In this document: piece by piece, positions 1 through 64,000 of the stretch | Position numbering within the stretch: the first letter of the stretch is position 1 | How the letters are laid out: each line of letters begins with the position of its first letter | Origin: Escherichia phage vB_EcoM_EP57 | DNA length: 64,000 bases | Reading direction: 5' to 3' (one strand) | Sequence record: OR544956 | The notes under the pieces: model-generated | What the model was told of the DNA's origin: nothing | The model's input: only the letters and a program-made list of their open reading frames with translations | Databases searched by the model: none | Made by a program: the position numbers and the translations under genes

Positions 1-481
1 CAACAAAGTTGATAAAGCGATAAAGTCTATTCGAATTCTCAACAATACTGTAAGCTTCACAAATGATCGCTGCATTGTCTTCACCAGCTTCAGGGTAAAT
101 AAACTCTTCAGAAGGTTGAGTATTGAATATAGATGTTACTGTATCTGCTCCTACTGTGACCATAACTGTCATTGAGTAATAACGTTGATCCATGTCATAA
201 GCAGATTTATAACTGTTTATTGTATCTATGTAAACGTTTTTGGCAATCTCTGCTAAAAATATTCTGTCTACAATATCTTTCTTTCTAGCAACACCAATAA
301 TCTCTTGTAAGTAAGGAACACCGAAGTTAGTATTTAAAAACCACTCCCCACGATACGTGTTCAGAGTTATCCCAAGAGTTTGTGCTGCAATTTCTGTTCT
401 GGTTGTAGTGAGGACCAAATCCCCATCATCCATGATGAGGTCGTTGTTTGGTCCAAGTTTTAAGTCAAAAGGGATTCCCAT
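1..481 (-). CDS. baseplate wedge protein (gpW/gp25-like), partial: start at 481, 3' end runs off the window
   Basis: ATG at 481..479 one nt after the upstream stop; open frame to position 1 (MGIPFDLKLGPNNDLIMDDGDLVLTT...); position after a gpV-like gene. Confidence 0.4.
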   Translation of the reverse strand, partial: MGIPFDLKLGPNNDLIMDDGDLVLTTTRTEIAAQTLGITLNTYRGEWFLNTNFGVPYLQEIIGVARKKDIVDRIFLAEIAKNVYIDTINSYKSAYDMDQRYYSMTVMVTVGADTVTSIFNTQPSEEFIYPEAGEDNAAIICEAYSIVENSNRLYRFINFV

Positions 482-482
482 G

Positions 483-1217
483 TTAGGCTCCTGTTGGTTT
501 TAAGGACTCGGCACTTGAGTTACCGCTCTGAATGTTACGAACCGTGTGCGTGTGAGTATGGAATCCGATGCCATTACCATCTGTCATCAAACCGTTCTGG
601 TCTATTTTAAGACCATTGATATCTGCCACGCCGCCTTTGAAAGTTAAATTACCACCTTTTAGATCCAAAGTCCCTGTGCCATCTGTAATAGTAATACCAG
701 AGGTGGTAATATCTATTTTCATCCCTTGACTATTCCATATTGAAATATTACCTGTAGGGTCGAAAGAAGCGTACGTGTTTTTGTTATTAGAAATAACTAC
801 CTTTTCAGAATCTACAGCTTCTGTTGAATCTGTTCCTGTAGCTATTTTGGGAATAAAACAAATAGGGTATAATCCACAAGGCTGCATAAAAGTGGATGAT
901 GAAGAGGTTTCTCCACTAGTTTGCAGTGCATTAGAAGGATCTCTTTCAGAAAATATAACAGTTCCTAAATCGCCAGCTTTAATAGGGAATGAGATTCTTC
1001 CTGTCCCACCACCATTAACCATAAAAGGAACATCTTCAAAAGTAGGGTAATCTATTTCATCTTCGCTAGATCGTGTGTTTTTAACAATAGATTCTAAGGT
1101 GACAGTCTTAGCACCATAATTAACGCCAGTCACACGGACTGGCAGGGCTGTATGGACTTCTGCTAATTGTTCTGTCATTAAGCCACGCATTGCTGTGACA
1201 AAATTTAATGCATCCAT
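483..1217 (-). CDS. baseplate spike/assembly protein (gpV-like)
   Basis: ORF track 244 aa; Gly-rich C-terminal half; sits between hub-like and W-like genes. Confidence 0.35.
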   Translation of the reverse strand: MDALNFVTAMRGLMTEQLAEVHTALPVRVTGVNYGAKTVTLESIVKNTRSSEDEIDYPTFEDVPFMVNGGGTGRISFPIKAGDLGTVIFSERDPSNALQTSGETSSSSTFMQPCGLYPICFIPKIATGTDSTEAVDSEKVVISNNKNTYASFDPTGNISIWNSQGMKIDITTSGITITDGTGTLDLKGGNLTFKGGVADINGLKIDQNGLMTDGNGIGFHTHTHTVRNIQSGNSSAESLKPTGA

Positions 1218-2227
1218 TATTTCTCCTTAGTCATTATTTCAGACACAGATACACACTCCACTTCAGTAACCCACTCTTTACCCTCTTTATCACCATTGTG
1301 AGAAACAGAAACAACTTTAAACGGACCATCATAATCTCGGCTTTTTAACCAGATTGTTTTTTCTGGTAATATTGCACCATTCATTTGGCATTTGAATTTA
1401 ACACCATCTGTAGGTTTCTTTGCCTTCTTAGAGGACTTGGTAACTTTTTTAGTAGGTTTTATATCGTTGTGGAATGGTTCTGGACTTCCTATCAGACCAG
1501 TTTCAGGGCTAATGTAGGCGCTACGTGCACTAGACATTTGTGAACGAGGAGTGACATAAACAGATCCATCTTGTATTGACACATTGTGATCAATACTTTT
1601 ACAAATATGTTCTAGGTAATGTGAAGTGTTTCCACACATAGCTGTTGCTGAAGATAAGGTTTGATCATTATCTACGTGTATATTACCTTCTGTAGTTCCT
1701 AAATCCTTTACCAAATCTGTCACAACACGTTTGATTTTAGTTCCTTTTGGATAACTGCGGCTTGTTCTTGCTTCTGCAATGTTAATACCGCCATCCAAAC
1801 AGTGTAAAGTGGTTTTCCTGTCTACCGAGTCAAAAGTATCACTAACCCACTGGATAGTTCCTTTGAAAATCATAACCAACTCTTCACCTTCGTATCCTAC
1901 CGCTAAAGCAACAGCCAAGTTATTTCGGATACCACGGTTTATATAGTTAACAGTATCATCCGAAAGGTTATAAACTACAATCTCTGCTTGGTTAGGATCT
2001 TTGTTATTATCTTTCTTAATACTGAAGGTTATTTGATGGTCTTGCAACAAATACAAATTAGAAGAGGATTTTTCTGTTGTTCCTAACTTGGTATCCAAAT
2101 CTACTGTAGATTTAAATGCCGAGTTCTTAGTTCTCTTCTGTATTGTGTTTGTGGCAGAACCAATTAATAGTTTGTATGCCCTGTTTAAATTAGGGGCAGG
2201 AGCTTTTGTATACTCTCTTTCTGCCAT
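1217..2227 (-). CDS. baseplate hub-like tail protein
   Basis: ORF track 336 aa; start overlaps downstream gene; tail module position. Confidence 0.3.
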   Translation of the reverse strand: MAEREYTKAPAPNLNRAYKLLIGSATNTIQKRTKNSAFKSTVDLDTKLGTTEKSSSNLYLLQDHQITFSIKKDNNKDPNQAEIVVYNLSDDTVNYINRGIRNNLAVALAVGYEGEELVMIFKGTIQWVSDTFDSVDRKTTLHCLDGGINIAEARTSRSYPKGTKIKRVVTDLVKDLGTTEGNIHVDNDQTLSSATAMCGNTSHYLEHICKSIDHNVSIQDGSVYVTPRSQMSSARSAYISPETGLIGSPEPFHNDIKPTKKVTKSSKKAKKPTDGVKFKCQMNGAILPEKTIWLKSRDYDGPFKVVSVSHNGDKEGKEWVTEVECVSVSEIMTKEK

Positions 2228-2236
2228 ATTATCTCC

Positions 2237-2650
2237 TTACGCCTGATTAGGTTTGTTATCAATATAAACCAATACAAAACGTTTATCTCGACCTGTAGTT
2301 GTATACCCAGGACGACCATTAATCTTGACTGTATCTACTATATATAATTGACCATCTGGCACACTTTCAAGATATTTATAAGGTTTAAGAAGATCTAAAC
2401 CATTTGTAACTTTGAAACTTATACTCGGATCATCCCCAGATAATCCCATCTGACATTGCCAAGATTCGTCCCTAGTGTTCCACCTTAAACGAATGTCATA
2501 ATCAACCCCATCCAATGTAACTGTATATGTTTGATCAGGGTACTCTTCAGTTTTCAGATACCATGCAAAATAAGTAGAATGGTCCTCCAGATAAACTGCA
2601 CTGTAGCCTGTATTACTTGTAGACCTTGTTGTTTTAGAATAAGTTGTCAC
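2237..2650 (-). CDS. hypothetical tail protein
   Basis: ORF track 137 aa; tightly packed in tail module. Confidence 0.3.
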   Translation of the reverse strand: MTTYSKTTRSTSNTGYSAVYLEDHSTYFAWYLKTEEYPDQTYTVTLDGVDYDIRLRWNTRDESWQCQMGLSGDDPSISFKVTNGLDLLKPYKYLESVPDGQLYIVDTVKINGRPGYTTTGRDKRFVLVYIDNKPNQA

Positions 2651-2652
2651 TA

Positions 2653-3354
2653 TTAACCTCCGTTGTTTGTTGGGGTATTAGTAGCTTTGGCAGTTCTTAC
2701 TGTAATATCTGACTTAGGACCATCCGAAGAAACTTGACCTTTCACATCACCACCAGTCGATTTATTTGGTGCTGTTTTTACAGCAATAGCATTAGTAGTG
2801 GCCTTAGAAACGAGACGGATTTGTTCGAACTCTAAATCAAATTGCATAGCAAATTCAGATTTATAATCATAAGAGTAGCCTTTGAGAATAACATTTTCAA
2901 AAGTTCTGTGTTCTGTCAAAAGAACTATTGGTTGTCTTGACTCAAATATTTGATCTAGATATTCTATTGCTTGAGAAATCCTTGCACCATTTACACCTGC
3001 ACTGTATAATTGATCTCGCATAAGCCGAATTGGTGTTTCGGTAATTATACCTGAAAGTTTAAATCTGTTGTTTTTTATTTGAACGTGGTCACTTACATCC
3101 GATCCTGATTCTACTGGAAAACTTGTAACATCTGCCTCACGAGTTACACCTATTTCAGGGACTGAATCGAAAGTAATTGCTTTAAAGTTTTGAATGTATT
3201 GATCACTTGAACTATTATAAACACTTGCTAAAATGCAGAAACCATTATCACCCTTTACAGTAGATGCCGAGGTATTTTTATTCTCGGTAGAGTTGATTTC
3301 CTGTTCTGCCTTATAGACGGCTCTCACCGACTGTTGTGGAGTCATTGCTGCCAT
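2653..3354 (-). CDS. hypothetical tail protein
   Basis: ORF track 233 aa; immediately downstream of tape measure gene. Confidence 0.3.
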   Translation of the reverse strand: MAAMTPQQSVRAVYKAEQEINSTENKNTSASTVKGDNGFCILASVYNSSSDQYIQNFKAITFDSVPEIGVTREADVTSFPVESGSDVSDHVQIKNNRFKLSGIITETPIRLMRDQLYSAGVNGARISQAIEYLDQIFESRQPIVLLTEHRTFENVILKGYSYDYKSEFAMQFDLEFEQIRLVSKATTNAIAVKTAPNKSTGGDVKGQVSSDGPKSDITVRTAKATNTPTNNGG

Positions 3355-3450
3355 GATAACCTCGTAGTAATGATAATGCCAAAAGGAAGATGCAAGATCT
3401 TCCCATATTGATTATTGTAACACATATAGAAACTTCGTGTCAAGGGAAAC

Positions 3451-3473
3451 GAAAAAACCCCGCCGAAGCGAGG
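3451..3473 (-). terminator. putative rho-independent terminator downstream of tape measure gene
   Basis: GC hairpin (ccccgcc..cgagg, one mismatch) followed on the minus strand by TTTTTT. Confidence 0.35.
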
Positions 3474-3480
3474 TATTTTA

Positions 3481-5325
3481 TTAACCACCAGTGTTAGATT
3501 GTCCACTTAGAGTTGAAAGAGATAAACGTTGGAAAATGCTATTTCCGCTATTTTGAATTCTTGCATCAAGAATATTTCCAAACTCTGAAGAAGGGCTGAT
3601 CGTAACTTTGATAAGATCACTTGGTATTGCTACCGTATTCTCAACAACAGGTTGATTACGAGCCAAACTTACATTAGGTGTATATGCCGACTGACGTAAA
3701 TCTTCCAGAGGATTACCAAATCCAAAAGCACGTGTCCTTGTTTGTTCTCCTCTCCACATACGACCAATATCTTGTGTATCAATACCTGTTAAATTGTACA
3801 ACCAATCTGCTACAGGATTGCTGTCTCCACTTTGCGTTGCCTCGTATGCTTTTTGTGCTAAAGATTTATTAGGATCTGTGTCTTTAACGTTATCCAACCA
3901 AGAATCATCTTTAGGTAAGGCTTTCACAAAACCCTCTAAGAAGTGGTTCTGCATACCTTGACCTACAAGCTGAACTGTTGCAGCAAAACGAGTAAACTCT
4001 TTAGAAGCATCTATTTGTTCTTGAGTTAATGTTGCACCTGTTCTTTGAAGCATTTTCAATACTTCATTATACCCTTCGCCGTTTTTACTAAACATACGTT
4101 GGTAGTGCATAAGGTCATCACCAAGGTTTTCAAGAAGTCGCCCGATTTGAGCAGAGTTCATACCTCGACGCTCACCTTCATTAACAGTAGCCTGAATAAA
4201 AGCTAAAGGATCGTTCTGTAAAGGTTTAAGCTGTTCTGGATTCCATCCAAACAAGTTCATAATGTCATTTATGCCATTATCACCGCCTTTCCACTTCCCT
4301 TCTTTCTCATTCCATTTTGAGGCTAAAACTGTATTACCAAGACGTTCACGAACGTCTTTAATATTATCTATTGACTTAATAATATTTGCAGAGTCTACAC
4401 CGTTCTGTTCACCCCAAGCTGTCATCGCTAAAATAGAGTTGGCGTTTGTCTGAACGTTTTCAGCGCCACGACTTACAAGTTTAATTCTTTCGTTAGTATT
4501 CATCAACGTGTTACCAACTACAGAACCACCTGCAAACAGCCCAGCACCTATTAAAGAGGATGCAATCATGCGTGGATTAAGACCTGCTGCACCTTCTTTT
4601 AATTGTCCATATCGACGATCACGATCACGTTTTTGTTGAGCTAATTCACGCTTACGGTTGCGTTCTATATCTCTAAGTTCACGATTTCGCATACGTATAC
4701 GCATTTTAGCTTCTGCTTCTAGCTCTCTACGAATACGGCGACGACCGCGAACCTCGTCTTCTATTTCAGCATTCTTTTCACGATGAGATCTGCGTAAGGC
4801 ATCTAACTGGTGAGCAAGAGCTTGGTTCATACGTTGAAGAGTTATTTCACCCTTTTTGTATTGCTCTACAGCTTTACCCATAACGTCCCTAGCTTCTTGC
4901 ATAGCCCCAGGACTGGCTTTACTAAATGCTCTTGCTCTGTAGTTAAAGTTCTGCAAACGAAGATTACCTAAATCTTCCCTACGTGCTGCTGCTTTAGCTT
5001 CGCGTTCAGCAGCTTTACGAGCTTTTTCTTCTTCTCTTCCTTGCGGGGTTTTAGGAGTTCTAGGTCTACCAGATCCGCCTACAGGAGCACCCGCTCCAGC
5101 GGGAGTAGGTGCTCGCATAGGTTTTTGACTTTGAGTTTGAGCTTTCTTAAGTTCACGCTCAATCTCTTTCATTTGTTGTCTAAACTTGGTCATGTTCATA
5201 GTGGGTTGCATTTTATTTGCAAACTTCTGAACACTCAACACGGCATCTTTTGCTTCCTTGAGACTGTTCTTGTCCACCTTAAACGTAACCACGTTACTAA
5301 TTTTGGAGGCGTTAATTTCTAACAA
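3481..5325 (-). CDS. tail tape measure protein
   Basis: 614 aa; long charged coiled-coil region; Gly-rich hydrophobic segment (IASSLIGAGLFAGGSVVG); directly downstream of a frameshifted chaperone pair. Confidence 0.55.
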   Translation of the reverse strand: MLEINASKISNVVTFKVDKNSLKEAKDAVLSVQKFANKMQPTMNMTKFRQQMKEIERELKKAQTQSQKPMRAPTPAGAGAPVGGSGRPRTPKTPQGREEEKARKAAEREAKAAARREDLGNLRLQNFNYRARAFSKASPGAMQEARDVMGKAVEQYKKGEITLQRMNQALAHQLDALRRSHREKNAEIEDEVRGRRRIRRELEAEAKMRIRMRNRELRDIERNRKRELAQQKRDRDRRYGQLKEGAAGLNPRMIASSLIGAGLFAGGSVVGNTLMNTNERIKLVSRGAENVQTNANSILAMTAWGEQNGVDSANIIKSIDNIKDVRERLGNTVLASKWNEKEGKWKGGDNGINDIMNLFGWNPEQLKPLQNDPLAFIQATVNEGERRGMNSAQIGRLLENLGDDLMHYQRMFSKNGEGYNEVLKMLQRTGATLTQEQIDASKEFTRFAATVQLVGQGMQNHFLEGFVKALPKDDSWLDNVKDTDPNKSLAQKAYEATQSGDSNPVADWLYNLTGIDTQDIGRMWRGEQTRTRAFGFGNPLEDLRQSAYTPNVSLARNQPVVENTVAIPSDLIKVTISPSSEFGNILDARIQNSGNSIFQRLSLSTLSGQSNTGG

Positions 5326-5345
5326 AGTATGTTCCTCGTGTTGGA

Positions 5346-6094
5346 TTAAACAAGTTTCTTAAACAAATCTGACATTTTATTTGTCTGGTTTTGATGTTTT
5401 CTCTTTATTGAAGTGTCTTTAACATACATGGCTTCAACATACTCTTCGTATGTTAAATACTCATATAGTTTTAAAAGATAATCTACACCGTAGTTATCCA
5501 ATGTTTTCAGTGTTTCCGAGGTATCTTTAACGACTTTGCAAAGAATAACCTCATACCACTTCAAAGTAAGGGTTTTCGTTGCTGTGTCGATAGCATGTTC
5601 AATCGCAGGTGTTAATTTGCTGCTAAACTCGTCATCGCCTGAAGCTGTGTGAACAGTTTTCCGAAACCTCGTTTGAAAAAAGGGCCGTAGTTTACCTCCA
5701 GAACTTTAGCAGTAAGATCTAACACTAGTTCTGGGTGAGCCATAAATAATTCATCAAAATTTTCTGCAACGTTATAACCGTCTTGAGTATAAACCTCATC
5801 TAAAATTTTACGCAAAAATACAGTTAAATTCTTTTCTTCCAAACCTGCAAAAAGTTGGATCAGTGCCATAGCAATACGTGACTCAAGGTCTTCGTCTGCG
5901 GACATTGTTGCTGTGCTATACATAGTCATAGGAACAACCAGAACACTACCCAATTCTGGAATCCTGTCAAACACTTTAGATGGACTCCACTTCATAATAC
6001 GGAAAGTAACAGATCTGTTTCCATCTAACGGAATCTCAACTACTTCTTCTGGTCGAGCATATTTTTGAATCGTGTTATCTTGTTCTTGTGACAT
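5346..6094 (-). CDS. tail assembly chaperone, -1 frameshift fusion product (GT-like)
   Basis: -1 frame is open from the slippery site (plus 5675..5681) through the 5346..5564 ORF. Confidence 0.45.
5612..6094 (-). CDS. tail assembly chaperone (short, G-like product)
   Basis: 160 aa ORF upstream of tape measure; slippery T_TTT_TTC near its 3' end. Confidence 0.5.
   Translation of the reverse strand: MSQEQDNTIQKYARPEEVVEIPLDGNRSVTFRIMKWSPSKVFDRIPELGSVLVVPMTMYSTATMSADEDLESRIAMALIQLFAGLEEKNLTVFLRKILDEVYTQDGYNVAENFDELFMAHPELVLDLTAKVLEVNYGPFFKRGFGKLFTQLQAMTSLAAN
5675..5681 (-). promoter_or_regulatory. -1 programmed ribosomal frameshift slippery heptamer T_TTT_TTC
   Basis: Minus-strand codons ccT TTT TTC in the zero frame of the chaperone gene. 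Confidence 0.45.
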
Positions 6095-6139
6095 ATTTTC
6101 CTCTCTAATGATAAAAAGGGCATTTCTGCCCTTTATTTA

Positions 6140-6591
6140 TTATTGAATTGTCAGAGCAGAGATTGAGTTAAGGGTGCTCAAACCTACACCAACTTCATTA
6201 CGCAGAAGACTTGCATCTTTAAGACCAATAACCCATTGGTTCTCTGTAATCATTTCGCCAATAGTATCTTCAGGCTGACTTTGAATCCATCCAATCGTGC
6301 TAATGTAATAGCCACGTGGGTCTTCCAAGTAAACACTGAACGCTACTTGACGAGTAGAATACATTGTTTGTGCATATGTTGCAAGCAAGACATTGTGAGT
6401 GTTCCCAAACGGTTACGACTCAAAGCTAGTGAAACGTCGCCATCAGTCCCTGAATAAGGGTTGATAATATCGTTAGATTTAGCAATAACGATTTTAGTAT
6501 CAGCCGCAAAACCCCACGGTTCCCAACCACCTAATGAAAGGATAACTTGAGATGGGTCGTAGGCCATTACGCCAGTAAGCATTTTATCCAT
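6140..6591 (-). CDS. tail tube protein-like gene, reading frame disrupted (ORFs 6343..6591 and 6140..6388)
   Basis: Two overlapping same-strand ORFs; second is in the -1 frame; RBS AAGAGGA before ATG at 6591; position between sheath-like and chaperone genes. Confidence 0.35.
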
Positions 6592-6637
6592 TATAGATCC
6601 TCTTTATTTTGATAACGGGGGCTTAACCCCCGCCGTA

Positions 6638-8011
6638 TTAGTTTGCAGTACGGTTAGTCAGGACGTTGACCTGAACTTTAACGTAATGGAAGAAGCCAGC
6701 GTAAACATATTCAATCTTCATCCCATCGACCAGACGAGCATTGATTTGCGCATCAGTCATATCGGCACGAGAAGGAATATAAACAATAGGTTTCAGATCG
6801 ACACGCAAACCAGTCTCTTCAGAAGTAACAACTTCATTAGCGATGGAACCGTTGAGGATACCTACTTGGATTGGGTTAGCCAGAACAGCTTGTCGAATCA
6901 AAGCCAGACCGTTTGAAGTAGCACGAACACCACCACCCAGCATAGACTGTTGTTTAAACAGTGTAAACAGTGATTCTTCTGTGCGAGCTTTAAACCACAA
7001 AGCATGAACAACATAGTCAACAAAGAAACCGCTAACCATCAATCCATCACGATAGAACAGAGTTCCATGCTCTTTACGATAGATGTTACCGTTCTGTTGA
7101 ACAATATTGTTTTCCGAAGTCTGATCCAGTTTCTCGATCTCTACACCTACCAGTGTTTTACCGTGAAGAGTAGTTAAACCAGGTTGACGAGAACAGATTG
7201 CACCAACAACTGCTGCTTCTGGGAATACAGAATCTGCATCGGTCATCCACAAAGCAAAGCAAGTGTTATTATAACCGAGGTCATTCAGTCGTTCCAGAAC
7301 GTTATCTTCTGCTTTCGTTTTAATTCCAGGTTCAGAACTAGAGAAGAAGTAAACTTTATCATTCTCTTCTACCCATGCAGCCAAAGCTAGAACATCTTCT
7401 GTTTCATGGGAATCTGAAAGGGTCCAGAACCAGCTACTATCAATATCATGCAGAGCAGCGATATCTTCCGTAATAGCATTAGCATAGACAGTTTCTTGAG
7501 TGAAACCTGTGCTGTCAATAGAACCAAACTTACCTTCTACTGGAGTGAAAGTCATTGCAGCGCCGTTGTTAGCTACTGTAAACAGTGGGCCATAAACAAG
7601 ATCTGCATTGATCATTTCAGTCAGACCAACTACAATCTCTTGTGCAGTTGCAGTGTCATCAGCAATGAATTTAAATTCTTTTTTCTTGGTACCATTTTTG
7701 ATGGTAATTGTGTAAGTTGCACTATCTTCTACGATTGGAGTTAGAGTAAAGTTTGTAACTTCACGCTTACCAACCATGACTTGATCTGGTGGGAACAAAC
7801 CGTTAAACAGTTTGACTGCCATAATATACGCTGGATCATTTAATCCATAACCTGCTTCCAAAAGTGCATCGGAAGAAGAGTAATATTGAATCGCTTCGCC
7901 AGTTACGTTCTGACCTGTAAGGATCAGGGGAATATCGAACTGGGTTTCACGAATTGATGTAGCACCATACAGTAAAGTTACGGTTGCTACCTTTTCACGA
8001 AAAGTTGCCAT
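6638..8011 (-). CDS. tail sheath protein-like
   Basis: 457 aa ORF directly upstream of tube-like gene; size and position typical of contractile-tail sheath. Confidence 0.4.
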   Translation of the reverse strand: MATFREKVATVTLLYGATSIRETQFDIPLILTGQNVTGEAIQYYSSSDALLEAGYGLNDPAYIMAVKLFNGLFPPDQVMVGKREVTNFTLTPIVEDSATYTITIKNGTKKKEFKFIADDTATAQEIVVGLTEMINADLVYGPLFTVANNGAAMTFTPVEGKFGSIDSTGFTQETVYANAITEDIAALHDIDSSWFWTLSDSHETEDVLALAAWVEENDKVYFFSSSEPGIKTKAEDNVLERLNDLGYNNTCFALWMTDADSVFPEAAVVGAICSRQPGLTTLHGKTLVGVEIEKLDQTSENNIVQQNGNIYRKEHGTLFYRDGLMVSGFFVDYVVHALWFKARTEESLFTLFKQQSMLGGGVRATSNGLALIRQAVLANPIQVGILNGSIANEVVTSEETGLRVDLKPIVYIPSRADMTDAQINARLVDGMKIEYVYAGFFHYVKVQVNVLTNRTAN

Positions 8012-8045
8012 TTATGCTCCTGTTAGAAACTTAATTCCAATGAGT

Positions 8046-8684
8046 TTATTCGGTAGGGTTGTTAAATAATGATCCATTTTGATTGACTGACGAGTATTCG
8101 CCTGGAACCAAAGTAATTGCATAAACCCTGTTTAGAATTAAATCTAAAGGGATAGGATCATTGTAACTATCTCTGAATGAACGGATGTGCATGTTGATTG
8201 CTTCTATTGGTGTAGTAGCAATATCTTCAATACTCATACGAGTGTTGAACGTCATAACCATACGCGCTCTTAATTCAGTCTTATCTCCGTCTACAATTGT
8301 ATTGGCTTGAGCTATATTGGAGGCTCCTAAAAAACCAAGACCTTTAGAATAGAGATGTTTGTATTTTAATTCCTCTGCACCACGGAGAGCAGCCAGAACA
8401 TAGCTCATCAAAGTGGTAGGTCTTCCACGATAGGCTACAAGTTCAATCTCGTAGGTATTATCCATCTCGTAGGAATACATATCATTTTGAATAGAGCTTC
8501 GGTAAGACCAACCTCCAGAATCGCTGGAAGTGATAATATGTAGTGCTAGGTAAGGAGTATCCGGTTTAATGAATGGCTTATCCATAACATAGACTGGCAA
8601 CCCCACTAATTCTTGAAGGAAGCCACCTATATTTAAGTAGATGGCATTTTCGTATGCTTCTATTTGTTGGTAAATATTAGCCAC
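8046..8684 (-). CDS. hypothetical virion protein
   Basis: ORF track 212 aa; between head and tail genes. Confidence 0.3.
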   Translation of the reverse strand: MANIYQQIEAYENAIYLNIGGFLQELVGLPVYVMDKPFIKPDTPYLALHIITSSDSGGWSYRSSIQNDMYSYEMDNTYEIELVAYRGRPTTLMSYVLAALRGAEELKYKHLYSKGLGFLGASNIAQANTIVDGDKTELRARMVMTFNTRMSIEDIATTPIEAINMHIRSFRDSYNDPIPLDLILNRVYAITLVPGEYSSVNQNGSLFNNPTE

Positions 8685-8780
8685 TGTTCTGTTCCTTGTT
8701 GTAACCCCTTCATTTCTGTTTTAGTCCAGAAACTATATTGAGCCTTAGATCTGTAACCTTCAGGTAGTGCATTCAGTGTT

Positions 8781-8972
8781 TTACCAGATATCGGTTGTAA
8801 GCTTGCCTTCAATGGTAAATGGTTCATATTCTACACTACTTTCTAAGTTAGCAATAACTGAACCAACAGCCTCTTTGTAGACTCGTCTACGACCTTGGTA
8901 TTCAGTTAGATCAAGGAGAGTAAATTGATCTAGTAACACTTGTATCTCCTTTTTAGTATACATCAAAAACAA
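8781..8972 (-). CDS. hypothetical protein
   Basis: ORF track 63 aa. Confidence 0.25.
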   Translation of the reverse strand: MFLMYTKKEIQVLLDQFTLLDLTEYQGRRRVYKEAVGSVIANLESSVEYEPFTIEGKLTTDIW

Positions 8973-8984
8973 AGTTTATGCAAG

Positions 8985-9473
8985 TTATTTTTTAGACTTG
9001 CTTTTTGTGATTTTTGTTTCGATTGCATTTATCATGTGTGCCGTATCTATTAAGATATGATTAGAATAGTTTCCTTTATCTTGTCGTATCTTAATTGTCA
9101 CAGGAGACAAAGGACGATAACGTTGCATTGCAATCGCTTGAGCTATTCCTTCTCTAGAGGCTCTCGCTATAGGCTCAAAAACAGCTAACCCGACATTATT
9201 CATTAAGTAATTTGCAAACACCTGCTTCATCTTTTTAGCGATATCGTTCTGTGAGATAACAGCACCATCTGTTATAAAAGGGCGAGCAGGTATGTTATTT
9301 GTTTCATTACCATATTGTTGAATAGCTGCTATTGCAGGAATAGTGAGATCTGATTCAGGATGCCTTTTGTTTGTTAAAAAACCAGCTTCGATTTGAACTT
9401 GTTCAAGGTCCATCATCTTTTTGATAATGGTTTCCCAATCTGTATCGTCACCTGGTAAGATCTCACTTTCCAT
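8985..9473 (-). CDS. hypothetical head-tail joining protein
   Basis: ORF track 162 aa; start overlaps upstream stop. Confidence 0.3.
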   Translation of the reverse strand: MESEILPGDDTDWETIIKKMMDLEQVQIEAGFLTNKRHPESDLTIPAIAAIQQYGNETNNIPARPFITDGAVISQNDIAKKMKQVFANYLMNNVGLAVFEPIARASREGIAQAIAMQRYRPLSPVTIKIRQDKGNYSNHILIDTAHMINAIETKITKSKSKK

Positions 9474-10021
9474 TATTTGTCCCTACGATAAAAAGAAACA
9501 GGTCCGTAATTTCGCAAATAATTAACGTTGCGTGTATTCCGATCAACACTTGCAACATTACCAAGACCATTTACAGAGTTAGGATCGCTGTTTACTCGAT
9601 CAATCTCACGAGCATCCACACCACCAATAAGAACTTTACTGGTTGCTCCTCGTCCTGCCGTGCACCCAGGGATCACCATAAGACCATTTAAATAGTTATG
9701 ATAGATATCTTCCCACGGAGATTTATAAGTGACTTGACCGTTGTTAAATTTAACTTCAACTTCGACTTCACCCATCTTTTCTCTGCGGGACATAGCCCCT
9801 CCTGTTTGAGTACTGTTGTTAAGAACATCGTTGTTCCATAAATACTCTAAAACAGAAATCAAGCTGTTCCACAATACTGCACACTTATCCTTATCTTCAT
9901 TCCCTATAATATCAATCCAAGTTTGGATGATCTGAATCAGCATTGCGTCTGGCAATACTTCTTGAGAAGGGTTATAAACAAGGATTCGGATCAGTGGTGC
10001 CAACTCTACCGCATTCAGCAT
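9473..10021 (-). CDS. hypothetical head-tail joining protein
   Basis: ORF track 182 aa. Confidence 0.3.
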   Translation of the reverse strand: MLNAVELAPLIRILVYNPSQEVLPDAMLIQIIQTWIDIIGNEDKDKCAVLWNSLISVLEYLWNNDVLNNSTQTGGAMSRREKMGEVEVEVKFNNGQVTYKSPWEDIYHNYLNGLMVIPGCTAGRGATSKVLIGGVDAREIDRVNSDPNSVNGLGNVASVDRNTRNVNYLRNYGPVSFYRRDK

Positions 10022-10030
10022 AAGCCCACC

Positions 10031-10429
10031 TTATTTTTTACGAAGGGAACGTTTTTTAGCTGGAGTGTCTACCGCTTCTACTTTTAAAACTTCTTCTTTG
10101 ATTTTTACAGGCGAATAGTCTTCATAACTTACAAGATAGTAACCCATGTGTTCTTCACTTGCAAAAGGATGCACAAGAATACCTGTTTCTTCTCTCAAAC
10201 GCGTGAGGAAGTGAATGAAGTTTCCACCTAATGCAATACGACCATCTTTCAGATAGAAAGACATTGGTGGCGCAGATACTAATGTTTTATCAGCATCAAT
10301 CAGTGGTGAAAGCGATTCGAAATCACGAATCATTTCGTGATAACTAAAGTAACGTTTCAATTCTGGGTTTGACATATCAATCTCCTCATTGTAAACTCTT
10401 ATTGTAAACAGAAAAGGCTCGCCCATCAC
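10031..10429 (-). CDS. hypothetical head-tail adaptor protein
   Basis: ORF track 132 aa; first gene after capsid gene terminator. Confidence 0.3.
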   Translation of the reverse strand: MMGEPFLFTIRVYNEEIDMSNPELKRYFSYHEMIRDFESLSPLIDADKTLVSAPPMSFYLKDGRIALGGNFIHFLTRLREETGILVHPFASEEHMGYYLVSYEDYSPVKIKEEVLKVEAVDTPAKKRSLRKK

Positions 10430-10439
10430 GGACGAGCCT
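10405..10439 (-). terminator. rho-independent terminator after major capsid gene
   Basis: Stem aggctcg/cgagcct with 11-nt loop, followed on minus strand by TTTTCTGTTT. Confidence 0.45.
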
Positions 10440-10459
10440 CTAATATTAACAGAGTTCTA

Positions 10460-11461
10460 TTAAGCCGTAGTCAGTTTAACTACCAGTTCTGGACGGGTGT
10501 TAACTGCGAGCAGCGAGAATTCAGACTGAAGCTGAATAGTGCGGTGCTGGCTGATCATGAAGGTATACAGTTCACGAGCCTGGGTGTTAGCCAGTTCTGG
10601 AGTATCCGCAGGAGCGTAGTGCGCCTGGAACATACCTTCGATACCCATAGGCAGAACATATGCTTCACCAGCAGGGATGTTACCGTGGATATCTTCAATG
10701 TAAGTTACACCGTTCCATTCGAACACCTGAACATCCATGTTACCGCTAAGGCGGTCACGCAGAAGGTTAGGAGTTCCCTGGAAATACTGATATGCCTGGC
10801 GAACAAATGGAGAGTTAACCAGAGATGCGAAAAACTCACGAGAACACAGAGCTACGATACGGGTAGCGGTAGAGCCATCTTGTTTAGTATCGATGATGTA
10901 AGCACGAGCTTCTTGTTCGATAGTGGCTGCTGGAGAAACAGTGGTAGAAGCAAAGTCTACAGCAACAGATTTCTGGGTAGCACCCCATTCGGTATACCAG
11001 TTGTATGCAGAGTTAGCTGCACCACCTACGCCGTTATAGGCACGACCCATAACTGCTTCTGCAAAGATTTTCTCTTTGGTTTTTGCTACGTCACGCAGAA
11101 TCTGGGACATATAGCGGTTAACAACTTCAGCGTCTGTGCGCAGAGAGTCATTGATTCCTGCCATTGCAAAGCTACGGAAAGATTGAATATCTTGAGCTTT
11201 GATGTTTTTATCCAGAGGGAAGAACGGAATGCGGAACGCTTTCAGTTCTGGATTTTTCATGGTCAGGAAGTTACGCTCACCACCACGCTCACGAGCGGAG
11301 ATCAGAGCATCTTCAGCTTTTTCTTTACCGATTTCAATAGCGGTAGTTGAATGATAGTCAACACTGAACAGATTCAGGCTGGCAATCAGTGTATCAGGGG
11401 AATCCTGAAGTTCGATCATAGGGCTGAAATCTACAACCTGATCTAAAATTACTGCTGGCAT
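10460..11461 (-). CDS. major capsid protein (HK97-fold type)
   Basis: 333 aa; follows decoration and scaffold genes; terminator immediately downstream. Confidence 0.6.
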   Translation of the reverse strand: MPAVILDQVVDFSPMIELQDSPDTLIASLNLFSVDYHSTTAIEIGKEKAEDALISARERGGERNFLTMKNPELKAFRIPFFPLDKNIKAQDIQSFRSFAMAGINDSLRTDAEVVNRYMSQILRDVAKTKEKIFAEAVMGRAYNGVGGAANSAYNWYTEWGATQKSVAVDFASTTVSPAATIEQEARAYIIDTKQDGSTATRIVALCSREFFASLVNSPFVRQAYQYFQGTPNLLRDRLSGNMDVQVFEWNGVTYIEDIHGNIPAGEAYVLPMGIEGMFQAHYAPADTPELANTQARELYTFMISQHRTIQLQSEFSLLAVNTRPELVVKLTTA

Positions 11462-11482
11462 TATATTAATCTCCTATTAAAA

Positions 11483-11881
11483 TTAAGAAGTGAAAACGAC
11501 TTTTTCGGTCAGTTTCAGATCATGTGTTTCCAGTGCTGCTACGCCAGCGTCATCTACCAGGGAGCCATCTTTGTAGTATACTGCAAAGCGGTTCAGAGTA
11601 AGATCACGTACGCCAACAACTGCGGTGAAAGTGTCACCTACTGCTACATCGTCAATACCGAACAGAGCATCAGTCCAAAGCAGAACTTTAGCAGCATCGG
11701 CAGCTTCAGCTTTAGCAGCTTCAGTGTTGTCAGCTTTCAGGATAGAACCAATTTTCATGGTTGCTGTTTTAACCAGGTTAACTTCACGTACACAGTGTCC
11801 AAGGTCAGAGCTAAACACTCCACCCAGAACCAGGTGTCCGAATTCCTGGCGAGAGTTAGATAAAGTAATTCCTTTAGCCAT
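11483..11881 (-). CDS. head decoration protein
   Basis: 132 aa, Ala/Gly/Val-rich; directly upstream of capsid gene. Confidence 0.45.
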   Translation of the reverse strand: MAKGITLSNSRQEFGHLVLGGVFSSDLGHCVREVNLVKTATMKIGSILKADNTEAAKAEAADAAKVLLWTDALFGIDDVAVGDTFTAVVGVRDLTLNRFAVYYKDGSLVDDAGVAALETHDLKLTEKVVFTS

Positions 11882-11900
11882 TTAATTTAATCTCCTAAGA

Positions 11901-13016
11901 TTATTGTTTCTGGGCTTTTTTAAGTTCAGCAGCTTTCTGACTAATCAGTTCAGAAGAAGATTTAGCTACAGGTTGAGTATTGATCACATCAACACCACGT
12001 TCTGTTCCAAATTCTTTCTTAACTGCGTCCACTTCTGCACGTGCTTTTTCGAATGCTTTGACGATAGTTTCAGCGATATCTTTATTGTCTACCAGATATT
12101 TAACGAGAGCTTCAACTTTGTCTTCTTCTACGAAAGAATAGGATTTAACAACAGTTGTATATTCTTCTTCGATACGAGCTTGTTCAGCTTTACGAAGTTC
12201 TTCTGCTTCCTGTTCTGCCTTAGCGATTTTTTCCTGTGCTTCAAGTTCTGCGGCTGCACGTGCATCTGCTGCTGCTTTTTCTACAGCTTCAGCGATCTGT
12301 GCTTTCATCAGTTCTTGGAATTCAGCAGATTTCAGGAATTCTTCTTTGTTGATATTTTCCAAAGGGGTTTCTCCTTTATTGATTCCAGTTGTGTTTGCAG
12401 ATTTATCACCTGCGGGGTTAGCCTCTGCATCCACAGAGTTTGTATTAGCTTTAGCGTGAGCTTTCACTAAATAATCTTTAACTTGACTTTGTTTCAAGGA
12501 ACTCTTAACGAGATTACTCAAAGCATCGTCTAAAACGTCCTCAAAGAAATCAATGGAGATCATTACATCACCATCAACAACTTGATAATCAGTAACACGA
12601 ACAACAGGTTTAGCAACCTCTTCAACTTCAACATTCAGTCCGTCAACTTTAAAGCCAACAGAGAACATACCGTTATCTGAACAGAAAATTGCAACGTTCG
12701 CATCGAAGTCAGCATCAATAACGTAAACCCAATCCCAACCAGCTTCAAATTTTTCACGCACTTTTTCAGAAATGCGATCCATCACTTGTTGAATATAGCT
12801 TTTACGTAACTCTGTAACATCTTCTCCCATTTTAGTGAGAGCTTCTAACTTTTCAAAAGTTATGTCTGGAGATCCGTCTGACTTAAATAAAAGGGGGGTA
12901 TTATAACCAGATGCCGCTCCACCTTGAAAATCAAAAGTGTAAGCAATATGAGCACCTAGTGACTCTTCCGTAGCTTTTCCAGAAAAGTCTACGTTAGTTA
13001 AATATGTATTTGCCAC
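11901..13016 (-). CDS. head scaffolding protein
   Basis: 371 aa; C-terminal half is an A/E/K-rich coiled coil (AAELEAQEKIAKAEQEAEELRKAEQ). Confidence 0.4.
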   Translation of the reverse strand: MANTYLTNVDFSGKATEESLGAHIAYTFDFQGGAASGYNTPLLFKSDGSPDITFEKLEALTKMGEDVTELRKSYIQQVMDRISEKVREKFEAGWDWVYVIDADFDANVAIFCSDNGMFSVGFKVDGLNVEVEEVAKPVVRVTDYQVVDGDVMISIDFFEDVLDDALSNLVKSSLKQSQVKDYLVKAHAKANTNSVDAEANPAGDKSANTTGINKGETPLENINKEEFLKSAEFQELMKAQIAEAVEKAAADARAAAELEAQEKIAKAEQEAEELRKAEQARIEEEYTTVVKSYSFVEEDKVEALVKYLVDNKDIAETIVKAFEKARAEVDAVKKEFGTERGVDVINTQPVAKSSSELISQKAAELKKAQKQ

Positions 13017-13018
13017 GA

Positions 13019-13498
13019 TTAGTCCTTCTTGACTTTAACGCCCATTGCGCCTATACTCAAACCTTTAAGAACGCCGTCTTTACGAGCTTGATATAATTCA
13101 GGGTCGTTGAATTGGATTTTAACGAGGGGAGTTCCTTCCACAACGAGTTCGTCACCAATGTAACAATCGACTTCATTTACCCAAGCTTTAATTGGAGAAA
13201 ACTTATCGGTGTTCTTCATGTGACCAAGATTACCACTAATGTTGGTAATATTCTCATTGAAGTTGTCAACCATCTTCCTGATTTCCAAATCAGACATGCG
13301 CTCTCCGTGGAGATCGTCTTCTTCAGGTGGACAATACAAGACCTCAATAACCTGCATCTTTTCTTCATCAAATTTATTTTGTTTGACTAGAGTTTCAGGT
13401 TTTTGAGATGGTATAGAATCTTGTTGGGATTCAGAATTCTCTTTAAAACCAGCGAAGGTTTTGAAGAGTTCCCACAGTGTATCTTTATTGAGTTCCAT
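13019..13498 (-). CDS. putative prohead protease
   Basis: 159 aa between portal and scaffold genes; weak XkdF-like resemblance. Confidence 0.3.
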   Translation of the reverse strand: MELNKDTLWELFKTFAGFKENSESQQDSIPSQKPETLVKQNKFDEEKMQVIEVLYCPPEEDDLHGERMSDLEIRKMVDNFNENITNISGNLGHMKNTDKFSPIKAWVNEVDCYIGDELVVEGTPLVKIQFNDPELYQARKDGVLKGLSIGAMGVKVKKD

Positions 13499-13591
13499 TT
13501 GAAACCTCTTAAAAACAGATATCCCATAAATCTTAGTCTACAGGATATTTGTTGTTTTGTCAATAGAAAAATTAAAAAATATTAAATATTT

Positions 13592-15157
13592 TTAATTCGA
13601 CAGGTTTTGTGCTGAAGGATCTAAAGCAGAAACAGTATCAGACGTTCCAGTTCCCGCTGTAGCTAAACCGTCTCCTGATCGTGAAGTTTTGTCAGGCATA
13701 TAGTTATCCATGAATTCAAAGAATTTCTCTTTATTGGCAACAATATCGTCAGGGATACGATATTCAAAACCAATTTTTTCAAGGAACTCGTTAATAACTT
13801 CTGGGGTTAAAGGTATTGCACCAGAGGCTACCAACTGCTGAATAGCTTTAGCATTTACTTCAATATCAGGATCACCCATTTCACCACTGACAAACTTAGG
13901 CATATCTTCATCAGAAAGGAAGATATTGTTTAGTCGTAGTGTTTGAGGGATCAGTTGAGAGTTTATAGCTTCTACAACAATATCTACATCTCGCTCAATA
14001 AAATGAGACAATAGTGTTTGTTTGTTGTCAGAAAGCGCAAAACTTCCTGCATCACCATCACCCATAATCAACACACCCGCACCAAAACGGTTATAAATAT
14101 CTAGCTTGCGTTGTTTGATTAGTGCTTGAGTGTCAAACTGTTTACCCGTGCCATCAACACCTTGGAATACAAGATCGTATTGACGCATCACTGTGCCTTC
14201 ATAAACGTCTGAAGGCAATACCATGTAGGCTTGCTCCCCAGAGTGCAGGTTAGCGATGTTGGCTTGAAGAACTCGAAGAGATTGTGCTTCATCCCCAGCA
14301 GGATCTAAAGATGCCCTGTTTAGAATGTCACTTGGAACCTTAAGAACTGGCATACCACCTAAATCTTTAGATACCCCAATAACCTCAAATTCCTGAATAA
14401 GAGATTTTTCACGCCAGCTACGATATACAGCTAAAAGCGGACTAACTCCTAGTGGGTTATTCTCTGTAATGTTGCTACCAACAAATAAAACTTTACTGAA
14501 AGGAATTTCTTTAATACCAGTTTCTAAAGTTGTATTACCTGGAGCTAACATCGTATTGGTGATATTCTGGTTAACAGATAGAATAGAACGTCCGTCTGCC
14601 GAATATGTAAAAGGTTGAGCCATGTGAAGAGTGTCTTGTGGTCTAAAAGCCAGTTTGGTTAATCGCCAATACCCAAAGTAAGGACTTTTAGGATCTTCAT
14701 CCAACTCATAAACTTTCTCTGCGAATGCAAAACCATATTGCTTATATGTCAAAAGTGATCTAACATATTGACGTAGAGGGGCTTGCATATTGCGTAACAT
14801 GTAATCAATAAACTTAGCAGCTTTTCTTGACTTTGCCGAGTTTACATTGTATTTTATCTTGAAATCAAAGAATGCTCTATCTACAAAGATATATGTAGCG
14901 TCAAGAGCAGTAGCTACATCAGGGTCTTCACCCATCTCTTTAAAAGTGCGAATACATTCTGGGAAACGAGTCTCATAAGGTTGCATGAAATTCGTAAATG
15001 CTTTGATTGAGTTTAATCCGATCGTTCCTATTTCAGGTGACAGGAGTAACGTTTTCTCTTTCTCTGCCTCTTTTGTTGGAGAGAGAGCAGCTTTATTTGC
15101 AGCACCTTTGTCCCAGTATTCTGACTTTTTAGTGTACGTTCTTTTTCCTGTTGACAC
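13592..15157 (-). CDS. portal protein
   Basis: 521 aa; GTG start with GGAGGA RBS; directly downstream of large terminase. Confidence 0.6.
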   Translation of the reverse strand: MSTGKRTYTKKSEYWDKGAANKAALSPTKEAEKEKTLLLSPEIGTIGLNSIKAFTNFMQPYETRFPECIRTFKEMGEDPDVATALDATYIFVDRAFFDFKIKYNVNSAKSRKAAKFIDYMLRNMQAPLRQYVRSLLTYKQYGFAFAEKVYELDEDPKSPYFGYWRLTKLAFRPQDTLHMAQPFTYSADGRSILSVNQNITNTMLAPGNTTLETGIKEIPFSKVLFVGSNITENNPLGVSPLLAVYRSWREKSLIQEFEVIGVSKDLGGMPVLKVPSDILNRASLDPAGDEAQSLRVLQANIANLHSGEQAYMVLPSDVYEGTVMRQYDLVFQGVDGTGKQFDTQALIKQRKLDIYNRFGAGVLIMGDGDAGSFALSDNKQTLLSHFIERDVDIVVEAINSQLIPQTLRLNNIFLSDEDMPKFVSGEMGDPDIEVNAKAIQQLVASGAIPLTPEVINEFLEKIGFEYRIPDDIVANKEKFFEFMDNYMPDKTSRSGDGLATAGTGTSDTVSALDPSAQNLSN

Positions 15158-15226
15158 TTGTTCCTCCAGTCAGGTATAAAATCGTTAAGGCAAGGCTGTA
15201 TTATATACAACCTCACCTATCTAGTT

Positions 15227-15255
15227 ATAATACACTTTAAAGTGACTTTTGTCAA
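15227..15255 (-). promoter_or_regulatory. sigma70-like promoter upstream of portal gene
   Basis: Minus strand TTGACA, 17-nt spacer, TATTAT. Confidence 0.4.
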
Positions 15256-15258
15256 CAA

Positions 15259-17334
15259 TTATCTTTTACGGACACTATACGGTTGGTGAAATCCGCTGTT
15301 CATTCTACTGTATCCTGTAGGAGCATTTGTTGTTGTAGGGATAGCTACTGCTTTGAAAGTATTCTCTTTTGACAGAGTATTAAAACAAGAGGCAGCAGCA
15401 TCGGGAATGTCATCTTTAATAGTGGCTGTAGATCTTTCACCATTGAAAGATTCCAATTCTTTATAAAAGTGGGTTAAAGTCTCCACATTAGGGAAAGAAT
15501 CTTCAACAATATAAACAAAACCGTTTTGACACGCACTACTAAAAGGCATGAAACGCTGAAGCTTTTTCTTGTTACCTGGCATAGCATCTGGTTTAACAAC
15601 AAAACCCTCTAGAATAAGTTTCTTTGCAGACTCTGTGTATTCTATTGTCCCAGCACCAGATGGGTCTTTAGGAAGCACTACTGTAACTTCTGGTCCATCA
15701 ATCTTACATTGATTTAGAATCAGGTTATCCCTTTCCCCAGGTAGTCTTCGAAACCTTCCGAAAATTTTACTTTTCTCATCCACAGCATCATAATCATAGT
15801 CGCCAAAGATGTAGATATTACCATCTTGGTCTTTACCCATTTTGACAGATGTTGTATAGTCTGGATAACGGTAAGTTTCTGTAGGAACTGAAACAGCTTT
15901 ATCCCATGCTCGCATTAGTTTAAGATTGTTAGGAACATCTTTATAAGATATTTTATGTAACCATTCACGTTGAAAGAAAGATTCTTTCTGGATACGTGCA
16001 AACCAACAACCGTCCAGAAGCTGTGCTCTTTTGATCGCTGTTTGTGATTTAAGCTGTGCTAAGTAATTAGGGTTAAGCCTAATGAGTTCTGGGTTATCAA
16101 ATATTGTCCCACCAATAAATACGAAAGTTTGTGGTTCAATAACAACTGTCTCCCCTGTATTAGGGTTTTCCATGAAACAGTTTTCTGGATATTTTTCTTT
16201 CAGTTCTTCAGGTGTGTCAGCAAAAACAGGTTCATCGTTAACAATGATGAAATATTTTTGTTTACCACACATATCTTCTCTAGGATAACCACCCTCATCA
16301 AGATAAGGTAACACCCAATTCAAAACCCAACTATCTGCGTCAGGGTTACATGTGCACAACATGAAACTTGTTTCTGACTCTGAACGCATACGTCCCAGAA
16401 GATAGAGCATTTCATATTGTGTGAAGTGGGTTAACTCGTCAAAACCTACCATTGAATACTGTGTACCCTGATGGTTTGTTTCTGCTGTTACGTTATCATT
16501 TTCCAAATGGTCAAATTTGAGGGTTCCGCCACCAGTGGCTTCAAAAATGATATCCATTGTACTTTCTTTTACGTGTGGTTGTAAAGGAAGATACAAACGT
16601 TTTGCTTCTGTAAACAGACCACCTGGTTTACGGTGAGCAGTGGTGTTCTTACGGAAAAGTATTCCACCAAACAAAGGGTCTTTGTAGGCGTATTTTAAAG
16701 CTTTCAGCAATAGCAGACGAGACTTGCCGCTATTCCCAGTAACGAAGCAGTGATCGCCACGTCTAAAGACAATATAGCTGCTTGGAGTCTCAAAACAATA
16801 TTTCTTATCATCTGTTGAAATAACCTCGTGTATTTTTAAGTAAGTGCTCTTTTTACCAGGTATGTTAAAAGGAACACGTTTACCGAATGGATTTTCTACA
16901 TAACCTTGCAGGGGTTTTCCTATTTGCTGTAATGCAATAAGATCTCCTACAAGAATCTCGAAATGTTTCTTTGATTTCTTTTTCTTATAGAATACAAAAC
17001 GGTGTTCCATACTAAGTTCTTGGAATAATCCTACACCATTTGTTATTCTGTATAGGTTATCTCCATTTAAATCGTATTCTACAAAATAAGGTGTTACCAA
17101 TTCTAAACGCTTATTCTTAGGATTGTATTGGTAAATATCCTCTCCCGAATATTCACTAATCTGCCTCCAACCATCTTTTGTAAGATATTCCGTTTCAGCA
17201 GAAACACATCCAGCGGCACCACCATAAATCATAACCTCTGGCATTAAATCCATTGCAAGAGTCTGTTTACCTGGTTGAGCCTTTACTTCAATATCTACTC
17301 CAGCTAAACTACCTGCTGCCTTTTTCTTTGCCAC
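15259..17334 (-). CDS. terL: terminase large subunit, intein-containing
   Basis: Walker A GAAGSGKS is restored when residues 43-201 are removed; Walker B MVGFDELT. Confidence 0.8.
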   Translation of the reverse strand: MAKKKAAGSLAGVDIEVKAQPGKQTLAMDLMPEVMIYGGAAGCVSAETEYLTKDGWRQISEYSGEDIYQYNPKNKRLELVTPYFVEYDLNGDNLYRITNGVGLFQELSMEHRFVFYKKKKSKKHFEILVGDLIALQQIGKPLQGYVENPFGKRVPFNIPGKKSTYLKIHEVISTDDKKYCFETPSSYIVFRRGDHCFVTGNSGKSRLLLLKALKYAYKDPLFGGILFRKNTTAHRKPGGLFTEAKRLYLPLQPHVKESTMDIIFEATGGGTLKFDHLENDNVTAETNHQGTQYSMVGFDELTHFTQYEMLYLLGRMRSESETSFMLCTCNPDADSWVLNWVLPYLDEGGYPREDMCGKQKYFIIVNDEPVFADTPEELKEKYPENCFMENPNTGETVVIEPQTFVFIGGTIFDNPELIRLNPNYLAQLKSQTAIKRAQLLDGCWFARIQKESFFQREWLHKISYKDVPNNLKLMRAWDKAVSVPTETYRYPDYTTSVKMGKDQDGNIYIFGDYDYDAVDEKSKIFGRFRRLPGERDNLILNQCKIDGPEVTVVLPKDPSGAGTIEYTESAKKLILEGFVVKPDAMPGNKKKLQRFMPFSSACQNGFVYIVEDSFPNVETLTHFYKELESFNGERSTATIKDDIPDAAASCFNTLSKENTFKAVAIPTTTNAPTGYSRMNSGFHQPYSVRKR
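16732..17208 (-). other. mini-intein (159 aa) inserted in the terminase P-loop
   Basis: Begins CVSAETEYLTKDGW (Hint block A), ends ...FVTGN followed by Ser; no endonuclease domain evident. Confidence 0.55.
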
Positions 17335-17337
17335 TCC

Positions 17338-17682
17338 TTATTCAGCAATAATACCTTTTTCTTGCAGTGTTTTAATATATGTTTGTAAACCTAGAACCTT
17401 TCGTCTATCTTGCTCCCAAAGAGCATTGTTTTGAGTTTGGTTGTTAACAACTTCAGATCTACTAACCCCTTTTGCAATTTGATTTTTAGTGTATGGCACA
17501 GGTGTCGATACTTTATCCATCAAGTCCGAATCTGGACCTTTAACCTTTTCTATGGCTACAGCCTTACACTCATCAATAAGAACTGGGGAAACTTTTGTTG
17601 ATGATGAACAACCCGTCATCATTAGGGGCAAAGCAAGACATACTGCCAGAATTAGTTTTTGCATAATTCGTTGTATCCTCAT
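17338..17682 (-). CDS. o-spanin-like outer-membrane lipoprotein
   Basis: Signal peptide with lipobox LMMTG-C; overlaps the 3' end of the i-spanin-like gene out of frame. Confidence 0.4.
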   Translation of the reverse strand: MRIQRIMQKLILAVCLALPLMMTGCSSSTKVSPVLIDECKAVAIEKVKGPDSDLMDKVSTPVPYTKNQIAKGVSRSEVVNNQTQNNALWEQDRRKVLGLQTYIKTLQEKGIIAE

Positions 17683-17965
17683 TGATCGTTTGTTTCTTCT
17701 TCTCTAAATCTGCTTTTAATTGTGCATTGTTTTTAGACAAGTTGTTTATTTGAGTATTTAATAATGCTCTTTCTTCATCTGCTCTTTTTTGAAGAACATC
17801 AAAATCTTGTTTTGCTTTTGCTTGGGCTGCTTGATATACTTGCGTTTGATAGGCAACACCATCTTTGTAGCCAGACTCACGTATCTTGTTATAAGCAAAC
17901 ATTCCGGCAAGAATAAGAACAACAATTAAAACAAAACTTAATACAGTTTTAGTCTTTAGATTCAT
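17573..17965 (-). CDS. i-spanin-like protein
   Basis: N-terminal TM helix (VLSFVLIVVLILAGMFAY) then coiled coil. Confidence 0.4.
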   Translation of the reverse strand: MNLKTKTVLSFVLIVVLILAGMFAYNKIRESGYKDGVAYQTQVYQAAQAKAKQDFDVLQKRADEERALLNTQINNLSKNNAQLKADLEKKKQTINEDTTNYAKTNSGSMSCFAPNDDGLFIINKSFPSSY

Positions 17966-18164
17966 TATCTTCTACTTCCTCATAAAATTTTATTTTAGGA
18001 AGAGAAGGGGCGTTGTTAACTATCTTCTTCACTTCCATTGGTTGAGCCTCCGCTAGGATCTCTTCCCAAGTCTTCTCTGTCATCATAAAGTTCTTCCTCC
18101 AAGTTCCAAGCCCGTGTGTAATCATTCTTTTTATCTTTATGATAAGAAGAACGGTTAAAATCAT
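17949..18164 (-). CDS. hypothetical protein
   Basis: ORF track 71 aa; start uncertain. Confidence 0.2.
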   Translation of the reverse strand: MILTVLLIIKIKRMITHGLGTWRKNFMMTEKTWEEILAEAQPMEVKKIVNNAPSLPKIKFYEEVEDNESKD

Positions 18165-18242
18165 TTTTAACTACAAAATTGCGCATATTTTATCCTCCTC
18201 ATATCTGATCTTATCACAAAATGATATATAATTGCAAGCATT

Positions 18243-18278
18243 AAAAATAAAAAAGCCCCTAACCTTTCGGAGAGGGGT
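18243..18278 (-). terminator. rho-independent terminator
   Basis: Hairpin gcccct..aggggt followed on minus strand by TTTTTTATTTTT. Confidence 0.5.
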
Positions 18279-18326
18279 GTTAAAAATAACAAGGAGGAGG
18301 GGCAAAGCCCCAAGAGAGGAGAGGGA

Positions 18327-18623
18327 TTAGATTACGATCTTTTTAGGAACGTCATCTGTATTCTGCACGGCAGGGGTTTCTTCTTCCATAGCTTCATAAT
18401 GTTCTTCTAACCATTCTTCTACTTGCTCTTTAATAGCTTTAGCTGCTTGGAAGCGGAGAGGTTTTGCTGCATCCTTATCATTAACAAGTTCAACAATATA
18501 CCGCATAGCTTCTAAATAATGCTCTGCAAATAATTCTTTTACACTTGCTTGCGCCGCATCCATTGCGTAAATCTGTTGCATTTCGGCTGTTGGTCTTCCA
18601 CGACCACGTTTTAGTTTAGGCAT
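18327..18623 (-). CDS. hypothetical DNA-binding protein
   Basis: 98 aa; N-terminal KRGRGRP AT-hook-like motif; acidic C-terminus. Confidence 0.35.
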   Translation of the reverse strand: MPKLKRGRGRPTAEMQQIYAMDAAQASVKELFAEHYLEAMRYIVELVNDKDAAKPLRFQAAKAIKEQVEEWLEEHYEAMEEETPAVQNTDDVPKKIVI

Positions 18624-18690
18624 AATAAAATCCTCCTAAACTTTATCTTAACATATAAAAAATAATAAGTCAAGTTTTATTCAATAGATA

Positions 18691-18714
18691 GCAAAAAGCC
18701 TCCAATAAGGAGGC
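18691..18714 (-). terminator. terminator at the downstream end of the tRNA array
   Basis: Perfect 7-bp stem agcctcc/ggaggct, loop aataa, then TTTT on minus strand. Confidence 0.4.
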
Positions 18715-18830
18715 TAATAAATACTGTTAAGTTGAAATGCTTTATTATAATTGTGCGTTAAGGAGTCGCACCCCTCCATCTTAGAAGGAACCAGGCAAGG
18801 TCTTCAAAGATACCGCTGGCAAGCGATATT

Positions 18831-18909
18831 TGGAGGCGGGAATTGGATTTGAACCAATGATCTCCAGCATATGAAACTGGCGAGGACGACCAGACTCCTC
18901 TATCCCGCT
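18831..18909 (-). tRNA. tRNA-Met (anticodon CAT), 1-72 pair unpaired
   Basis: Hand-folded cloverleaf; T-loop TTCAAAT; anticodon loop TTCATAT; CCA encoded; A1 opposite C72. Confidence 0.55.
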
Positions 18910-18915
18910 ATTATG

Positions 18916-18985
18916 TATCCCGTGCTGGATTCGAACCAGCATCACAATAAGCTGTGGAACTCTTATCCTGTAAGTCTAACGGGAA
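18916..18985 (-). tRNA. tRNA-like element, non-canonical anticodon arm (possible pseudo-tRNA)
   Basis: Canonical T-arm GCTGG-TTCGAAT-CCAGC and 6-bp acceptor stem, but no 5-bp stem with 7-nt loop can be formed; no CCA. Confidence 0.3.
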
Positions 18986-18987
18986 AC

Positions 18988-19061
18988 TGGTTGTTTCGAC
19001 AAGAATCGAACTTGTGTCTCACGATTATCAGTCGTGGGTTCTACCATTGAACTACGAAACA
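18988..19061 (-). tRNA. tRNA-Ile (anticodon GAT)
   Basis: Hand-folded; anticodon stem CACGA/TCGTG, loop CTGATAA; CCA encoded. Confidence 0.65.
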
Positions 19062-19067
19062 TTAAAT

Positions 19068-19144
19068 TGGTCGGAATTGCAGGATTCGAACCTGCGACCC
19101 TACGCTCCCAAAGCGTATGCTCTACCAAACTGAGCTAAATTCCG
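19068..19144 (-). tRNA. tRNA-Pro (anticodon TGG)
   Basis: Hand-folded; D-stem GCTC/GAGC; loop TTTGGGA; T-loop TTCGAAT; CCA encoded. Confidence 0.65.
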
Positions 19145-19237
19145 TCATAACATTCTAAAGGTACACCGCAAAAGAAAGTGTTCGGCGGCTCCTCGTTTTT
19201 AACTTCACACTTGAGGTAGTGACTCACCTTTGTTATA

Positions 19238-19313
19238 TGGCTGGTCTGTCTGGATTTGAACCAAACCTACGACAGTCAAAGTGTCGTGTGCTACCGGACT
19301 ACACTACAAACCA
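19238..19313 (-). tRNA. tRNA-Gln (anticodon TTG)
   Basis: Hand-folded; anticodon stem CGACA/TGTCG, loop CTTTGAC; CCA encoded. Confidence 0.65.
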
Positions 19314-19411
19314 ATAAATCATTTAATGAAGGGCAACCAGAAGAGGTGTGAGAGAAGGAGAAAACCATGAGTAAAAGAGAAAGTTTTCTGGCAACCCTTT
19401 ATTAAATAATT

Positions 19412-19485
19412 TGGAGCGTTCTACGAGGATCGAACTCGTGCCGCCGACTTGGAAGGACGGAATGCTACCGCTACACCAAGAACGC
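19412..19485 (-). tRNA. tRNA-Gly (anticodon TCC)
   Basis: Hand-folded; loop CTTCCAA; one U-U mismatch in anticodon stem; CCA encoded. Confidence 0.6.
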
Positions 19486-19493
19486 CCTACATC

Positions 19494-19523
19494 TTTACTA
19501 TACTACATTTTACTATTGGTTGT
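19494..19523 (-). promoter_or_regulatory. sigma70-like promoter upstream of tRNA-Gly
   Basis: Minus strand AACTATTGACAA, 18-nt spacer, TATAGT. Confidence 0.4.
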
Positions 19524-19801
19524 CAATAGTTTTATTGAGTGGGACAGTGACGAGTATCCCGTTGGGTGACTAGCCCTACGTTCGGTAAGCTAACTTAAAA
19601 TAATACAAAACCAAAGTCAAATATTATTCTTCGTTGCTGTCGATGGGAGAGCCGCTTCTCATTTTGCCCCATCCAACCCTACTCCGGTCAAGTTTCGGGT
19701 AACTCTTTTTGTGTGATCAACACAATACTAAGAACACTGTCTTTCGAACAGACCTTGTGCACAGGATACGACGATCAATCACAGTGCTCTTAATGTTGTG
19801 T

Positions 19802-19876
19802 TGGTGCTCCCACACTGAATCGAACAGAGATCCACGGATTACAAAACCGTTGTAATAGCCATTATACTATAGGAGC
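19802..19876 (-). tRNA. tRNA-Thr (anticodon TGT)
   Basis: Hand-folded; loop TTTGTAA; T-loop TTCGATT; CCA encoded; one mismatch at 31-39. Confidence 0.55.
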
Positions 19877-19882
19877 AAAGCT

Positions 19883-19959
19883 GGGACTCGGCAGGATTCG
19901 ATACCTGCAATTCCAGAAGCCTCTTGGCGACTGGGGGTTTACCTTAACTCTACAAGTCC
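19883..19959 (-). tRNA. tRNA-like element, non-canonical (8-nt T-loop, no standard anticodon arm)
   Basis: 7-bp acceptor stem GGACTTG/CGAGTCC; T-loop TATCGAAT; central region forms an irregular hairpin; no CCA. Confidence 0.3.
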
Positions 19960-19966
19960 ATAATTC

Positions 19967-20052
19967 TGGCGATGAGTATAGGATTTGAACCTATATCGTT
20001 CTTTCGAACACGGATTAACAGTCCGCCGCTTAAACCATTCAGCCAACTCATC
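19967..20052 (-). tRNA. class II (Ser-type) tRNA with anticodon GTT
   Basis: 86 nt; Ser-like D-arm TG-GCT-GAATGGTTTA-AGC; anticodon arm GCGGA-CTGTTAA-TCCGT; 15-nt variable arm with GTTC/GAAC stem; G73; CCA. Confidence 0.5.
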
Positions 20053-20058
20053 TTAATT

Positions 20059-20146
20059 TGGTGGTGAGTGATGGAGTTGAACCACCCGAATCGCAATGAT
20101 AACAGATTTACAGTCTGCCCCGCTACCCCTACGGAATTAACTCACC
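20059..20146 (-). tRNA. tRNA-Tyr (anticodon GTA)
   Basis: 88 nt class II; anticodon arm GCAGA-CTGTAAA-TCTGT; T-loop TTCAACT; CCA. Confidence 0.65.
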
Positions 20147-20224
20147 TAAATACTAATATTTAAATTCTTTTTAAAATAGCCAGTGTTCACACCACTAACT
20201 ATGTAAGCCATATTAAAAAGAACT

Positions 20225-20310
20225 TGGCGGTAGATGTAGGACTCGAACCTACACGCCGTTTCCGACTACAGTTTAGCAAACTGTCGTGGCTACCATTTCA
20301 CCAATCTACC
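20225..20310 (-). tRNA. tRNA-Ser (anticodon GCT)
   Basis: 86 nt class II; anticodon arm ACAGT-TTGCTAA-ACTGT; G73; CCA. Confidence 0.65.
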
Positions 20311-20315
20311 TAATC

Positions 20316-20406
20316 TGGCGGAAGGAGGGAGAGTCGAACTCCCAAGGCTCTTTCAAGCTCGGCGGTTTTCAAGACCGTTTTCGTCGCCACGTCGATTTGC
20401 CCTTCC
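20316..20406 (-). tRNA. tRNA-Ser (anticodon TGA), D-arm degenerate
   Basis: 91 nt; anticodon arm CGGT-CTTGAAA-ACCG; variable-arm hairpin GCTT-GAAA-GAGC; G73; CCA; D region lacks U8 and a regular stem. Confidence 0.5.
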
Positions 20407-20640
20407 ATACTTATAATCTAACATAAAATAATGTTTGTTGTCAATAGTTTTTTAAAACATTTTACCATGAATGGTGACTCCACCAACCCCCGTTCTCCAC
20501 GAACGGTGCTCTTCGAGCATTTATGTCTTCTAATATAACCGTGGCCTTTGTTTATAATGTCTGACATACTTGCCTCATTCTCTGCCACCATGATCAGTAG
20601 TGGGTTCAAATTACTTGAGCTAATTCATGTTAAAATGTTC

Positions 20641-20715
20641 TGGTGTCTTTACAAGGAATCGAACCTTGACTAAGAGTTTAGAAGACTCCTGTGCTATCCA
20701 TTACACCATAAAGAC
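20641..20715 (-). tRNA. tRNA-Arg (anticodon TCT)
   Basis: Hand-folded; anticodon arm GGAGT-CTTCTAA-ACTCT; CCA. Confidence 0.65.
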
Positions 20716-20717
20716 GT

Positions 20718-20792
20718 TGGTGGCCCTGGCTGGTTTCGATCCAGCTACCTATCGGTTATGAGCCGACAGCTCTCCCATTGAGCTACAGGGCC
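20718..20792 (-). tRNA. tRNA-Met or tRNA-Ile2 (anticodon CAT)
   Basis: Hand-folded; D-stem GCTC/GAGC; anticodon arm GTCGG-CTCATAA-CCGAT; T-loop ATCGAAA; CCA. Confidence 0.6.
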
Positions 20793-21038
20793 ATAAATGT
20801 GGTAACAGAGACGCTGACGATTGTAGAGAACCGCTACATTCTCTAAGACCAAGCCCAACTTTCAGCGTAAAAGTTCTTGAGCCGAGACTGTTCCTTTTCC
20901 TCTTTGGTAGCTAACCTCTGAAGAAGTAGTCTCTAACACTACCGCAGTGCAAGCCCCTCTTAACAAAAGTCAACGACACTGTTACCACACTTGATGAACG
21001 TATCCTAACATATGAAGGATACGTTTGTCAATAGTTAT

Positions 21039-21287
21039 TTAAGCATATTCTGCTACTTCTTCACTATCTTTCTTTTCCAGAAGAGCAACAACCAAAGCTT
21101 CTGCGTTAAAAGTATTAATTTCAAGATCCATCTCTCGCATCAGAGCCAAGAAATCAATAACTTTAACATCTTTAGTGATTACAATAGAAGTTGTACCATT
21201 GTTTTCAGATGTGTATTTTTCTGGATGGAAAAGAAAAACTGCATTGCCGTTACCATCTTCAAACACGTGTTTTTCTAATAGAGACAT
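21039..21287 (-). CDS. hypothetical protein
   Basis: ORF track 82 aa; first leftward gene block. Confidence 0.3.
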   Translation of the reverse strand: MSLLEKHVFEDGNGNAVFLFHPEKYTSENNGTTSIVITKDVKVIDFLALMREMDLEINTFNAEALVVALLEKKDSEEVAEYA

Positions 21288-21295
21288 TGTTCCTC

Positions 21296-21547
21296 CTAAT
21301 CTGTTAGTTGTTCGTCCTCTACCAAGTTTGACACGAGAACGTCTGTTATATATTGATGCTGATAAACCCTTTCGGGACTATCATCAAAAGCCAAACCTGT
21401 GCAAATAGAACAGAGGTCTGATTCCTTGATGACTCCATTTTTATCACGTCTGGAGTGGTTTGTCAAATGCCTATTACAAGCACGGCACCTAAAATAAAAG
21501 CTATTTTGCATATATCCTTCGAACCCCAAATGGGGAGTGATCGGCAT
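21296..21547 (-). CDS. hypothetical zinc-ribbon protein
   Basis: 83 aa with CRACN...CSIC cysteine pairs. Confidence 0.3.
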   Translation of the reverse strand: MPITPHLGFEGYMQNSFYFRCRACNRHLTNHSRRDKNGVIKESDLCSICTGLAFDDSPERVYQHQYITDVLVSNLVEDEQLTD

Positions 21548-21584
21548 CTCCTCACTTCTAGTTTAGCACGAAGGATATCTTAAG

Positions 21585-21782
21585 TCAACTAGGAATAATT
21601 TTATCCCTTTTGGTTTCATAACCAGTCCAATCTAAATCCTCCCAGCCTTCATCATCGTCTAACACATTGTCATCATCATAAGATGCAATGTTATAAATAG
21701 AACGTGGATTACAAGACATACAATCTTTAATAGGCACATGATGCCATTTGCACGGATTCTCACTAATCATTGCACACCTCAT
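21585..21782 (-). CDS. hypothetical protein
   Basis: 65 aa, Cys-rich N-terminus, acidic C-terminus. Confidence 0.3.
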   Translation of the reverse strand: MRCAMISENPCKWHHVPIKDCMSCNPRSIYNIASYDDDNVLDDDEGWEDLDWTGYETKRDKIIPS

Positions 21783-22192
21783 CTATAGATCAAGTATTAT
21801 TTATAATAATTTATTATTTTATTTTTAATTGATAGAAGTTGATCTGTACGTACCAGTTCTGATACACTGTACCTGTTTGTTAGATCTAATAATTATTTAT
21901 TATTAATATTTAATAATTATTAATCTAGTACGGAGTACAGTACTTGAGTACAGAGTACTACATCAACGACCTAAAACCTTAACTCGCTGCGCTCGTTAAT
22001 AGATTTCTAGGGTAACATACTTCGAACACAAAAGTCAAGAGTTTTATTAAAAATTATTTTCTGTGTGCAAAAACCTTGCTTAAACAGGTAGCAATAGTAT
22101 TAAGAGGCTGTAGAGCAAGTTTACTTACTAGGTAAGGTGATTTATCATCTTATATATAAAAAGTGCGTCAGAGACGCGTTTAGGAGGCTAGA

Positions 22193-22609
22193 ATGAGATT
22201 TACAAGACAAGAGGTAGTTGTACTTGACGAAGCAATGACAATGATCGTCTTTTACTATGAGGATATCTTCTGTGCAGCATATCATTTAAATGATATTCAG
22301 ATTGAATGGAAGCAGATAGCATTCCTGTTGGACAAGAGTAATCATTTGGATGGCTTTGAGTATTTGGAGTGGGATGGTGCAAAGGAAGTTAAAATTGTAG
22401 GGTTAAATCACGATCAGATTGTTGACATGCAATGTAAGTTGTGTCATTATCAGTTCTCAAACAATCCTGGCAACAATTGTTCTGATTTTTGCCATGTGTG
22501 TGGTTCACGATGTTCTGGTAAGCTACTTTTGAAGACACAAGATGTGTCCTACAGCCGTGTTACGCTTACTGGCGACCATACCCCAATCATGGAGTACGTA
22601 AAGAAATGA
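22193..22609 (+). CDS. hypothetical Cys-rich protein
   Basis: 138 aa; GGAGG RBS; first rightward gene. Confidence 0.4.
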   Translation: MRFTRQEVVVLDEAMTMIVFYYEDIFCAAYHLNDIQIEWKQIAFLLDKSNHLDGFEYLEWDGAKEVKIVGLNHDQIVDMQCKLCHYQFSNNPGNNCSDFCHVCGSRCSGKLLLKTQDVSYSRVTLTGDHTPIMEYVKK

Positions 22610-23409
22610 GCAACTATCCAATTACAGGCGTAACCTATTCTTGTGTAGCAAAAGGTGGTTTATATACAGTAGTGGAATTTCCAAAACCTGCCGGAATATC
22701 TAAAGTGTTTGATCCTGTGGTTATCTATGAAGATCTTAGAACAGGTCAACGTTACTGGAGATTTGTGAATGACTTTTTAGATCGTATGGAGGTAGTAAGT
22801 GGCGAAAACACCGAAGAAGTTATCAAAGCCAACGTTACTAAGAAACCGAAAAACGAGGTTCTCAAAGTAGCCAAATCAGTTCCTAAGAAAGATAAATTTG
22901 ATACGGAGGCATTCGTCTTTGACACACCAATCGAGAAGATTGAAGAAGCGTTGCAACGTCTTGAGGAGCAGGAGGCAGATCCAATGGCTGAACCACTCGC
23001 TGAAGCAAAAAACATTGGTCGTTCCAATGAAACAACACCAGAAGAACAAGCTGAACTTGAAGCTTTTGCCAAATGGACAAAACAGTTAAAGAATGGCTAT
23101 TATAAAACAAAAGAAGAAGCTGAAAACCATGTTCCTTCCACACCAATGAAATGCCAGGATTATAAAGATTATCCTGAAAGGGTTGTGTTCCCTGGTTATG
23201 CACAATACAAACTGAACGGGTTACGTTCTATGATTAACATGAAAGGAGAGTGTTTATCAAAAGCTGGGGAAGTGTACAACCTGCCACCTCATTGGAAAGG
23301 TATTCCAAACTTTATTAGTGAAGTTGTTGGTCATCCTCTTGATGGTGAAGTGTTTGCTGGGTTAGGTGTCCTTAGTCTGCAACAAATTAACAGTGCTTGC
23401 AGTAGTTGA
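22606..23409 (+). CDS. ATP-dependent ligase-like nucleotidyltransferase, N-terminal part (frame-interrupted)
   Basis: Motif I-like KLNGLR and motif III-like HPLDGEVF near the C-terminus; ORF ends soon after. Confidence 0.4.
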   Translation: MSNYPITGVTYSCVAKGGLYTVVEFPKPAGISKVFDPVVIYEDLRTGQRYWRFVNDFLDRMEVVSGENTEEVIKANVTKKPKNEVLKVAKSVPKKDKFDTEAFVFDTPIEKIEEALQRLEEQEADPMAEPLAEAKNIGRSNETTPEEQAELEAFAKWTKQLKNGYYKTKEEAENHVPSTPMKCQDYKDYPERVVFPGYAQYKLNGLRSMINMKGECLSKAGEVYNLPPHWKGIPNFISEVVGHPLDGEVFAGLGVLSLQQINSACSS

Positions 23410-23869
23410 AGATTATGGTCTTGATGAGCTTATTTGTGTAGTTCATACAGAGTATATTGAAAACCAAGAACAGTTTGATGCTTTCTATGAAAAAGCTTTA
23501 CTTGAGAAAGCTGAAGGTGTAGTATATCGTAATGCTCACGGAGTTTACGAATTTGATAAACGTTCTTATGACGTTATTAAACGTAAGCCTCGCCATACGC
23601 TTGAAGTTAAAGTAATAAATTCAAAAAGTGATAAAAATGGCGATGGAGTGTTGACAGGTGAGATGGAAAATGGTAAAGTAGTCGAATTCTTAATGCGTAA
23701 AGATGCTCATGAGACTATCAATTATCGTAAAGCAGAGAATGCTTCTACCTTGATTAATCAGTTCGTTGAAATAGAGTATGAAGAATTTTCAGATGAAGGT
23801 ATTCCAACAAAACCTGTTGGTGTTCGTATTCGAGAAATGATCCCAGGCACTTGGGAACCAGCAGAATAA
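23366..23869 (+). CDS. ATP-dependent ligase-like protein, C-terminal part (+1 frame)
   Basis: Motif IV-like EGVVYR and motif V-like VIKRKP; overlaps upstream ORF by 44 nt. Confidence 0.4.
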   Translation: MSLVCNKLTVLAVVEDYGLDELICVVHTEYIENQEQFDAFYEKALLEKAEGVVYRNAHGVYEFDKRSYDVIKRKPRHTLEVKVINSKSDKNGDGVLTGEMENGKVVEFLMRKDAHETINYRKAENASTLINQFVEIEYEEFSDEGIPTKPVGVRIREMIPGTWEPAE

Positions 23870-23922
23870 GGAGGAAAAATGTTCTTAGCTTATCATTGTG
23901 CAAAATACCTGGAGGCATTTTT

Positions 23923-24105
23923 ATGATAATTTTAGCAACAATTCTTATGATGTTGATAGCAATTGCTATTATAATTCTGGCATCTTTTCCGGCGGATAAA
24001 TGGTATTTCAATATTCCACGTATGCTTGTTTTCGGTTTCGCAGGGATTTACATGGGTGAGTCTGTAGTAAATATTAGCAACTTTCTAGAAAGCTATTTTA
24101 AATAA
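23923..24105 (+). CDS. small membrane protein
   Basis: ATG after GGAGG; two hydrophobic helices (MIILATILMMLIAIAIIILA...). Confidence 0.3.
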   Translation: MIILATILMMLIAIAIIILASFPADKWYFNIPRMLVFGFAGIYMGESVVNISNFLESYFK

Positions 24106-24114
24106 GGAGTTATA

Positions 24115-24828
24115 ATGATCGAGAATTTTTTTAAAGATATTAAATTCGATACTGAATTTTTCAAAAATGCAGCAAAGCACGTAATTGATTGGAATGCCAA
24201 AGCACGAGGTGGTGAACAACCTGAATTCACTCAAGAGCTATTTATGTCCCAAATCGGGTTCGTTCGTGAAGAGCTTAAAGAGTATGAAACAGCCGCGAAA
24301 GTAAACGATCATGTAGAACTCTTGGATGCAGCAGCGGATATTTTTGTAGTATCCAGTTATCTTACTTACATGTTCTTTGGTGAAGAACATACGATGAATT
24401 TCTTGGACTATGCTGTAGGCGATGTTTTTACTCCAACTGTGTATACTGATTTTGATGCTTTGGAACAAACATTTACAGAGCCAGTTCAAATGGCACTAAT
24501 GGCTGCTGGTATTATGCGTATGTCTCGTGACACTCTAATCCGTTCAAAATATCCAGAAAAGAAAGTTATTAAAGAGGTATTGAAAAGTAATGATTCCAAG
24601 TATCCAACTAAACAACAGTTGCTGAAAACTTGGAAAACTTCGGATATCGATTCAGCCATTGCACAAGAATGCGCTGCAATTGAAGAACGAAATGCCAATC
24701 GTCCAGAAGGGGCATACACTGGTGTTCATGCTGTTTATAATGAAAAACAGAAAGTGTATGTGTTCTTTGATGATAAAGGTAAGATCATGAAACCATCGAC
24801 CTTTGTCAAACCTAATATTAATAAGTAA
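24115..24828 (+). CDS. hypothetical protein (weak MazG-like NTP pyrophosphatase resemblance)
   Basis: 237 aa; acidic helical motif VREELKEYE...DHVELLDAAADIFVV. Confidence 0.3.
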   Translation: MIENFFKDIKFDTEFFKNAAKHVIDWNAKARGGEQPEFTQELFMSQIGFVREELKEYETAAKVNDHVELLDAAADIFVVSSYLTYMFFGEEHTMNFLDYAVGDVFTPTVYTDFDALEQTFTEPVQMALMAAGIMRMSRDTLIRSKYPEKKVIKEVLKSNDSKYPTKQQLLKTWKTSDIDSAIAQECAAIEERNANRPEGAYTGVHAVYNEKQKVYVFFDDKGKIMKPSTFVKPNINK

Positions 24829-24884
24829 TGTTGTAAGCCGCCCTTTATGGGCGGTAATGTGAGATGTATTAAATAGGAGGAAAC

Positions 24885-25763
24885 ATGTTTGTAAAATCTT
24901 TTAAATCCGCTCTGCCTATGGTTGTTGGTGACAATGCTTCTGTAGCATCCCTTAACAGCATTACAGATATTCCTCTGGAATTTGTAACAGCAGAAGGCTC
25001 CCAGTCACACACTATTGGTCTTGTTCGTTTTGAAGATGACTCTAAATTTGTAAAAGAGTTCTCAGATCTTGAACTGCTTAATGTAGGTCAATCTGTGAAG
25101 AAGGTAGATAAAAAGAAAGTTAAACGTATTCTGAATGAACGTCTAGAAGAAATGCGTCAGGACATGGAGAGCGAAGGTAAAGAGTTTTATGTCGATAAAG
25201 AAGTAGTCAAAGCAATGAAGGAAGATATTGAATTTGCACTATTGCCTGAAACAGAACCTGAAGATTTCTTTAACTATGTTGTCTTGGATAAAACTACGAA
25301 TCTTCTTTATGTTCTTAATGGAAGTAAAAAGGTTGCAGAAGAGATTACTTCTTTCCTCCGTTCCGTTCTGGGGACTTTCCCTTCGGTAGGTTTTAGTGTG
25401 CATGAAGAAGCTATTGTAAAAGGTTTTGGTGAATTGCTGGAGAATCACGAAGCAGATCGTATTACTCTCGGAAATTATATCAAAATGGAGGATAGCGAGG
25501 GCGTTGTTGTTTGGAGTAAAGAATCCCTATACGAGTCTAAAGCTGTCGAACTAAAAGAAGATGGTAAAGATGTTGTTGCAATCGGTCTTGAATATGACGG
25601 TGTTGTAGATTTTGTAGTGGATAAAGAGTTTAAACTTTCTAAACTACGTTTTCCGAAATATTTTGCAGACGAAGAAGGTAGTATTGAAGCTTCAGTCCTT
25701 CTGTGCTTCAATGAGATTCGAGGTCTGATGGAAGATTTAACCAAAGCAACAATCCTTAAATAA
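24885..25763 (+). CDS. hypothetical protein
   Basis: ORF track 292 aa; RBS AGGAGG. Confidence 0.4.
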   Translation: MFVKSFKSALPMVVGDNASVASLNSITDIPLEFVTAEGSQSHTIGLVRFEDDSKFVKEFSDLELLNVGQSVKKVDKKKVKRILNERLEEMRQDMESEGKEFYVDKEVVKAMKEDIEFALLPETEPEDFFNYVVLDKTTNLLYVLNGSKKVAEEITSFLRSVLGTFPSVGFSVHEEAIVKGFGELLENHEADRITLGNYIKMEDSEGVVVWSKESLYESKAVELKEDGKDVVAIGLEYDGVVDFVVDKEFKLSKLRFPKYFADEEGSIEASVLLCFNEIRGLMEDLTKATILK

Positions 25764-25767
25764 GTTC

Positions 25768-25796
25768 TTGACTTGCGGGATTAGTTATGATATTAT
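25768..25796 (+). promoter_or_regulatory. sigma70-like promoter
   Basis: TTGACT, 17-nt spacer, TATTAT. Confidence 0.4.
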
Positions 25797-25835
25797 GCCT
25801 ACCTACTTAATGAGGTAGGCTTTTTAGGAGGCGTT

Positions 25836-26045
25836 ATGAAAAAGATTCTGACAGTCGTTCTTTTAGCTTTTAGTTTCACAGTAGCAGCAGGTCAAATTAC
25901 TTTAATCTTGTCTGATTCTGAAGTTAATGGCAATACAAAATATTGCTACTATTCTAACGCTAACCAAGATGAAGTTATAGCAATCCCGAAAAGTCGTCAA
26001 TGTCCGTATACTAAAACATTCTCAACAGAGGATGACGATGAATAA
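25836..26045 (+). CDS. small secreted protein
   Basis: 69 aa with signal peptide MKKILTVVLLAFSFTVAAGQ. Confidence 0.35.
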   Translation: MKKILTVVLLAFSFTVAAGQITLILSDSEVNGNTKYCYYSNANQDEVIAIPKSRQCPYTKTFSTEDDDE

Positions 26046-26069
26046 TTAGGGGGAAATATTAGCGGTTAT

Positions 26070-27176
26070 ATTTTAATTAAGCCTGAAGATCTTCATTTAT
26101 ATGTCAACGAAGAAACAATAGCTGCAATTGATTATGATCAGATCGCTTTCCAAGCAGCGTCTGCATTAGAGAAAAGAACAATCATTGCAAAGCACATCCC
26201 TTCAGGTGCTCAAAAGGAATTTAAAAATAAGACAGAGTTTTGGGGTAAAAGCAAGACTAAGATTGGAGGTTGGCTAGGAGATACAAATGCAGAAAGAGCC
26301 TCCAAAAACAAACGTCCCTTCACAAAGGAAGAGTTCGAAATCATTGATAAGCAATACCCGCCAGAAGATATCGGACACACCTTCCAAGCAGCTAAAACAA
26401 AAGTCTTAGGTATTCTAAAACATCTACGTTTAGAAAAATATTGCGGAGTTATTGGCGTAGGAAAAACTTTCAGACACGCCTTCAAAATGCCTGTAGAATA
26501 TAAATCTGAACGATTAGATATCAAACCACTTCAGCTTTCAGAAACCAAAGATTATCTTGTGGAGTTCCACAATGGTGATGTTGTTACTGTAATAGAAGCT
26601 GATGATGAGTTAGAGAAGTATGGTTTCCAAGGTTATAAAGATTATAAAAGGACGGGTAAATTTTCTTATATCGTTGTATCTATAGATAAAGATAGTTTAC
26701 ATACTCCTAGTATCCTTTTTAATTTCTACAAAGAGGATGGAGTATTTAAAAATCCAGATATAATTCTTATTGACGAGTCTATTGGCGATATATGGATCGT
26801 AGATAAAGGTAAAAAGAAAGAAGTTAAAGGTTGGGGCAGTTACTGGTTAGCATATCAGATGCTAATGGGAGATAAAACAGATAGTATCCGACCTTATCAA
26901 GATTTTGATATTAAGTTCGGAGATATTACTTGTTTTAATCTTCTTTCAGCTTGTAAAACTCAAGCAGAACTTTTCCAAACAGTTAAAGACACTTACTACT
27001 CATGGTTCCCAGAGGGTGTTAATTTTACTTCTTGGGATGGAGAAGAAGTCCATATGACAACAGATGAATGGATAGAAACAATTTTCCAGTTGGTATACAT
27101 GAAACGCTGGGATAATGACGATACAACATTTGAGAGTATGCTTCAGTCATACATCTCGCAACAGGAGGCAGAGTGA
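26070..27176 (+). CDS. 5'-3' exonuclease / flap endonuclease (T4 RNase H-like); start codon uncertain
   Basis: Frame open from 26046 with IDYDQIA and GDKTDSIRP motifs; first in-frame ATG only at 26487. Confidence 0.45.
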   Translation: MLIKPEDLHLYVNEETIAAIDYDQIAFQAASALEKRTIIAKHIPSGAQKEFKNKTEFWGKSKTKIGGWLGDTNAERASKNKRPFTKEEFEIIDKQYPPEDIGHTFQAAKTKVLGILKHLRLEKYCGVIGVGKTFRHAFKMPVEYKSERLDIKPLQLSETKDYLVEFHNGDVVTVIEADDELEKYGFQGYKDYKRTGKFSYIVVSIDKDSLHTPSILFNFYKEDGVFKNPDIILIDESIGDIWIVDKGKKKEVKGWGSYWLAYQMLMGDKTDSIRPYQDFDIKFGDITCFNLLSACKTQAELFQTVKDTYYSWFPEGVNFTSWDGEEVHMTTDEWIETIFQLVYMKRWDNDDTTFESMLQSYISQQEAE

Positions 27177-28126
27177 GCAGATTAACAGAAGAGCAGAAAG
27201 CAGATATCCTTAGTATGAGTGCAGAGGGTATGTCTTCTCGTAATATTGCAGCAATTGTTTTAGGTAGTCCAACAAGAAAAAGCACAGTGAACGATTTCCT
27301 TGCACGATTAAGTAAACAAGAGCCAGTTAAAAAGAAACAACCCGTTATTAAAATTATTGATGTTGAAACTGCACCAGAGATTGCATATACTTTCCGTCGA
27401 TTCAAAGCCTTCATTTCTCCAGATCAAGTAATTCGTAGGGGTTATTTGTTATCTTACTCTTCTGCTGACCTATATACTGGTGAAGTGGAAGGTAAGAACT
27501 TGTCTTCTTATCCTCTTTTTGATATTGATCATACAGATGATTGGGAGCTTTGCCAAGATCTTTGGAACCTTCTGAACGAGGCAGATGTAGTTGTGGCACA
27601 CAACGGGTATAAGTTTGACCGTGCATACATTAACCAACGATTTGCATATCACGATATGGCTCCTCCTTCTAATTATGTAGTTGTTGATACATTGAAGGCA
27701 GCTAAGAAACAATTTGCACTTCCTTCCAACTCCCTTAAAGAAATGGGAGCATATTTCGAAACAGAAAGTGAAAAACTGGATAACGAGGGGTTCCCTTTAT
27801 GGAAAGCATGTTGTGAAGGTGATCGTGATGCTTTTGAACGTATGCAGATTTACAATGATGGTGATGTTGTTTCACTCCGTGATTTGTATATGAAAATCCT
27901 TCCGTGGATTCCACAGCATCCTAACTTATCCGCTTATTACCCAGATGAGAAAGTCCGTTGTTCTCGTTGTGGCAGTGATCACGTTCACGTTGTTACTGGT
28001 AAGCAATACCACACTGCGGTAAGTTCTTTCGATATCATTCGTTGTGAATCTTGCGGCGGTTTGTCACGTAGTAGAGCAAACACCAGATCCAAGGATAAAC
28101 GAGCAGCAACTATCATTGGAATCTAA
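27173..28126 (+). CDS. DEDD-family 3'-5' exonuclease with N-terminal HTH and C-terminal zinc ribbon
   Basis: Exo motifs IIDVETAPE, VVAHNGYKFD, YNDGD; CSRCGS...CESCGG. Confidence 0.5.
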   Translation: MSRLTEEQKADILSMSAEGMSSRNIAAIVLGSPTRKSTVNDFLARLSKQEPVKKKQPVIKIIDVETAPEIAYTFRRFKAFISPDQVIRRGYLLSYSSADLYTGEVEGKNLSSYPLFDIDHTDDWELCQDLWNLLNEADVVVAHNGYKFDRAYINQRFAYHDMAPPSNYVVVDTLKAAKKQFALPSNSLKEMGAYFETESEKLDNEGFPLWKACCEGDRDAFERMQIYNDGDVVSLRDLYMKILPWIPQHPNLSAYYPDEKVRCSRCGSDHVHVVTGKQYHTAVSSFDIIRCESCGGLSRSRANTRSKDKRAATIIGI

Positions 28127-28130
28127 TAAT

Positions 28131-28157
28131 CAGGGAGCTTATTGCTCCCTTTTTTAT
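28131..28157 (+). terminator. rho-independent terminator
   Basis: gggagc-ttatt-gctccc then TTTTTTATT. Confidence 0.55.
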
Positions 28158-28184
28158 TGACAAAAATTTTATATTAGTGTATAC
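28156..28184 (+). promoter_or_regulatory. sigma70-like promoter
   Basis: TTGACA, 17-nt spacer, TATACT. Confidence 0.45.
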
Positions 28185-28367
28185 TCTGCTAACCACAATA
28201 AAAGGAGGAAATATGAGCATTACATTAACAGGTAACGAAATTTTCGAACTGTTTGAAATGTTAGGTTTGAACTATACCATCCGATGGTGATATTATCTAT
28301 CAAGGTAGGGTAGCTTATTATGCAGACTACCCAGAAGAAGGCGCAGTAGGAATTCAGGAGGAAAATT

Positions 28368-28769
28368 ATGTCTAATGCTTTTGATAATCAGGTTGACGGT
28401 GATCACTACACAAAGATGGCAATGCAACCTATTGAACTAGCTTATTTGGTTGGTGGCACACCTTGTTTTTGCAAATTGGCAAAATATGCAACACGTATTA
28501 AAGGTGAACGTCAGATTAACCTAGATAAAGCTATTCATTGTATTGAACTAGAAAGAACCCTTATGCAAAATAACACGTATATGGTTCGTGAAAATTATCC
28601 CTCTATGACAAATGCAGCTAAACATGATCAAGCTATGCTTCTTATTGATTTCTTCACAAAAGATCCTTTAATACGAGTAGCACTGAAACACATGTATAAC
28701 TCTTCTTATGTAGATGCAATCGAAGCTATTAAACAACTTAAGGAACGTATTAGTGGCGAGCAATACTAA
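28368..28769 (+). CDS. hypothetical protein
   Basis: ORF track 133 aa; RBS AGGAGG. Confidence 0.4.
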   Translation: MSNAFDNQVDGDHYTKMAMQPIELAYLVGGTPCFCKLAKYATRIKGERQINLDKAIHCIELERTLMQNNTYMVRENYPSMTNAAKHDQAMLLIDFFTKDPLIRVALKHMYNSSYVDAIEAIKQLKERISGEQY

Positions 28770-28947
28770 ACAATATGGAGCAGGAGAAGTTTATAAAATA
28801 TTCAACCGAAAAGGTGATAAACTTTTACTAACTTTGACTATTCCAGAAACAATGTGCAAGGCGGGGTTAGACCGCCTTTTGTTTTTTAAACATAATATCC
28901 CACCAGGGGAATATACAGCTAAAAAGGTGAGCAATATTGGCAGGTGA
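28714..28947 (+). CDS. hypothetical protein (start uncertain)
   Basis: ORF track 77 aa; overlaps the end of the upstream ORF. Confidence 0.2.
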   Translation: MQSKLLNNLRNVLVASNTKQYGAGEVYKIFNRKGDKLLLTLTIPETMCKAGLDRLLFFKHNIPPGEYTAKKVSNIGR

Positions 28948-29512
28948 ACCAAAAATAATGTGGGGTGAAGGAACACCCTGGAAAACACAAGCTGAATTTT
29001 ATACTTATCTTAGGGGATGTTTTAGAAAAGCATGGATGAGACACCCTAATAAAATTAAGGTTATCAATGCAAGGCGTTTTAAAGTTGATCGTGTAGATAA
29101 AGACGGCAATGTAATGATAGACAAGAAAACTGGAAAACCAAAACAAGTTTGGAATTGTGAGTGCGAAATATGTGGACACAGAGGAGGAATGAAAGACTTC
29201 CAAGTGGATCATATTCACGCAGCAAAACAACTTCAATGTTTTGAGGATATTCCCCTTTTTGTTTTCCGTTTAATCTATGTGAAAGAAGAAGATTTGCGCA
29301 TGGTTTGTAAATTGTGCAACTCTATTCTTGCTTATGCAGATAAACAAGGTATATCTTTTGAAGAAGCGAAAGCTGAAAAAGAAGCAATAGCTTTGTGTAG
29401 AGCTAAGAAAGATAAAGCTTGGTTGAAGAAGCGTAAAATAGAACCTGAAAGCACAGTAGCGAAACGCCGCAAACAAATAGTCAAAATCCTATTGCAGGAA
29501 ATTGAAAGTTAG
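28937..29512 (+). CDS. HNH endonuclease-like protein
   Basis: CECEICGHRGG...QVDHIHA and CKLCN motifs. Confidence 0.45.
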   Translation: MAGEPKIMWGEGTPWKTQAEFYTYLRGCFRKAWMRHPNKIKVINARRFKVDRVDKDGNVMIDKKTGKPKQVWNCECEICGHRGGMKDFQVDHIHAAKQLQCFEDIPLFVFRLIYVKEEDLRMVCKLCNSILAYADKQGISFEEAKAEKEAIALCRAKKDKAWLKKRKIEPESTVAKRRKQIVKILLQEIES

Positions 29513-29548
29513 TATAAGATAACTATACTAAAAGAGAGAGGAGGTTTT

Positions 29549-30157
29549 ATGCAGATAGTATGTGATTGGGATTTAGTTGTGGCTCCATTAGATGTTGCTT
29601 GGTTAGAATGGTTGAATAAGATTAGTGGACTTGGTGTTAAGATAGACACATTCACAAAAAATGCAGACTATGATCTTACCAACTACTTTCCTGGTTTCAG
29701 GGAGGAGTTCAATATAGATCCTTACGGATTTCTGGATAATCCTCATCTCTATGATACAATGGGTTTTGTTGCAGGTATGCCAGATTTCTTAAAGTATGTT
29801 TCAAGGAAAGGTAGCAATCTTTTGATCGCAAGTGTGACAAAAGGTGGTCACTTAAGTTCTAAACATAAGCATGTTTTAAGAACATTAGATACGATTGATT
29901 TTAGCAAAGGATCTGGCAACGGCTTTTTTGCTACGAAAGAAAAATACTTATTACCTTGTGATATAGCAATAGATGACAGGGCTGATAACCTACTATATTT
30001 TCCAGATGAAGTGGTTAAAATATATTTTAATACGCCTTATAAAGATAACCATCTAGAAGAACTAAAGAAAAAACCAAATGTTGTGATCACAGGTTTAGAA
30101 GATCAGTGGCTAACATGTTTGGATGTTTTTAACACTTTGAACAATTTTAAAAACTAA
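29549..30157 (+). CDS. HAD-superfamily 5'(3')-deoxyribonucleotidase-like protein
   Basis: N-terminal DxDxV motif (VCDWDLVVA). Confidence 0.4.
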   Translation: MQIVCDWDLVVAPLDVAWLEWLNKISGLGVKIDTFTKNADYDLTNYFPGFREEFNIDPYGFLDNPHLYDTMGFVAGMPDFLKYVSRKGSNLLIASVTKGGHLSSKHKHVLRTLDTIDFSKGSGNGFFATKEKYLLPCDIAIDDRADNLLYFPDEVVKIYFNTPYKDNHLEELKKKPNVVITGLEDQWLTCLDVFNTLNNFKN

Positions 30158-30166
30158 GGAGAAAAA

Positions 30167-31165
30167 ATGACAAAACAGATTTCGGCTAGTATTATTGCGC
30201 ATTCCATTACTGAAGACGGAAAAGAGATTGTAACTTTTGAACTAGAATATCCACGTATTATTCATTCAGAATTGATGACTCACCGCCTGTTCAGTCGTAA
30301 TGCTGCTTCTAGCCGTGCTATACCTGTTAAAACACTGATTGAAATGGTGCGAAATCAACCTGCTCGTCCTTATCGTTTTGGGGCTAACCAACCTGGTATG
30401 CAGGATAAAGGTGTTGATCATGACGCTCTTATTGATGCAGGTTATACTGCTCAAGAGTGGTGGGATCTTGCCGCGCTTAGTGCAGCACGTTTTGCAGAAG
30501 AATTCTCTTTGGCAGGGTACCACAAACAAGTTGCAAACCGTCTTCTGGAACCTTTCCAACGAATTAAAACAGTTCTGACAGCAACAGAATATGAAAATTT
30601 CTGGTGGCTACGTGATGACAAAGAAGCCGATCCTACTATCGAAGCTTTGGCTAAAGAGATGCACAAAGAGTATGAAGGATCTACACCAGAAGTGCTGAAA
30701 CCAGGGCAATGGCACACACCTTATGTAGACCATTTCTATGATAATATTGGTACAGAAGGTGACGATCATTTTGTTTTTGGTGGATACTACGTTCAAGATG
30801 AATCTGGAGAAGTTGTTGTGCTTACTTTGGAAGAAGCCAAAGCTATTTCAGCTTCGTGTTGTGCACAGGTTAGCTATCGTCGTTTAAATGCAACTAAAGA
30901 TAAAGCTTTAGATATCTATGGTCGCTTGCTGACTGGGCGCAAGGTTCATGCTTCTCCGTTTGAACATCAAGCTACTCCAATTCAAGAAACATGCGAACAA
31001 TATGGAGAGAACTGTTTTGAAGATTTGTTTATCAATGCTCCTTGGGATTTTAACTCTTGGGAACCAGGTATTACCCATGTAGATCGTAATGGTAAGTTTT
31101 GGTCTGGCAATTTCAAAGGCTGGATTCAACATCGTCAACTTTTAACAAATCATACTAAATGGTGA
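30167..31165 (+). CDS. thyX: flavin-dependent thymidylate synthase-like protein (ThyX family)
   Basis: ThyX signature HR-x7-S-x-R (THRLFSRNAASSR); 332 aa. Confidence 0.55.
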   Translation: MTKQISASIIAHSITEDGKEIVTFELEYPRIIHSELMTHRLFSRNAASSRAIPVKTLIEMVRNQPARPYRFGANQPGMQDKGVDHDALIDAGYTAQEWWDLAALSAARFAEEFSLAGYHKQVANRLLEPFQRIKTVLTATEYENFWWLRDDKEADPTIEALAKEMHKEYEGSTPEVLKPGQWHTPYVDHFYDNIGTEGDDHFVFGGYYVQDESGEVVVLTLEEAKAISASCCAQVSYRRLNATKDKALDIYGRLLTGRKVHASPFEHQATPIQETCEQYGENCFEDLFINAPWDFNSWEPGITHVDRNGKFWSGNFKGWIQHRQLLTNHTKW

Positions 31166-31174
31166 TCTGTTTAA

Positions 31175-31202
31175 ATAGTTATTGACTTTAGTATTAGTTT
31201 TA
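31175..31202 (+). promoter_or_regulatory. sigma70-like promoter
   Basis: TTGACT, 16-nt spacer, TATAAT. Confidence 0.45.
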
Positions 31203-31230
31203 GTATAATATAGCACAATACTGGGAGGAG

Positions 31231-31674
31231 GTGAGTCCTCCCATTCAAAATGAAGGAGAAAATATGTCATTAGTAAATACTACAACTTGGGCTACCGTAA
31301 GCATGTCTACTGTAATGTCTACCCCTATCTGGAAACTAGAATCAAATAAACACAATGGCAATATCCCACACGAGAAACAAAATGCTGTTATTAGAGCGTC
31401 GCTTGTAATGCTGGGTATGGCTGAAGATTCACACTATTCTGTTGAGCGTAATGTGAATATCAGAAGCAATAACGATAAGCGAGTAGTGTTTGCAAATACA
31501 ACGCTTTTCACTTTCCCTGTTTCACCTAATTGTGGTTTTAAACGAATCTATCAAGAAAATGATATTTTTCATTTTGGTGATGAAGAATTTACAGGTTGGG
31601 GTGCGTCACATATTAAGATGGATGATTTCGGTAACTCTTATGATCCTGCGAAAGCAGATGATACTAATCAATGA
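31231..31674 (+). CDS. hypothetical protein
   Basis: ORF track 147 aa. Confidence 0.35.
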   Translation: MSPPIQNEGENMSLVNTTTWATVSMSTVMSTPIWKLESNKHNGNIPHEKQNAVIRASLVMLGMAEDSHYSVERNVNIRSNNDKRVVFANTTLFTFPVSPNCGFKRIYQENDIFHFGDEEFTGWGASHIKMDDFGNSYDPAKADDTNQ

Positions 31675-31925
31675 GAGGGACAATGACTGATAATAAATAT
31701 GAAGGCTGTGAAATCGAAGTCTATTTTGATGAAACTGTTGGTTGTAATGTAACTGTAATTCTAGACACTTCAAAACGTTTATCTCCTAAAAGACAAGAAG
31801 CAGACCGTCGAGCAAAAGCAAAAGGGTTTGATGACATAACTCATTTTGAAGGTTTTCTATATGCTAATGGACTTTTTAATGAAATGAAGTTTGGTTATGA
31901 TGTAGATGTTTTGAATATGCATTAA
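31671..31925 (+). CDS. hypothetical protein
   Basis: ORF track 84 aa; start overlaps upstream stop. Confidence 0.35.
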   Translation: MRGTMTDNKYEGCEIEVYFDETVGCNVTVILDTSKRLSPKRQEADRRAKAKGFDDITHFEGFLYANGLFNEMKFGYDVDVLNMH

Positions 31926-31941
31926 TAATAGGGAGGAGAAG

Positions 31942-34182
31942 TTGATTCGTTTTGTAACTAAATCTAATGGTAAGACAGAGGAGTTTAATCCAGAAAAACT
32001 TCGCAAGTGGTCTGAATTTGCAGCAGGTAAACTAAACTGGTCTGAAATTGAATTAGAAGCTGTGAAGCGGTGTTATGACGGTGTGTCTACACGTGATCTG
32101 CATAAAGCAATGATTGCAGCGTGTATTGACAAGAAAACACAAGCTTACAGTGATATGGCAGGAAGACTTCTTCTGGGTATGATTTACAAACAGGCTCATG
32201 GGGGATACCACAGTATCCCTTCACTGAATACCTTTTATCATGATATGGTAGAACGTGGACATTGGGCTAAAATGGATTATACTGATGAAGAGATCAAAGA
32301 AATAGGTAAGATTGTAAAGCATAATAAAAATCTAACTTATGGTTATTCTGTTTTACGTCAGATGGTAGATAAATATCTTATTCGAGATGCAGTAAACGAT
32401 GTGGTGCATGAGTCTCCACAATTTCTTTTCATTGGTATCGCAATGAAGGTTATGGAGATCCAACCAAAAGAACGCCGTATAGAAGATATTAAAAAACTTT
32501 ATACTTATGTTAGCGATCTTAAGATTAATCTGCCATCGCCGTATCTGACAACTCTACGAACTCCAATCAAAGGAAGTGCGTCTTGTTGTTTATTCCGTGC
32601 AGACGATACGGCAGAATCTTTAGCCATTGCTAATTACTTAGCTCATGAGTATACGTTGAATAACGCAGGTATTGGTGTTAATCTTCAAACTCGTGCCACA
32701 GGTCAAGGTGTTAAGAATAATCGTATTATTCATGGTGGTCTTCTTCCGTATCTGAAATGGATGGAAGATAGTGTTGGAGCTTCGAAGCAAGCAAGCCGTG
32801 GAGGTAGTGCTACAGTTACCTTCACCATACTTGAACCAGACTTCGACGATCTGATTCGACTGAAGAATCCAACAACACCTATAGATAAACGAGTAGACAA
32901 ACTGGATTATTCTATTGTTGTTAACCGTTCGTTCTTGCGTCGAGCAGCAAAAAACGAAGATTGGATGTTAGTTAGTTGTGATGATGCTCCTGAACTTTAT
33001 GAAGCTTTGTATAAAAGTGAAGAAGAGTTTGATGCAGTTTATGACAAAGTAAGCCGTCGTCGCATTAAGAAAAAATTTGTTAAGGCTCGTGATCTTCTGA
33101 CAGAGATTATTGTTCAACGTGCAGAAACAGGACGTATTTACATGTTCTTTGCTGACAACGTTAACAACCATACACCTTTCCTGGATACGGTGTATCAATC
33201 AAACCTGTGTCAAGAGATCTTCTTACCAACTAAAGCTTTCCACAGTATGCCGGATCTCTTTACTGGTGAGAATACAGAAGATCAAGAATTGGCTTTATGC
33301 TTCTTATCTTCTATTGTTGCTGGTCGTGTCTTACCTGAAGAATATGAGGATGTTGCATATTACACTGTATTGACAATTGACAACGTTATTGAAACAATGG
33401 ATTATCCATTTAAACATAACGAAATAACTGCTAAAGCACGTAGATCTATTGGTGTAGGTATTACAAACTTAGCGCATTATTTGGCAAGTAATTTTGTAAA
33501 TTATTCAGATGCTTATGCTAAAAAATTAATGCATGAACTTGCAGAACGTCATTACTTTTGGTTGGCAAAAGCCTCTCTGCGTCTGGCTAAGGAAAAAGGT
33601 AATGCAGAATGGATCGATAAGACCAAATGGCCTCAAGGTTGGCTACCAATTGACACTTATGCTAAAACAGTAGATAGTATCGGTAATTTTGATCTTAAAA
33701 TGGACTGGGAAGGCTTACGTGCTGAAATCATTGAACAAGGTGGTATCCGTAACAGTGTCTTGGCTGCTATTGCACCTAATGAGTCCAGCAGTTTGGTAAG
33801 CAATACTACTAACTCTCTGTACCCTGTTCGTGATACTATTATGTATAAACAAAGTCAGAAAGGTAGCGTATTATTTATTGTTCCAGATTACGAAAAACTG
33901 AAAATGTTCTACCAATCCGCCTGGGATACTCCGGCTAAAGACCTTGCAGAAATGTATGGTATCTTTACCAAGTTTACGGACCAAGGAATTTCTTGTGATT
34001 CTTGGTTAGATTATTCTAAATTGGTAGGGGGACGTTTATCAGTTAAAGAAGAGATGAAATTTATTTTGAACTTTGCTAGACTGGGTGGTAAGTCATTGTA
34101 TTACCTTAATAGTAGAACAAAATCAGCAGATTCTTTAGCACAAGAAGATTCTGATGGTGGTTGTGAAGCTTGCAAGATGTGA
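31942..34182 (+). CDS. nrdA: ribonucleoside-diphosphate reductase alpha subunit (class I)
   Basis: 746 aa; N-terminal ATP-cone; TTG start after GGGAGGAG. Confidence 0.8.
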   Translation: MIRFVTKSNGKTEEFNPEKLRKWSEFAAGKLNWSEIELEAVKRCYDGVSTRDLHKAMIAACIDKKTQAYSDMAGRLLLGMIYKQAHGGYHSIPSLNTFYHDMVERGHWAKMDYTDEEIKEIGKIVKHNKNLTYGYSVLRQMVDKYLIRDAVNDVVHESPQFLFIGIAMKVMEIQPKERRIEDIKKLYTYVSDLKINLPSPYLTTLRTPIKGSASCCLFRADDTAESLAIANYLAHEYTLNNAGIGVNLQTRATGQGVKNNRIIHGGLLPYLKWMEDSVGASKQASRGGSATVTFTILEPDFDDLIRLKNPTTPIDKRVDKLDYSIVVNRSFLRRAAKNEDWMLVSCDDAPELYEALYKSEEEFDAVYDKVSRRRIKKKFVKARDLLTEIIVQRAETGRIYMFFADNVNNHTPFLDTVYQSNLCQEIFLPTKAFHSMPDLFTGENTEDQELALCFLSSIVAGRVLPEEYEDVAYYTVLTIDNVIETMDYPFKHNEITAKARRSIGVGITNLAHYLASNFVNYSDAYAKKLMHELAERHYFWLAKASLRLAKEKGNAEWIDKTKWPQGWLPIDTYAKTVDSIGNFDLKMDWEGLRAEIIEQGGIRNSVLAAIAPNESSSLVSNTTNSLYPVRDTIMYKQSQKGSVLFIVPDYEKLKMFYQSAWDTPAKDLAEMYGIFTKFTDQGISCDSWLDYSKLVGGRLSVKEEMKFILNFARLGGKSLYYLNSRTKSADSLAQEDSDGGCEACKM

Positions 34183-34190
34183 TGAAACTA

Positions 34191-34213
34191 GGGGCTTCGG
34201 CCCCTTTTTATTG
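34191..34213 (+). terminator. rho-independent terminator
   Basis: ggggc-ttcg-gcccc then TTTTTATT. Confidence 0.5.
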
Positions 34214-34226
34214 AGGAGAATTTTAA

Positions 34227-35312
34227 ATGGCAGCAATTAATTTACACAATGAAGTTTACAAAACAGGAAAATATCCAGTATTTTTGGGGGAGCAATTAGG
34301 GATCTTTGATTCTGTTAACGTAACTTATCCAGAAATGCACAAACTCTACAAACTTCAAAAAGCACAAGATTGGGATGAAAACGAAGTTAATCTGGATCAG
34401 ACACGTAAAGATTTCGTAGCTTGTTCTAAAAACAACTATGATGTTATGATTAAAAACTTATCGTTCCAATGGGAAAATGATTCTCTTGCAAAATCAATCA
34501 TCACTTTGTTCTCTCCATTCTTGAGTAACAATGAAGCCTGTGCTATGATGATGAAGCAGAGTGAAATGGAAGTTCTCCATGCGTTAACGTATTCTGAAAT
34601 AATCCGTCAATGTACTCCAGATCCAATTGAAGTCATCAATCAGATTATGATTAATGATAAAATTTTCAATCGTATGGGTATCATTGCTGATATCATGGGT
34701 CAGTTGGAAGAAGCTGGTCATAAGTATGCTCTAGGATTGATTGAAGCTAACGATGAACTTCGCTTGCTGATTCTTAAAGGGATGGTAGCCCTGATTGGAT
34801 TAGAAGGTATTCAGTTTATATCTTCCTTCTCTGCTACTTTTGCTATGGCAGAACAACAATTGTTTGTTGGGGCTTGTAAACTGATCCAGAAAATTATGCT
34901 AGATGAAATCTTGCATGTTAAGATGGACTATGCTGTAATTGATGCATTGATGCATGACCCAATTTGGCGTAAAATTTACGAAGATAATATTGAAGAGTTG
35001 ACTTTGATCCTCGACACTGTTGTTGAACAAGAGGAACAGTGGTGTGACTACCTGTTTAGTGAAGGTCGTTTTATTGTAGGTCTTAACGCCGAATTGTCTA
35101 AACAGTGGGTTTATTTCAATGCTGCTCCTATTTATCGTCGATTGAAAATGAAAGCCAAGTTTAAAGCACCTAAACATAGTCCTTTAGCTTGGATGGAAAA
35201 ATGGTTGAATCCTGATTTGATTCAGTCAGCAGCCCAAGAGATTCAGTTAACTAATTACAAATTGAATTCAGCTAACAAAGATCTCTCTGATGATGAGGAG
35301 CTTGACTTCTAA
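34227..35312 (+). CDS. nrdB: ribonucleoside-diphosphate reductase beta subunit
   Basis: 361 aa directly after nrdA; E-x-x-H iron-ligand pattern (EMEVLHA). Confidence 0.7.
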   Translation: MAAINLHNEVYKTGKYPVFLGEQLGIFDSVNVTYPEMHKLYKLQKAQDWDENEVNLDQTRKDFVACSKNNYDVMIKNLSFQWENDSLAKSIITLFSPFLSNNEACAMMMKQSEMEVLHALTYSEIIRQCTPDPIEVINQIMINDKIFNRMGIIADIMGQLEEAGHKYALGLIEANDELRLLILKGMVALIGLEGIQFISSFSATFAMAEQQLFVGACKLIQKIMLDEILHVKMDYAVIDALMHDPIWRKIYEDNIEELTLILDTVVEQEEQWCDYLFSEGRFIVGLNAELSKQWVYFNAAPIYRRLKMKAKFKAPKHSPLAWMEKWLNPDLIQSAAQEIQLTNYKLNSANKDLSDDEELDF

Positions 35313-35521
35313 TGATTTTGAGATGTGTTGGTATAATCGACACATTCAAAGACGTTTTTGACAAAGGGGCTTCTTATGAAGCCTCCGAAATGAAGAATGG
35401 TTTTTGTGATGTATTCGGTAAACGCCCGAAGAAAAACGGCGATCCTTGGCTAGGAGTTATGTCTTGTGGTCATATTATTGTAAATGGTGTTGCCAAGTTT
35501 GAAATAATTAAGGAGGAATAA
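35312..35521 (+). CDS. hypothetical protein
   Basis: ORF track 69 aa. Confidence 0.3.
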   Translation: MILRCVGIIDTFKDVFDKGASYEASEMKNGFCDVFGKRPKKNGDPWLGVMSCGHIIVNGVAKFEIIKEE

Positions 35522-35814
35522 TGGCTGAAAAACTTATTTTTTGTCCTGTGTGCGGTGGGACTGGACAGATGGAAGTGGAAATTATGGTAACATTTCCTTG
35601 CCTGAATTGTCATGGTGAAGGACGAGTAGTAATCTTTGAAAAAGAAGAGGTGGAAGATGGAGAAGAGTATGTCCGTATTCCACGAGAATTAACAGATCAC
35701 ATTGCAGAAGCAATAGCTTTCGAAGCTAGATGTTGTGGAGGCATTGCTTACGATATTTATGAAGCAATTATTAAAGCTGCTCAAGAAGAGGAGGAGATGA
35801 AAAATGGGTATTGA
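35521..35814 (+). CDS. hypothetical zinc-ribbon protein
   Basis: CPVCGG...CLNCHG. Confidence 0.35.
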   Translation: MAEKLIFCPVCGGTGQMEVEIMVTFPCLNCHGEGRVVIFEKEEVEDGEEYVRIPRELTDHIAEAIAFEARCCGGIAYDIYEAIIKAAQEEEEMKNGY

Positions 35815-36130
35815 TATCGAATGGCGTATGTTACAGGGTGCACCTTTTAATAAGTGGGAAGAGGCTGTAGGAGAAGATCCTAGAATTGAAGAAGAATTTG
35901 ACGGAGATTTTAACTGGTTCTTACAAGAAGGTCTGGACTTAAGCCGCATCTCTCCTTTCTACGATGCGGATGAGTCTTATTGCATATATGGCCTTGATTT
36001 AGAAGGCGGAGAGGGAAGCATAGCTGTAGATCTTGAGCAATTGAATGAGAATGCAAAAGAAGCCTATGCAAAGCTACTTGAAAAATATAACATTAAAACG
36101 GAAACTATTATTTCTCAACATGTTTGGTAA
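35804..36130 (+). CDS. hypothetical protein
   Basis: ORF track 108 aa. Confidence 0.35.
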   Translation: MGIDIEWRMLQGAPFNKWEEAVGEDPRIEEEFDGDFNWFLQEGLDLSRISPFYDADESYCIYGLDLEGGEGSIAVDLEQLNENAKEAYAKLLEKYNIKTETIISQHVW

Positions 36131-36139
36131 GGAGAACTG

Positions 36140-37132
36140 ATGCGCTATCTGGTAACAGGTGGTCTTGGTTTTATTGGGAGTGCCGTGGTGCGCTCTCTTT
36201 GTCAAGATCCTAATAACGAAGTTTTTGTCGTTGATAAGATGGGCTATGCAGCAGATATTGAGAATGTAGGCGATATCACTCACGTTAAACTAAGCATAAC
36301 AGATTTGGCAAACGAAACCCAGGTCAAAAGTTTAGTAGTAGAGTGCAATCCTGACTTCATCATTCACTTAGCGGCAGAAAGTCATGTGGATAATTCTATC
36401 AAGAATCCACGAGTTTTCATCGACTCCAATATTATCGGTACATACAATTTATTGGAAGCTGCAAGGCTCCTCCCAAAAAATAAACTGAAGATGTTCGTAC
36501 ACGTCTCCACAGACGAAGTGTACGGCGATATGGCAGACTCTGGCGTTCCCTTTACCGAAAAGACAGCTTATGCCCCTTCAAGCCCGTACAGTGCGTCTAA
36601 GGCAGCATCTGACCATCTTGTGAAAGCTTGGCACCGCACCTACGATTTGCCTGTTGTGATAACCAACTGCTCCAATAACTTTGGGCCTTATCAACATCCA
36701 GAAAAGCTGATCCCAAAAATCATCACAAGTATCTTGACGAATAAAGAGATTCCGGTGTATGGTAAAGGCGACCAGGTGCGAGACTGGCTTTTTGTTGAGG
36801 ATCATGCGCGAGCTATTCTTCAAGTGGCAACAGGTGGAGAACCAGGTCAAACGTATAATGTTGGAACACGTAATCCCAAAACCAATATGGAGATCATCTA
36901 TATGGTTTGTGACTATATGGATACTGTACATCCAGAAGCAGTAACCTACCCTTCTTCCAACTTGATAACTTTTGTTGAAGATCGTAAAGGACATGACTTG
37001 CGTTATGAAATCAATCCTTCTAAGATAGAGTCTGAACTGGGCTGGAGTGCAAACTCTACATTTGAACAAGATCTCTACTCAACGATTGAATGGTACTTAA
37101 ACAACCCTCAATGGTGGAGTGAGAAAATTTAA
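36140..37132 (+). CDS. rmlB: dTDP-glucose 4,6-dehydratase
   Basis: [12 protein letters not shown]-binding motif; [20 protein letters not shown] catalytic block; followed by rmlA/C/D. Confidence 0.75.
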
Positions 37133-37140
37133 GGAGGGTT

Positions 37141-38019
37141 ATGAAAGGTATTATTTTGGCGGGAGGAAGTGGAACCCGCCTTCATCCGGTAACACGCAGT
37201 GTGAGCAAGCAATTGCTCCCTGTGTATGACAAACCCATGATCTACTACCCTTTATCGGTATTGATGTTGGCTGACATTAAGGATATTTTAATCATCACCA
37301 CACCAGGTGATCAGGAAGACTTTGAGTATCTTCTCGGAGATGGGTCTATGTTTGGGATAAAACTCACTTACGCAATCCAATCCGAGCCACGAGGTCTTGC
37401 GGAAGCTTTCATCATAGGTAAAGATTTTATCGGAGAAGACTCTGTTGCTCTTATTTTAGGTGACAACCTATTCTTCGGACAAAGCTTTGGTAAACTACTG
37501 ATTAACGCTAGTGAGATGGTAGATGTTTGGGGTGGAGCTTGTATCTTCGGGTATTTGGTGAAAGATCCTGAACGATTCGGTGTGGTTGAATTTGGGAGTA
37601 ATCGTCAAGCTATTTCTATTGAAGAGAAACCTGAAAATCCTAAATCAGATTATGCTGTCACAGGTTTGTATTTCTATGATAACTCTGTTATTCAACGTGC
37701 ATTAGAAGTAACCCCTTCCGCGCGTGGAGAACTGGAGATCACTGATATCAATCGCAGCTACCTAGAAGACAGCAAGTTACAAGTGGAAGTTCTCGGACGA
37801 GGATTTACTTGGCTTGACACAGGAACACACGCCAGTCTGATGGAAGCTGGTCAATTCGTGCAGACTATTGAGAACCGTCAAGGATTGAAGATTGCGTGCC
37901 TGGAAGAAATTGCTTTCAAAAAAGGGTGGATTTCTTTAGAGACTTTGGTGTATCATGGAAACTCACTGAAGAAAACAGAGTACGGGCAATACCTACTCAA
38001 ATTAGCGGAGAGAAAATGA
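37141..38019 (+). CDS. rmlA: glucose-1-phosphate thymidylyltransferase
   Basis: N-terminal [16 protein letters not shown]. Confidence 0.8.
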
Positions 38020-38582
38020 AAGTAGAAAAAACAAAAATTGAAGGTGCGGTAATTATCAAACCAGACGTTTATAAAGATGATCGTGGTTTCTTTCTAGAAA
38101 CATATAATGAACAAAAATACGAAGATATTATTGGTAGACAAACTTTCGTTCAAGATAACATGTCTAAATCAAACTTCGGTGTTTTGCGAGGAATGCACTT
38201 TCAAACAAATAACCCGCAAGGTAAGCTTGTTCGTTGTGTAAGTGGGGAAGTATTGGATTTCGCTGTAGATTTACGTAAAGATAGTCCAACTTACGGTGCT
38301 TGGGACGGTGTTGTTCTTCGTGCACGACACCATACGCAGTTTTGGCTTCCACCTGGTTTGGCACATGGTTTTATAGTTTTGAGTATGGATGCGATCTTTG
38401 AATACAAATGCACAACTCCATACGACCCTTCTAGTGAACAAAGTTTACGTTGGGATGATCCTGATATAGGGATCGATTGGGGCTTCGATATGATTTTTGA
38501 CGAAGGTTTTAAACCTATTCTATCAACAAAAGATGCAATGGCTAAATCTTTTCAACAGTTACGTAGCGAGGGTGTATGCTAA
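38016..38582 (+). CDS. rmlC: dTDP-4-dehydrorhamnose 3,5-epimerase
   Basis: 188 aa from ATG overlapping rmlA stop (ATGA); cupin-like sequence. Confidence 0.65.
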
Positions 38583-39418
38583 CATATCTGGTATTGGGCG
38601 GTAATGGACAACTGGGACAAGCTTTACGTAAAGTGGCTCCTTCAAATGTATCTTTAATTTATCCTAAAGAACGTGTAGATATTACAAATTTTGAAGCTGT
38701 GCGAAACGCTATTATTGAAGATTATGTAGATGGTGTTATTAATTGCGCCGCTTATACGGCTGTAGATAAAGCAGAACATGATTTTGCTACTGCTTTGGCT
38801 GTTAATGCGTATGGACCTGCAAATATTGCGGCAGTGTGCAGCAAACTTAAAATTGATTTTGTGCATATTTCTACAGACTATATTTTTAATTATTCTCATC
38901 CTATTTTTGAAGATACTACACCTAACCCAATAAACAATTATGGGTATACGAAAGAACTTGGTGAAAAAATGGTGCGAGGAGTTAACCCAAATGCATATAT
39001 TATTCGAACAGCCTCGGTATATAGCGAATTTGGAAATAACTTTCTAAAAACCATGTTGTCTCGCTATAATGATGGACAACGTGATTTTATTATTGTTGCT
39101 GATCAGTTCTCTTGTCCAACATATGCTCCAGATTTAGCAGAAGCTATTTTTGAAGTATTAAAAACAGGTTGGTCAAGGTCTGTTAAGACTTACCATTTTG
39201 CAGGAAGCCATCTTATTTCTTGGGCGGAGTTTGCGGAAAAAATCTTGACACAGATGCCAGAACCTGTTAAGATATCGGCGGTATCAGCTTCAACCTATAA
39301 TGCTCCAGCAGCACGTCCGGTGAAGTCACAACTAGTAACCAGTCACTATCTTACAAAATCAGATTTAAATAAAGGTATTGAACAGTCTTTAGCAGTATTA
39401 CTTAATAAGGAGAGGTAA
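38576..39418 (+). CDS. rmlD: dTDP-4-dehydrorhamnose reductase
   Basis: 280 aa; N-terminal LVLGGNGQLG; completes B-A-C-D order. Confidence 0.7.
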   Translation: MLTYLVLGGNGQLGQALRKVAPSNVSLIYPKERVDITNFEAVRNAIIEDYVDGVINCAAYTAVDKAEHDFATALAVNAYGPANIAAVCSKLKIDFVHISTDYIFNYSHPIFEDTTPNPINNYGYTKELGEKMVRGVNPNAYIIRTASVYSEFGNNFLKTMLSRYNDGQRDFIIVADQFSCPTYAPDLAEAIFEVLKTGWSRSVKTYHFAGSHLISWAEFAEKILTQMPEPVKISAVSASTYNAPAARPVKSQLVTSHYLTKSDLNKGIEQSLAVLLNKER

Positions 39419-39678
39419 TGGAATTTGTAATTTTTGGTAAACCTAACTGTCAATTTTGCGAAATGTCAAAACAACTATTAACCATGCGCAATAAACAGTT
39501 TGAATATTTAAGTCTTGATCAAGACTATGATTTAGAATCAATGACTAAAACAGTTGTTGATCTTACCGGAGTTCCTCCACGCACATTTCCACAAATTCTG
39601 TCCGAAGTGAACGGGGAGGTAACATACGTAGGCGGTTTTACCGAACTGCGTGATCTCATGGCTCAAATTGCGGAGTAA
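39418..39678 (+). CDS. glutaredoxin / NrdH-like redoxin
   Basis: 86 aa; CQFC active-site motif. Confidence 0.6.
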   Translation: MEFVIFGKPNCQFCEMSKQLLTMRNKQFEYLSLDQDYDLESMTKTVVDLTGVPPRTFPQILSEVNGEVTYVGGFTELRDLMAQIAE

Positions 39679-39840
39679 CAATTATGAAAAGTAAACAGAA
39701 ACGTAAGATCTTTTCTCGTGCTTTGGCAAATGAGCTGAAGTCCAACATAAAGAAAACGAAACCAAAACGTGAAACTTCTCCAGAACATCTGTTGTTTAAC
39801 GAGTTGGATCACGGAGTAGGAGACGACGAATAGGAAGTAA

Positions 39841-40341
39841 ATGGCTAAAGTAGTAGATGAGTTTGATATGCTACGAGTCGATGAAGGACTGAAGCTTACT
39901 GTTTATCAAGACCATCTTGGTTATTGGACAGTCGGCATAGGACACCTTCTGACTAAAATAAAAGATAAAGCAAAGGCTATTCAAATCTTAGATAATCTTC
40001 TTGGTCGTAAGACTAATGGAGTTATCACAGAAAAAGAAGCCCGTCAAATCTTTGCTGATGATGTTGCAAAAGTGAAGAGAGACATAAAAAACAGTGCTAT
40101 CTTATCACCAATCTATGATAAGGTTAGTGATACTCGTAAATTGGGAATAATCAACATGGTTTTCCAGTTGGGGTTAAAAGGTGCTGAAGGGTTTCAAAAT
40201 AGCTTGACTTTAATCAGCAATGCATATTATACTCAAGCAGGTAAAAACATGCGTAAAAGCCGATGGTATAGCCAGACGCCAAACCGTGCTGAACGAGTAA
40301 TTAAAGTTCTGACTTCTGGAACTTTAGATGCTTACAACTAA
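39841..40341 (+). CDS. endolysin, T4 e-type lysozyme
   Basis: Recognised from memory as T4 lysozyme-like across its length (MLRVDEGLKLTVYQD...TVGIGHLLTK...RWYSQTPNRA). Confidence 0.8.
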   Translation: MAKVVDEFDMLRVDEGLKLTVYQDHLGYWTVGIGHLLTKIKDKAKAIQILDNLLGRKTNGVITEKEARQIFADDVAKVKRDIKNSAILSPIYDKVSDTRKLGIINMVFQLGLKGAEGFQNSLTLISNAYYTQAGKNMRKSRWYSQTPNRAERVIKVLTSGTLDAYN

Positions 40342-40378
40342 TAAAGGGGCTTCGGCCCCTTCTAAAAGGAGTGCTACT

Positions 40379-41137
40379 ATGGGAAATAAAACCGCAGCTA
40401 AAACACAACGGCAGAAACTGGCTAATTCAGCAAAGATTGAAAGCCGTTATGCAGCAAAAGCGGTAGGTAATGACGATTACCGTTTAGATGAATTTATGCC
40501 TGAAGGGGACCAAAATAAGATTGTTCAAAGCATGATTTGGAATGATCTGACTGTTGTAAATGCTCCGGCAGGGACTGGTAAAACCTCTGTTGCTTTATGG
40601 AAAGCTTTGCAGATGCTTCGTTCAGGAGACTTCCGTAAACTACTTTTTATCAAGAACCCTACTGAAGTCGGAGATGACCAGATTGGTTTCTTGTCTGGAG
40701 ATAAAACAGATAAACTAGCAGCACACTATGAATCTACAAAACGTATTTTCCAGCAATTCATGACAGCCAACAAATTGGAAAACGACATTGGATCAGGTAA
40801 GATCGAATTGAATATTCCTAACTATTTGTTGGGGGCCACCCTGGATAATACAATCGTCATTATTGACGAAGCACAACTTATGTCAACAGAAACACTTAAA
40901 CTTCTTATTGAACGTGCAGGTATTAATACGCATGTTATTGTATTAGGCGATGTTCGCCAGACATATGCAATTAAAAAACGTAGCAATGGTCTGCATCAAA
41001 TTTTGGAACTTTTATATCCAGAAAATGAAGAAGGTGTTCGTGAGCCAATTGTAGATTTTATTGGATACGTTGAACTGACAACGGACGATAATAAACGTGG
41101 ACGTTTGTCTAAACTGATTACTGAAGTGTTTATTTAA
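40379..41137 (+). CDS. PhoH-like ATPase
   Basis: Walker A APAGTGKTS; ATG at 40379 after AAAGGAG. Confidence 0.6.
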   Translation: MGNKTAAKTQRQKLANSAKIESRYAAKAVGNDDYRLDEFMPEGDQNKIVQSMIWNDLTVVNAPAGTGKTSVALWKALQMLRSGDFRKLLFIKNPTEVGDDQIGFLSGDKTDKLAAHYESTKRIFQQFMTANKLENDIGSGKIELNIPNYLLGATLDNTIVIIDEAQLMSTETLKLLIERAGINTHVIVLGDVRQTYAIKKRSNGLHQILELLYPENEEGVREPIVDFIGYVELTTDDNKRGRLSKLITEVFI

Positions 41138-41169
41138 TAACATGGCAGGGAAGCCATTTATAAGGAGGA

Positions 41170-41673
41170 TTGATGGGTGTAGCAACAATAGCTATCGGAA
41201 GAAGCGGTATAGATGAGTGCTATCAAACGGGACTCGTAAAACCTAACGAATTTCGTCAAATTTGTGTAAACCATATTGAAAAAGAGATTGCTCTTACTTT
41301 AGAGAATATGACCCTCCGAGATAAACTGGAAATGTTTAAATGTTGGTGTCTAGGAGAAGATTGGCTTTTAAACCATTTTCAAGAACTTTCTGATAGTAAA
41401 GAAAGCTTGTTTGATTGTATAATAGGAATAGCTGGCTCCGATCCTAGCCTTCTGCACATAACAGAAGAAGAGGCGAAGTTACTGTTCTTAAGTAATTTGT
41501 TTAATAAGAAAGCACTGCTTGTTCGTGATTGCAGTGATCTTCTTAATAACCCGCTCGCAACGTCTGATCAAATTTTTGTTGACAAAGAGACACTACGTGC
41601 GATAGAATACATCTGCAAATATGTGAATGGTGGGAAAGCGGTTCTTAAAACATTAACAGAGGAGGAAGAATAG
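41170..41673 (+). CDS. hypothetical protein
   Basis: ORF track 167 aa. Confidence 0.35.
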   Translation: MMGVATIAIGRSGIDECYQTGLVKPNEFRQICVNHIEKEIALTLENMTLRDKLEMFKCWCLGEDWLLNHFQELSDSKESLFDCIIGIAGSDPSLLHITEEEAKLLFLSNLFNKKALLVRDCSDLLNNPLATSDQIFVDKETLRAIEYICKYVNGGKAVLKTLTEEEE

Positions 41674-42275
41674 TGACGACAATTATTGCAACCAAAAATA
41701 AGATTTTGAGTGATGGTAAGGTAACTTTTGGTGGACGTGTAGATTCTATTAATTTCAAAAAGGTCCGAAAAATTGGAGATTACCTTGTGGGTGGTGCTGG
41801 TCGTCTGACCTCCGTGCTTTCTTTCTTTCAATGGTTTGAACAAAATCTACAGTGCGAAGCAGCACGTGATGCTGTCCCTGGTTTGATGATTCACTCTGAT
41901 CCAGATAAAGAAGATGAAGAGTTTATTGCACTTGTTGTTCATCCAGACGGACGTATTTTCCTGCACGAAGGTAACAACCCAACACGTGCATATCCGATTG
42001 ATGAAGAATATTATGCGGTAGGAAGTGGGTCAGACTTTGCTTTAGCTGCTCTTGATGCAGGGGCAACACCAGAACAGGCTATGGAAGTAGCTAAAAAGCG
42101 AGATGCTTTTTCTGGTGGTGAAACATTTATTGAAGAACAAGACGAGATTATTGAATTAACAGACGATGATTTAGAAAACTTCTCCAAAGAAGAATTGATC
42201 AATCTTTTGAAATTCGGTAATCCCTACGGTGAAGAAGAACCTCGTAACGTGGCAGGGTTGCAGAAAACAACTTGA
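41673..42275 (+). CDS. HslV / proteasome beta-subunit-like Ntn-hydrolase peptidase
   Basis: N-terminal MTTII (Thr nucleophile after Met removal), GGAGR and AVGSGSDFALAA blocks; acidic C-terminal tail. Confidence 0.5.
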   Translation: MTTIIATKNKILSDGKVTFGGRVDSINFKKVRKIGDYLVGGAGRLTSVLSFFQWFEQNLQCEAARDAVPGLMIHSDPDKEDEEFIALVVHPDGRIFLHEGNNPTRAYPIDEEYYAVGSGSDFALAALDAGATPEQAMEVAKKRDAFSGGETFIEEQDEIIELTDDDLENFSKEELINLLKFGNPYGEEEPRNVAGLQKTT

Positions 42276-42382
42276 CTTCTAAATCTGAAAATATTAATCT
42301 CGTAAATGTGGCGGATTTCGAAGGAACCGCTATTTAACAAACTGCCCCTTCGGGGGCATTTCTTAAACATAGGAGATTAATA

Positions 42383-42817
42383 ATGTTACAAGTTCCTGCT
42401 AAGTTTGTTGAAGGCGCTATCCACTCTTACCGTCAAACATGTAAGAGGGCAAGAAACTGTTTAGATGGTCTGGTGGCAAAAACCTATACTGTTGAAAAGA
42501 AAAAACGTTGGTTTGGCAAAGATGTTTACGAAGTTAATATTTTTGGTGAACATAAACTAAACCACGATACTCCTGAAAACATGTTAGAAATATTTCTAAG
42601 AGATGACAAAATATCTCCTATGGATTACCAACTTTTAAAATTTTATGATTCTTCTTTAGCTATTGATAAGTTTGTTGAAGATATTCTGTCTAGAAAAACA
42701 GATAAAAACACTTATCCTCTAGAAGCTGATCAAATAGGATTATTAAATGAGATTTCATCCTTTAAAGAGTTGGATAATATTACAAAAGAGGAGATTTTAG
42801 ATGGCATTAGATTATGA
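42383..42817 (+). CDS. hypothetical protein
   Basis: ORF track 144 aa. Confidence 0.35.
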   Translation: MLQVPAKFVEGAIHSYRQTCKRARNCLDGLVAKTYTVEKKKRWFGKDVYEVNIFGEHKLNHDTPENMLEIFLRDDKISPMDYQLLKFYDSSLAIDKFVEDILSRKTDKNTYPLEADQIGLLNEISSFKELDNITKEEILDGIRL

Positions 42818-43310
42818 TCGCCCAACGAGCGATTATTATCCGACACCGCAAAAAGCAATCAATAGTTTGTTTAGTGTTATAGATTTCAAAAATCTAAAGG
42901 AAGAAGGTTGGGTTTTTGCAGAACCTTGCAGAGGTGAAGCTGAAGCGATTTATCGCCATTTTCCTGAAGGTTCAGAATATTGCGAACTTGAAGAAGGTAA
43001 AGATTATTTTAGTCATGAATGGGAAAATCGTCCCGACATTATAATCACAAATCCTCCATTTAAGTTAGCAATGGAGTTCTTGGAAAAGAGCTTAAAAGAG
43101 GCGGATGTTTGTATTTATCTTCTTCGGTTGGGCTTCTTGGAGTCAAAGAAACGACGAGAGTTCCATCAAAAGAATCCACCAACAAACCTTATAGTTCTTT
43201 CAGAACGGCCTTCGTTTGTTGCAGGTGGAACAGATAAGACAGCATACGCTTGGTATGTATACGACCCAAAGAATCGTTTGGGCCTCTCTCAACCATTTTA
43301 TTTTGTTTAA
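42801..43310 (+). CDS. putative amino-methyltransferase (N6-adenine DNA MTase-like)
   Basis: IITNPPF catalytic motif; upstream YYPTPQ and EPCRGEAE. Confidence 0.35.
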   Translation: MALDYDRPTSDYYPTPQKAINSLFSVIDFKNLKEEGWVFAEPCRGEAEAIYRHFPEGSEYCELEEGKDYFSHEWENRPDIIITNPPFKLAMEFLEKSLKEADVCIYLLRLGFLESKKRREFHQKNPPTNLIVLSERPSFVAGGTDKTAYAWYVYDPKNRLGLSQPFYFV

Positions 43311-43322
43311 GGAGTGTGAACT

Positions 43323-43559
43323 ATGGGTAAACTAATTATGACAGTGGCTATTGATTTTGATGAAGTAGATGAAAGCCTCAACCTTTCACTTTCTACTGAC
43401 GTAGATGGCGAAATGGATAATATTGAAGCAGCTACTGCTCTTTTCTTCAAAAAAGCCATTGAAGTTTATGCCGAACATGCTGCAAATCAGGCAGTAGATT
43501 ACGGTGGTATCGTGCGAGCTTTAGTTCACTCTACCGAGGGCAATGACTGGGAAGATTAA
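43323..43559 (+). CDS. hypothetical acidic protein
   Basis: ORF track 78 aa. Confidence 0.3.
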   Translation: MGKLIMTVAIDFDEVDESLNLSLSTDVDGEMDNIEAATALFFKKAIEVYAEHAANQAVDYGGIVRALVHSTEGNDWED

Positions 43560-43762
43560 TGGCTTACAATTATTACTGCATTTATGCACATGAAAAGAAA
43601 AAAGGTGACACTGGGACTAACGTTTATGCGGAGTCCGAATCTCATGCAAAAGAGATTGGTGCTATCCTTTTATCACGCTGGACTGGAAATAATTACAGTG
43701 CAGAAGATATGTTTGCAGAAGTGGATTCTAGTATCCAAGAAGACAACATAACAACTACGTGA
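43559..43762 (+). CDS. hypothetical protein
   Basis: ORF track 67 aa. Confidence 0.3.
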   Translation: MAYNYYCIYAHEKKKGDTGTNVYAESESHAKEIGAILLSRWTGNNYSAEDMFAEVDSSIQEDNITTT

Positions 43763-43770
43763 TATACTTA

Positions 43771-43797
43771 TACTCCCTTTTCGGAGGGAGTATTTTT
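43771..43797 (+). terminator. rho-independent terminator
   Basis: tactccc..gggagta then TTTTT. Confidence 0.5.
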
Positions 43798-44007
43798 AAG
43801 GAGGGATTATGCAGAGCGGAGAAGAACTTTTAGAGAAACAATTCTCAACGCGTTAAGTTATATAGTTTTTCTAAGCAATCTTGATGTGAATGAGATACTT
43901 TTACGGCGCGAAGGTAATTTCTGGAGCGTTAAATATCATGCAACAAGGTCTGTAATCTACCTGGAAGAGGCGGAATTCTCTTTGGTAGAATGATCCGAGG
44001 AGTAGTT

Positions 44008-44199
44008 ATGCGTTCAACTTTCACTGGCAAAATAAATGCTGGTTTGATTTTTACAGCAGTAAGCATTCTTAGCAAAAAGTTTAAAGTTGTTAACTTACCT
44101 GTGTGTGTCGATTTCGATCATGTTTTTGATCCTTCGAACCCCACTCGTTGCATAGTAAGGAGCAATGTTGAAAACCCAACAGAAAATCTTTTTATGTAA
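44008..44199 (+). CDS. hypothetical protein
   Basis: ATG at 44008 after GAGGAG within track ORF 43990..44199. Confidence 0.3.
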   Translation: MRSTFTGKINAGLIFTAVSILSKKFKVVNLPVCVDFDHVFDPSNPTRCIVRSNVENPTENLFM

Positions 44200-44240
44200 C
44201 AAAACCATCTCAAAGCATACTTAACCAGGTTGAGGCGAAA

Positions 44241-44579
44241 TTGATACCTAACGGTAAATATTACTCCTTTTTACCTTGTAAGTCGGTTGAAGTAGAGAAT
44301 AGCAATACTTTCGCTAATAACTTGTCTGTATTCGTTTTCTTTGTTTCACAGGAAGACGAAACAGATGAAATGGTAGCAACAGTGAGATCACTTTATGACT
44401 CTTTAGGGGTTGTTTATAGTCAACAAGTGTGCGAAAATAATAAAGCCTGTGTAGATTTCATTATCAACGGTATTTGTGTTTGTAGAGTAGAATCTTTTTG
44501 GCTGCACGATACATATGTGACTGTAGCAGAGGTTATATCTGAACCAAGATTTAGTCATGCAGTTTCGTTAATAATTTGA
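44241..44579 (+). CDS. hypothetical protein
   Basis: ORF track 112 aa. Confidence 0.3.
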   Translation: MIPNGKYYSFLPCKSVEVENSNTFANNLSVFVFFVSQEDETDEMVATVRSLYDSLGVVYSQQVCENNKACVDFIINGICVCRVESFWLHDTYVTVAEVISEPRFSHAVSLII

Positions 44580-44589
44580 GGAGGAAGGA

Positions 44590-44919
44590 ATGGAAATTAC
44601 TACAGAACAAGCCCTTATCGATGAGGGTCGTAAAATCTTAGAAAAGTATTTAGGGGAGATTCATAAAACCCCTGGCTATTTGGGTTGGAGAATTGTTGAA
44701 GCTGTAGATTTCCTTCCTCGTAACAGTAAAAACGTCGAAATGCGATCTCTTTTCTTATTAGTAAAGGTGGATGGGGATACGCCTTTTAAAGATGCCGCAG
44801 AACATATTGAAAAAGTTGAAGAGAAAGCTTATGCAGAATTTGCCGATCTTGTTTTAGAACAAGAGATTGAAGGAAAGGTGAATATTTTTATTTTCTTAGA
44901 TTTTGAGGAGGATAAGTGA
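44590..44919 (+). CDS. hypothetical protein
   Basis: ORF track 109 aa; RBS GGAGGAAGG. Confidence 0.35.
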   Translation: MEITTEQALIDEGRKILEKYLGEIHKTPGYLGWRIVEAVDFLPRNSKNVEMRSLFLLVKVDGDTPFKDAAEHIEKVEEKAYAEFADLVLEQEIEGKVNIFIFLDFEEDK

Positions 44920-45659
44920 TCATACACAGAGAAATTACTGTTAAAAGCGATCAAGATCTTTTTATAATTGGAGATCTACACGGTTGTTATAATTTGTATG
45001 AAAAAGGAAAGGCAAAGTTAGGTATCCGAGATACAGATGTGGTTGTATCTCTAGGAGATCTTACTGACCGTGGAAAGCAAAACTTTCGTTGTGTTTTAGA
45101 ATTTACTCGTAAACACAATCGCTACGCTATTCGTGGCAATCATGAAGACATGATGATTAAAGGTATGCTGGAAGGAGATCGTAGCTACTACGAGTGTTGG
45201 TATCAAAATGGAGGATATACGGTCTTTGAAGAATGTGGTGAAGAAGGAGCTACAGCCTTAGCAATGATGACAGAAGATTTACCTGTTGTTCTCATTGTTA
45301 ACTACAGAGGCATGAAACTTGCGTTTATTCATGGTGGGTACCCATCTTCTTTGGAATATCTCCCTGTAACAGATATTCCAGAATACATTTCGAAGATGAC
45401 GAAAACACAGGAAAACCGTTTTGCTGAAGCACTTGTGTGGGACAGAGATATGGTAGACTGTGCTAAAGAGGGAATGAAACTTCCTGTTGTGATGGGTGTG
45501 GATTATGTGTTTCATGGACACTCTTATGTAAAAACACCTATTATCAATGCGAATCGTGTTTATATGGATACTGGATCTGTGTTCAATAATAACTTAACAT
45601 TTGCTTATTTCGATATGGACGGTGGTCTTCAATTTTATTCAACTCTTGAGGAGGATTAA
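44916..45659 (+). CDS. Ser/Thr protein phosphatase (PPP-family metallophosphoesterase)
   Basis: GDLHG, GDLTDRG and GNHE motifs. Confidence 0.7.
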   Translation: MIIHREITVKSDQDLFIIGDLHGCYNLYEKGKAKLGIRDTDVVVSLGDLTDRGKQNFRCVLEFTRKHNRYAIRGNHEDMMIKGMLEGDRSYYECWYQNGGYTVFEECGEEGATALAMMTEDLPVVLIVNYRGMKLAFIHGGYPSSLEYLPVTDIPEYISKMTKTQENRFAEALVWDRDMVDCAKEGMKLPVVMGVDYVFHGHSYVKTPIINANRVYMDTGSVFNNNLTFAYFDMDGGLQFYSTLEED

Positions 45660-45967
45660 TGTATAAGATTACAATTATTCAAAGTGTAGGTAATATCCGT
45701 AAAGAAGTTATCTTAGAAACAGAAGATGTTAATCTTGTTCGTGAGATTGTTCTTAAGGAAGATAACCTGCAAGCTGTAGAATCAGATGCACCGAATCTTA
45801 TGGTGGATCAAGAATATTCTGAACTTCGTCGTATTTTTGAAGAGATTCAGAAGAAAGAAACACAACCTACCATAAAACCTTTTGGTCCTTATGATCCGAG
45901 CAATCCTAGCAGTCCTTGGATCATGAGAAATACGGAACCCTATACACCTTTTGAAATTACTTGTTGA
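45659..45967 (+). CDS. hypothetical protein
   Basis: ORF track 102 aa. Confidence 0.35.
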   Translation: MYKITIIQSVGNIRKEVILETEDVNLVREIVLKEDNLQAVESDAPNLMVDQEYSELRRIFEEIQKKETQPTIKPFGPYDPSNPSSPWIMRNTEPYTPFEITC

Positions 45968-45974
45968 GGTGATT

Positions 45975-46556
45975 ATGGCAGAACTGTTCTATACGGGAGT
46001 TGGAAGTAGGGACATATCTGAAGAAGAGTGGGCTTTGATGGTAGGCATAGGGAAATGGCTTTCAAACCTTGGGTTTAAATTACGGTCTGGGAAGGCAGAG
46101 GGTAGTGATTCTGCTTTTGAAACAGGTGTCCAAGAGTCTGAAAATCCTACTAACAAGGAGATTTATGTTCCTTGGGAAAATTTCAAAGGTAATCAGATTC
46201 CAGGTGATGTTATTGTTCTTGCAAAACCAGATACAATGAACTATGCTATCTCTGTGCAATGGATTAAAGATGTTCACCCAGCTTATGAAAAGCTTAAGCA
46301 GGGTGCTAGAAAATTGCACCAACGTAATGTGCATCAAGTGTTAGGCAGAGATTTGGAGAATCCTGCTCCATCATGTTTCTTATTGGCTTGTGCTAATACT
46401 GATAAACATGGGGATGCAAAAGGTGGAACAGCTACGGCTTGGAAGATAGCTAAAGCCAATAATGTTCCTTGTTTAAACATTCGTGGGAAAACAAAACAAG
46501 AGATTTACGATTTTCTACGACCTTTGGTAATGAGGGCGATAACAAGTGATTCCTAG
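45975..46556 (+). CDS. SLOG/DprA-like Rossmann-fold protein
   Basis: YTGVGSRD and RSGKAEGSDSAFETG blocks; ATG at 45975 after GAGGTGA. Confidence 0.3.
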   Translation: MAELFYTGVGSRDISEEEWALMVGIGKWLSNLGFKLRSGKAEGSDSAFETGVQESENPTNKEIYVPWENFKGNQIPGDVIVLAKPDTMNYAISVQWIKDVHPAYEKLKQGARKLHQRNVHQVLGRDLENPAPSCFLLACANTDKHGDAKGGTATAWKIAKANNVPCLNIRGKTKQEIYDFLRPLVMRAITSDS

Positions 46557-47058
46557 ACGTAAACGTGGTGAACAAAGAACAAACTTGGCAGAAATCTTAG
46601 ATTACAACATGGTTAATGATGTGACAAAAGAAATTCTGCCTGTTGTAGAAGATATTCTTCGTAGAGGGTTACGATTCTGCTCGGATCGGGTGCATTTCAT
46701 GTGGACACATAAAAGTGACTCCGCTTTGAATTTCTATCCTTTGGACTATACTCTGAACAATACAGAGATGAAAGATATCAACAAATATTTAATGGGATAT
46801 AAAGATATAACCGAAACTGTTCTTGGAGAATTGGCAGAAATCTTGGCTAACGATATCCTTAGAAATATTAATAAGGCTCTTGACAGAAGCCCAGCAGGAG
46901 TAGTAGTATCTTTTGCTGTGCCAGATATGGTTAAATATGAGTCTACAATACCTAATAAAGCTTATGCCTTTCTTCGGAGAGACGTTCGTGGAAATGTGTT
47001 GGAGATGGAGTCAAACTACAAGATTGAGGAGGTTTTATGGCAGAGTTCGGATCAGTAA
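46546..47058 (+). CDS. hypothetical protein
   Basis: ORF track 170 aa. Confidence 0.35.
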   Translation: MIPRRKRGEQRTNLAEILDYNMVNDVTKEILPVVEDILRRGLRFCSDRVHFMWTHKSDSALNFYPLDYTLNNTEMKDINKYLMGYKDITETVLGELAEILANDILRNINKALDRSPAGVVVSFAVPDMVKYESTIPNKAYAFLRRDVRGNVLEMESNYKIEEVLWQSSDQ

Positions 47059-47327
47059 CAAGTTTTGAAAGTAACTTCGTTACCGCTTGGGAAGCTTGGG
47101 ATGAAATGGGTGTTGGGGAACTTTATTTTTACAATGTAACACTACGCCCAGAGTATGTTTACCTGGTACCAGAAGGAACAGTTCAAATTGGCATGTATTT
47201 GTCTTCTCAAGACGGTGTTGTTCAATTTGAGTTTTATTCAAACACAACGGACAACGAATTTACATACCGCGCATTTCATGTCAACATGTCTTTAGGAGAG
47301 GAGAAATTTTATGACGACCAAGTTTAA
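47037..47327 (+). CDS. hypothetical protein
   Basis: ORF track 96 aa. Confidence 0.3.
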   Translation: MAEFGSVTSFESNFVTAWEAWDEMGVGELYFYNVTLRPEYVYLVPEGTVQIGMYLSSQDGVVQFEFYSNTTDNEFTYRAFHVNMSLGEEKFYDDQV

Positions 47328-47508
47328 AACAGTAGAAGAAGCCGTAAAAGCAGCTTATGAGGCTTTAGCGGAAGCAGAGCAGTTAGCAGACGAGACTGGT
47401 GAAGGTTTCAGCTTCTCCCCTGAATATGGGATGGGTGGTTATTATGATCCAGAAGATGAAAATGAGAATACTGGAACAAATTGGCATCCATCTTCTTTAA
47501 GTTGTTAA
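47311..47508 (+). CDS. small acidic protein, W-x-S-S-x-S-C terminus (paralog 1)
   Basis: 65 aa ending NWHPSSLSC-stop. Confidence 0.4.
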   Translation: MTTKFKTVEEAVKAAYEALAEAEQLADETGEGFSFSPEYGMGGYYDPEDENENTGTNWHPSSLSC

Positions 47509-47518
47509 TAGGAGGTAA

Positions 47519-47789
47519 AGTGGGAATCGAAGATATCAAAGGTTATAAACCGCATACCGATGACAAAATTGGTAAAGTGAATGCTATTAAAGATGCTGAA
47601 GTTCGATTAGGATTAATCTTTGATGCTCTAATGTCTGAATTGTGGGCTGAACTGGATGATTGTGAAGATTTGGAAGAGTCTACCAATATATCCACCCGCC
47701 TTGACCAAATTTCAATAGCAAAGACTAAGTTGAAAGAAGCTTCTATGTGGGCCTGTCGTTCCGTTTTCCAACCAGAGGAGAAATACTAA
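47519..47789 (+). CDS. hypothetical protein
   Basis: GTG at 47519 after AGGAGG within track ORF 47481..47789. Confidence 0.3.
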
Positions 47790-48007
47790 TGAGTTATCGT
47801 AATGTTGAAGAATTAACTGAAAAAGCCCAAGCTATTATGGCTTTGGTGGACGAACTTACAAAAGAAGCTGAAGATGCTGGTTTTGGTCTTAGTTTAGAAG
47901 ATGACGCAATCTGTTTTGAAGATTGGCAATCCTCTTCTTGTTATGGTGAAGGTGATGATGGTTTCGTTGTTAATTCTCAAGGCGTTTGGCACAGTAGTAG
48001 CTGTTAA
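47789..48007 (+). CDS. small acidic protein, W-x-S-S-S-C terminus (paralog 2)
   Basis: ATG at 47789 after AGGAGA; ends VWHSSSC-stop. Confidence 0.4.
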   Translation: MSYRNVEELTEKAQAIMALVDELTKEAEDAGFGLSLEDDAICFEDWQSSSCYGEGDDGFVVNSQGVWHSSSC

Positions 48008-48016
48008 GGAGAGATT

Positions 48017-48289
48017 GTGGAGTCTGAAGGCGAACTGCTGATAAAAAAGAAAGTTAAAGAGATGGAACAAGCACAAAGAAAGTTTCGTAAGGAAATTGAA
48101 GAACTTTGTGAACAGTTTCAGGAACAAGCTTGGATAGGTGACTACGGTAACGGAGAAACTTATTACCCTACAGGAACGCCAGCCGCAGATCACTATATTG
48201 ATTTCATTTGTGAAGATTATGGTGTAGAGTTGGATGAAAATGGTTTAACCACAAGAGGTGTTTGGATCTCTTCTTCCTCAATGTGTTAG
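48017..48289 (+). CDS. small acidic protein, W-x-S-S-S-S-M-C terminus (paralog 3)
   Basis: GTG start after AAGGAGAG; ends VWISSSSMC-stop. Confidence 0.4.
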   Translation: MESEGELLIKKKVKEMEQAQRKFRKEIEELCEQFQEQAWIGDYGNGETYYPTGTPAADHYIDFICEDYGVELDENGLTTRGVWISSSSMC

Positions 48290-48297
48290 TAAATAAT

Positions 48298-48322
48298 AAC
48301 CCGCTTCGGCGGGTTTTTTATT
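48298..48322 (+). terminator. rho-independent terminator
   Basis: cccgc-ttcg-gcggg then TTTTTTATT. Confidence 0.55.
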
Positions 48323-48349
48323 GACAGGAATCTGGAAGCTTGATAAACT
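48321..48349 (+). promoter_or_regulatory. sigma70-like promoter
   Basis: TTGACA, 17-nt spacer, TAAACT. Confidence 0.35.
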
Positions 48350-48379
48350 TAACCTATCAACCAATAGAGGAGAAATATT

Positions 48380-49321
48380 ATGGTGTTAATTGGTAGCCGT
48401 GCATTGCAAATTCATGCTATGGACATGGGAAAAGACTTGTATCGCCCTTGTGTAGATTTAGATTACCTGTGTACAGAACAAGAGTGGGAAGAATTATCAA
48501 AAATGTTCTCTCAAGACGAGTTTGTTGAACTTGTAGAACGTAAAGGAAACAAAGGCCATGTCAAAATGATAGCTGGTGCACATTTGGAATACGATATTGC
48601 TTCTCAAGGAGATAGCACAGAAGCTTTGATTAGCTATTGTGAAGATTCTGATGATGTTCGTCGAACTTACGCTGGACATGTTGTTGCTCCTTTAGATGTG
48701 CTCTACCTTCTTAAAATGAGTCATCGTTTTAAAAAGGATAGTCCTCACTTCTTTAAAACTATGAAAGATATTCATTTCATGCGGTCACTGGGCGCAAAGA
48801 TCCCAGAAAATCTTAAGAGTATTTATGAGTTGCGTGAGAAAGAAACATACACTTACTCTCATCCGAACTTAAACGTAAAAAGTAAAGAGTTCTTTAAAGG
48901 TGACGAGGTTCCGTATGTTTATGATCATGATTCTATCCATGAAGCAATCGCGTTAATGGATGCTCCAGCATATAAATCTTATATGAAAGATGGAAGTGAA
49001 GTTATGACCAGCAAAGAAAAGTTTTTTGCTCAACCAAAACATGTGCGGCTGTTAGGTGTTTATGAAGAAGCGTGTGTTTTGGCTTTGGAACGTTCACAAA
49101 TTCCTTTCGGTGAAGAGATCGGAGGTCCAACCCCTAAGCAAAGTTTTATAATGGCTTTATCTAAAGTCTGCACATCCATCACTAGTGGTTGGTTTAGGGA
49201 ATATGCTTGGGAAAACTTTTATGTTGTTACTAAGCTATATGAAAACATGGGCGAAAACGACTATGTTGAACGTTTTAAAGCTAATCAACATGTAGTTAAG
49301 CCTTTTGAAGGAGGTTATTAA
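48380..49321 (+). CDS. hypothetical protein, possible nucleotidyltransferase fold
   Basis: 313 aa; N-terminal LIGSRALQ...VDLDYL resembles the GS...DxD pattern. Confidence 0.3.
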   Translation: MVLIGSRALQIHAMDMGKDLYRPCVDLDYLCTEQEWEELSKMFSQDEFVELVERKGNKGHVKMIAGAHLEYDIASQGDSTEALISYCEDSDDVRRTYAGHVVAPLDVLYLLKMSHRFKKDSPHFFKTMKDIHFMRSLGAKIPENLKSIYELREKETYTYSHPNLNVKSKEFFKGDEVPYVYDHDSIHEAIALMDAPAYKSYMKDGSEVMTSKEKFFAQPKHVRLLGVYEEACVLALERSQIPFGEEIGGPTPKQSFIMALSKVCTSITSGWFREYAWENFYVVTKLYENMGENDYVERFKANQHVVKPFEGGY

Positions 49322-49718
49322 TATGTGTGGATATCTTTCAGAAAGTTATTTCAAAGTGACCCAGGAGGATTTAGAAAAAGCACGATTGAAACTGACAGCT
49401 ATTATTGAATACTCTAATACTGTTGATCACAGATTAAAGACTACTAAAGTATCTGTTCCTTGTTGGTTAGGTTTACGGCATAAAACAATGTCTCAGCATG
49501 ACCATGTTGTTCGAGAGATGCATGGTTGGTGTTGGTTTCACGATGTGGCTCTGCATTTTGGTTATATTACAGAAGAAGAGCATAGATTCTGTGAACTAAC
49601 ATATCGTATTCCAACCCTTTACGATTTAGATTTGTGGAAGAAAGCAAACGAGATTTTTCTTACAGAAAGTGATTGGCGTAAAGTTATGGCTTGTCTTGAA
49701 TGGAGGGGTAATGAGTAA
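49305..49718 (+). CDS. hypothetical protein
   Basis: ORF track 137 aa. Confidence 0.35.
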   Translation: MKEVINMCGYLSESYFKVTQEDLEKARLKLTAIIEYSNTVDHRLKTTKVSVPCWLGLRHKTMSQHDHVVREMHGWCWFHDVALHFGYITEEEHRFCELTYRIPTLYDLDLWKKANEIFLTESDWRKVMACLEWRGNE

Positions 49719-50394
49719 AACAGTTTTGTCTATGTTTGACGGATCTGGGATCATGGTGTTACGTTATGCCGAAGCAGGTCACAAGTGTTTTTGTGTAAAC
49801 GCTGATGAAGGGGATCACGGTAAATACGAGGTTAGGATGGAGCACCCAAACATAACCTATGTGAATGCTTGGATAGATTCTACATTCAACCCTGAAGATC
49901 ATGGGATACCTAAACCCGATATTATTTTTGGATTTCCACCTTGCACTATGTTAGCAGGTAGTGGTAGCAAACATGAACGTAGCACAGAGGAATTAGATGA
50001 AGCTTTAGCTAATATTCGTGTAGTGGAAGCTTTGGGTAACAAATATAATGTTCCTTGGATGATTGAGAACCCAGTAGGTAAACTTTCAACCTTATGGCGT
50101 AAACCCGATTTTTACTTTGATCCTTATGAGTATGGTGGGTATTTGTTTGAAGAGGAAGGAAGCTTTCATCCTAAAATGCCTACCCGTGATGGGTATACAA
50201 AGAAAACTTGTATTTGGCACGGCAATGGTTTTGTTCAACCAGTGAAGAAACCAGTAGATCATATAGGCTGCTTTTGGGGTTGGAAAAGCTTAGGTGGAGC
50301 TAGTGCAAAAACAAAACAACTTAGATCCCTAACCGCACGTGGTTTTGCTCGTGCCGTGTTTTTGTCTAACAATCTTCTAGATAAGGAGAAATAA
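49714..50394 (+). CDS. cytosine-C5 methyltransferase-like protein (short, atypical)
   Basis: Motif I-like LSMFDGSGI, motif IV-like FGFPPCT, motif VI-like IENPVG; ATG at 49714. Confidence 0.3.
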   Translation, partial: SKTVLSMFDGSGIMVLRYAEAGHKCFCVNADEGDHGKYEVRMEHPNITYVNAWIDSTFNPEDHGIPKPDIIFGFPPCTMLAGSGSKHERSTEELDEALANIRVVEALGNKYNVPWMIENPVGKLSTLWRKPDFYFDPYEYGGYLFEEEGSFHPKMPTRDGYTKKTCIWHGNGFVQPVKKPVDHIGCFWGWKSLGGASAKTKQLRSLTARGFARAVFLSNNLLDKEK

Positions 50395-51047
50395 TGTCAA
50401 ATTCAAAACCAGTAGTTGCTTATCAAGTAGATCGTAATGATGGTGAAGGAAGTGTTGTTATTTTCAGTACACACGGTCTTGAGGCTCGTCGAAAAGGTGC
50501 ATATCGTTTAGAATGTGAGTTTGAAGACTGCACAAGCCACCGTGTCAAACAATTCGATCAATATGCTGATAAAGGCTTCGTCCCTGTCAAAGCCTTACTG
50601 GAAGATGGTTGGTGGGTATATTCTGCTTTTGATTACTCAAGACTGGAGGAGTCAGCTTCGTGCGCCTCCGAGATCGAATATGATGATTACTATGACACTC
50701 TGTACCTTCCAGAATGGCTTGTCTTTTCTCCTGATGAAAAAAGTGTCTGGAAAACGTGGGAAGAAATGGAGAGACATGCGTATAGCATCAATGAAGCTTT
50801 AGATCGTAAAGCTTGGTTTATTGAGGCAGTAAAGGCGGCATACCCCCAATTCTCATTCTGTGATTTCACTGGTGGCCCAGGATACATTACACATACAGCC
50901 TCTTTTGAGTTTCCTGGTTCACGTTATAAGGGTAATGTTTATTGGGACTGGGATGAAAATAAACAACCTTCGGCTCAAGACTTCCGTTGCTATGTTTGTC
51001 AAGGTGATCAAGAAGCCCTTGACAAATACCTTGAAAGTCTGGTATAG
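50394..51047 (+). CDS. hypothetical protein
   Basis: ORF track 217 aa. Confidence 0.35.
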   Translation: MSNSKPVVAYQVDRNDGEGSVVIFSTHGLEARRKGAYRLECEFEDCTSHRVKQFDQYADKGFVPVKALLEDGWWVYSAFDYSRLEESASCASEIEYDDYYDTLYLPEWLVFSPDEKSVWKTWEEMERHAYSINEALDRKAWFIEAVKAAYPQFSFCDFTGGPGYITHTASFEFPGSRYKGNVYWDWDENKQPSAQDFRCYVCQGDQEALDKYLESLV

Positions 51048-51409
51048 TGCCGATATCTGAACAAAGCCTCCTGTTTCAGGGGGCTTTTCTTTTATAGGAG
51101 GGAATATGTTTCAATGCACATTGGTTGGTGAGCAAACTAAAAGAAAAAGAGAAACCATTTCCTACTCTGCTTGATCGTTCTCTTGTGGAAGATGCAGGTA
51201 AAGCATATGCAGACTATGCGTATGCAGACGGGAAATATTTGGAAGATGATAAGGCTAACCATTTGCTTTATGTTTACTATGAAGCTGAATCTGCCTACGA
51301 TAATTATTACAGCATGTCTAACATCCTACGTCTGTTTGCAGAGTTTGATATTTATTAAACAAATAAACCACTCAAGGGGCTTCGGCCCCTTTCTTATTAG
51401 GAGAATAAA

Positions 51410-51643
51410 ATGACTGAAGAAATCCGTGATTACTACCTTGCACATTACGTTTACTACTTTGCCAATGCTACACAAAAAGGGGAAGGTAATCTTTACTTGG
51501 CAACAGGACATGGAACAGGCGTTAGGAAATCAGAAGATAAACTTCAAACACCTGTAGTTGTAGTGATGCAAAACATAAGTTACCTAGCAAGTTGTACTGA
51601 AACCGAATTTAACGCGTCTGAAACGCAATCTAACGAAGAATAA
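51410..51643 (+). CDS. hypothetical protein
   Basis: 77 aa; RBS AGGAGAA; last rightward gene. Confidence 0.35.
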   Translation: MTEEIRDYYLAHYVYYFANATQKGEGNLYLATGHGTGVRKSEDKLQTPVVVVMQNISYLASCTETEFNASETQSNEE

Positions 51644-51678
51644 AACAAAGGCACCCAAGTGGGTGCCTTTTCTATTTT
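51642..51678. terminator. bidirectional terminator between converging gene blocks
   Basis: ggcaccc-aagt-gggtgcc flanked by A-run and T-run. Confidence 0.5.
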
Positions 51679-51712
51679 AGAGCGTCTCTGTTCGATTTAG
51701 GTGGGTTCTAGC

Positions 51713-51943
51713 TTACTTGTGTAGTGCTCTCTCGTATAACTCAATGATCAATTCATCCTCTACTGTAATACGCGCCATTTGATCCGTCTTAAGTATTGTT
51801 GGTTGGTAGTGGTGCATTTCACTATTGATAATACAATCCCATTCGTCATAACCTAAATACTCTCCTACATGGACCTTAACCATAAAGGGAAACGGGTTAT
51901 CTACCAAAAATGCCATACAACCTTCTTCGATTTTATTTAACAC
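51713..51943 (-). CDS. hypothetical protein
   Basis: ORF track 76 aa. Confidence 0.3.
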   Translation of the reverse strand: MLNKIEEGCMAFLVDNPFPFMVKVHVGEYLGYDEWDCIINSEMHHYQPTILKTDQMARITVEDELIIELYERALHK

Positions 51944-51967
51944 ACGACCTCCTATTGCTACAGATAT

Positions 51968-51990
51968 GAAAAAACCCGCCGAAGCGGGTT
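51968..51990 (-). terminator. rho-independent terminator
   Basis: cccgc-cgaa-gcggg followed on minus strand by TTTTTTC. Confidence 0.45.
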
Positions 51991-52034
51991 CTATTGCTAC
52001 GATAGGATCACTATCCTATAGTATTGTTTCTGTG

Positions 52035-52316
52035 TCAAGCCTTAGCGTAGAAAAACTTCTCATATTCAGCTTTTGTTACGATTGTGGGGCAACCTTTTGT
52101 TCCATCCTCGATAACAGGGGCTTCTACCATTCTGGTGTTGAATAAGCAATAAGTTCCACGCATGTAAATACCCAGTTTTGTTTCTACGATGTGCTCTTTA
52201 CTTACGCTTGAAAACTTAATCTCACCATCGGAGTCTCTTATAGCAATAAGCGCATGTTCGGGCCAATCTTTTCCTTTTGCTCCTAAAGCATTATACAATT
52301 CTTGAACGAGTTCCAT
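52035..52316 (-). CDS. hypothetical protein
   Basis: ORF track 93 aa. Confidence 0.35.
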   Translation of the reverse strand: MELVQELYNALGAKGKDWPEHALIAIRDSDGEIKFSSVSKEHIVETKLGIYMRGTYCLFNTRMVEAPVIEDGTKGCPTIVTKAEYEKFFYAKA

Positions 52317-52328
52317 ATGACCTCCTTA

Positions 52329-52502
52329 TTAAATAACAAATTTTTCTTCTTCTGGCTTATCGTAATCTGGAGAATAAACATGTGCGGGATTAAAACCTTT
52401 AAAATTTCCGCGACCTTTACGTGGACAGTTGAATGTGCGAGCTTGATGATCCCCAAAAGATTTCCCACAATGCATACATTTAAAATCAGTGCGTTTAGTC
52501 AT
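52329..52502 (-). CDS. small zinc-finger-like protein
   Basis: ATG at 52502 after AAGGAGA; CMHCG...FNCPRKGRG. Confidence 0.3.
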   Translation of the reverse strand: MTKRTDFKCMHCGKSFGDHQARTFNCPRKGRGNFKGFNPAHVYSPDYDKPEEEKFVI

Positions 52503-52665
52503 GCCATATCTCCTTTTAAAAGGCTGCACCTATTGAAGATGCAGCTTTGATAGATTATTTAGATGAGTCTAAAATGTCTTTTACTTTTGCCGTGATAACG
52601 TCTTGATATTTGTTAATAAGATAGCCTACAACTACACCTACGATAAATGAAACCATTATTTCTCC

Positions 52666-53274
52666 TTATTTAAGTGGTGAGAGAACAATCTCTCGGTTTT
52701 TTAAGAACCAAAGCATGTCATCTTGATCATAGTCTGATCCCTCTGTAGTAGAATTTTTGATAGAATCAAAAAACCAACGAGGTATACCAAAACAACTTCC
52801 AGATGACTGCATGTCTTTCTGCGACATTTTAAATGTGATTGGAAAATCACAATTATCAATCTCTCGGATATCTGCTGAAGATAAGATTGTAACTTCAACC
52901 AGTTCGTCGTTAGATGTAGTATCGTTGTCTTCCTGAATAATGTCAAATGCTTTTTGCACATCTTTTGCATCTAATGTTAAACCTGTGGCTTTCTGAAAAG
53001 CCGAAACAAAAATTAGAGCTTCTTCAGAGCAAGGGGCTTCCAGCAAATGAGCCATAATAGGTGACAAGCAAATGTTAAGATCTTTGTCATACCAACGAAC
53101 AATCCACACAGGCGTTGCTCCGTTTTGTTTGTCACGAGCCAAAATTGTAACGTGCTGACCTTCTTCTGGTATATGATACAAACCAGAAAAACCAGGACCT
53201 GTAGTAGATTTTTTGACACGCGCTACGTGTCCAACTTCTAAAGGATCTTTACCATCCCAAATCTTCTCTTCCAT
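52666..53274 (-). CDS. hypothetical protein
   Basis: ORF track 202 aa. Confidence 0.35.
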   Translation of the reverse strand: MEEKIWDGKDPLEVGHVARVKKSTTGPGFSGLYHIPEEGQHVTILARDKQNGATPVWIVRWYDKDLNICLSPIMAHLLEAPCSEEALIFVSAFQKATGLTLDAKDVQKAFDIIQEDNDTTSNDELVEVTILSSADIREIDNCDFPITFKMSQKDMQSSGSCFGIPRWFFDSIKNSTTEGSDYDQDDMLWFLKNREIVLSPLK

Positions 53275-53282
53275 ATAACCTC

Positions 53283-53546
53283 CTAAATAACATCTTTGAA
53301 ATAGTGAATCACTTCAATATTATGGTACAAAGTGCTTCGCTCTTTTGTGTACTCTGTTTTAGTAACAAACACTTTTGCAATACCGTACTTATGCGCTGGT
53401 AGGTTTGGATTGGTTTGCATAATTTCTTTCACTACACTTATAGTTTCGTGCTCGGATTCCCAATAAGTGAAGTAACCCTCACTATCAACGATTAAAGACT
53501 CGTTTTCAAGATCTACAAAACAGAAAAATATTGACGGATGGCTCAT
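53283..53546 (-). CDS. hypothetical protein
   Basis: ORF track 87 aa. Confidence 0.3.
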   Translation of the reverse strand: MSHPSIFFCFVDLENESLIVDSEGYFTYWESEHETISVVKEIMQTNPNLPAHKYGIAKVFVTKTEYTKERSTLYHNIEVIHYFKDVI

Positions 53547-53706
53547 TCTTTTTCTTCAACCTTCCTCAAAGCTTTTTGATCGAATATAGCGTGTTGCAAC
53601 TCCCCGTTTTCATCAAACCAAGTTACTTTACAAGATTCACCATAACTTTCTATTACTGTCATTTGTTTGTTTGCACCTTTAAGACAAACCACATCACCTA
53701 CTTGCA

Positions 53707-54141
53707 TCATGATTGAGTTCCTTTTTGTTTTTCAATAGCTGCACGAATTTCTGCTAAAGGCTCTGCTACCAGATCTTCAACTTCTTGGATTTGTTCATTC
53801 ATTACGTCACGAACCATTTGAATCCGCTCTTCAAGGGAGACAGCAAGTTCATCTGCATAAGCCATATTAAGAACGTGGTAGAAATTTTCTTGTGCACTTA
53901 AAGCACCAGATAACAAATAATCCTGATCTTCCTCTGGTAAAAGCATGTGTTGCTCATATTCAGCAAAAGTGTTTTTGTTAATCTCAAGCAAAGCACCCAT
54001 CATAACATCATACTGATAATCTTTATGACCAGGATTGTTTAAAACAACATCTTCAAAAATATTAAGAAGAATCTTAGTAACAAATGCTTCCATCTGACGG
54101 ATTACCGTGATTACTTCTCTTTCTTTAGCGTTTTGGCTCAT
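53707..54141 (-). CDS. hypothetical acidic protein
   Basis: ATG at 54141 after GAGGAG within track ORF 53707..54243. Confidence 0.35.
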   Translation of the reverse strand: MSQNAKEREVITVIRQMEAFVTKILLNIFEDVVLNNPGHKDYQYDVMMGALLEINKNTFAEYEQHMLLPEEDQDYLLSGALSAQENFYHVLNMAYADELAVSLEERIQMVRDVMNEQIQEVEDLVAEPLAEIRAAIEKQKGTQS

Positions 54142-54298
54142 AGTATTTCTCCTCTGACTCTGTTTGGATATAACCCGTGGTTTTGCACATCCGCCATAAC
54201 ATACCCTGAACCACCACAATAGGGGCAAGGCATAGGAGGACAAGGTATGGACGTAGTAATTGTTACAACATCATCAATTGCTAACATTTTCGCCATTA

Positions 54299-54547
54299 TT
54301 ACCACTCCGCTATTAATGTCAGACCAAGTGCATCGTTAAAACGCTCAACATTTGAATATAGGTATGGAGGGGTTATTTGCTCTAAAATTTGTGCTGCTTC
54401 CACTTGGTGCTCTATGTTTTGAGAAGTTCGGGCATAAACTAAGACACCCATTTTATTCAAAATAAAAACAGAATCAGACCCATCCAGCTTATCAACGGCT
54501 GCATACATTTTAGTCATATCTTCTCCTGGATTACCATTCAGCAACAA
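54299..54547 (-). CDS. hypothetical protein
   Basis: ORF track 82 aa. Confidence 0.3.
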   Translation of the reverse strand: MLLNGNPGEDMTKMYAAVDKLDGSDSVFILNKMGVLVYARTSQNIEHQVEAAQILEQITPPYLYSNVERFNDALGLTLIAEW

Positions 54548-54746
54548 GACTAGGATTCATAGCAAAAGCTTTGAAAGTTGTTATATCATGACTAACATTA
54601 AAACTAACACCTTTTACTTTCTCTAGTATTTGAACTTTCGTCTCTCCGTCCCACGGTAGGATGATAACACCATCTTCTGTGATCAACCACCAATGGTTCT
54701 CTCCATCTCGTGAATCTTTTGCTTTGTATAGAAAATTGGAACTCAT
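54531..54746 (-). CDS. hypothetical protein
   Basis: 71 aa; RBS GGAGGA; promoter-like TTGACA upstream. Confidence 0.35.
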   Translation of the reverse strand: MSSNFLYKAKDSRDGENHWWLITEDGVIILPWDGETKVQILEKVKGVSFNVSHDITTFKAFAMNPSLVAEW

Positions 54747-55106
54747 TCTTCCTCCTGTTCGGTATTATTCACTTGTGAGACACAATGTAACACAAGCTTT
54801 GTGAGTTTGTCAAGGATCTAATTACATTCTACAGAAGAAGAGGGTTAATAACTATAGGAATAGTCTTACTATAGGTGCAATACTAGTTAAGAGTTAGATT
54901 GATAGGTAAGACTTATCTTAAACAGATAATTGATAGGTGAATCAGCATTGACTTTTTCAAAAAAATATGGTACCCTAAACATATGTTTACGAGCGATAGC
55001 GAGTAGTAGATTTCTATATAATAATGTTTCATGTTACTCACGATAGTGAGGTATGAAACGTAAGTGAAGGTAGATAAACTATGATCATCTATCTACCATC
55101 TATTAA

Positions 55107-55316
55107 TCAATATAGATCTAATGTTAGACTAACAGTTATCCAACAAACAATAGCAGTCCATATAACAAGTAATGATCTACAAACTACATCCCATTCAAAT
55201 ACATTGTATGTTAACCATTCTCCCATCACAACAGAAGAACCCAACCAACATCCAACAATAACTATAATCCAATAAAAGAATCCTACAGTAGAGTATACAG
55301 CAAAAGCTTTTAACAT
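55107..55316 (-). CDS. small membrane protein
   Basis: 69 aa, strongly hydrophobic; ATG after GGAGGA overlapping upstream stop. Confidence 0.35.
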   Translation of the reverse strand: MLKAFAVYSTVGFFYWIIVIVGCWLGSSVVMGEWLTYNVFEWDVVCRSLLVIWTAIVCWITVSLTLDLY

Positions 55317-55729
55317 CTTTCCTCCAGAAGTTGTTCAACAGTTTGACGAGTATGATTGTCCCAGTAAACCTTAGTGAAGTCAAGAGTTCCTTGTTCGTTT
55401 CTCTTAGTTTCGAAGAAGTATCCGCCTTCTCTTTCTACTCTGTCTCTAATGTGCTCTATGAGGTGCTTTTTACAAGATGCTGATAAACAATAGTCATACT
55501 CCCCACGAAGCAATGCTATAGCTGCAAGTCTGTTATCACCAACTTGAGATATTGTCCAAGAAAGCATACTACCTTCTATACCTAAAGGTGTTTGTCGAAT
55601 GGAATATCCACCATGCCGACTGATAGAAATTATGGCAAGTGGTTCTCCTGTTAGAGATCTTCCTAATGCACCTTCTGTTGGACTTCCTTCAACAATACGT
55701 TTGAAAAAAGCTTTGATCTTACCTAACAT
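55310..55729 (-). CDS. hypothetical protein
   Basis: ORF track 139 aa. Confidence 0.35.
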   Translation of the reverse strand: MLGKIKAFFKRIVEGSPTEGALGRSLTGEPLAIISISRHGGYSIRQTPLGIEGSMLSWTISQVGDNRLAAIALLRGEYDYCLSASCKKHLIEHIRDRVEREGGYFFETKRNEQGTLDFTKVYWDNHTRQTVEQLLEERC

Positions 55730-55873
55730 AAGTCCCCCTTAAAAACTTACTTGTTTAAAGTATCTCTTACTTGTTCTGCTTGACGTTTAGTAATAAAAGT
55801 CCCAACCGAAACGTTAAATTCATTGACTACAGAGAACGATCCATCACGATTCTCACGAATATTAAACAATTTC

Positions 55874-56077
55874 TTACTCATTTCTACCTCCTTCAATGCT
55901 TTGTGCCGTACCATCCCAAGCCATTAGAATATTTGCCAATAGCTCACGAGGCTCTTTAAACCAAACTTCCATTTCATCAAGGATCTCGTCCGTGTCGTAA
56001 GTATAACCTGGAACACCAAGTTCACATTTCTTAAGATAGCTTTCTAACCAGCGGTGATAATTCTTAACCCCATTCAT
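55874..56077 (-). CDS. hypothetical protein
   Basis: ORF track 67 aa. Confidence 0.25.
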   Translation of the reverse strand: MNGVKNYHRWLESYLKKCELGVPGYTYDTDEILDEMEVWFKEPRELLANILMAWDGTAQSIEGGRNE

Positions 56078-56450
56078 ACTGTGCTACCTTTTCTTTTACC
56101 CAATCTACACGATCTTTATCATAATGTTGAGTGCCAAGGAAAAGACCATTGTGGAAACTTTCCTCACCGAAAGGATAAATTGGATCTAAACCATCTTCTT
56201 CAAACAACATTTTTAATCTGTTTGATGTAGATTTCTTAGTTTCTGAATTGTAGTTTGTGGTTATAAGCCAATCTTCCAAACAACGACACAAGCCTTGACG
56301 AGAATCCCAAGGAAAAACACAATCTCCGACAGGAGCTTGTTCCGCCCATTTCAACCAACCTTTAAAAAAGTTATACAATATGTAGTCTTCAGTGTAATAC
56401 ATTAGCGCCTCCTTTACATATACAATAACACCCCGCAGAACGGGGTGCAA
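56064..56450 (-). CDS. family-A paralog 1 (GLC...PF...R-V-x-W-V-K motif family)
   Basis: 128 aa; shares GLCRCL, YPFG and DRVDWVKEKV blocks with three other ORFs. Confidence 0.4.
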   Translation of the reverse strand: MHPVLRGVIVYVKEALMYYTEDYILYNFFKGWLKWAEQAPVGDCVFPWDSRQGLCRCLEDWLITTNYNSETKKSTSNRLKMLFEEDGLDPIYPFGEESFHNGLFLGTQHYDKDRVDWVKEKVAQYEWG

Positions 56451-56453
56451 CTG

Positions 56454-57065
56454 TTATTTAATCTGTTTGAAAATTTCGTTTGGAACAGTACCGTTTAAAA
56501 TACCTTCTACGATCTCCTGTGCAGACGTGTAAGAGAGTCCAAAAGAAGCTACGCCTAAAATTGCCTCCTTCAAAGGATCTGGCAGGGGTTCAAAGTTACC
56601 TGCAACAAAGCCACCTGCACAAGCAGCGCCTTCATCATCCCAGAAAACAACTGCTACATCGTTACCATGCGAAGTCGTGCGATGTGCAATAACTTCAACT
56701 TCGGTGCCTTCTTTAGGAACAGAATAAGAACTGTCCCAAGAATATCTTTCCAAATCAGGAACAAAGATAACCTTTTCACCTACTGGCGGCAGTTCACAAC
56801 GATAATACCAAGAATTTTTTTCGTTCATTGTTTTATTTTCCTCCACGTCTTCAAAAGTAACGATCCAATCGTAGCCGTAAGAAAACGGATATTTTAGATC
56901 TAAAGAATAAGTTTGACCCAGATCGTCCTCAACAAGAACCATCCTATCAAAGTTTGCGATGTTAGGATTATGTTTAATGACAGGGTATGTTTCCCCTACA
57001 GTAAATTGTCCCAAATGGTAAAGTTCATCTCTCCAAGTAATTTGGATATGAGTGCATTGAATCAT
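56454..57065 (-). CDS. hypothetical protein
   Basis: ORF track 203 aa. Confidence 0.35.
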   Translation of the reverse strand: MIQCTHIQITWRDELYHLGQFTVGETYPVIKHNPNIANFDRMVLVEDDLGQTYSLDLKYPFSYGYDWIVTFEDVEENKTMNEKNSWYYRCELPPVGEKVIFVPDLERYSWDSSYSVPKEGTEVEVIAHRTTSHGNDVAVVFWDDEGAACAGGFVAGNFEPLPDPLKEAILGVASFGLSYTSAQEIVEGILNGTVPNEIFKQIK

Positions 57066-57069
57066 AAAA

Positions 57070-57342
57070 TCACCCCCAAGAAATATTTATATATCTTACA
57101 ATGTTTGCACTGTCTAAAGCCATGTTTGCACCACACCCACGCTCGCGCCAGTAACTAACAATACCTTCACAGATACTCTCTTGTATCTTCTTATCACTTG
57201 GCATTTCTAGTATAAGACTTGGGTTATGGATGTTTATGTTATAATATCCTTCCTCTGCGGCTTGAGCTACCAATTTACTTACTTTTTCAAAGTACGGGGA
57301 ATTAGTGGCATCTGCTATTGTTTTTAAGGTTTGTCTATCCAT
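57070..57342 (-). CDS. hypothetical protein
   Basis: ORF track 90 aa. Confidence 0.3.
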   Translation of the reverse strand: MDRQTLKTIADATNSPYFEKVSKLVAQAAEEGYYNINIHNPSLILEMPSDKKIQESICEGIVSYWRERGCGANMALDSANIVRYINISWG

Positions 57343-57740
57343 TATTCTGCCTCATCATAGAAGAAATCCAACTCTTGTTCCAGTTGTTTAACTCGATCCT
57401 TAACCCACTGTACACGTTTTTCATTAAACATGCAACGTTTTTCCTTACACTCTTGCTCAAAAGATTTTGCTGTGTTAAATGGGAAAGTTGTATCTAAGCC
57501 AGCGTTTTCAAAACTGGCTAATTGCATACCATAAACAGAATATGCTAAAGAATGCTCGGCCCGAAATTCATCACTTATATACATACGTAGACCTCGGCAT
57601 AAGCCAACATCAGCGTAACCACTTTCTCTTGGAAAGAGACGGAGGTGTTCTAACCAATTATTATAAAAATCTAAAAGAATCCTCTTACACTTCAAATCGA
57701 TTGTCATAAAAAGTTTCTCCTTCATCGAACAAGTTGGCAA
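57342..57740 (-). CDS. family-A paralog 2
   Basis: 132 aa; GLCRGL, FPFN, KRVQWVKDRV blocks. Confidence 0.4.
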   Translation of the reverse strand: MPTCSMKEKLFMTIDLKCKRILLDFYNNWLEHLRLFPRESGYADVGLCRGLRMYISDEFRAEHSLAYSVYGMQLASFENAGLDTTFPFNTAKSFEQECKEKRCMFNEKRVQWVKDRVKQLEQELDFFYDEAE

Positions 57741-58026
57741 GATTGTTCACGGCAATCTGGGTGGAAAGAAGACAACTGTTTGCAGACACATAAGCACGAG
57801 CTATTTTGTAAACATAAACTTTCGTATTACAATTGTCTAGGATCGGAAGACTTTCGTCGATAGCATCTATAACACTAAACATCACATCTAAAACTTTAAT
57901 GGTGAGTGTTGTATTTGTATCTTCGTAACCTTTTTCAATCCGACCTGAATAGAAAGCATAGTCCTCAACAGTTCGTCGTTTAAACTGGCGCATAAAATCG
58001 GAACCATCTGTAGCAGAATTGAACAA
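57685..58026 (-). CDS. hypothetical protein
   Basis: ORF track 113 aa. Confidence 0.3.
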   Translation of the reverse strand: MFNSATDGSDFMRQFKRRTVEDYAFYSGRIEKGYEDTNTTLTIKVLDVMFSVIDAIDESLPILDNCNTKVYVYKIARAYVSANSCLLSTQIAVNNLANLFDEGETFYDNRFEV

Positions 58027-58114
58027 ATTTTCAAAAAATACGTCCCATCCGGCAAAAGGGCTGACAGCATGATTAAGTGATCTACAGATTCATTTTCTTG
58101 TTTCATATCCTCTC

Positions 58115-58792
58115 CTATTTAATGTTCAGTCTGGCACACAAACGGGAAACAGTTTTAGCATCCCATTTACCACCACGTGCTGTTGCTATTTTCTTACTAT
58201 TGAATTTTTCAGCAATAGTTTTGTAAGGTGTATTTAAATCTCTAAGGATCTCCAAGCGTTCACGGAATGTCTCTGCAAAAGCGTCTGCTTTAACAGAATT
58301 GTATTCCATTTTTCCTTTTCTACGTGCAGCGGCAGTTTTAGGATTAGCACTGCCTAATAAAACACCTTTACTTTTTGCTACAGCAAGACCCTTTTTAATA
58401 CGATCAGCAATACCTCTAACTTCTTGTTCAGCCAGAACAGACAGAAGCTGTATAACCATTTTATCTGCGTCTGGCATAATGGCTATCTTAACATCGATCA
58501 TTTCTAGAAGAGTTGCTACGGAGGCGTTGTTACGACCCAAGCGGTCAACTTTAGCTACCAATAAAGTTGCTCCGGTAGCTTTACACATTTCAACCGCTTT
58601 AACCAGTTCCTTACGTTGCTTCCAATCGCCCTTACCCGAATAGTATTCAGAAAATTGACCAATAACTTCCGCATCAGGCACAGAGTCTAAGAAGTAACGG
58701 ATATCATTCTCTTGGCTCTCCATACCATATTGTGCCTCACCTTTTTTCTGTTTAGAAAGACGACTGTAAACAACAAACTTTTTCATAACCAC
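58115..58792 (-). CDS. serine recombinase (resolvase/invertase family)
   Basis: VYSRLSKQ catalytic-Ser region, VDRLGRN motif, C-terminal HTH; own TTGACA promoter upstream. Confidence 0.65.
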   Translation of the reverse strand: MVMKKFVVYSRLSKQKKGEAQYGMESQENDIRYFLDSVPDAEVIGQFSEYYSGKGDWKQRKELVKAVEMCKATGATLLVAKVDRLGRNNASVATLLEMIDVKIAIMPDADKMVIQLLSVLAEQEVRGIADRIKKGLAVAKSKGVLLGSANPKTAAARRKGKMEYNSVKADAFAETFRERLEILRDLNTPYKTIAEKFNSKKIATARGGKWDAKTVSRLCARLNIK

Positions 58793-58856
58793 TCCTAAAC
58801 TATTGCTGTATTCTCACTTTACAAAACGAATAAACACTTGTCAAGGTATTTATTAT

Positions 58857-59069
58857 TTACAGCCATTCTACTCTTAAGCAGTATTCCTCGACATGTTGTT
58901 TACGCTTGTTTTTGTCTATGTAAGTGTATTCAACAAATGTCCCAAGATAGTCCTTGTCTACATTGTGTGGGCTATTGATTGGACATTTAGTACGACAAAC
59001 CCGTTGCCACTGACGAAGAATTACGGCTTTGTTTTTAGGATCAAAGGGATGAGGGTAATGTACCTTCAT
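58857..59069 (-). CDS. hypothetical protein
   Basis: ORF track 70 aa. Confidence 0.3.
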   Translation of the reverse strand: MKVHYPHPFDPKNKAVILRQWQRVCRTKCPINSPHNVDKDYLGTFVEYTYIDKNKRKQHVEEYCLRVEWL

Positions 59070-59393
59070 TCACGCCTCCTGTTTTAGTCGAAAAATATTT
59101 TGAATAACTAGAGATGTATAGTTATCACCTAGTCCCATAAGTTCTACTTCCAAGTTTCGAATATCCTCCACCGTAGGAGGATATGTTGGTAAAAATGCTT
59201 GAGCATTACCAGATCCAACTTCATTGCTGTAAGCAGTTGTAAAATTGTAAGATACAAAACATGAAACACCTTTTTGTCGGTACCCGATTAATCGACGAAT
59301 ACACCAGATAAGAGCCAAACCTATGAGAACACCTCCTAAACCAGCTAACAAGAAGGATAAGTTCATAATAGCTTCGTTAACAACTGCTTCCAT
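59070..59393 (-). CDS. small membrane protein
   Basis: 107 aa; N-terminal TM helix LSFLLAGLGGVLIGLALIW. Confidence 0.35.
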   Translation of the reverse strand: MEAVVNEAIMNLSFLLAGLGGVLIGLALIWCIRRLIGYRQKGVSCFVSYNFTTAYSNEVGSGNAQAFLPTYPPTVEDIRNLEVELMGLGDNYTSLVIQNIFRLKQEA

Positions 59394-59403
59394 TCTTTTC
59401 TCC

Positions 59404-59703
59404 TTAGTTATGTAAACCCAAATGTGCTACAACTTCTCTACGATAAGACAACTGCATAGCGATTTTATAGCCAGGATGAAAACCATTTACATCAATGTCA
59501 TCAAACCAAATCTCAAACGAACCGTGCTTAAGAGTCATTAAGTTGATATACCATTCGATAATATAATGATCGTCAGCAATACCTTCGATGTAAAATTCTC
59601 GGCAACAGTGAGATAGGTCTTCACTCGTTTCACGTTTCCAGTCTTTGATAGCACCCTTCTCTTTGGCTTTATTCAGAATCTGGATCAGGTCTTCAACTTG
59701 CAT
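59404..59703 (-). CDS. hypothetical protein
   Basis: ORF track 99 aa. Confidence 0.35.
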   Translation of the reverse strand: MQVEDLIQILNKAKEKGAIKDWKRETSEDLSHCCREFYIEGIADDHYIIEWYINLMTLKHGSFEIWFDDIDVNGFHPGYKIAMQLSYRREVVAHLGLHN

Positions 59704-59756
59704 TTTCTCTCCTTTTGTGGTTAATCTTTATATTTTAAATATTGCACCGTTTTCTG

Positions 59757-60170
59757 TCAAATAGCCTCTTTCTCTAAAACAACTCTTTGGATCACAACAT
59801 CTTCAATGTTTGCCAAACAATGACCCAAAGTCAATCCCGCCTTGAAAGGTGCTTGTAGCTTGGATTCGGCTTCTACGCGAACAGAATGTTCCGCTCCGCA
59901 CATGGTGTAATCTACACGGTAAACGTTTAAACCTAAGAACATAGATTCTTCTTCTTCACAACAAGGATTGAGTTCAGCCCAGTCCCAAGCATCTCCTTCT
60001 AAAGCAAATGGAGTGTTGTAATTGAAGAAAGTGCAGCGCGGATATTCCCCGTTGAAAGAATCTTTCAGCAGAATATATTTCTTACCGTTTGCATGGAAGA
60101 GTTCTCCTTTGATAACCTTACCTACAAGGATATCACTGTTAGTGGAACGGGTGCAAATAAACTTTTTCAT
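59757..60170 (-). CDS. hypothetical protein
   Basis: ORF track 137 aa. Confidence 0.35.
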   Translation of the reverse strand: MKKFICTRSTNSDILVGKVIKGELFHANGKKYILLKDSFNGEYPRCTFFNYNTPFALEGDAWDWAELNPCCEEEESMFLGLNVYRVDYTMCGAEHSVRVEAESKLQAPFKAGLTLGHCLANIEDVVIQRVVLEKEAI

Positions 60171-60224
60171 GATTTTCTCCTCTTTGTTTCGATGAGATGA
60201 TTATGACAAAGACAGATCCTTCTG

Positions 60225-60551
60225 TCAACTATTTATTTCTTCTGCTACACGTTCTTTTACCCAGTTCACACGATCCACATTCAAATGACAACGGCTTTTT
60301 TCCGCTTCTAAGGTGTACTTTCCAAAATTACTGTTGAAAGGCAACACCATAACCAAATCTTTGTGGTAGAACTGCTCATGCATTTCATCCAGTACGGGTT
60401 CGTATCGTTCGCTTTCACCCATATCGTAAAAATCATAGAGGTTCGAGCACAAACCTGTGCAACGGGTGAACGGTTCGCCTTCAGGAGCACCAGCTTCCAA
60501 CCATGCCAAATACGTGCGGTAAAATGTTAATAGTTCTTCGCTCATTTCCAC
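60225..60551 (-). CDS. family-A paralog 3
   Basis: 108 aa; YLAWLEAGAP, GLCSNL, LPFN, CHLNVDRVNWVKERVAEE. Confidence 0.45.
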   Translation of the reverse strand: MEMSEELLTFYRTYLAWLEAGAPEGEPFTRCTGLCSNLYDFYDMGESERYEPVLDEMHEQFYHKDLVMVLPFNSNFGKYTLEAEKSRCHLNVDRVNWVKERVAEEINS

Positions 60552-60760
60552 TCTCCTTCATGATAGTAAACCTCAAAAGAATAGTAAGTGAACATGCTCA
60601 TTGTAACACCTGCCATTTCTGGATCAACGGAAGTGTTGTTATACATGTCAACTACTGCCTGACCCGCTGCTTTGGCATGTGCTGCCGAATCACAAGCACA
60701 AACATCTTTCTCCCACGGAAACTTGCCATCATACTTAAGACGCACAATCCACATGATCAT
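60542..60760 (-). CDS. hypothetical protein
   Basis: ORF track 72 aa. Confidence 0.3.
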   Translation of the reverse strand: MIMWIVRLKYDGKFPWEKDVCACDSAAHAKAAGQAVVDMYNNTSVDPEMAGVTMSMFTYYSFEVYYHEGEWK

Positions 60761-60984
60761 TCTTCCATCTCAAACCATTCAGGGAACACTTTGCGGAAGA
60801 CCCGCGTGTTTTCTAAGAGAAATTCCAACTCTTTTTCCAAATCTGCGTTCCAACCGTTTATTTTAACACGGATTGCCAATGCACTTGCACGGCGACTCAA
60901 TTCTTGACAGATTGGATCACGCAGAACTATTGAGTCATAAAACTGACAAACAGCCTCAAGTTCATACCAGTTATAATCCGACAT
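60757..60984 (-). CDS. hypothetical protein
   Basis: ORF track 75 aa. Confidence 0.3.
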   Translation of the reverse strand: MSDYNWYELEAVCQFYDSIVLRDPICQELSRRASALAIRVKINGWNADLEKELEFLLENTRVFRKVFPEWFEMEE

Positions 60985-61310
60985 TATTCATCCTCCTCTG
61001 CAATACGATCTCTTACCCAATTAATCCTGTCCACATTCAGGTGACATACCTCTGCATCTGATTCTAAGACATATGCATCGTAGTTCTCATTGAAGGGTAA
61101 TTCTTGACTCAACCCTTTGTAGTAAAACTGTGCGTGCATTTCATCTGACAAGGTTGTTATAAGGGGATTGTAGCCATCCGCGTGCACATAGTCGAATAAG
61201 TTGGCACACAAACCGCAATCCCGCCGAAAAGGTTTACCATCAGGAGCACCAACATCAATCCATGCTAGATAAATTTTATAAAACTTCATCAACCTTGCGC
61301 TTGTTTTCAT
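60984..61310 (-). CDS. family-A paralog 4
   Basis: 108 aa; YLAWIDVGAP, GLCANL, LPFN, CHLNVDRINWVRDRIAEE; about half identical to paralog 3 by eye. Confidence 0.45.
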   Translation of the reverse strand: MKTSARLMKFYKIYLAWIDVGAPDGKPFRRDCGLCANLFDYVHADGYNPLITTLSDEMHAQFYYKGLSQELPFNENYDAYVLESDAEVCHLNVDRINWVRDRIAEEDE

Positions 61311-61548
61311 TTAGCCACCTCGTTAGTTTTTCTTGCTCTTTGTTTGCGCGTTCTAAGCTTCTGAACTTTAAACAGAGGGAACGAGAATCCCTACCCATGC
61401 ACAAGCTTTCATCTAAGCTGTGCTCCCCAACCAACCAAAGAGAGTATGTTTGAACATCTAACCCATAGTTTCTGTCTTTCCATAATCTCACCCCAAGAAC
61501 ATCAAAAGGAGCTTCCGCGACTAAAGAAAGAAACCGATCTTTATTCAT
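61276..61548 (-). CDS. hypothetical protein
   Basis: ORF track 90 aa. Confidence 0.3.
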   Translation of the reverse strand: MNKDRFLSLVAEAPFDVLGVRLWKDRNYGLDVQTYSLWLVGEHSLDESLCMGRDSRSLCLKFRSLERANKEQEKLTRWLNENKRKVDEVL

Positions 61549-61606
61549 ATTACACCACCTTGCTCACGTTGATAATGTATACCATACATAAAATAAATGT
61601 CAAGGC

Positions 61607-61825
61607 TTATCGACACAGATGGTTGTAACGATCTGCTTTATCCTCTGCTTCAGCAAAGTCAGCAATCAAGGAAGTTTTAAGTTCTTCCAACTCTTTCACC
61701 CAAGAGTCGTAATCGTTCTCTGTTTCTCCAATAGTTTGGAGAAAACAATCGTCGTAGCCAATAGACATGGCTAACTCGATAATACGTTCCAGTTTTTCTT
61801 CCATCACTTCTCTCCTTCTACACAC
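61607..61825 (-). CDS. hypothetical protein
   Basis: ORF track 72 aa. Confidence 0.3.
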   Translation of the reverse strand: MCRRREVMEEKLERIIELAMSIGYDDCFLQTIGETENDYDSWVKELEELKTSLIADFAEAEDKADRYNHLCR

Positions 61826-62166
61826 TTCTGTTTAACATAGAAGTAAGCACCACGAGCAAGATACAAATCATGTTCAATATCGCTCACAGGAAAACCATCT
61901 GGATTTTTAAAGCCATCTTCTACAGCCAAAATGAGAGATCGTAAACTGATAGCTAACAACTCCATTTGATCTTGTAGTTTTCTATTTTCTGCGTAAAGGT
62001 TTTTGCATTTTTGTTCTGCATTTTTCCATTGTTCTAATGCGTGATCATAGTTTCGCATAAGAATAGCTTTTTCTTGTTCACGTTTAAAGGTTTCTTCACA
62101 AATGAAACCTGTGCCTAAACCAGTTTCTTCGTCTTTGACAAACACTTCAACAAAATCTTTAGACAT
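61804..62166 (-). CDS. hypothetical protein
   Basis: Internal ATG at 62166 (MSKDFVEV...) abuts the upstream stop; track ORF extends further. Confidence 0.3.
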   Translation of the reverse strand: MSKDFVEVFVKDEETGLGTGFICEETFKREQEKAILMRNYDHALEQWKNAEQKCKNLYAENRKLQDQMELLAISLRSLILAVEDGFKNPDGFPVSDIEHDLYLARGAYFYVKQKCVEGEK

Positions 62167-62167
62167 A

Positions 62168-62431
62168 TTATCTCCTATTTGCTTTTGGATACTCCCAACC
62201 CTCTGGGAGATCTTCTTTACACATCCACTCAAAAGGCCAGCGACAATAACTGTGCCACTTTCCATTGAGATACAAACAATCTTCATCTACTGGTCCACAA
62301 GGGTTGATAACTACAACACACCCTTTCGCTCGCCAATATTGAACTATTTCAGGGTAAAAACAAGAAACGTCGGTCCACTCCCAAATACGTTCATCATTCA
62401 AACGGTATGCTGCTGGCAATGTCTCTTTCAT
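62168..62431 (-). CDS. hypothetical protein
   Basis: ORF track 87 aa. Confidence 0.3.
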   Translation of the reverse strand: MKETLPAAYRLNDERIWEWTDVSCFYPEIVQYWRAKGCVVVINPCGPVDEDCLYLNGKWHSYCRWPFEWMCKEDLPEGWEYPKANRR

Positions 62432-62769
62432 ATTGTTAAACCTGTGTAACCATAACGCTCGCCACTCGAATCTGTTGCAATATAATTAACAAATTCAGGA
62501 ACCTCTAAAGTTTCACCTTGATACTCTACACGCTTGAAGCCATCTTCCACTTCTTTCTCACCTTCTACCAGACAAGCAAGAAGTTTGATGTGAGGGCAAG
62601 TGAAATCTTGTCCTGGATAACGTGAACGGATATCGGTTAACAATGCGATCACAGCATCCGATAACTCTTTATAATCCTCATATCTTACAAATGTGCCTTC
62701 TGTCGGATCATCAGGACACAAACGCCAAGCATCGTTGCAGTTTACAGCATAATGTCGCACTTTAGTCAT
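62428..62769 (-). CDS. hypothetical protein
   Basis: ORF track 113 aa. Confidence 0.35.
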   Translation of the reverse strand: MTKVRHYAVNCNDAWRLCPDDPTEGTFVRYEDYKELSDAVIALLTDIRSRYPGQDFTCPHIKLLACLVEGEKEVEDGFKRVEYQGETLEVPEFVNYIATDSSGERYGYTGLTI

Positions 62770-62779
62770 AAATACCCCC

Positions 62780-63178
62780 TTATCGTTGCGTACAATCAGC
62801 TTCTAGAGTAAGAACATTCGTTATTGTTTTATCATTTTTTAGAAATGCAAACCAAGCTAAAGTGTCTCGATACTCTGTGCGCATCATCACAACTTCAGTA
62901 GTGCCAATAAACTGTTGTGAACCATACATAGCACTACCATCTTTACTTTTTTCTCCTGTGTATTGCAGAATGCCACTCATCAAAGCACCACCTGAATTTT
63001 TAAGGATAAAGGAGTTATCTTTATTAATGACAACAGAAGCCATTTTCTTAGGACCAGAAATCACTTCACCTTTCAGATTTTTAACAACCACATCTGACAC
63101 ACACTCATAAACTTGAGACGCATTTGCTGTTCCGAGTGATGCAATGAGTAACAATAAACCTACGATGATCTTTTTCAT
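62780..63178 (-). CDS. secreted protein
   Basis: 132 aa with signal peptide MKKIIVGLLLLIASLGTANA. Confidence 0.4.
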   Translation of the reverse strand: MKKIIVGLLLLIASLGTANASQVYECVSDVVVKNLKGEVISGPKKMASVVINKDNSFILKNSGGALMSGILQYTGEKSKDGSAMYGSQQFIGTTEVVMMRTEYRDTLAWFAFLKNDKTITNVLTLEADCTQR

Positions 63179-63273
63179 ATAAACTCTCCTCTTTATTTAC
63201 TCGACGCGCCCCTGTTGGGCGGAAAGGGTTGTACGCAAAATTTTTAGCTCCAATCGTCGGGTGTCCCGACTCC

Positions 63274-63480
63274 TTACGCTTTTAATGTTTTAACAGAATG
63301 ACAAGCTTTGCAAACAATAACCGGAACAAGTTCATCTCCACTATCCGCATAAATCACTGTTTTCTTCATTCTGCCACCACATGAACAATACTTTGTATGA
63401 TCCGCTGTAATATTAAATATTCCGTAATCACTTTCATACTGTTTCTTACATATGGACACTGCTTTTGTAAAACGAGACAT
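63274..63480 (-). CDS. small zinc-ribbon protein
   Basis: CSCGG...CKAC cysteine pairs. Confidence 0.3.
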   Translation of the reverse strand: MSRFTKAVSICKKQYESDYGIFNITADHTKYCSCGGRMKKTVIYADSGDELVPVIVCKACHSVKTLKA

Positions 63481-63482
63481 AC

Positions 63483-63704
63483 CTACTCCGCAAGAACATT
63501 CACTTCGTCAGAGAAAAATACGTAATCACAACCTTCCCAAACATCTTCTTCAAACCACTCCCATCCCTCAACTTTGGACATTTCTTCTATCGTAATAAAG
63601 AATGTTGTCATATCATCGCTAACAAGATGTGCTTCAACAACAAAAGGAATCTGAACATTCTCAAAACCAACATAACCCAACACATCACAAACTCTAATTT
63701 TCAT
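63483..63704 (-). CDS. hypothetical acidic protein
   Basis: ORF track 73 aa. Confidence 0.3.
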   Translation of the reverse strand: MKIRVCDVLGYVGFENVQIPFVVEAHLVSDDMTTFFITIEEMSKVEGWEWFEEDVWEGCDYVFFSDEVNVLAE

Positions 63705-64000
63705 ATTATGCTCCTTTGTAGATTATGTTGGTGCGTTCACACTCTGCCACCAGCAAGCGATTAGCAATGTTGTCCATAGGAACATCAATCTCTACACTCC
63801 AGGCATTGATACACACTTCTTCAATCTTTGCTCCCAACATTTGTGCGTTATTTATCTTGCTTGTATCTTACAAGGCGATCACACTCTAAATCAAGAAATT
63901 TCTCCGCATTTCGTTCATGTTTGAGCACAATACATTGTTCTTTCCAGTCTGTAGCTCTTTGCTGCGCTGCTCCTGGGTCAAAATCCCAAAGCCATGCCGC

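Follow-up and report, generated by a model that had tools for sequence, protein, structure and literature searches.

The tube of phage phi92 is formed by gp131, which was seen by cryo-EM to build 24 stacked hexameric rings and which contacts the sheath through residues S95, Y97 and E99 (PMC13450770). In the cryo-EM model gp131 is a single tube chain of 159 amino acids, and our homologue search found it to be 92-93% identical in Justusliebigvirus records. In the relatives of the phage analyzed here the tube is annotated as one coding sequence of 480 nt (159 amino acids). The genes for phi92 gp131, phAPEC8_00159 and tuntematon gp151 all occupy the same slot, right after the DUF3383 sheath gene, and this is also the slot of the gene described below. 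A second well-described feature of tail gene clusters is a conserved -1 frameshift in the tail assembly chaperone genes, the lambda G/GT type, which was reportedly described by Xu et al. in 2004.

We compared these systems with a locus from a 64,000-nt stretch of DNA (Escherichia phage vB_EcoM_EP57, record OR544956), which we refer to as the window throughout. In this window, the gene following the sheath gene is distributed over two overlapping reading frames. The window comes from a phage of the genus Phapecoctavirus, a phAPEC8-like E. coli myophage within the Stephanstirmvirinae. At least 80% of the region 5300-8100 is covered by 126 phage records, and 64 records are 95-99% identical there. 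The closest relative in the phage collection is tuntematon, with 99.4% identity over 22.8 kb, and no identical genome was found in this collection. The records of Campylobacter phage B15 and Acinetobacter phage vB_AbaM_ABPW7 are about 98.5% identical over 5300-8100, and the record of Serratia phage KKP_3264 matched only a 121-nt query placed across the break in the tube gene. The host labels of these three records look doubtful.

The tail tube gene is split between two reading frames

The tail module lies on the minus strand and runs from the sheath gene (8011..6638) over the tube gene (6591..6140) and the chaperone gene (6094..5612) to a 72-codon ORF and the tape measure gene (5325..3481). 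The features of this region that are used below are the following.

6638..8011, minus strand: tail sheath gene, intact, 457 amino acids; Pfam DUF3383; matches phi92 gp130 (E 2e-235); 100% identical to the tuntematon sheath
6388..6591, minus strand: 5' fragment of the tube gene, authentic codons 1-68 (M1..S68); identical to nieznany through TCT at 6390-6388
6403..6409, minus strand: heptamer T_TTG_GGA, ordinary Leu-Gly codons; the sole X_XXY_YYZ heptamer in the two-frame overlap
6386..6388, no strand assigned: deletion junction; TTGCAACGCACATCTCCAGCTAACGAAG (coding strand, 28 nt) is absent, placement ambiguous by 1 nt
6343..6387, minus strand: out-of-frame tail of the first ORF, CLQHMHKQCILLVK followed by TAG at 6345..6343; these codons occur in no homologue
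6140..6385, minus strand: 3' fragment of the tube gene, authentic codons L79..Q159 and the stop codon; -1 frame relative to the 5' fragment
6115..6134, minus strand: terminator-like hairpin, bidirectional, AAAGGGCAGAAATGCCCTTT and then a T run; between tube and chaperone
5612..6094, minus strand: tail assembly chaperone gene, intact, 160 amino acids; Pfam Phage_TAC_15 (E 1e-23); PHROG 3840
5346..5708, minus strand: -1 frame extension of the chaperone, open across its 3' end; PHROG 16039

The first ORF of the tube gene starts with an ATG at 6591, with AAAGAGGA located 7 nt 5' of it, and ends after 82 codons. In the -1 frame, a TAA at 6415..6413 is followed by an open frame that extends from 6412 to the stop codon at 6142..6140. 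The ORF from 6591 to 6343, its ribosome-binding site and the open -1 frame down to 6140 had all been given in a preliminary description made from the letters alone, and all these coordinates agree with ours. A tblastn search of the window with the intact tube protein placed residues 1-68 in frame -2 and residues 76-159 in frame -1. Past the junction, the first ORF consists of downstream tube codons read in the wrong frame. The two pieces correspond to successive parts of a single protein family, and hence the split is genuine in this sequence and does not reflect two ORFs paired by chance.

A Pfam search with the two halves from the window returned no match, and the intact relative reached 24.4 bits against PF11681 (KPP10_Orf10, formerly DUF3277), which is borderline with respect to the cutoff of 25. 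Because no Pfam match exceeded the cutoff, the family was assigned from the PHROG 280 profile and from sequence matches to the PDB. Alignment of both halves to tube proteins, which the preliminary description had proposed as a check, placed them on consecutive segments of PHROG 280, the first piece on positions 3-67 and the second on positions 71-139. Among PDB entries, the intact homologue matched phi92 gp131 (21vm_A, E 2e-95) as well as 9cuy_J and 9cb9_B, two chains that bear the name 'Tail tube protein' (E 6e-30). Calling the locus a tail tube-like gene after a sheath gene was correct, with the homologue matching phi92 gp131 and the upstream gene matching the phi92 gp130 sheath. As to membership in the tube family, homology over the whole length and the expected gene order are both present, and a continuous ORF of about 150-160 codons is missing. 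The 3' fragment in the window includes S95, Y97 and E99, the sheath contacts of phi92. Compared to phi92 gp131 and the Phapecoctavirus tubes, however, the window copy is frameshifted, lacks 28 nt and cannot encode the 159-residue chain. We conclude that, as judged by homology and gene order, both ORF pieces belong to a single gene, the tail tube gene of an E. coli myophage of the phAPEC8 type (genus Phapecoctavirus).

The break is a 28-nt deletion found in the window only

In an alignment with nieznany and phAPEC8, the tube gene of the window has the nucleotide sequence of nieznany except for one clean gap of 28 nt. The break is such a 28-nt gap with respect to every relative among the matches displayed and not a single-base indel, which is not visible from the window sequence alone. 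The deletion takes out codons L69-E77 as well as base 1 of V78 from a gene that otherwise has 159 codons. If this segment is dropped from the normal ORF, translation from the normal start would leave the frame after S68 and would stop 14 codons on, and the authentic C-terminal 81 codons would be stranded in the -1 frame with no route into the tube protein.

A 121-nt query across the junction matched 130 phage records. Each of the 40 matches displayed (40/40) spans 149 nt, and no record among the 130 reached 95% identity; hence the junction occurs in none of these 130 records. Matches to the tube protein itself came from 489 phage records, and in 478 of these they covered 80% or more of its length; the protein is a single piece in 30 of the 30 matches displayed from these homologue-bearing records, at identities from 32 to 100%. 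A 36-mer spanning the junction was absent from viral, genome and metagenome contig collections, unlike the intact version of this region, which is present in public sequences. The junction had no match in E. coli complete genomes or plasmids, and the 82-residue product of the first ORF had no exact match on record. There is 1 nt of microhomology at the junction. In relatives, the region lies between two TTGCAAC repeats; replication slippage between these was considered and discarded, since it would excise 31 nt and not 28.

Frameshifting in the tail module is predicted at the chaperone gene

An unusual programmed -1 shift, at T_TTG_GGA or elsewhere within 6412..6346, might be thought to give a functional tube of about 150 amino acids. 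The overlap does contain a heptamer of the formal X_XXY_YYZ shape at a point where the -1 frame is open, and it had been recognized already that T_TTG_GGA is the only one there; this still stands, as the other heptamer, G_GGT_TTT at 6514..6508, lies outside the open -1 frame, at a point where that frame is closed. The overlap, however, exists only through the private deletion, and the homologues among the matches displayed, close or distant, have a single uninterrupted ORF. In phAPEC8, T_TTA_GGA stands in place of the heptamer, which is thus not conserved, and GGG in the YYY position is, to our knowledge, not among the efficient bacterial slip sites. In the 93 nt 3' of T_TTG_GGA, the search for a stimulatory structure gave a minimum free energy of -17.1 kcal/mol compared to a shuffle mean of -17.6 kcal/mol (z = 0.18), which is no better than chance. 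A shift at the heptamer would yield ...RLGNTHNVLLATYAQ... instead of ...RLGTLTMSLQRTSPANEVLATYAQ..., so that TLTMS would turn into NTHNV. In addition, the fused product would be devoid of at least nine residues that are aligned without gaps in all solved tube homologues, where the alignment runs gapless across the deleted LQRTSPANEV. Moreover, 16 other deletions in the window break reading frames too, and these cannot all be programmed. A two-frame architecture shared by homologues, a conserved slippery heptamer and a downstream structure are characteristics of a programmed -1 frameshift, and the tube gene fails on all three. We regard such a shift as scarcely conceivable, and on the sequence evidence a programmed shift at the tube gene is rejected.

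It is just as hard to believe that the tube is naturally split and that the two ORFs are small genes in their own right. Each ORF is listed mechanically with 82 codons, which could fit two small genes, but the 'TTG start' of the second ORF, at 6388, falls within the junction and is not preceded by a separate ribosome-binding site, and the last 14 codons of the first ORF are out of frame. The preliminary description had held that two separate small genes in the homologues would speak against a broken gene; the homologues have one gene, and among the matches displayed there is no homologue with two.

A -1 frameshift of the lambda G/GT type has a counterpart in the window one gene 3' of the tube, in the chaperone gene. 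Here, the slip site T_TTT_TTC (5681..5675) falls on codon 139 of 160. The -1 frame goes on for 110 codons and reaches 266 nt past the chaperone stop, so that the predicted fusion would comprise 248 amino acids. The same arrangement is found in rV5, Hena1 and a Barbavirus, with T_TTT_TTC again in the first two and G_GGA_AAG in the Barbavirus. In the phAPEC8 annotation, the last 72 codons of the extension are a separate hypothetical ORF. A slip site near the 3' end, a -1 frame of about 100 codons running towards the tape measure gene and conservation, by which a G/GT-type chaperone is recognized, are all found at 6094..5346. The lambda shift likewise sits in the chaperone gene, whereas the tube break in the window shows none of its defining features. 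We conclude that the real -1 frameshift site of the tail module is the predicted T_TTT_TTC of the chaperone gene. Frameshifts like this one in the chaperone gene are known already, yet records such as that of phAPEC8 carry no annotation of it. Between the two genes, the position of the hairpin at 6115-6134 coincides with that of a terminator annotated in phAPEC8.

Deletions are spread over the whole window

Compared to tuntematon, the 64-kb window contains 28 indels, all of which are deletions, with no insertions. Their sizes are 1, 2, 4, 4, 6, 6, 7, 10, 12, 15, 20, 26, 28, 28, 38, 39, 51, 61, 63, 65, 107, 122, 135, 144, 152, 152, 873 and 4044 nt. The same deletions were found in comparison to MRostami-2023b and phAPEC8 and are therefore private to the window. 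Besides the junction in the tube gene, the 27 further deletion junctions are located at the following positions.

Junctions, first part: 3881, 8683, 8806, 17333, 20203, 21780, 22100, 22463, 22529
Junctions, second part: 22831, 22998, 23399, 24815, 27309, 28281, 35662, 42256, 43852
Junctions, third part: 51114, 51356, 51531, 54086, 54186, 58053, 61574, 62444, 63847

The junctions look random. Microhomology is limited to 0-2 nt at 25 of the 28, with a mean of 1.2 nt versus 0.74 nt for random positions. The lengths of 17 of the 28 deletions are not multiples of 3, which is near the two-thirds expected without selection. Only three junctions, at 58053 (1 nt lost from a run of A), at 61574 (an ATGT tandem) and at 24815 (a 12-nt TATT repeat), have repeats of the slippage type, and these three deletions may be natural polymorphisms.

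A tblastn search with the tuntematon proteins revealed which genes are affected. The tube gene, the gp154 stopper gene and the genes for DNA ligase and an HslV-like peptidase are split or truncated, as are gp254, gp226, gp209, gp198, gp187, gp173, gp169 and gp274-278, and the Sir2 gene is gone from the window. About ten small genes are hit by deletions. Tuntematon gp154 (138 amino acids) is a homologue of the phi92 gp128 stopper (E 2e-71), and the corresponding gene in the window (8684-8939, minus strand) is broken twice: a 152-nt deletion at 8683 takes away the last 52 codons or so together with the stop codon, and a 2-nt deletion at 8806 shifts the frame. Similarly, the 4044-nt deletion has cost the gene for the ATP-dependent DNA ligase (22998-23866) its first 46 codons, and the 107-nt deletion at 23399 shifts its frame besides. 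The coding sequence of the large terminase is 100% intact, and a 6-nt deletion at 17333/17334 has taken out the spacer that separates its GTG start from the Shine-Dalgarno sequence AAGGAG. The tape measure gene (3481-5325) lacks 144 nt through a deletion at 3881/3882 with 0 nt of microhomology; the frame is kept, and the loss of 48 codons shortens the protein from 662 to 614 amino acids. If this deletion is real, a shorter tail would be predicted. The 51-nt deletion at 20203 was considered as a possible cause of tRNA loss, and this was rejected: it falls in the spacer between tRNA-Asn and tRNA-Ser, and the ten tRNA genes at 18831-20792 (Met, Ile, Pro, Gln, Gly, Thr, Asn, Ser, Arg and Met) are the same in tuntematon.

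The point differences give a different picture from the deletions. Altogether 306 were counted relative to tuntematon: 211 are synonymous and 71 non-synonymous, and the other 24 lie outside long ORFs. Other relatives share about half of the window alleles. Since the substitutions are mostly synonymous, the backbone is a genuine, selected phage genome. The private point differences are mostly synonymous as well (113 versus 31 non-synonymous), and hence the quality at the level of single bases looks high, which speaks against an assembly that is sloppy throughout. On this selected backbone, the deletions form a second layer that has not been under selection.

Origin of the deletions

The tube break is one of 28 private deletions on which selection never acted. 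Without tube, stopper and ligase, propagation of a strictly lytic phage is impossible, and we therefore infer that the deletions arose in the production of the sequence. We assign a probability of roughly 0.75 to the reading that the tube break is an unselected private deletion which most likely stems from sequence production and not from a propagating phage. Possible sources would be segments dropped in assembly or consensus building, or editing of the sequence. The window resembles low-quality or unverified phage records with frameshifted genes in that many genes are broken, a near-identical genome exists and the indels go in one direction. It differs from them in its clean deletions of 1-4044 nt, which are not homopolymer errors, and in substitutions that look accurate. 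Clean deletions of 28-150 nt are indeed not typical of base-calling errors, and this speaks against an artefact.

The alternative is that the deletions are real, that the window is a defective, non-propagating phage genome and that its tube gene is a true pseudogene. Examples would be a minority genome, or one of the defective-interfering kind, that is kept going through co-infection with a helper, or else damaged DNA of a phage that was picked up in a metagenome. The natural-looking, selected substitutions identify the backbone as real phage DNA, and the deletions are clean and one-directional, both of which would fit such a genome. It was also among the three options named in the preliminary description. 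Two of these, an indel of sequencing or assembly and a defective gene, are backed by the private 28-nt deletion with its 27 companions, and the third, a programmed shift, is not. On the other hand, one molecule would have to carry 28 independent deletions in 64 kb, without frame bias or microhomology. A strictly lytic lineage with 99.5% identity to viable isolates would have had to accumulate them in the absence of selection. Furthermore, several essential genes are hit together and complementation would have to cover all of them, and the tube-gene junction, the sole one searched for, is present in no second sequence. We consider real deletions unlikely on these grounds. A more specific version, namely that the window is physically a defective genome of a Phapecoctavirus in which more than 25 deletions arose independently of microhomology and for which tube, stopper and ligase are supplied in trans, appears very improbable. 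Such a genome could have come about by repeated nuclease cutting and end-joining, or it could be of the defective-interfering type and maintained by a helper.

An origin of the deletions in sequence production thus remains our preferred reading. A phage with exactly this sequence would be without tube, stopper and DNA ligase and could not form plaques. The finding matters mainly as quality control, in that an apparent 'unusual frameshift' in the tail tube gene comes down to a private deletion of 28 nt. As the 27 further deletions break other genes, caution is advised for any 'split gene', 'missing start' or 'short variant' that is derived from this window.

Follow-up and report, generated by a model that had tools for sequence, protein, structure and literature searches.

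A putative divergent promoter region with a clade-specific inverted promoter duplication at the gene-block junction of Escherichia phage vB_EcoM_EP57

The DNA analysed here, a 64,000-nucleotide stretch of Escherichia phage vB_EcoM_EP57 (OR544956; hereafter the window), contains one gap between opposed gene blocks that would represent the main divergent transcription-control region of the phage. It would combine pairs of sigma70-type promoters with a clade-specific inverted duplication of one promoter, P_R1, a reading to which we assign a probability of about 60%. Host sigma70 RNA polymerase would read both gene blocks outward from the gap. One pair of promoters (pair A) would consist of the leftward P_L2 and the rightward P_R1, which flank an A/T tract of UP-element length (A/T tract 1), and a second (pair B) of the leftward P_L and the rightward P_R2. 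Since the two pairs are interleaved, P_R1 and P_L point towards one another and should give overlapping transcripts. P_L would belong to a subfamily-specific promoter class, the transcripts of which open with an invariant hairpin that some protein presumably recognises. The inverted duplication of P_R1 would, in the phAPEC8 clade, have set a weak leftward copy of this promoter across a 44-bp pure-A/T core. The likeliest effect of the resulting palindrome would be to modulate the zone in which rightward and leftward transcription collide; a conserved signal in its own right is a less likely role. Promoter activity, start sites, interference and a role of the RNA hairpin are what we infer from sequence patterns. 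Most likely the region is largely ordinary in kind, that is, the principal divergent promoter region of the phage. What would be new here is the map of four promoters, the interpretation of the palindrome as a promoter duplication and a subfamily promoter class with a leader hairpin.

The gap and its promoters

The window belongs to a Phapecoctavirus (Stephanstirmvirinae) and is, over positions 20500-23000, ~98% identical to the Escherichia phages SKA64, tuntematon and phAPEC8. A first-pass annotation had described about 400 bp of AT-rich non-coding DNA between opposed gene blocks, which is borne out: the non-coding DNA extends from 21771 to 22192 (422 bp) and is the sole gap between the leftward tRNA and structural block and the rightward DNA-metabolism block. 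Its G+C content is 30.8%, and 23% within 21781-21965, compared with 38.6% for the window. The leftward block most likely starts with ATG 21770, which is preceded by GAGGTG and agrees with the start annotated in relatives; it continues from the 61-aa gene (Table 1) through small genes and ten tRNAs (18831-20792) to the structural genes. From 22193 onwards, the rightward block encodes ligase, RdgC, ribonucleotide reductase and other proteins. Pfam and PHROG yielded no function and no DNA-binding family for either of the small proteins adjoining the gap. A synteny to Seunavirus via the 61-aa leftward protein was considered and rejected, as the matches were weak and sited away from any divergent junction. 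All relatives examined carry ~2.9 kb of small genes before the DNA ligase that are absent from the window (22193-23869), where the ligase itself is apparently split (22606-23409 and 23366-23869).

Close relatives are 92-96% identical through the gap, and for the phiWec subgroup a BLAST-level match is limited to its right half. Justusliebigvirus (VEcB and PD06-like contigs), Klebsiella FKP3, Citrobacter Tr1 and IMG/VR contigs were reached via the first rightward protein. The only annotation of the region in public records is one unexplained repeat_region. Both ends of the nieznany record (MN850598.1) fall inside this intergenic region and overlap each other. Its start copy is without 66 bp, comprising most of A/T tract 1 and P_R1, a discrepancy that stems either from a mixed population or from faulty assembly at A/T repeats.

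A packaging signal or a physical genome end (pac, cos or terminal repeat), with which the first-pass annotation had proposed to compare the region, is very improbable at this site. The ~420-bp non-coding gap is similar in size to the terminal repeats of the subfamily (328-342 bp; 342 bp in BME3), and several public records start within a few kb of it. However, Schickermooser carries an exact direct repeat of 329 bp at both ends, ~54 kb from the junction and within ~1.8 kb of non-coding DNA, and this repeat has no match in the window. Thus, the physical ends of Phapecoctavirus lie outside the window and the proposed comparison falls away.

Table 1. Features of the gap and of the genes adjoining it (window coordinates)
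Feature	Position	Strand	Description
First leftward gene	21585..21770	-	61 aa, phrog_26411; SD GAGGTG before ATG 21770
P_L2 -35 (predicted)	21788..21793	-	TTGATC; -10 TACAGT and start inside 38 bp lost at 21780|21781
A/T tract 1	21792..21834		pure A/T between the opposed P_L2 and P_R1 -35 hexamers
P_R1 (predicted)	21839..21868	+	TTGATC-N18-TGaTACACT; predicted start ~21875; score 10.5, rank 70 in window
Long imperfect inverted repeat	21839..21970		~130 bp, centre 21904/21905; left arm P_R1, right arm its inverted copy
GTAC cluster	21846..21958		8 sites, starts 21846, 21850, 21869, 21928, 21935, 21940, 21948, 21955
A/T palindrome	21881..21926		TAGAT(C)TAATAATTATT ... AATAATTATTAATCTA, within pure-A/T run 21884-21927
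Inverted P_R1 copy (putative)	21937..21966	-	TTGATG (21966-21961), N18, TACTGT (21942-21937); weak, score 7.1
Invariant box	21983..21995	-	CGAGCGCAGCGAG; ~7-20 nt downstream of predicted P_L start
P_L (predicted)	22009..22038	-	TTGACT (22038-22033), N18, TGtTACCCT (22017-22009); predicted start ~22002; score 11.1
Weaker rightward candidate promoter	22076..22103	+	TTGCTT-N16-TATTAA
P_R2 (predicted)	22120..22148	+	TTTACT-N17-TATCAT; predicted start ~22155; score 9.0
First rightward gene, 5' UTR	22165..22192	+	hairpin GCGTC-AGA-GACGC (22165-22177), SD AGGAGG (22182-22187)
First rightward gene	22193..22609	+	138-aa ORF; joins two families, each encoded by its own small gene in relatives

Promoters were identified with a weight-matrix scan anchored on an invariant 13-mer (the box described below) in eight genomes from five Stephanstirmvirinae clades. 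As sigma70 promoters we regarded pairs of hexamers like TTGACA and TATAAT that are separated by 17 +/- 1 bp and have A at -11 and T at -7; on the scale of the matrix, the top 0.01% of sites score at least 10.6. P_L, P_R1 and P_R2 carry such hexamers at this spacing (scores in Table 1), with a TG extension in P_L and P_R1. The anchored scan recovered P_L and P_R1 in 8/8 genomes, the P_R1 equivalent always at the same anchored position, P_L2 in 7/8 (the window being the exception) and P_R2 in 5/8, while phAPEC8, phiWec188 and VEcB have no P_R2 site above the scan threshold. At equal anchored positions, the hexamers keep a fixed spacing of 17-18 bp in all five clades. A test for drift across the same genomes, again anchored on the invariant core, found hexamers and spacing kept and the spacers diverged. 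The conserved content of the region in five clades consists of four sigma70-type promoters in two interleaved back-to-back pairs. The divergent control region that had been proposed earlier stands with respect to sequence and conservation, given these promoters in five clades; the palindrome is not its conserved core.

The phage plainly appears to use near-consensus sigma70 promoters; the strongest promoter sites of the window have the form TTGACA-N17-TAnnnT, lie in intergenic gaps and are oriented with the genes. A simple consensus scan of 21000-23000 detected no excess of promoter-like sites (9 versus 7.1 expected). Hexamers such as TACCCT and TACACT make weak -10 elements that rely on the TG extension, and P_R1, P_R2 and especially the inverted copy of P_R1 are imperfect promoters (10.5, 9.0 and 7.1). 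Conservation of promoters face to face is unusual, and in each pair one of the two could be something else. In the literature, we found no paper with mapped transcription starts for the subfamily Stephanstirmvirinae.

In pair A, A/T tract 1 lies between the two -35 hexamers, whose plus-strand sequences are GATCAA (P_L2) and TTGATC (P_R1). The tract was found in every clade, measures 43-57 bp and has approximately the length of two adjacent UP elements. The back-to-back arrangement of P_L2 and P_R1 around a spacer of UP-element length explains why tract 1 is A/T-rich and why it has dyad symmetry. While P_L2 scores 10-12.9 in the seven other genomes of the five clades, no such site was found in the window. 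There, a 38-bp deletion at 21780|21781, unshared by any relative examined, removes its -10 and start site, and the alignments of relatives with full-length matches start only past this junction. With the P_L2 -10 deleted, the leftward block of this phage must rely on P_L. Further near-consensus leftward sigma70 sites occur in the tRNA cluster and among the neighbouring small genes (21588, 21031, 20444, 19526 and 18673). Dispersed as they are over the minus strand of 18600-21600, these sites imply that the leftward block is driven not from the junction alone. At another place in the window, a pure-A/T run (13562-13597) lies beside a strong leftward promoter-like site (13563), upstream of a 159-aa ORF (13019-13498).

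P_L and P_R2 form the second back-to-back pair, around the A/T-rich stretch 22040-22075. The -35, the TG and the -10 of P_L are kept in all clades, its spacer has diverged, and the general form on the minus strand is TTGAC(A/T)-N17/18-TGnTACCCTAA, a consensus -35 with an extended -10. In FKP3, L019 and Tr1 the P_R2 site reads TTGACA/TTGACT-N17-TATCAT/TACCAT. The weaker rightward candidate at 22076..22103 is abutted by a window-specific deletion of 20 bp (22100|22101) and is missing the final T of its -10; phiWec188 has TTGTGT-N16-TGcTATAGT at this position. Between the facing predicted starts of P_R1 and P_L, the overlap amounts to ~93 bp in most clades and to ~128 bp in the phAPEC8 clade. Folding of the rightward leader (21960-22200) revealed no RNA structure (z = +0.5). 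The hairpin at 22165-22177, read on the minus strand together with a T-run, is the sole terminator-like site in 21000-23000. Inspection by eye shows GCTC...GAGC in its place in VEcB and Tr1, an apparent G-C to U-A change on both sides.

The inverted repeat and its GTAC sites

The imperfect palindrome reported near 21905 was readily recovered: the strings TAGATCTAATAATTATTTATTATTAAT/ATTTAATAATTATTAATCTAGTA, quoted as its halves, are located at 21881-21930, and its arms (21887-21904 and 21905-21922, 18 nt each) are 89% complementary. Folded as single-stranded DNA, the palindrome reached z = -3.6, with 1 of 200 dinucleotide shuffles as good, and the palindrome score of the 44-nt A/T core was reached by 27 of 5,000 shuffles. 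The GTAC-rich strings given for its left side (GTACGTACCAG...ACACTGTACCTG, 21846-21875) and for its right side (GTACGGAGTACAGTACTTGAGTACAGAGTACTA, 21928-21960) are present as well. They had been taken for direct repeats flanking the palindrome, but an inverted arrangement describes them better. When the left half (21839-21904) was aligned to the right half (21905-21970) in reverse-complement orientation, the inverted symmetry reached into the G/C-containing flanks (matched by 3 of 2,000 shuffles; z = -4.0 for a 200-nt DNA fold), and by this alignment the strings are the two arms of one inverted P_R1 duplication. The inverted P_R1 copy would fire leftward into the A/T core from ~21930. The region holds two separate pure-A/T tracts, 21792-21834 and 21884-21927. 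A survey of ~145 kb, which combined the window with 81 kb of tuntematon, turned up just one more pure-A/T run of at least 36 bp, at 13562-13597.

The palindrome was found in 10/10 genomes of the phAPEC8 clade and is absent from the phiWec, Justusliebigvirus, FKP3 and Tr1 lineages, in which the promoters are retained. In Tr1, VEcB and phiWec188 a conserved (G)TTAGATC(T) is followed by the invariant box within ~30-45 bp; genomes of the phAPEC8 clade have the A/T palindrome together with five AGTAC repeats between these two elements. The palindrome has the look of an inverted promoter copy particular to this lineage, not of a conserved control element, and would represent a young, clade-limited inverted duplication of P_R1. 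In UP17 an inserted G removes the sole one-base bulge, by which the outer A/T arms become perfect; this loss of the bulge fits homogenisation of the palindrome as well as selection. UP17 and anhysbys also carry a tandem duplication of 7-9 bp (CCTTAAA/CCTTAAAA) just upstream of the invariant box, at ~21970-21980.

Positioned exactly between the facing promoters, the palindrome might serve as a bidirectional intrinsic terminator or insulator, with an RNA hairpin that stops both convergent transcripts. We consider this improbable. The stem is purely A-U, without a G+C-rich base, and there is no U-run on either strand, so that the G+C-rich stem and the U-run of an intrinsic terminator are both lacking. 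In addition, the terminator scan did not report the palindrome, and other clades are missing it.

An alternative explanation is a transcription-activated replication origin of the T7/T4 type. P_R1 together with its inverted copy (or P_L) would fire into the 44-bp A/T palindrome, and the transcripts or the opened duplex would let a gp4-like primase-helicase and the phage DNA polymerase start bidirectional synthesis. Predicted promoters are found immediately upstream of the A/T core on both sides, both tracts of the region are among the three long pure-A/T runs, the cumulative GC skew has its minimum at ~22000, and genes for a primase/helicase and a DNA polymerase are present in the phage. Furthermore, indels are frequent in the region, and one public assembly is broken within it. 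However, the skew minimum falls precisely where gene orientation switches, and for rV5 every skew change was explained by gene orientation (PMC3606486). The palindrome is missing from sister clades that have the same replication genes: a promoter reading into an A/T element exists in the phAPEC8 clade, whereas the downstream A/T core is absent in the sister clades. The conserved A/T tract 1, in turn, is already explained as an UP-element spacer. As for an origin of the iteron/DnaA type, the A/T element itself is present, but the repeats are not iterons: their spacing is irregular, their arms are inverted and they are dispensable, having been mutated away in KKP 3954. DnaA, IHF and Fis sites showed no excess (one DnaA box with one mismatch versus 0.57 expected). 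A clustering of Dam sites was tried and rejected, with three GATC sites in the region and counts from 1 to 9 among clades; in the window, GATC occurs at expectation (279 versus 284). An origin at this site appears unlikely to us, and the comparison with origins proposed in the first-pass annotation finds no support beyond A/T richness and a skew minimum at the gene-orientation switch.

GTAC is rare in this phage. The window contains 56 sites where 178-225 are expected, and 8 of these 56 lie within 110 bp (21846-21955); elsewhere in the ~145 kb there are never more than three per 120 bp. In relatives, two further GTACs lie inside the 38 bp missing from the window. The positions of the tetramers correspond between the two promoter copies: two lie within each spacer, with one or two more around the TACNNT -10. 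GTAC (0.31), CCGG and GGCC occur in the window at 0.30-0.37 of expectation, and CTGCAG, GGATCC and CAGCTG not at all, versus 9-15 expected. Such depletion of short palindromes is a signature of restriction avoidance. Since GTAC is avoided genome-wide, a retained cluster could mean function, and its persistence in 9/10 genomes of the clade could mean function rather than recent origin.

If the cluster were functional, it might be an operator array: a regulator of the phAPEC8 clade would bind the GTAC sites, loop the bendable A/T DNA and switch pair A. Its sites would overlap the -10 of P_L2 and the spacer and -10 of P_R1, with a five-site array on the right. The density of the sites (8-10 GTACs in no more than 150 bp, against the genome level of 0.31 of expectation) and their overlap with core promoter elements agree with this idea, as does the presence of AGATCT/GATC motifs instead at comparable positions in the phiWec subgroup. 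The spacings, however, are irregular (4, 5, 7, 7 and 8 bp), no common longer motif was found, and neither of the adjoining small proteins matches a DNA-binding family. In KKP 3954, 7/10 GTACs of the cluster were changed by point mutation to differing sequences (GTAT, ATAC, TGAC and ATAT) with no new shared motif. In the 33 kb of this genome aligned to the window (2.35% divergence), 11/21 other GTACs were lost. That is, the loss in the cluster is close to the rate elsewhere in the genome, and the tetramers are thus individually dispensable. The promoter hexamers of KKP 3954 survive (the P_L2 -10 became TACAAT, and the right arm reads TTGATG ... TATTGT). In the clade genomes other than KKP 3954, substitutions strike GTACs about as often as chance, which is the neutral rate. 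We regard an operator array as doubtful and conclude that the GTACs would be passengers of a duplicated promoter sequence, not individually required. The loss in KKP 3954 looks as if this phage had recently been selected by a GTAC-specific restriction system. The AGTAC arrays may also resemble TrpR operators, but their spacing departs from that of the operator. The motif TTGCTTAA-N11-TAGTAT presumably resembles a T4 MotA-box middle promoter.

The invariant box

The 13-mer CTCGCT(G/T)CGCTCG, which reads CGAGCG-N-AGCGAG on the minus strand, is invariant in all clades compared and is followed, 12-15 bp on, by TAGGGTA, CA and GTCAA. Promoter and box together form a module with the pattern TTGACT-N17/18-TGnTACCCTAA-N8-16-CGAGCG-N1-2-AGCGAG. 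Further copies of this module were found in the window at 54948-55004 (plus strand), in tuntematon at 26351 and in related IMG/VR genomes (2-3 per genome). A looser first pattern drew unrelated contig families that share only the two short motifs; the stricter pattern matched only Stephanstirmvirinae-like contigs, in line with a rough estimate of ~3 chance families. In the 185 kb examined, no box without a promoter was found.

The RNA of the box probably folds as a hairpin, C-GA-GC-(GNA)-GC-GA-G, with tandem G.A mismatches. Among 12 distinct copies, the positions flanking the box were paired in 90% of cells, versus 77.5% in shuffles (0/500 as high) and 25-43% in slid controls, the hairpin model having been derived from the same related sequences as were used in this covariation test. 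Three flanking positions pair, and A-U and C-G alternate next to the box. Rfam 15 gave no match at E-values up to 1 in 20800-22700 or 54700-55400, and a literature search found no paper describing the CGAGCG-N-AGCGAG motif. The sequence CTCGCTGCGCTCG presumably resembles the pUC/ColE1 backbone near its origin, possibly a primosome site. The literature confirmed its occurrence in vector sequences and nothing more, and we rejected the likeness as coincidence, other phage copies carrying A or AT centrally and sitting before genes.

The second module copy of the window (TTGACT-N17-TGgTACCCTAA ... CGAGCGATAGCGAG) lies in a stretch without a convincing ORF (54948-55310, plus strand) and opposes the surrounding minus-strand genes. 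The sequence downstream of it is poor in G (27 in 230 nt). In KKP 3954 this second copy occurs as well, inside an unannotated gap of 361 bp. This stretch is a candidate non-coding or antisense RNA.

To us, the box hairpin would be the most interesting element within the gap. It is conceivable, if unlikely, that it acts as an undescribed promoter-proximal RNA signal that recruits a phage factor to the RNA or to RNA polymerase, like nut or put in antitermination or in the control of processing, with the palindrome serving in addition as a transcription-opened replication start in the phAPEC8 clade.

Significance and relation to known systems

Phages of the rV5, phi92 and phAPEC8 groups are widely used as therapy candidates. 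The four-promoter map with its predicted starts gives 5'-end mapping and engineering a direct target, and the subfamily promoter class marked by an invariant leader hairpin offers a further one. The palindrome matters less than its appearance suggests, and the GTAC pattern mainly documents the avoidance of restriction sites.

For rV5, bidirectional promoters were expected at the equivalent junction (genes 81|82), and a stringent search found none (PMC3606486). An early promoter with an UP element, AAAA(N3)TGTTGAC(N19)TATAAT, has been described in Certrevirus (PMC7344957). The region studied here resembles these rV5-type and Certrevirus arrangements in having predicted host-polymerase promoters with a near-consensus -35 and A/T-rich upstream DNA where gene blocks diverge. 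In contrast to them, it would have two interleaved pairs, with one rightward and one leftward promoter facing each other, and weak TACNNT -10 hexamers supplemented by TG.

In coliphages 186 and P2, the promoters pR and pL are placed face to face and undergo transcriptional interference. The predicted promoters P_R1 and P_L are likewise convergent, ~90-130 bp apart and situated between opposed gene blocks. Unlike 186 and P2, the phage analysed here is a virulent 150-kb myovirus without a lysis/lysogeny decision, interference is something we infer only, and we know of no repressor for this region.

The primary origin of T7 consists of promoters 1.1A/1.1B and an A/T-rich stretch, and oriF and oriG of T4 of a promoter and an unwinding element. 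Comparable to these origins are the 44-bp pure-A/T stretch within ~10 bp of a predicted promoter start and the T7-like primase-helicase. The A/T palindrome differs from them in being confined to a single clade, and the skew signal is confounded by transcription.

Lambdoid phages carry promoter-proximal RNA signals, namely nut boxB and the put sites of HK022. Similar to these, the invariant box would place a short invariant hairpin at the very start of long transcripts, at few promoters per genome. In contrast to boxB with its GNRA-like pentaloop, the predicted hairpin has a stem with tandem G.A pairs and a GNA loop.

Follow-up and report, generated by a model that had tools for sequence, protein, structure and literature searches.

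Does the ligase gene of Escherichia phage vB_EcoM_EP57 really change reading frame halfway along its length, and if it does not, what produced the two overlapping ORFs seen in its deposited sequence? The window analysed here, that is, the whole stretch of 64,000 nt taken from GenBank record OR544956, belongs to a phAPEC8-like Phapecoctavirus (Stephanstirmvirinae) and shares ~99% identity with phages tuntematon and nieznany. ORF1 (22606-23409, 267 aa, frame 1) and ORF2 (23366-23869, 167 aa, GTG start, frame 2, thus +1 relative to ORF1) lie on the plus strand and overlap over 23366-23409, both frames being open for 41 nt (23366-23406), exactly as an earlier note had described them from the letters alone. 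That note read the pair as a ligase-like nucleotidyltransferase split by a +1 frame change, offered sequencing error, gene decay or recoding as causes, and took the motif K-x-N-G as a possible sign of an RNA ligase. According to our analysis, the flagged split most likely has no biological reality. The two ORFs are remnants of one ATP-dependent DNA ligase gene, 371 codons long in phAPEC8-like phages. The absence of 107 nt mid-gene (codons 180-215) places the downstream half in the +1 frame, and the absence of 4,044 nt takes away codons 1-46 together with ~13 genes and fuses the remainder in frame to two unrelated small-gene pieces.

Identity of the two ORFs

The relation to ligases, which the earlier note had itself put up for refutation by alignment, held, and it points to DNA rather than RNA ligase folds. 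The 371-aa DNA ligase of phAPEC8-like phages (YP_007348494.1 in phAPEC8, YP_009986138.1 in nieznany, YP_009986564.1 in tuntematon) is matched by the EP57 pieces with 100% protein identity over residues 47-179 and 216-371, with PF01068, phrog_114 and DNA-ligase folds all in agreement, and EP57 shares with these phages the same downstream genes, namely a small ORF, a nucleotide pyrophosphohydrolase gene and an RdgC-like gene. Unlike theirs, the EP57 gene has neither codons 1-46 nor codons 180-215, is interrupted in its frame and is joined on its 5' side to fragments of two unrelated genes. Motifs I (KLNGLR, 23209-23226) and III (HPLDGEVF with the core LDGEV, 23332-23355) were confirmed in ORF1 and motifs IV (EGVVYR, 23513-23530) and V (VIKRKP, 23573-23590) in ORF2, where a motif-VI-like PVGVRIRE (23813-23836) follows in the OB domain. 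These assignments are backed by alignment to the Lig E structure 4D05, which pairs KLNGLR with KLDGIR, LDGEV with MDGEL, EGVVYR with EGLMLH and VIKRKP with LMKLKK, as well as YYVYDIP of the intact relatives with FMIFDLP. Searched alone against Pfam, ORF2 passes the threshold for PF01068 (DNA_ligase_A_M, 28.2 versus 26.2 bits), matching the profile at its C-terminal end only, and ORF1 alone gives nothing meaningful, a NAD_binding_4 match at E 0.04 being at chance level and disregarded.

A 107-nt gap in a continuous gene

In nieznany the ligase gene is one continuous frame that aligns to 22999-23399 of the window at 99.5% and to 23399-24200 at 99.4%, with 107 nt absent between the two alignments (tuntematon L003:27762-27868, corresponding to 108,345-108,451 of NC_052660.1). 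The segment missing at the 23399/23400 junction, which shows 1 nt of microhomology, comprises ligase codons 180-215 (WKKHNANTPLLNYYVYDIPVPGLPFEKRVDALAALK), including motif IIIa, and because 107 = 3 x 35 + 2, the downstream half continues in the +1 frame. The frame change is a missing 107-nt segment and not a recoding signal, a statement that we make with near certainty. The earlier wording therefore stands as far as the frame of ORF2 is concerned, but the change is not a simple one, since a segment is absent. A junction-centred search returned a spacing of 247-248 nt in all 40 phage records listed versus 140-141 nt in the window. Phages of the phAPEC8 type match the ligase region at 97-99.5% identity, and no record collinear with EP57 across the locus was present among the megablast matches; likewise, the deletion junction sequence was not found in IMG/VR, GTDB genomes, JGI metagenomes or E. 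coli RefSeq. Translocation was tested by searching the rest of the window for the 107-nt segment and nine further missing segments; not one of them turned up.

The stretch that is open in both frames is made up of two by-products of the gap. ORF2 begins with 33 nt of ligase sequence in the wrong frame (23366-23398, a non-native GTG start and 10 further codons), and ORF1 ends with a three-codon out-of-frame tail (23400-23409, ..CSS and a TGA stop) that the gap created. Between and beyond these lie the genuine ligase parts, codons 47-179 (22999-23399), which span what is left of the N-terminal domain plus the first half of the adenylation domain, and codons 216-371 with the stop (23400-23869), covering the end of the adenylation domain and then the OB domain.

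The window copy accordingly keeps a motif I of the form K-x-(D/N)-G-x-R with its catalytic lysine and, on the same polypeptide, motif III (xDGE), and it lacks motif IIIa, which forms an aromatic-x-D strand in the nucleotide pocket. The parts from motif IV onward, namely motifs IV and V and the OB domain with motif VI, are not contiguous with motifs I-III, lying in the +1 frame past the frame-1 stop codon, and the 4,044-nt gap leaves the N-terminal domain incomplete, without residues 1-46. With this residue content, the sequence as deposited cannot be expected to encode an active ligase.

The upstream join and the chimeric ORF1

By tblastn, ORF1 is a three-part, single-frame chimera, so that codons 1-131 of WPK29351.1, which is annotated as 'DNA ligase' and has 267 codons, are not ligase. 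Its start (22606-22830) represents codons 1-75 of a gp275 homologue (phrog_12584, function unknown), with 100% identity to residues 1-75 of tuntematon gp275 and a PHROG match, and it is followed on the same strand (22831-22998) by codons about 13-68 of a gp274 homologue ('transposase-like', phrog_6208; tblastn, which aligns residues 13-70, and PHROG), which a private 4-nt gap at 22831/22832 puts in the gp275 frame. At 22998/22999, a junction with 0 nt of microhomology, tuntematon position L003:23316 is joined to L003:27361, in frame by chance. The 4,044-nt gap so defined (L003:23317-27360) takes out ~13 upstream genes and ligase codons 1-46; in other relatives, where the cassette varies, the corresponding gap is 2.6-4.9 kb. 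The description of both ORFs as ligase thus applies to 22999-23399 of ORF1, not to its first 131 codons, and to ORF2 without its first 11 codons. ORF1 is the sole member of its 90% protein cluster, with EP57 as sole source, and an exact-sequence look-up gave EP57 as the only source of ORF1, ORF2 and the adjoining 138-aa and 237-aa ORFs (WPK29350.1-WPK29354.1).

Deletions across the window and in a sister record

The two ligase lesions are part of a wider pattern, being 2 of 28 deletions that separate the window from tuntematon (6,215 nt in all, 1-4,044 nt each) alongside 0 insertions. Ordered by size, the deletions measure 1, 2, 4, 4, 6, 6, 7, 10, 12, 15, 20, 26, 28, 28, 38, 39, 51, 61, 63, 65, 107, 122, 135, 144, 152, 152, 873 and 4,044 nt. 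Over the 41 kb covered by six genomes, 16 deletions and 0 insertions are private to the window, whereas private deletions number 0-6 in each of the five relatives and are 1 nt long except for one of 3 nt and one of 88 nt; private substitutions in the same 41 kb are similar (67 in the window versus 26-359 in the relatives). Lengths divisible by three occur at chance level (11 of 28), and every deletion of >=15 nt has a junction microhomology of 0-2 nt. The mean microhomology of 1.2 nt slightly exceeds the random expectation of 0.73 nt (P about 0.01), an excess that comes from a few very small indels, which may be genuine. Deletion positions are not significantly clustered overall (coefficient of variation of spacing 1.10 versus 0.95 random, P=0.16). 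They are visibly dense at 20.2-24.8 kb of the window.

Conserved virion genes are among those affected, with gaps at 6386 and 8683. The conserved virion structural gene of phrog_280, flanked by the genes for tail sheath and tail chaperone, is frameshifted and appears in the window as two 82-aa ORFs (6140-6388 and 6343-6591); the minor head protein gene (phrog_4185) is truncated and frameshifted, an HslV-like peptidase gene and several small genes are frameshifted, and a Sir2-like gene is deleted. The paper describing EP57 reports that it forms plaques, has a contractile tail and carries 305 genes (PMC11657129), and it is unlikely that a plaque-forming phage with normal contractile tails carries such virion-gene lesions. 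At 130,723 bp, OR544956 is ~15-25 kb shorter than every relative (145-156 kb), yet its 305 annotated genes equal or outnumber theirs, which is the expected product of ORF fragmentation.

A similar signature was observed in OR544955, the record of vB_EcoP_EP32B, a T4-like Mosigvirus of an unrelated genus that was processed in the same study and pipeline as EP57. Compared over 24 kb with two independent relatives, EP32B displays a private, deletion-only pattern (142-247, 34-37, 73, 102-105, 15 and 50-53 nt), whereas a comparison of the two relatives with each other shows mainly 1-6-nt indels, plus one 105-nt difference. Its 73-nt gap splits the T4-type ligase gene into a 'DNA ligase' (21841-22179) and a 'hypothetical protein' (22173-23261), so that in both records a ligase appears as two annotated ORFs split by a private gap that is not a multiple of three, although the EP32B enzyme comes from another phage genus and belongs to another subfamily (497-aa T4-type). 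Because two unrelated phages carry the same odd signature, a technical cause is indicated, and on this comparison the likeness of EP32B would support a common technical cause, not common biology.

Origin of the gaps

Taking together the deletion-only pattern, the small amount of microhomology, the lengths without preference for multiples of three, the frameshifted virion genes and the sister record, artefacts of assembly or processing are the best explanation of the gaps and, in our judgement, a likely one. De novo SPAdes assemblies of Illumina data are not usual makers of dozens of internal deletions, and this counts against an artefact. Concatenation of contigs fits poorly as a cause, one retained piece being only 66 nt long and several gaps measuring 1-7 nt. 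A reference-guided consensus from which uncovered positions were silently dropped would fit, matching as it does a deletion-only, microhomology-free pattern, although the published procedure is a de novo assembly (SPAdes 3.13, Illumina 2x150 reads, nominally deep data; PMC11657129).

The strongest competitor is that the deletions are real, either in EP57 or in the dominant genome of the lysate, which would make the ligase a true pseudogene and leave the phage to use the host NAD-dependent LigA. We regard this as improbable, though it has points in its favour: the sequence was deposited from a de novo assembly, its breakpoints are clean and several gaps fall in variable early-gene regions. Phage ligases can moreover be dispensable on ligase-proficient hosts, as in T7 and T4, so that a real loss of the ligase alone would not be absurd. 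What speaks against real deletions is that conserved virion genes of a viable phage are frameshifted in the same record, that lengths lack an in-frame bias and insertions are zero, that an unrelated phage from the same pipeline repeats the pattern, and that none of the other datasets searched holds the junction. In its full form, in which a viable Phapecoctavirus would have shed ~13% of its genome by dozens of microhomology-independent deletions, inactivated its ligase and become dependent on LigA, the scenario is less probable still; the apparently lethal structural-gene lesions would then need tolerance or complementation, and EP57 would stand out as a phage that tolerates massive erosion of its genome. 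Among the causes offered by the earlier note, error or deletion is thus favoured, and recoding drops out, since the relatives have no frame change and 36 residues would be lost in any case.

If the gaps are artefacts, the real EP57 phage probably carries an ordinary intact ligase gene, and the biological significance of the locus is small, the gene being that of a known phage DNA ligase. Its practical significance lies in the records themselves. Both OR544956 and OR544955 seem to be interrupted by many internal gaps yielding split, fused and truncated ORFs, which calls for caution with the records and with proteins derived from them; the three-gene chimera WPK29351.1 as well as WPK29352.1, both already in protein databases, can be mistaken for recoding, novel fusions or pseudogenes.

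The intact ligase family

The intact gene is a single 1,116-nt ORF coding for 371 aa in nieznany, tuntematon, phAPEC8, ASO2A, Mt1B1_P17 and ZCKP1, and the best 120 homologues in a set of 5.8 billion proteins are single proteins of 357-393 aa in which the deleted segment is present. An intact relative matches PF01068 end to end (1-204 of 204; 36.3 bits versus a cut-off of 26.2 bits) as well as phrog_114, 'ATP-dependent DNA ligase', and on these matches the family is assigned to the ATP-dependent DNA ligase of phAPEC8-like phages, an already known family.

D161 and E163 of motif III, which the EP57 copy retains, are invariant in the family alignment, and within the deleted stretch K182, T187, L190, Y195 (121/121) and R207 are invariant and D196 is nearly so (118/121); motif IIIa (YYVYDIP, residues 192-198) falls within the missing 107 nt. 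In the AlphaFold model of a 95%-identical intact homologue (P0001, pLDDT 92.6), residues 180-215 fall in the adenylation domain, where they make up the end of helix 173-181, the core strand 191-196 and the greater part of helix 204-220, and residues 1-46 supply four strands to the N-terminal domain.

By sequence, the solved structures closest to the family are those of Lig E (4D05), T4 ligase and the African swine fever virus (ASFV) ligase. By fold, the best PDB match of the intact homologue is ASFV DNA ligase (AsfvLIG, 6IMN/6IML/6IMK), which aligns over its full length, N-terminal domain included (TM 0.77, E 6e-25); sequence identity is only ~21%, and it is the intact relatives, rather than the broken EP57 copy, that show this likeness. 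T4 ligase, Lig E, Chlorella virus ligase, LigD and human Lig1 follow. Lig E (4D05, 6GDR), Chlorella virus (2Q2T) and T4 (6DT1) ligases have the same adenylation and OB core and the same motif order (I, III, IIIa, IV, V), but their motif I is K-x-D-G (seen directly for 4D05), as against K-x-N-G in the phage clade, which also has an additional N-terminal domain. To our knowledge, neither the near-universal K-x-N-G motif I of the intact family nor its ASFV-ligase-like N-terminal domain has been characterised biochemically.

Three further readings, namely an RNA ligase, recoding and a split enzyme, together command only a slight probability. That the Asn replacing the canonical Asp of motif I marks an RNA rather than a DNA ligase, as the earlier note had suggested, is very doubtful. 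Among 121 sequences, K, G and R of motif I are invariant (121/121 each) and Asn occurs in 112 versus Asp in nine, so that K-x-N-G is the norm of the clade and no peculiarity of the EP57 copy. The intact protein matches PF01068 end to end and also matches phrog_114, an OB domain is present in the intact homologue, its architecture is not that of an RNA ligase (Rnl), and all 50 PDB fold matches listed are DNA ligases. Several relatives, moreover, have a separate gene annotated as RNA ligase: in ASO2A and ZCKP1 it lies ~1.2 kb upstream of the DNA ligase gene, a position that falls inside the cassette missing from EP57 and is occupied by an unnamed ORF in Mt1B1_P17.

Recoding and a split enzyme

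Programmed +1 ribosomal frameshifting within 23366-23406, yielding one functional ligase, could draw on the 41 nt open in both frames and on the ligase motifs that go on in the +1 frame, but it has practically no chance of being correct. The protein is encoded in a single frame in the relatives and in all 120 homologues, the overlap is a by-product of the 107-nt gap, no prfB-like or other known shift site was seen by eye in the 23366-23409 overlap, and a joined product would lack motif IIIa with its core strand and helix (residues 180-215) as well as the first 46 residues.

A two-subunit ligase whose halves associate in trans, like the split NAD-dependent ligase genes of T5-like phages, would suit the sharing out of motifs over two adjacent ORFs and can be dismissed just as firmly, since the halves fall short of a whole enzyme by 36 internal and 46 N-terminal residues that occur nowhere else in the window, the GTG start of ORF2 lies within out-of-frame ligase sequence, and the arrangement is unique to OR544956.

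Deletions across the window

Compared with phage tuntematon, the window carries 28 deletions and no insertions between positions 326 and 63848, ranging in size from 1 to 4,044 nt and adding up to 6,215 nt. The first 14 junctions lie at 3881, 6386, 8683, 8806, 17333, 20203, 21780, 22100, 22463, 22529, 22831, 22998, 23399 and 24815, and the last 14 at 27309, 28281, 35662, 42256, 43852, 51114, 51356, 51531, 54086, 54186, 58053, 61574, 62444 and 63847. Five relatives allowed a comparison over 41 kb, and 16 of the deletions in that part were private to the window, i.e., absent from these relatives.

One private gap, of 51 nt at 20203, falls inside a cluster of ten tRNA genes (18831-20792, minus strand), for which ARAGORN called Met, Ile, Pro, Gln, Gly, Thr, Asn, Ser, Arg and Met/Ile-CAT, and it is flanked by the tRNA-Asn and tRNA-Ser genes. 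A tRNA-Tyr gene, annotated in phages ASO2A and phAPEC8 just upstream of the place of this gap, was not called by ARAGORN in the window cluster.

Genes altered by the deletions

Virion genes are among those hit. The conserved phrog_280 virion structural gene (6140-6591, minus strand), which sits between the genes for the tail sheath and the tail chaperone, encodes 159 aa in relatives. Here, a private gap of 27-28 nt at 6386 splits it into two ORFs of 82 aa each, a split of the same kind as that of the ligase gene. The minor head protein gene (phrog_4185, 8660-8972, minus strand; 138 aa in relatives) is frameshifted owing to a 2-nt gap at 8806 and loses its final ~52 codons to a 152-nt gap at 8683. 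The latter gap also adjoins the beginning of the following gene (8046-8684), whose start codon is now GTG.

Elsewhere, the 138-aa ORF annotated as WPK29350.1 (22193-22609, plus strand) is a chimera produced by two private gaps, one of 63 nt and the other of 135 nt. It joins residues 1-91 of tuntematon gp278, a 22-codon out-of-frame reading of gp277 DNA, and the 26 codons that end gp276. Three gaps of 152, 873 and 39 nt, all within 420 nt (51114-51532), led to the loss of the Sir2-like gene (tuntematon gp208) and the partial loss of gp209 and gp207. Two further plus-strand genes are frameshifted, namely the HslV-family peptidase gene (41673-42334), with a 28-nt gap at 42256, and the small gene gp254 (28213-28372), with a 65-nt gap at 28281.

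The intact ligase and its upstream cassette

Motif I reads K-L-N-G-x-R in 112 out of 121 intact phage ligase sequences (alignment A1), and we know of no biochemical work on this Asn variant. Judged from an AlphaFold model of an intact homologue, the predicted fold most closely resembles the African swine fever virus DNA ligase (TM 0.77), which is likewise the best match of the modelled beta-rich N-terminal domain.

In ASO2A and ZCKP1, the variable cassette immediately upstream of the gene for the DNA ligase holds a phosphoesterase gene and a gene annotated as Rnl1-like RNA ligase (ASO2A, 25028-25960; ZCKP1, 25593-26525). Mt1B1_P17 has an ORF without a name in the annotation at the matching position (24940-25872), and the annotated RNA ligase gene is missing from tuntematon, nieznany and phAPEC8. 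The window lacks the entire cassette.

The sister phage EP32B and the classification of EP57

Private gaps, of 34-247 nt, also occur in EP32B (Mosigvirus, OR544955.1), which was reported in the same study as EP57. There, a 73-nt private gap splits the T4-type DNA ligase gene (21841-23261), and further gap sites lie at 17951, 20197, 23289, 25447 and 33840. Going by the annotation only, the genes for the ssDNA-binding protein (3409-3973) and thymidylate synthase (5353-6196) also appear split; T4-type td genes may contain introns.

EP57 itself was assigned to the family Autographiviridae yet to the genus Phapecoctavirus (PMC11657129). Its sequence is that of a Stephanstirmvirinae myovirus.

Follow-up and report, generated by a model that had tools for sequence, protein, structure and literature searches.

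To our knowledge, virion glycosylation in phages has so far been shown only in mycobacteriophages. In mycobacteriophages, glycan shields alter antibody recognition, and the virions of Che8 and Myrna are reportedly O-glycosylated (Freeman et al. 2023, Cell Host Microbe, as cited in PMC11256854). A second use of phage-encoded glycosyltransferases is the T4-type glucosylation of hydroxymethylcytosine in phage DNA. Among eukaryotic giant viruses, chloroviruses and mimiviruses (PBCV-1 A64R; mimivirus UDP-rhamnose synthesis) have glycosylation machinery of their own, and their rhamnose is made by a UDP-rhamnose route with a bifunctional epimerase/reductase, in contrast to the bacterial dTDP route. 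The latter is encoded by rmlABCD (rfbABCD), as in the O-antigen clusters of Salmonella and Escherichia coli.

The same four enzyme families are annotated in approximately 70 public phage genomes, including the Stephanstirmvirinae phAPEC8 (JX561091) and phi92. Olsen et al. 2020 (PMC7552041) termed the phage rml pathway 'peculiar', Maffei et al. 2021 (PMC8594841) spoke of a 'putative dTDP glycosylation machinery', and coliphage papers have commented on its purpose since 2012-2021. The presence of the pathway in this group of coliphages is therefore already known and not new. New here are a present/absent cassette of rmlB and rmlA, a mobile glycosyltransferase cassette associated with a C-terminal -TT tag, and the homology of one of its transferases, gp114, to a mycobacteriophage transferase.

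In this study, we analyse a 64-kb stretch of DNA (hereafter the window) from a phAPEC8-like Phapecoctavirus, EP57. Over the rml block it is 99.6% identical to phage tuntematon (99.5-99.6% in nucleotide identity when tuntematon, nieznany and phAPEC8 are compared) with identical gene neighbours on both sides, and in phi92 both the order rmlB-rmlA-rmlC-rmlD-glutaredoxin and the flanks match those of the window. There is no material difference from the published Stephanstirmvirinae rml blocks (phAPEC8, tuntematon, phi92, BASEL Bas60-62), and EP57 is a further isolate of the same genus. We propose, with about an even chance of being right, that rhamnose feeds the glycosylation of virion proteins: a host-assisted Rml supply would serve a cluster of four glycosyltransferases, which would place a short O-glycan on the particle.

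Table 1. Positions of the rml genes, their neighbours and candidate acceptor proteins in the window
Feature	Position	Strand	Remarks
Tail sheath	6638..8011	-	Weaker candidate acceptor; C-terminus ...LTNRTAN
Major capsid protein	10460..11461	-	Candidate acceptor; major head protein by tblastn; C-terminus ...VVKLTTA
Head decoration protein	11483..11881	-	Candidate acceptor; C-terminus ...KVVFTS
ThyX-like gene, divergent	30167-31165		Pfam Thy1 33.3 bits (cut-off 24.8)
NrdA	31942-34182		Neighbour of rml block
NrdB	34227-35312		Neighbour of rml block
rmlB-rmlA present/absent cassette, 1,876 bp	36136..38011	+	Bounded by 5-bp GGAGA repeat (36131-36135 and 38007-38011)
rmlB, dTDP-glucose 4,6-dehydratase, 330 aa	36140..37132	+	TIGR01181 430.8 bits (cut-off 365.1), residues 2-327
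rmlA, glucose-1-phosphate thymidylyltransferase, 292 aa	37141..38019	+	TIGR01207 468.2 bits (cut-off 360.7)
rmlC, dTDP-4-dehydrorhamnose 3,5-epimerase, 188 aa	38016..38582	+	TIGR01221 225.0 bits (cut-off 155.8)
rmlD, dTDP-4-dehydrorhamnose reductase, 280 aa	38576..39418	+	TIGR01214 237.6 bits (cut-off 224.1)
Glutaredoxin, 86 aa	39418..39678	+	Pfam Glutaredoxin E 1.8e-9

The identity of the Rml proteins was judged by the curated cut-offs of NCBIfam equivalogs, by full-length alignment to solved enzymes and by catalytic residues. All four score above the equivalog cut-offs (Table 1), align over their full length and have the catalytic residues, which bears out the first-pass annotation, where a complete pathway had been recognised from hallmark motifs. 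RmlB aligns to 1g1a (E 2e-110, residues 1-326) with conservation of T133/D134/E135 and Y167xxxK171 (phage YSASK aligned to Y167/K171), and RmlA to 4ho0 (E 2.7e-126, residues 1-291) with GGSGTRL, GDN, EKP and DTG conserved. In RmlC, aligned to 1dzr (E 4e-56), H63, K73, Y133 and D170 are conserved (S. enterica numbering; catalytic His63/Asp170 dyad). RmlD aligns to 3sc6 (E 7e-44), including GGNGQLG, STDY and YGYTK (YxxxK). The true start of rmlC is the ATG at 38016, overlapping the stop codon of rmlA (ATGA), and not the GTG at 37896 of the mechanical ORF list. To judge from these sequences, the block encodes a complete, apparently functional route, predicted to lead from glucose-1-phosphate and dTTP via dTDP-glucose, dTDP-4-keto-6-deoxyglucose and dTDP-4-keto-rhamnose to dTDP-L-rhamnose.

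The phage version differs from the bacterial one in gene order (B-A-C-D versus B-D-A-C in E. coli) and in location, since in the lytic phages it sits in an nrdAB-glutaredoxin operon instead of a polysaccharide cluster, and rmlB and rmlA are optional there. At the nucleotide level, the phage rmlBA is no more than 64-70% identical to rffG/rffH and rfbBA of E. coli, which argues against recent capture from the host. Third-position GC content is 0.41 in rmlB, 0.39 in rmlA, 0.26 in rmlC and 0.22 in rmlD, and 0.22-0.34 in ten neighbouring genes measured. The rml genes are co-directional and tightly packed in a nucleotide-metabolism block 3' of nrdB, and no terminator-like site was found between nrdB and the glutaredoxin gene. 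NrdAB, the ThyX-like gene and glutaredoxin are present around the rml genes as first annotated. Glutaredoxin does follow rmlD, but it belongs with NrdAB and not with the sugar pathway, because in the rml-less phage PVP-SE1 homologues of NrdB and glutaredoxin lie one gene apart (similarity notes in the phi92 record); it is probably the NrdAB companion and reductant.

About 24 of the 70 related records, roughly a third, match query positions 1868-3539 only, i.e. rmlC, rmlD and the glutaredoxin gene, and are devoid of rmlB and rmlA; rmlC and rmlD are kept in all 70. The GGAGA repeat at both cassette borders is a Shine-Dalgarno sequence. In ESCO37 the upstream ORF is joined directly to rmlC (junction TAAGGAGAGAAAATG). 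E. coli RffH and RffG make dTDP-4-keto-6-deoxyglucose for the synthesis of enterobacterial common antigen (ECA). Of 5426 complete E. coli genomes, 5423 contain rmlA/B-like DNA and 2597 contain rfbC. Loss of rmlBA with rmlCD always retained fits such a supply by the host. Since nearly every E. coli makes the intermediate and only about half have rmlC, we infer fairly strongly that rmlC and rmlD are the indispensable part of the phage pathway and that rmlB and rmlA act as an optional flux booster. ESCO37, without rmlBA, is a viable isolate (PMC10269720).

The first-pass annotation had also noted that no glycosyltransferase was visible. This is correct for the window, where Pfam found none among the non-structural ORFs from 85 aa upwards and ten structural-module ORFs of 132-371 aa (a set that extends neither to the ORFs for portal, terminase, tape measure, sheath and major capsid protein nor to a handful of structural ORFs below 140 aa), but it does not hold for the genome. 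The gap is due to the window boundary: in tuntematon, four consecutive glycosyltransferase genes (48463-51607) lie upstream of primase/helicase and DNA polymerase genes, approximately 29-32 kb to the left of the point where the window begins. They were already annotated as glycosyltransferases by RefSeq and the BASEL authors, and are full length in 67 of 67 related records. Two of the products, tuntematon gp113 and gp114, are GT-A enzymes; the other two, gp115 and gp116, are paralogous GT-B enzymes that match the families PF13524 and PF13692. Among closer relatives, gp114 and RmlC occur in near-identical sets of phages (126 and 129 records), and neither appears in Vequintavirus among the matches listed and in the organism counts. 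There are fairly strong grounds for regarding this cluster as the consumer of the sugar. Still, the link between rml and transferase genes within Stephanstirmvirinae could merely reflect shared vertical descent, and rhamnose could be only one of several sugars that the four transferases use, or not be among them at all.

Outside the large lytic phages, where it lies within the replication module and away from head genes, gp113-gp114-gp115 forms a mobile cassette. Three prophages carry it between the lysis and terminase genes, immediately upstream of terminase and capsid genes, and in six others it directly follows the major capsid gene. The cassette of three relatives has an NDP-glucose-4,6-dehydratase-like gene embedded in it and that of a fourth an RmlD-like gene beside it, while distant bacterial gp115 homologues adjoin rmlCBAD (one locus) or rmlA/rmlD (two loci). 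Sugar-nucleotide genes thus physically embedded in transferase cassettes speak against the notion that the phage pathway has no dedicated acceptor, being a metabolic module (a dTTP/dTDP-sugar buffer or a top-up of host rhamnose) unrelated to the transferase cluster. Such a module would agree with the dispensability of rmlBA and with a pathway that is embedded, apparently as an insertion, in the nrdAB-glutaredoxin block; yet the strict conservation of rmlC and rmlD across two genera is hard to explain without use of the end product, and we consider this explanation very improbable.

The position of the cassette next to capsid genes is accompanied by a peculiarity of the virion proteins. Of the 467 ORFs in 31 distant loci with a gp113 relative, 32 end in -TT, whereas none of the 684 ORFs in control loci does (Fisher p 1.5e-13; mechanical ORF calls on partly redundant contigs with 27 unique tails, the controls not being matched by capsid family in cassette-less phages). 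When 31 of the -TT-ending proteins were scanned with Pfam (26 from these 31 loci and five from three prophage loci), 12 proved to be major capsid proteins, and the remaining matches were to tail-tube, head-completion, tail-completion and connector families. This association indicates virion proteins as acceptors.

Homology to mycobacteriophages points in the same direction. gp114 aligns over residues 6-203 with gp107 of Taj, a Che8-type mycobacteriophage, in the N-terminal GT-A domain of that protein (E 5e-14, 23% identity), and by tblastn it matches about 360 mycobacteriophage records, including Myrna gp234; gp113 has no similarity to Taj gp109. Like Che8 and Myrna, the phages described here encode their glycosyltransferases. 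In the proteobacterial cassette phages, capsid and tail-tube proteins have a Ser/Thr tag in common at the C-terminus, much as the capsid and tail proteins of Taj both end in -GS. The cassette phages differ in their hosts (Proteobacteria), in the tag (-TT) and in the transferase set (two small GT-A enzymes plus GT-B). The Stephanstirmvirinae differ further in supplying their own nucleotide-sugar pathway and in that the tag is not evident. Tentatively, and with somewhat less than an even chance, Stephanstirmvirinae and temperate phages of Enterobacterales, Pseudomonas and Burkholderiales may carry an undescribed virion O-glycosylation system, in which the mobile gp113-gp114-gp115 cassette, often with its own 6-deoxyhexose supply (the full dTDP-L-rhamnose pathway in Stephanstirmvirinae), decorates the -TT tags with which capsid, tail-tube and connector proteins end. 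If true, no earlier virion glycosylation system would be known among phages of Gram-negative bacteria, the purpose of the phage rml genes would be explained, and the short portable tag and enzyme cassette could serve to engineer glycosylated phage particles. It would also be relevant to therapy, Phapecoctavirus and Justusliebigvirus being popular broad-host-range candidates.

The acceptor might also be a host protein or a non-virion phage protein, modified for host takeover in a manner like EarP-type rhamnosylation, or a small molecule such as a product of the Ter cluster. In tuntematon and in a distant relative the transferase cluster directly follows genes for TerC, TelA, a TerF-like vWA protein, TerD and a cell-wall hydrolase. 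Moreover, in Burkholderia and Trinickia a GT-B homologue is located after an invasin-type adhesin gene, which suggests a protein acceptor and implies that non-virion protein targets occur in this transferase family. But the prophage cassettes travel without Ter genes, no specific candidate emerges, and the -TT association indicates virion proteins; a target of this kind seems decidedly unlikely.

Glycosylation of phage DNA was proposed by Olsen et al. 2020 (PMC7552041) and the proposal repeated in PMC10844046. dTDP-rhamnose would be moved onto hydroxymethylated or otherwise activated bases, so that host nucleases are evaded, much as T4 glucosylates hydroxymethylcytosine. Here too a phage transferase would use a nucleotide sugar and the genes lie amid DNA metabolism: the rml genes in a nucleotide-metabolism block, the transferase genes adjoining those for a Dam-like methylase, primase/helicase and DNA polymerase. 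gp114 has a sub-threshold match to Pfam TAGT, the TET-associated glycosyltransferases (E 1e-3, 37 residues around the DXD motif), and a weak, likewise sub-threshold match to PHROG 842 (beta-glucosyl-HMC alpha-glucosyltransferase; E 7.6e-6). However, the phage donor would be a dTDP-sugar and not a UDP-sugar, and none of the transferase structure models shows a fold like the T4 alpha- or beta-glucosyltransferase. Nor did Pfam detect a base-hydroxymethylating enzyme (dNMP hydroxymethylase), TET/JBP or other base-activating enzyme among the window ORFs scanned, which are most of them, and none is annotated in positions 1-90000 and 101282-144820 of the tuntematon record. Close homologues of the ThyX-like gene exist in PVP-SE1, which has no rml genes (73.6% similarity, note in the phi92 record), and in a Pseudomonas phage. 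Restriction-modification systems are reported to act strongly on relatives in this family, described as 'exceptionally susceptible' (PMC8594841). Finally, small temperate phages also carry the cassette, next to their capsid genes and together with -TT-tagged capsid and tail proteins, and among the short unassigned ORFs adjoining these cassettes no base-modification gene was identifiable from the Pfam hits of the called genes. DNA is an unlikely acceptor on this evidence.

A polymer of the host envelope would suit the sugar and the enzymes, rhamnose being typical of O-antigens and LPS core and the GT-A and GT-B folds of the transferases being those of the polysaccharide transferases GlfT2, TarP, RmlT and WrtF. 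Modification of LPS core, O-antigen, ECA or Und-PP-linked intermediates could block superinfection or the sticking of progeny to debris; this phage group reportedly has ECA and the outer core's first glucose as receptors (PMC8594841; PMC12753057), and a cassette between lysis and terminase genes of a temperate phage could be a lysogenic-conversion moron. Against this, neither the window ORFs nor the annotation around the cassette revealed a flippase, polymerase, ligase or GtrA/GtrB-like membrane component. The components of Gtr-type seroconversion (GtrA flippase, GtrB bactoprenol transferase, serotype-specific Gtr, O-acetylase) are all absent from the window Pfam scan and from the annotation around the transferase cluster, the rest of the genome being judged by annotation only. 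LPS already on the surface would presumably not be replaceable within a short lytic cycle, and the -TT tags on capsid and tail-tube proteins as well as the location of the cassette inside head-tail operons would be left unexplained. We therefore regard envelope remodelling as improbable. Of the three acceptors first suggested, namely virion proteins, host surface polymers and DNA, the evidence favours virion proteins over the other two.

For virion-protein glycosylation in the Stephanstirmvirinae, the transferase cluster may be pictured as building a short rhamnose-containing O-glycan that resembles the C-terminal capsid and tail-tube modification of Che8/Myrna-type mycobacteriophages and would shield or alter the particle surface. 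In the searched literature there is no experiment showing glycosylated virions for any phage of this family. The canonical -TT-COOH tag is absent from their capsid, sheath and tube proteins, and candidate acceptors are the major capsid protein, the decoration protein, the sheath and, beyond the window, the tailspike gp130. The capsid C-terminus LTTA also occurs in Justusliebigvirus, whereas in two relatives that have no transferase genes the capsid ends in VTLKNGG (rV5) and STGTFA (PVP-SE1); counter to this pattern, the capsid of the more divergent, transferase-bearing Klebsiella phage 05F01 ends in LSDANP. The decoration proteins of the three transferase-bearing lineages examined all have TS as their last residues, compared with LGEE in rV5 and VTSI in PVP-SE1. 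The sheath orthologue of Justusliebigvirus has an extra Ser/Thr-rich tail (...RTANSQNSNSSTVSS), and the tailspike gp130 ends in ...VPTT.

Five co-directional genes occupy positions 36140-39678 of the window and are joined by gaps of 9 nt or by overlaps. The first-pass annotation had read four of them as a complete rmlB-rmlA-rmlC-rmlD pathway without a recognisable glycosyltransferase, leaving the acceptor of the sugar unknown; the pathway is correct, and the missing transferase turned out to be an effect of the window edge. All four proteins score above the curated NCBIfam equivalog cut-offs, and Pfam agrees on each of them. End-to-end alignments with solved structures were obtained throughout, with no loss of catalytic residues: RmlB with 1g1a (T133/D134/E135 and Y167xxxK171 conserved), RmlA with 4ho0 (GGSGTRL, GDN, EKP and DTG), RmlC with 1dzr (H63, K73, Y133 and D170) and RmlD with 3sc6 (STDY and YxxxK). 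For rmlC the true start is an ATG that overlaps the stop codon of rmlA, although mechanical ORF calling placed it at a GTG further upstream.

Features of the window and of related phage genomes (window coordinates unless stated otherwise)
Feature	Position	Strand	Match or remark
gp151 homologue	6140-6591	-	two 82-aa ORFs
10 tRNA genes	18831-20792	-	Met x2, Ile, Pro, Gln, Gly, Thr, Asn, Ser, Arg
ThyX-like gene	30167-31165	+	332 aa; weak matches to Pfam Thy1 (E 5e-8) and TIGR02170 (E 1.5e-7)
rmlB	36140-37132	+	TIGR01181, 430.8 bits vs cut-off 365.1
rmlA	37141-38019	+	TIGR01207, 468.2 bits vs cut-off 360.7
rmlC	38016-38582	+	TIGR01221, 225.0 bits vs cut-off 155.8
rmlD	38576-39418	+	TIGR01214, 237.6 bits vs cut-off 224.1
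Glutaredoxin gene	39418-39678	+	
HslV/proteasome-like peptidase	41673-42275	+	C-terminal ~30 residues completely different among window phage, ESCO37 and phi92
67-aa acidic ORF	43559-43762	+	ends ...QEDNITTT; phi92 gp054 ends ...QEDDITTT, -TTT conserved
102-aa ORF	47481-47789	+	Acb2/Tad1 hairpin domain, PF24729, E 1e-17
DUF7277+DUF7275 protein and nearby 'Dcm' gene	48380-49321 / 49669-50394	+ / +	DUF7277+DUF7275, E 2e-74
Serine recombinase/invertase	58115-58792	-	Resolvase N-terminal domain, E 8e-17
Four consecutive glycosyltransferase genes (RefSeq naming)	tuntematon 48463-51607		directly upstream of primase/helicase, Dam-like methylase, DNA polymerase
Tailspike gp130	outside window		ends ...VVDVPTT

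The rml observation is real, but the genes had been known and annotated before. The block shares 99.6% identity with Escherichia phage tuntematon and 99.5% with phAPEC8, and the 70 phage records that match it, essentially of the genus Phapecoctavirus (Stephanstirmvirinae), already carry these gene names. Olsen et al. called the pathway peculiar (PMC7552041), Maffei et al. (2021) wrote of "a putative dTDP glycosylation machinery" (PMC8594841), and a 2023 paper noted that rmlA and rmlB are missing from the related phage ESCO37 (PMC10269720). In the literature searched, no paper was found that demonstrates what the phage rhamnose is used for.

A promoter scan of the window returned 47 promoter-like sites vs 36.3 +/- 6.5 in shuffles, and terminator-like sites were at chance level (7 vs 7.7 expected), the sole clean intergenic one lying after nrdA. 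The operon structure is therefore read from gene packing. The glutaredoxin is grouped with NrdAB, as its probable reductant, and not with the sugar pathway. In PVP-SE1, a relative devoid of rml genes, a single gene separates the homologues of NrdB (gp139) and glutaredoxin (gp141) according to similarity notes in the phi92 record, so that the rml block looks as if it had been inserted into an nrdAB-grx operon. Phage phi92, from the Justusliebigvirus side, has the same B-A-C-D-grx arrangement with the same flanks, so the four genes were probably together before the two genera diverged. The nearby ThyX-like gene, a putative thymidylate synthase, is unusually long and its product carries THRLFSRNAASSR in place of the RHR...S signature motif; it is preceded by a putative NT5C-like 5'-nucleotidase gene (Pfam NT5C 23.6 bits, just below the 24.8 cut-off).

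Within the block, rmlB and rmlA behave as a unit of their own. In about 24 of the 70 records the match is limited to query positions 1868-3539, which hold rmlC, rmlD and the glutaredoxin gene; ESCO37, Mt1B1_P17 and anhysbys are natural isolates without rmlBA. The sequence GGAGA occurs twice in the window (36131-36135 and 38007-38011), bounding a 1,876-bp rmlB-rmlA cassette; in ESCO37 a single GGAGA connects the 108-aa ORF upstream with rmlC. GC3 is 0.41 in rmlB and 0.39 in rmlA, vs 0.26 in rmlC, 0.22 in rmlD and 0.26-0.34 in the neighbours. Recent capture of rmlBA from E. coli is ruled out by a nucleotide identity to the E. coli genes of merely 64-70%. Of 5426 complete E. coli genomes, 5423 carry DNA resembling rmlB-rmlA, namely rffG/rffH of the ECA cluster or rfbBA, and 2597 carry rfbC, the latter a lower bound at blastn sensitivity; from these counts all hosts would provide dTDP-4-keto-6-deoxyglucose and about half would convert it to rhamnose. 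The phage would thus have to bring rmlC and rmlD, the host would cover the earlier steps, and rmlA and rmlB would be an optional booster of the host supply. We infer that this division of labour with the host, which is new here, would explain both the loss of rmlBA and the retention of rmlCD.

Concerning the glycosyltransferases, Pfam was run on non-structural ORFs from 85 aa upwards and on another ten ORFs of the structural module, a set that excludes the ORFs for sheath, major capsid, portal, terminase and tape measure. Neither a glycosyltransferase nor a TET/JBP enzyme or hydroxymethylase was detected in this set, in line with the earlier statement for the window; 'Serglycin' matches were spurious and came from the GS linkers between concatenated ORFs. 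As a feature of the phage, this absence does not hold. The window corresponds roughly to 80-149 kb of the close relative tuntematon, in which four consecutive transferase genes (gp113 to gp116) lie beyond the window edge. Their BASEL annotation reads "putative glycosyltransferase" for two and "putative disaccharide synthase" for the other two, and the cluster is full length in 67/67 related records. Gp115 and gp116 are paralogues (41% identical) matching the GT-B families PF13524 and PF13692; none of the four transferases is covered by an NCBIfam model. Directly upstream lie genes for TerC, TelA, a TerF-like vWA protein, TerD and a cell-wall hydrolase (tuntematon ~39-47 kb; L002/L003), and the same tellurite-resistance-type set with a hydrolase precedes the transferases in the distant relative L008 (1201-8331). 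This conserved neighbourhood speaks for a non-virion protein or a small molecule as acceptor of the sugar, which we regard as very unlikely.

The sugar genes and the transferases are linked both phylogenetically and physically. Relatives of gp114 and of RmlC with at least 60% identity were found in 126 and 129 records, respectively, of the same phage set (Phapecoctavirus, phiWec type, Justusliebigvirus and Klebsiella relatives); Vequintavirus is absent from the listed matches and the organism counts of both searches. Moreover, gp113-gp114-gp115 form a cassette that recurs with 36-63% identity in unrelated phages. In a distant myophage (L007), an Enterobacter prophage (L010) and a viral contig (L104), an SDR gene sits between the gp113-like and gp114-like genes. 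The best match of the L007 and L010 copies is dTDP-glucose 4,6-dehydratase TIGR01181 (E 3e-50 to 8e-53, full length, under cut-off), and the L104 copy is 63% identical to that of L010. In L131 an RmlD-like gene lies 1.4 kb upstream of the cassette, and distant bacterial gp115 homologues are found directly downstream of rmlC-B-A-D (L075) or adjoining rmlA/rmlD (L036, L033). Co-occurrence, mobility of the three-transferase cassette, and embedded, adjacent or bacterial neighbouring sugar genes together single out the transferase cluster as the likeliest user of a dTDP-6-deoxyhexose, a predicted donor for the individual enzymes. This link with 6-deoxyhexose genes is new.

Three lines, namely homology, gene context and a C-terminal tag, point to virion proteins as acceptor. 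The nearest relatives of gp114 outside its own family are ~360 mycobacteriophage glycosyltransferases of clusters F and C, including Myrna gp234. Residues 6-203 of gp114 align pairwise with the N-terminal GT-A domain of gp107 (E 5e-14) from the Che8-type phage Taj. Freeman 2023 reportedly found O-linked glycans at the C-terminus of both capsid and tail-tube subunits, dependent on these phage transferases. Glycans on the capsids of Che8-type phages are noted in PMC11256854, which cites Freeman 2023. A negative glycostain for ten phages, none known as Stephanstirmvirinae, is not taken as evidence (PMC12894461). Regarding gene context, the cassette lies immediately upstream of terminase and capsid genes in prophages of Pseudomonas silvicola (L009), Enterobacter huaxiensis (L010) and Serratia (L011), and immediately downstream of the major capsid gene, within the head-tail operon, in Pseudomonas alliivorans (L012) and viral contigs L113-116 and L126. 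A GT-B homologue follows an invasin-type adhesin gene in Burkholderia and Trinickia, which suggests a protein acceptor. At L013:3025-8440 (Burkholderia dolosa) and L014:3742-10026 (Trinickia symbiotica) an invasin/intimin-type inverse autotransporter and a ~560-aa protein precede a gp115-type GT-B; these may be adhesin-glycosylation loci.

The third line comes from protein endings. Capsid and tail-tube proteins end in ...GANTTT and ...ANPTT in L010, ...SANPTT in L011, and ...LTSSSTT and ...SEPTT in L012. Among ORFs of 90 aa or more, a TT ending is carried by 32 of 467 in 31 distant viral contigs that encode a gp113 relative, vs 0/684 in control bacterial loci and 0/245 in Stephanstirmvirus replication-region loci (Fisher p 1.5e-13; p 1.4e-11 on 27 non-redundant tails). 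Pfam identified major capsid proteins in 12 of the 31 TT-ending proteins scanned (26 from the surveyed contigs, five from prophage loci L010, L012 and L021), and further matches were to four tail-tube families and to head-completion, tail-completion and connector families. Analogously, the capsid and major tail protein of Taj both end in -GS. Three mutually related Pseudomonas prophage loci with gp114-like and gp115-like genes only contain no TT-ending ORF, a small sample which hints at the gp113-like enzyme as reader of the tag. The prophage-like locus L021:3302-11816 (Paraburkholderia sp. J67) has a gp113-like gene followed by a 504-aa ORF with best match to gp115, long enough for a putative gp114-gp115 fusion; flanking proteins end in ...AGSTT (461 aa), ...SGSTS (165 aa) and ...EEQTT (136 aa). 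What is added here is a predicted glycosylation tag, -TT at the C-terminus, for virion proteins in phages of Proteobacteria. Together with the division of labour and the transferase link, it makes the purpose of the phage rhamnose genes directly testable by virion mass spectrometry.

Capsid context and TT tags are left unexplained by glycosylation of DNA with rhamnose, an unlikely reading that goes back to the speculation of Olsen et al. on rhamnosylation of hydroxymethylated nucleotides (PMC7552041). The location of the genes and weak gp114 matches to TAGT and PHROG 842 favour it, but Pfam found no base-activating enzyme among the window ORFs scanned, and Maffei et al. reported the same phages as exceptionally sensitive to restriction-modification (PMC8594841). 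The TAGT/PHROG 842 lead was dropped, being sub-threshold, confined to 37 residues around the DXD motif and without a partner base-modifying enzyme. Remodelling of the host envelope would be consistent with rhamnose chemistry and with ECA/LPS receptors; it is improbable: no membrane component was found among the window ORFs scanned or in the annotation beside the cassette, and it does not account for the tags either.

For Stephanstirmvirinae themselves, virion glycosylation is a candidate mechanism transferred from relatives by homology and context, because their cassette is part of the replication module and their capsid, tube and sheath proteins lack the canonical -TT ending. The capsid ends in ...VVKLTTA in both Phapecoctavirus and Justusliebigvirus, vs VTLKNGG in rV5 and STGTFA in PVP-SE1, both without transferases; in the divergent Klebsiella phage 05F01, which has transferases, it ends in LSDANP. 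In three lineages that have transferases, -TS is the ending of the decoration protein, and the Justusliebigvirus sheath has an S/T-rich tail (...SQNSNSSTVSS). Genome-wide, three ORFs end in TT: tailspike gp130, the 67-aa ORF, which could be a small tagged protein, and the HslV-like protein, whose -KTT was rejected as a tag since neither phi92 nor ESCO37 shares it.

Several further features of the window deserve mention. The counterpart of tuntematon gp151 (159 aa), which is annotated as tail tube protein in JohannJBalmer, is split because a 28-bp deletion between two TTGCAAC repeats shifts the frame of what seems to be an essential structural gene; the split may reflect an assembly error or mark a defective variant. 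The tRNA cluster lies where the strand switches between structural and early modules. The Acb2/Tad1-type ORF likely encodes a sponge for cyclic-nucleotide signals of anti-phage defence. Near the DUF7277+DUF7275 gene, the gene called 'Dcm' in tuntematon has no Pfam methyltransferase match at E <= 0.01, and downstream of it the ORF pattern of the window is unlike that of tuntematon, where a Sir2-like gene sits. Finally, the serine recombinase lies in the genome of a strictly lytic phage, and the equivalent region of phi92 also contains a recombinase, annotated as DNA invertase.
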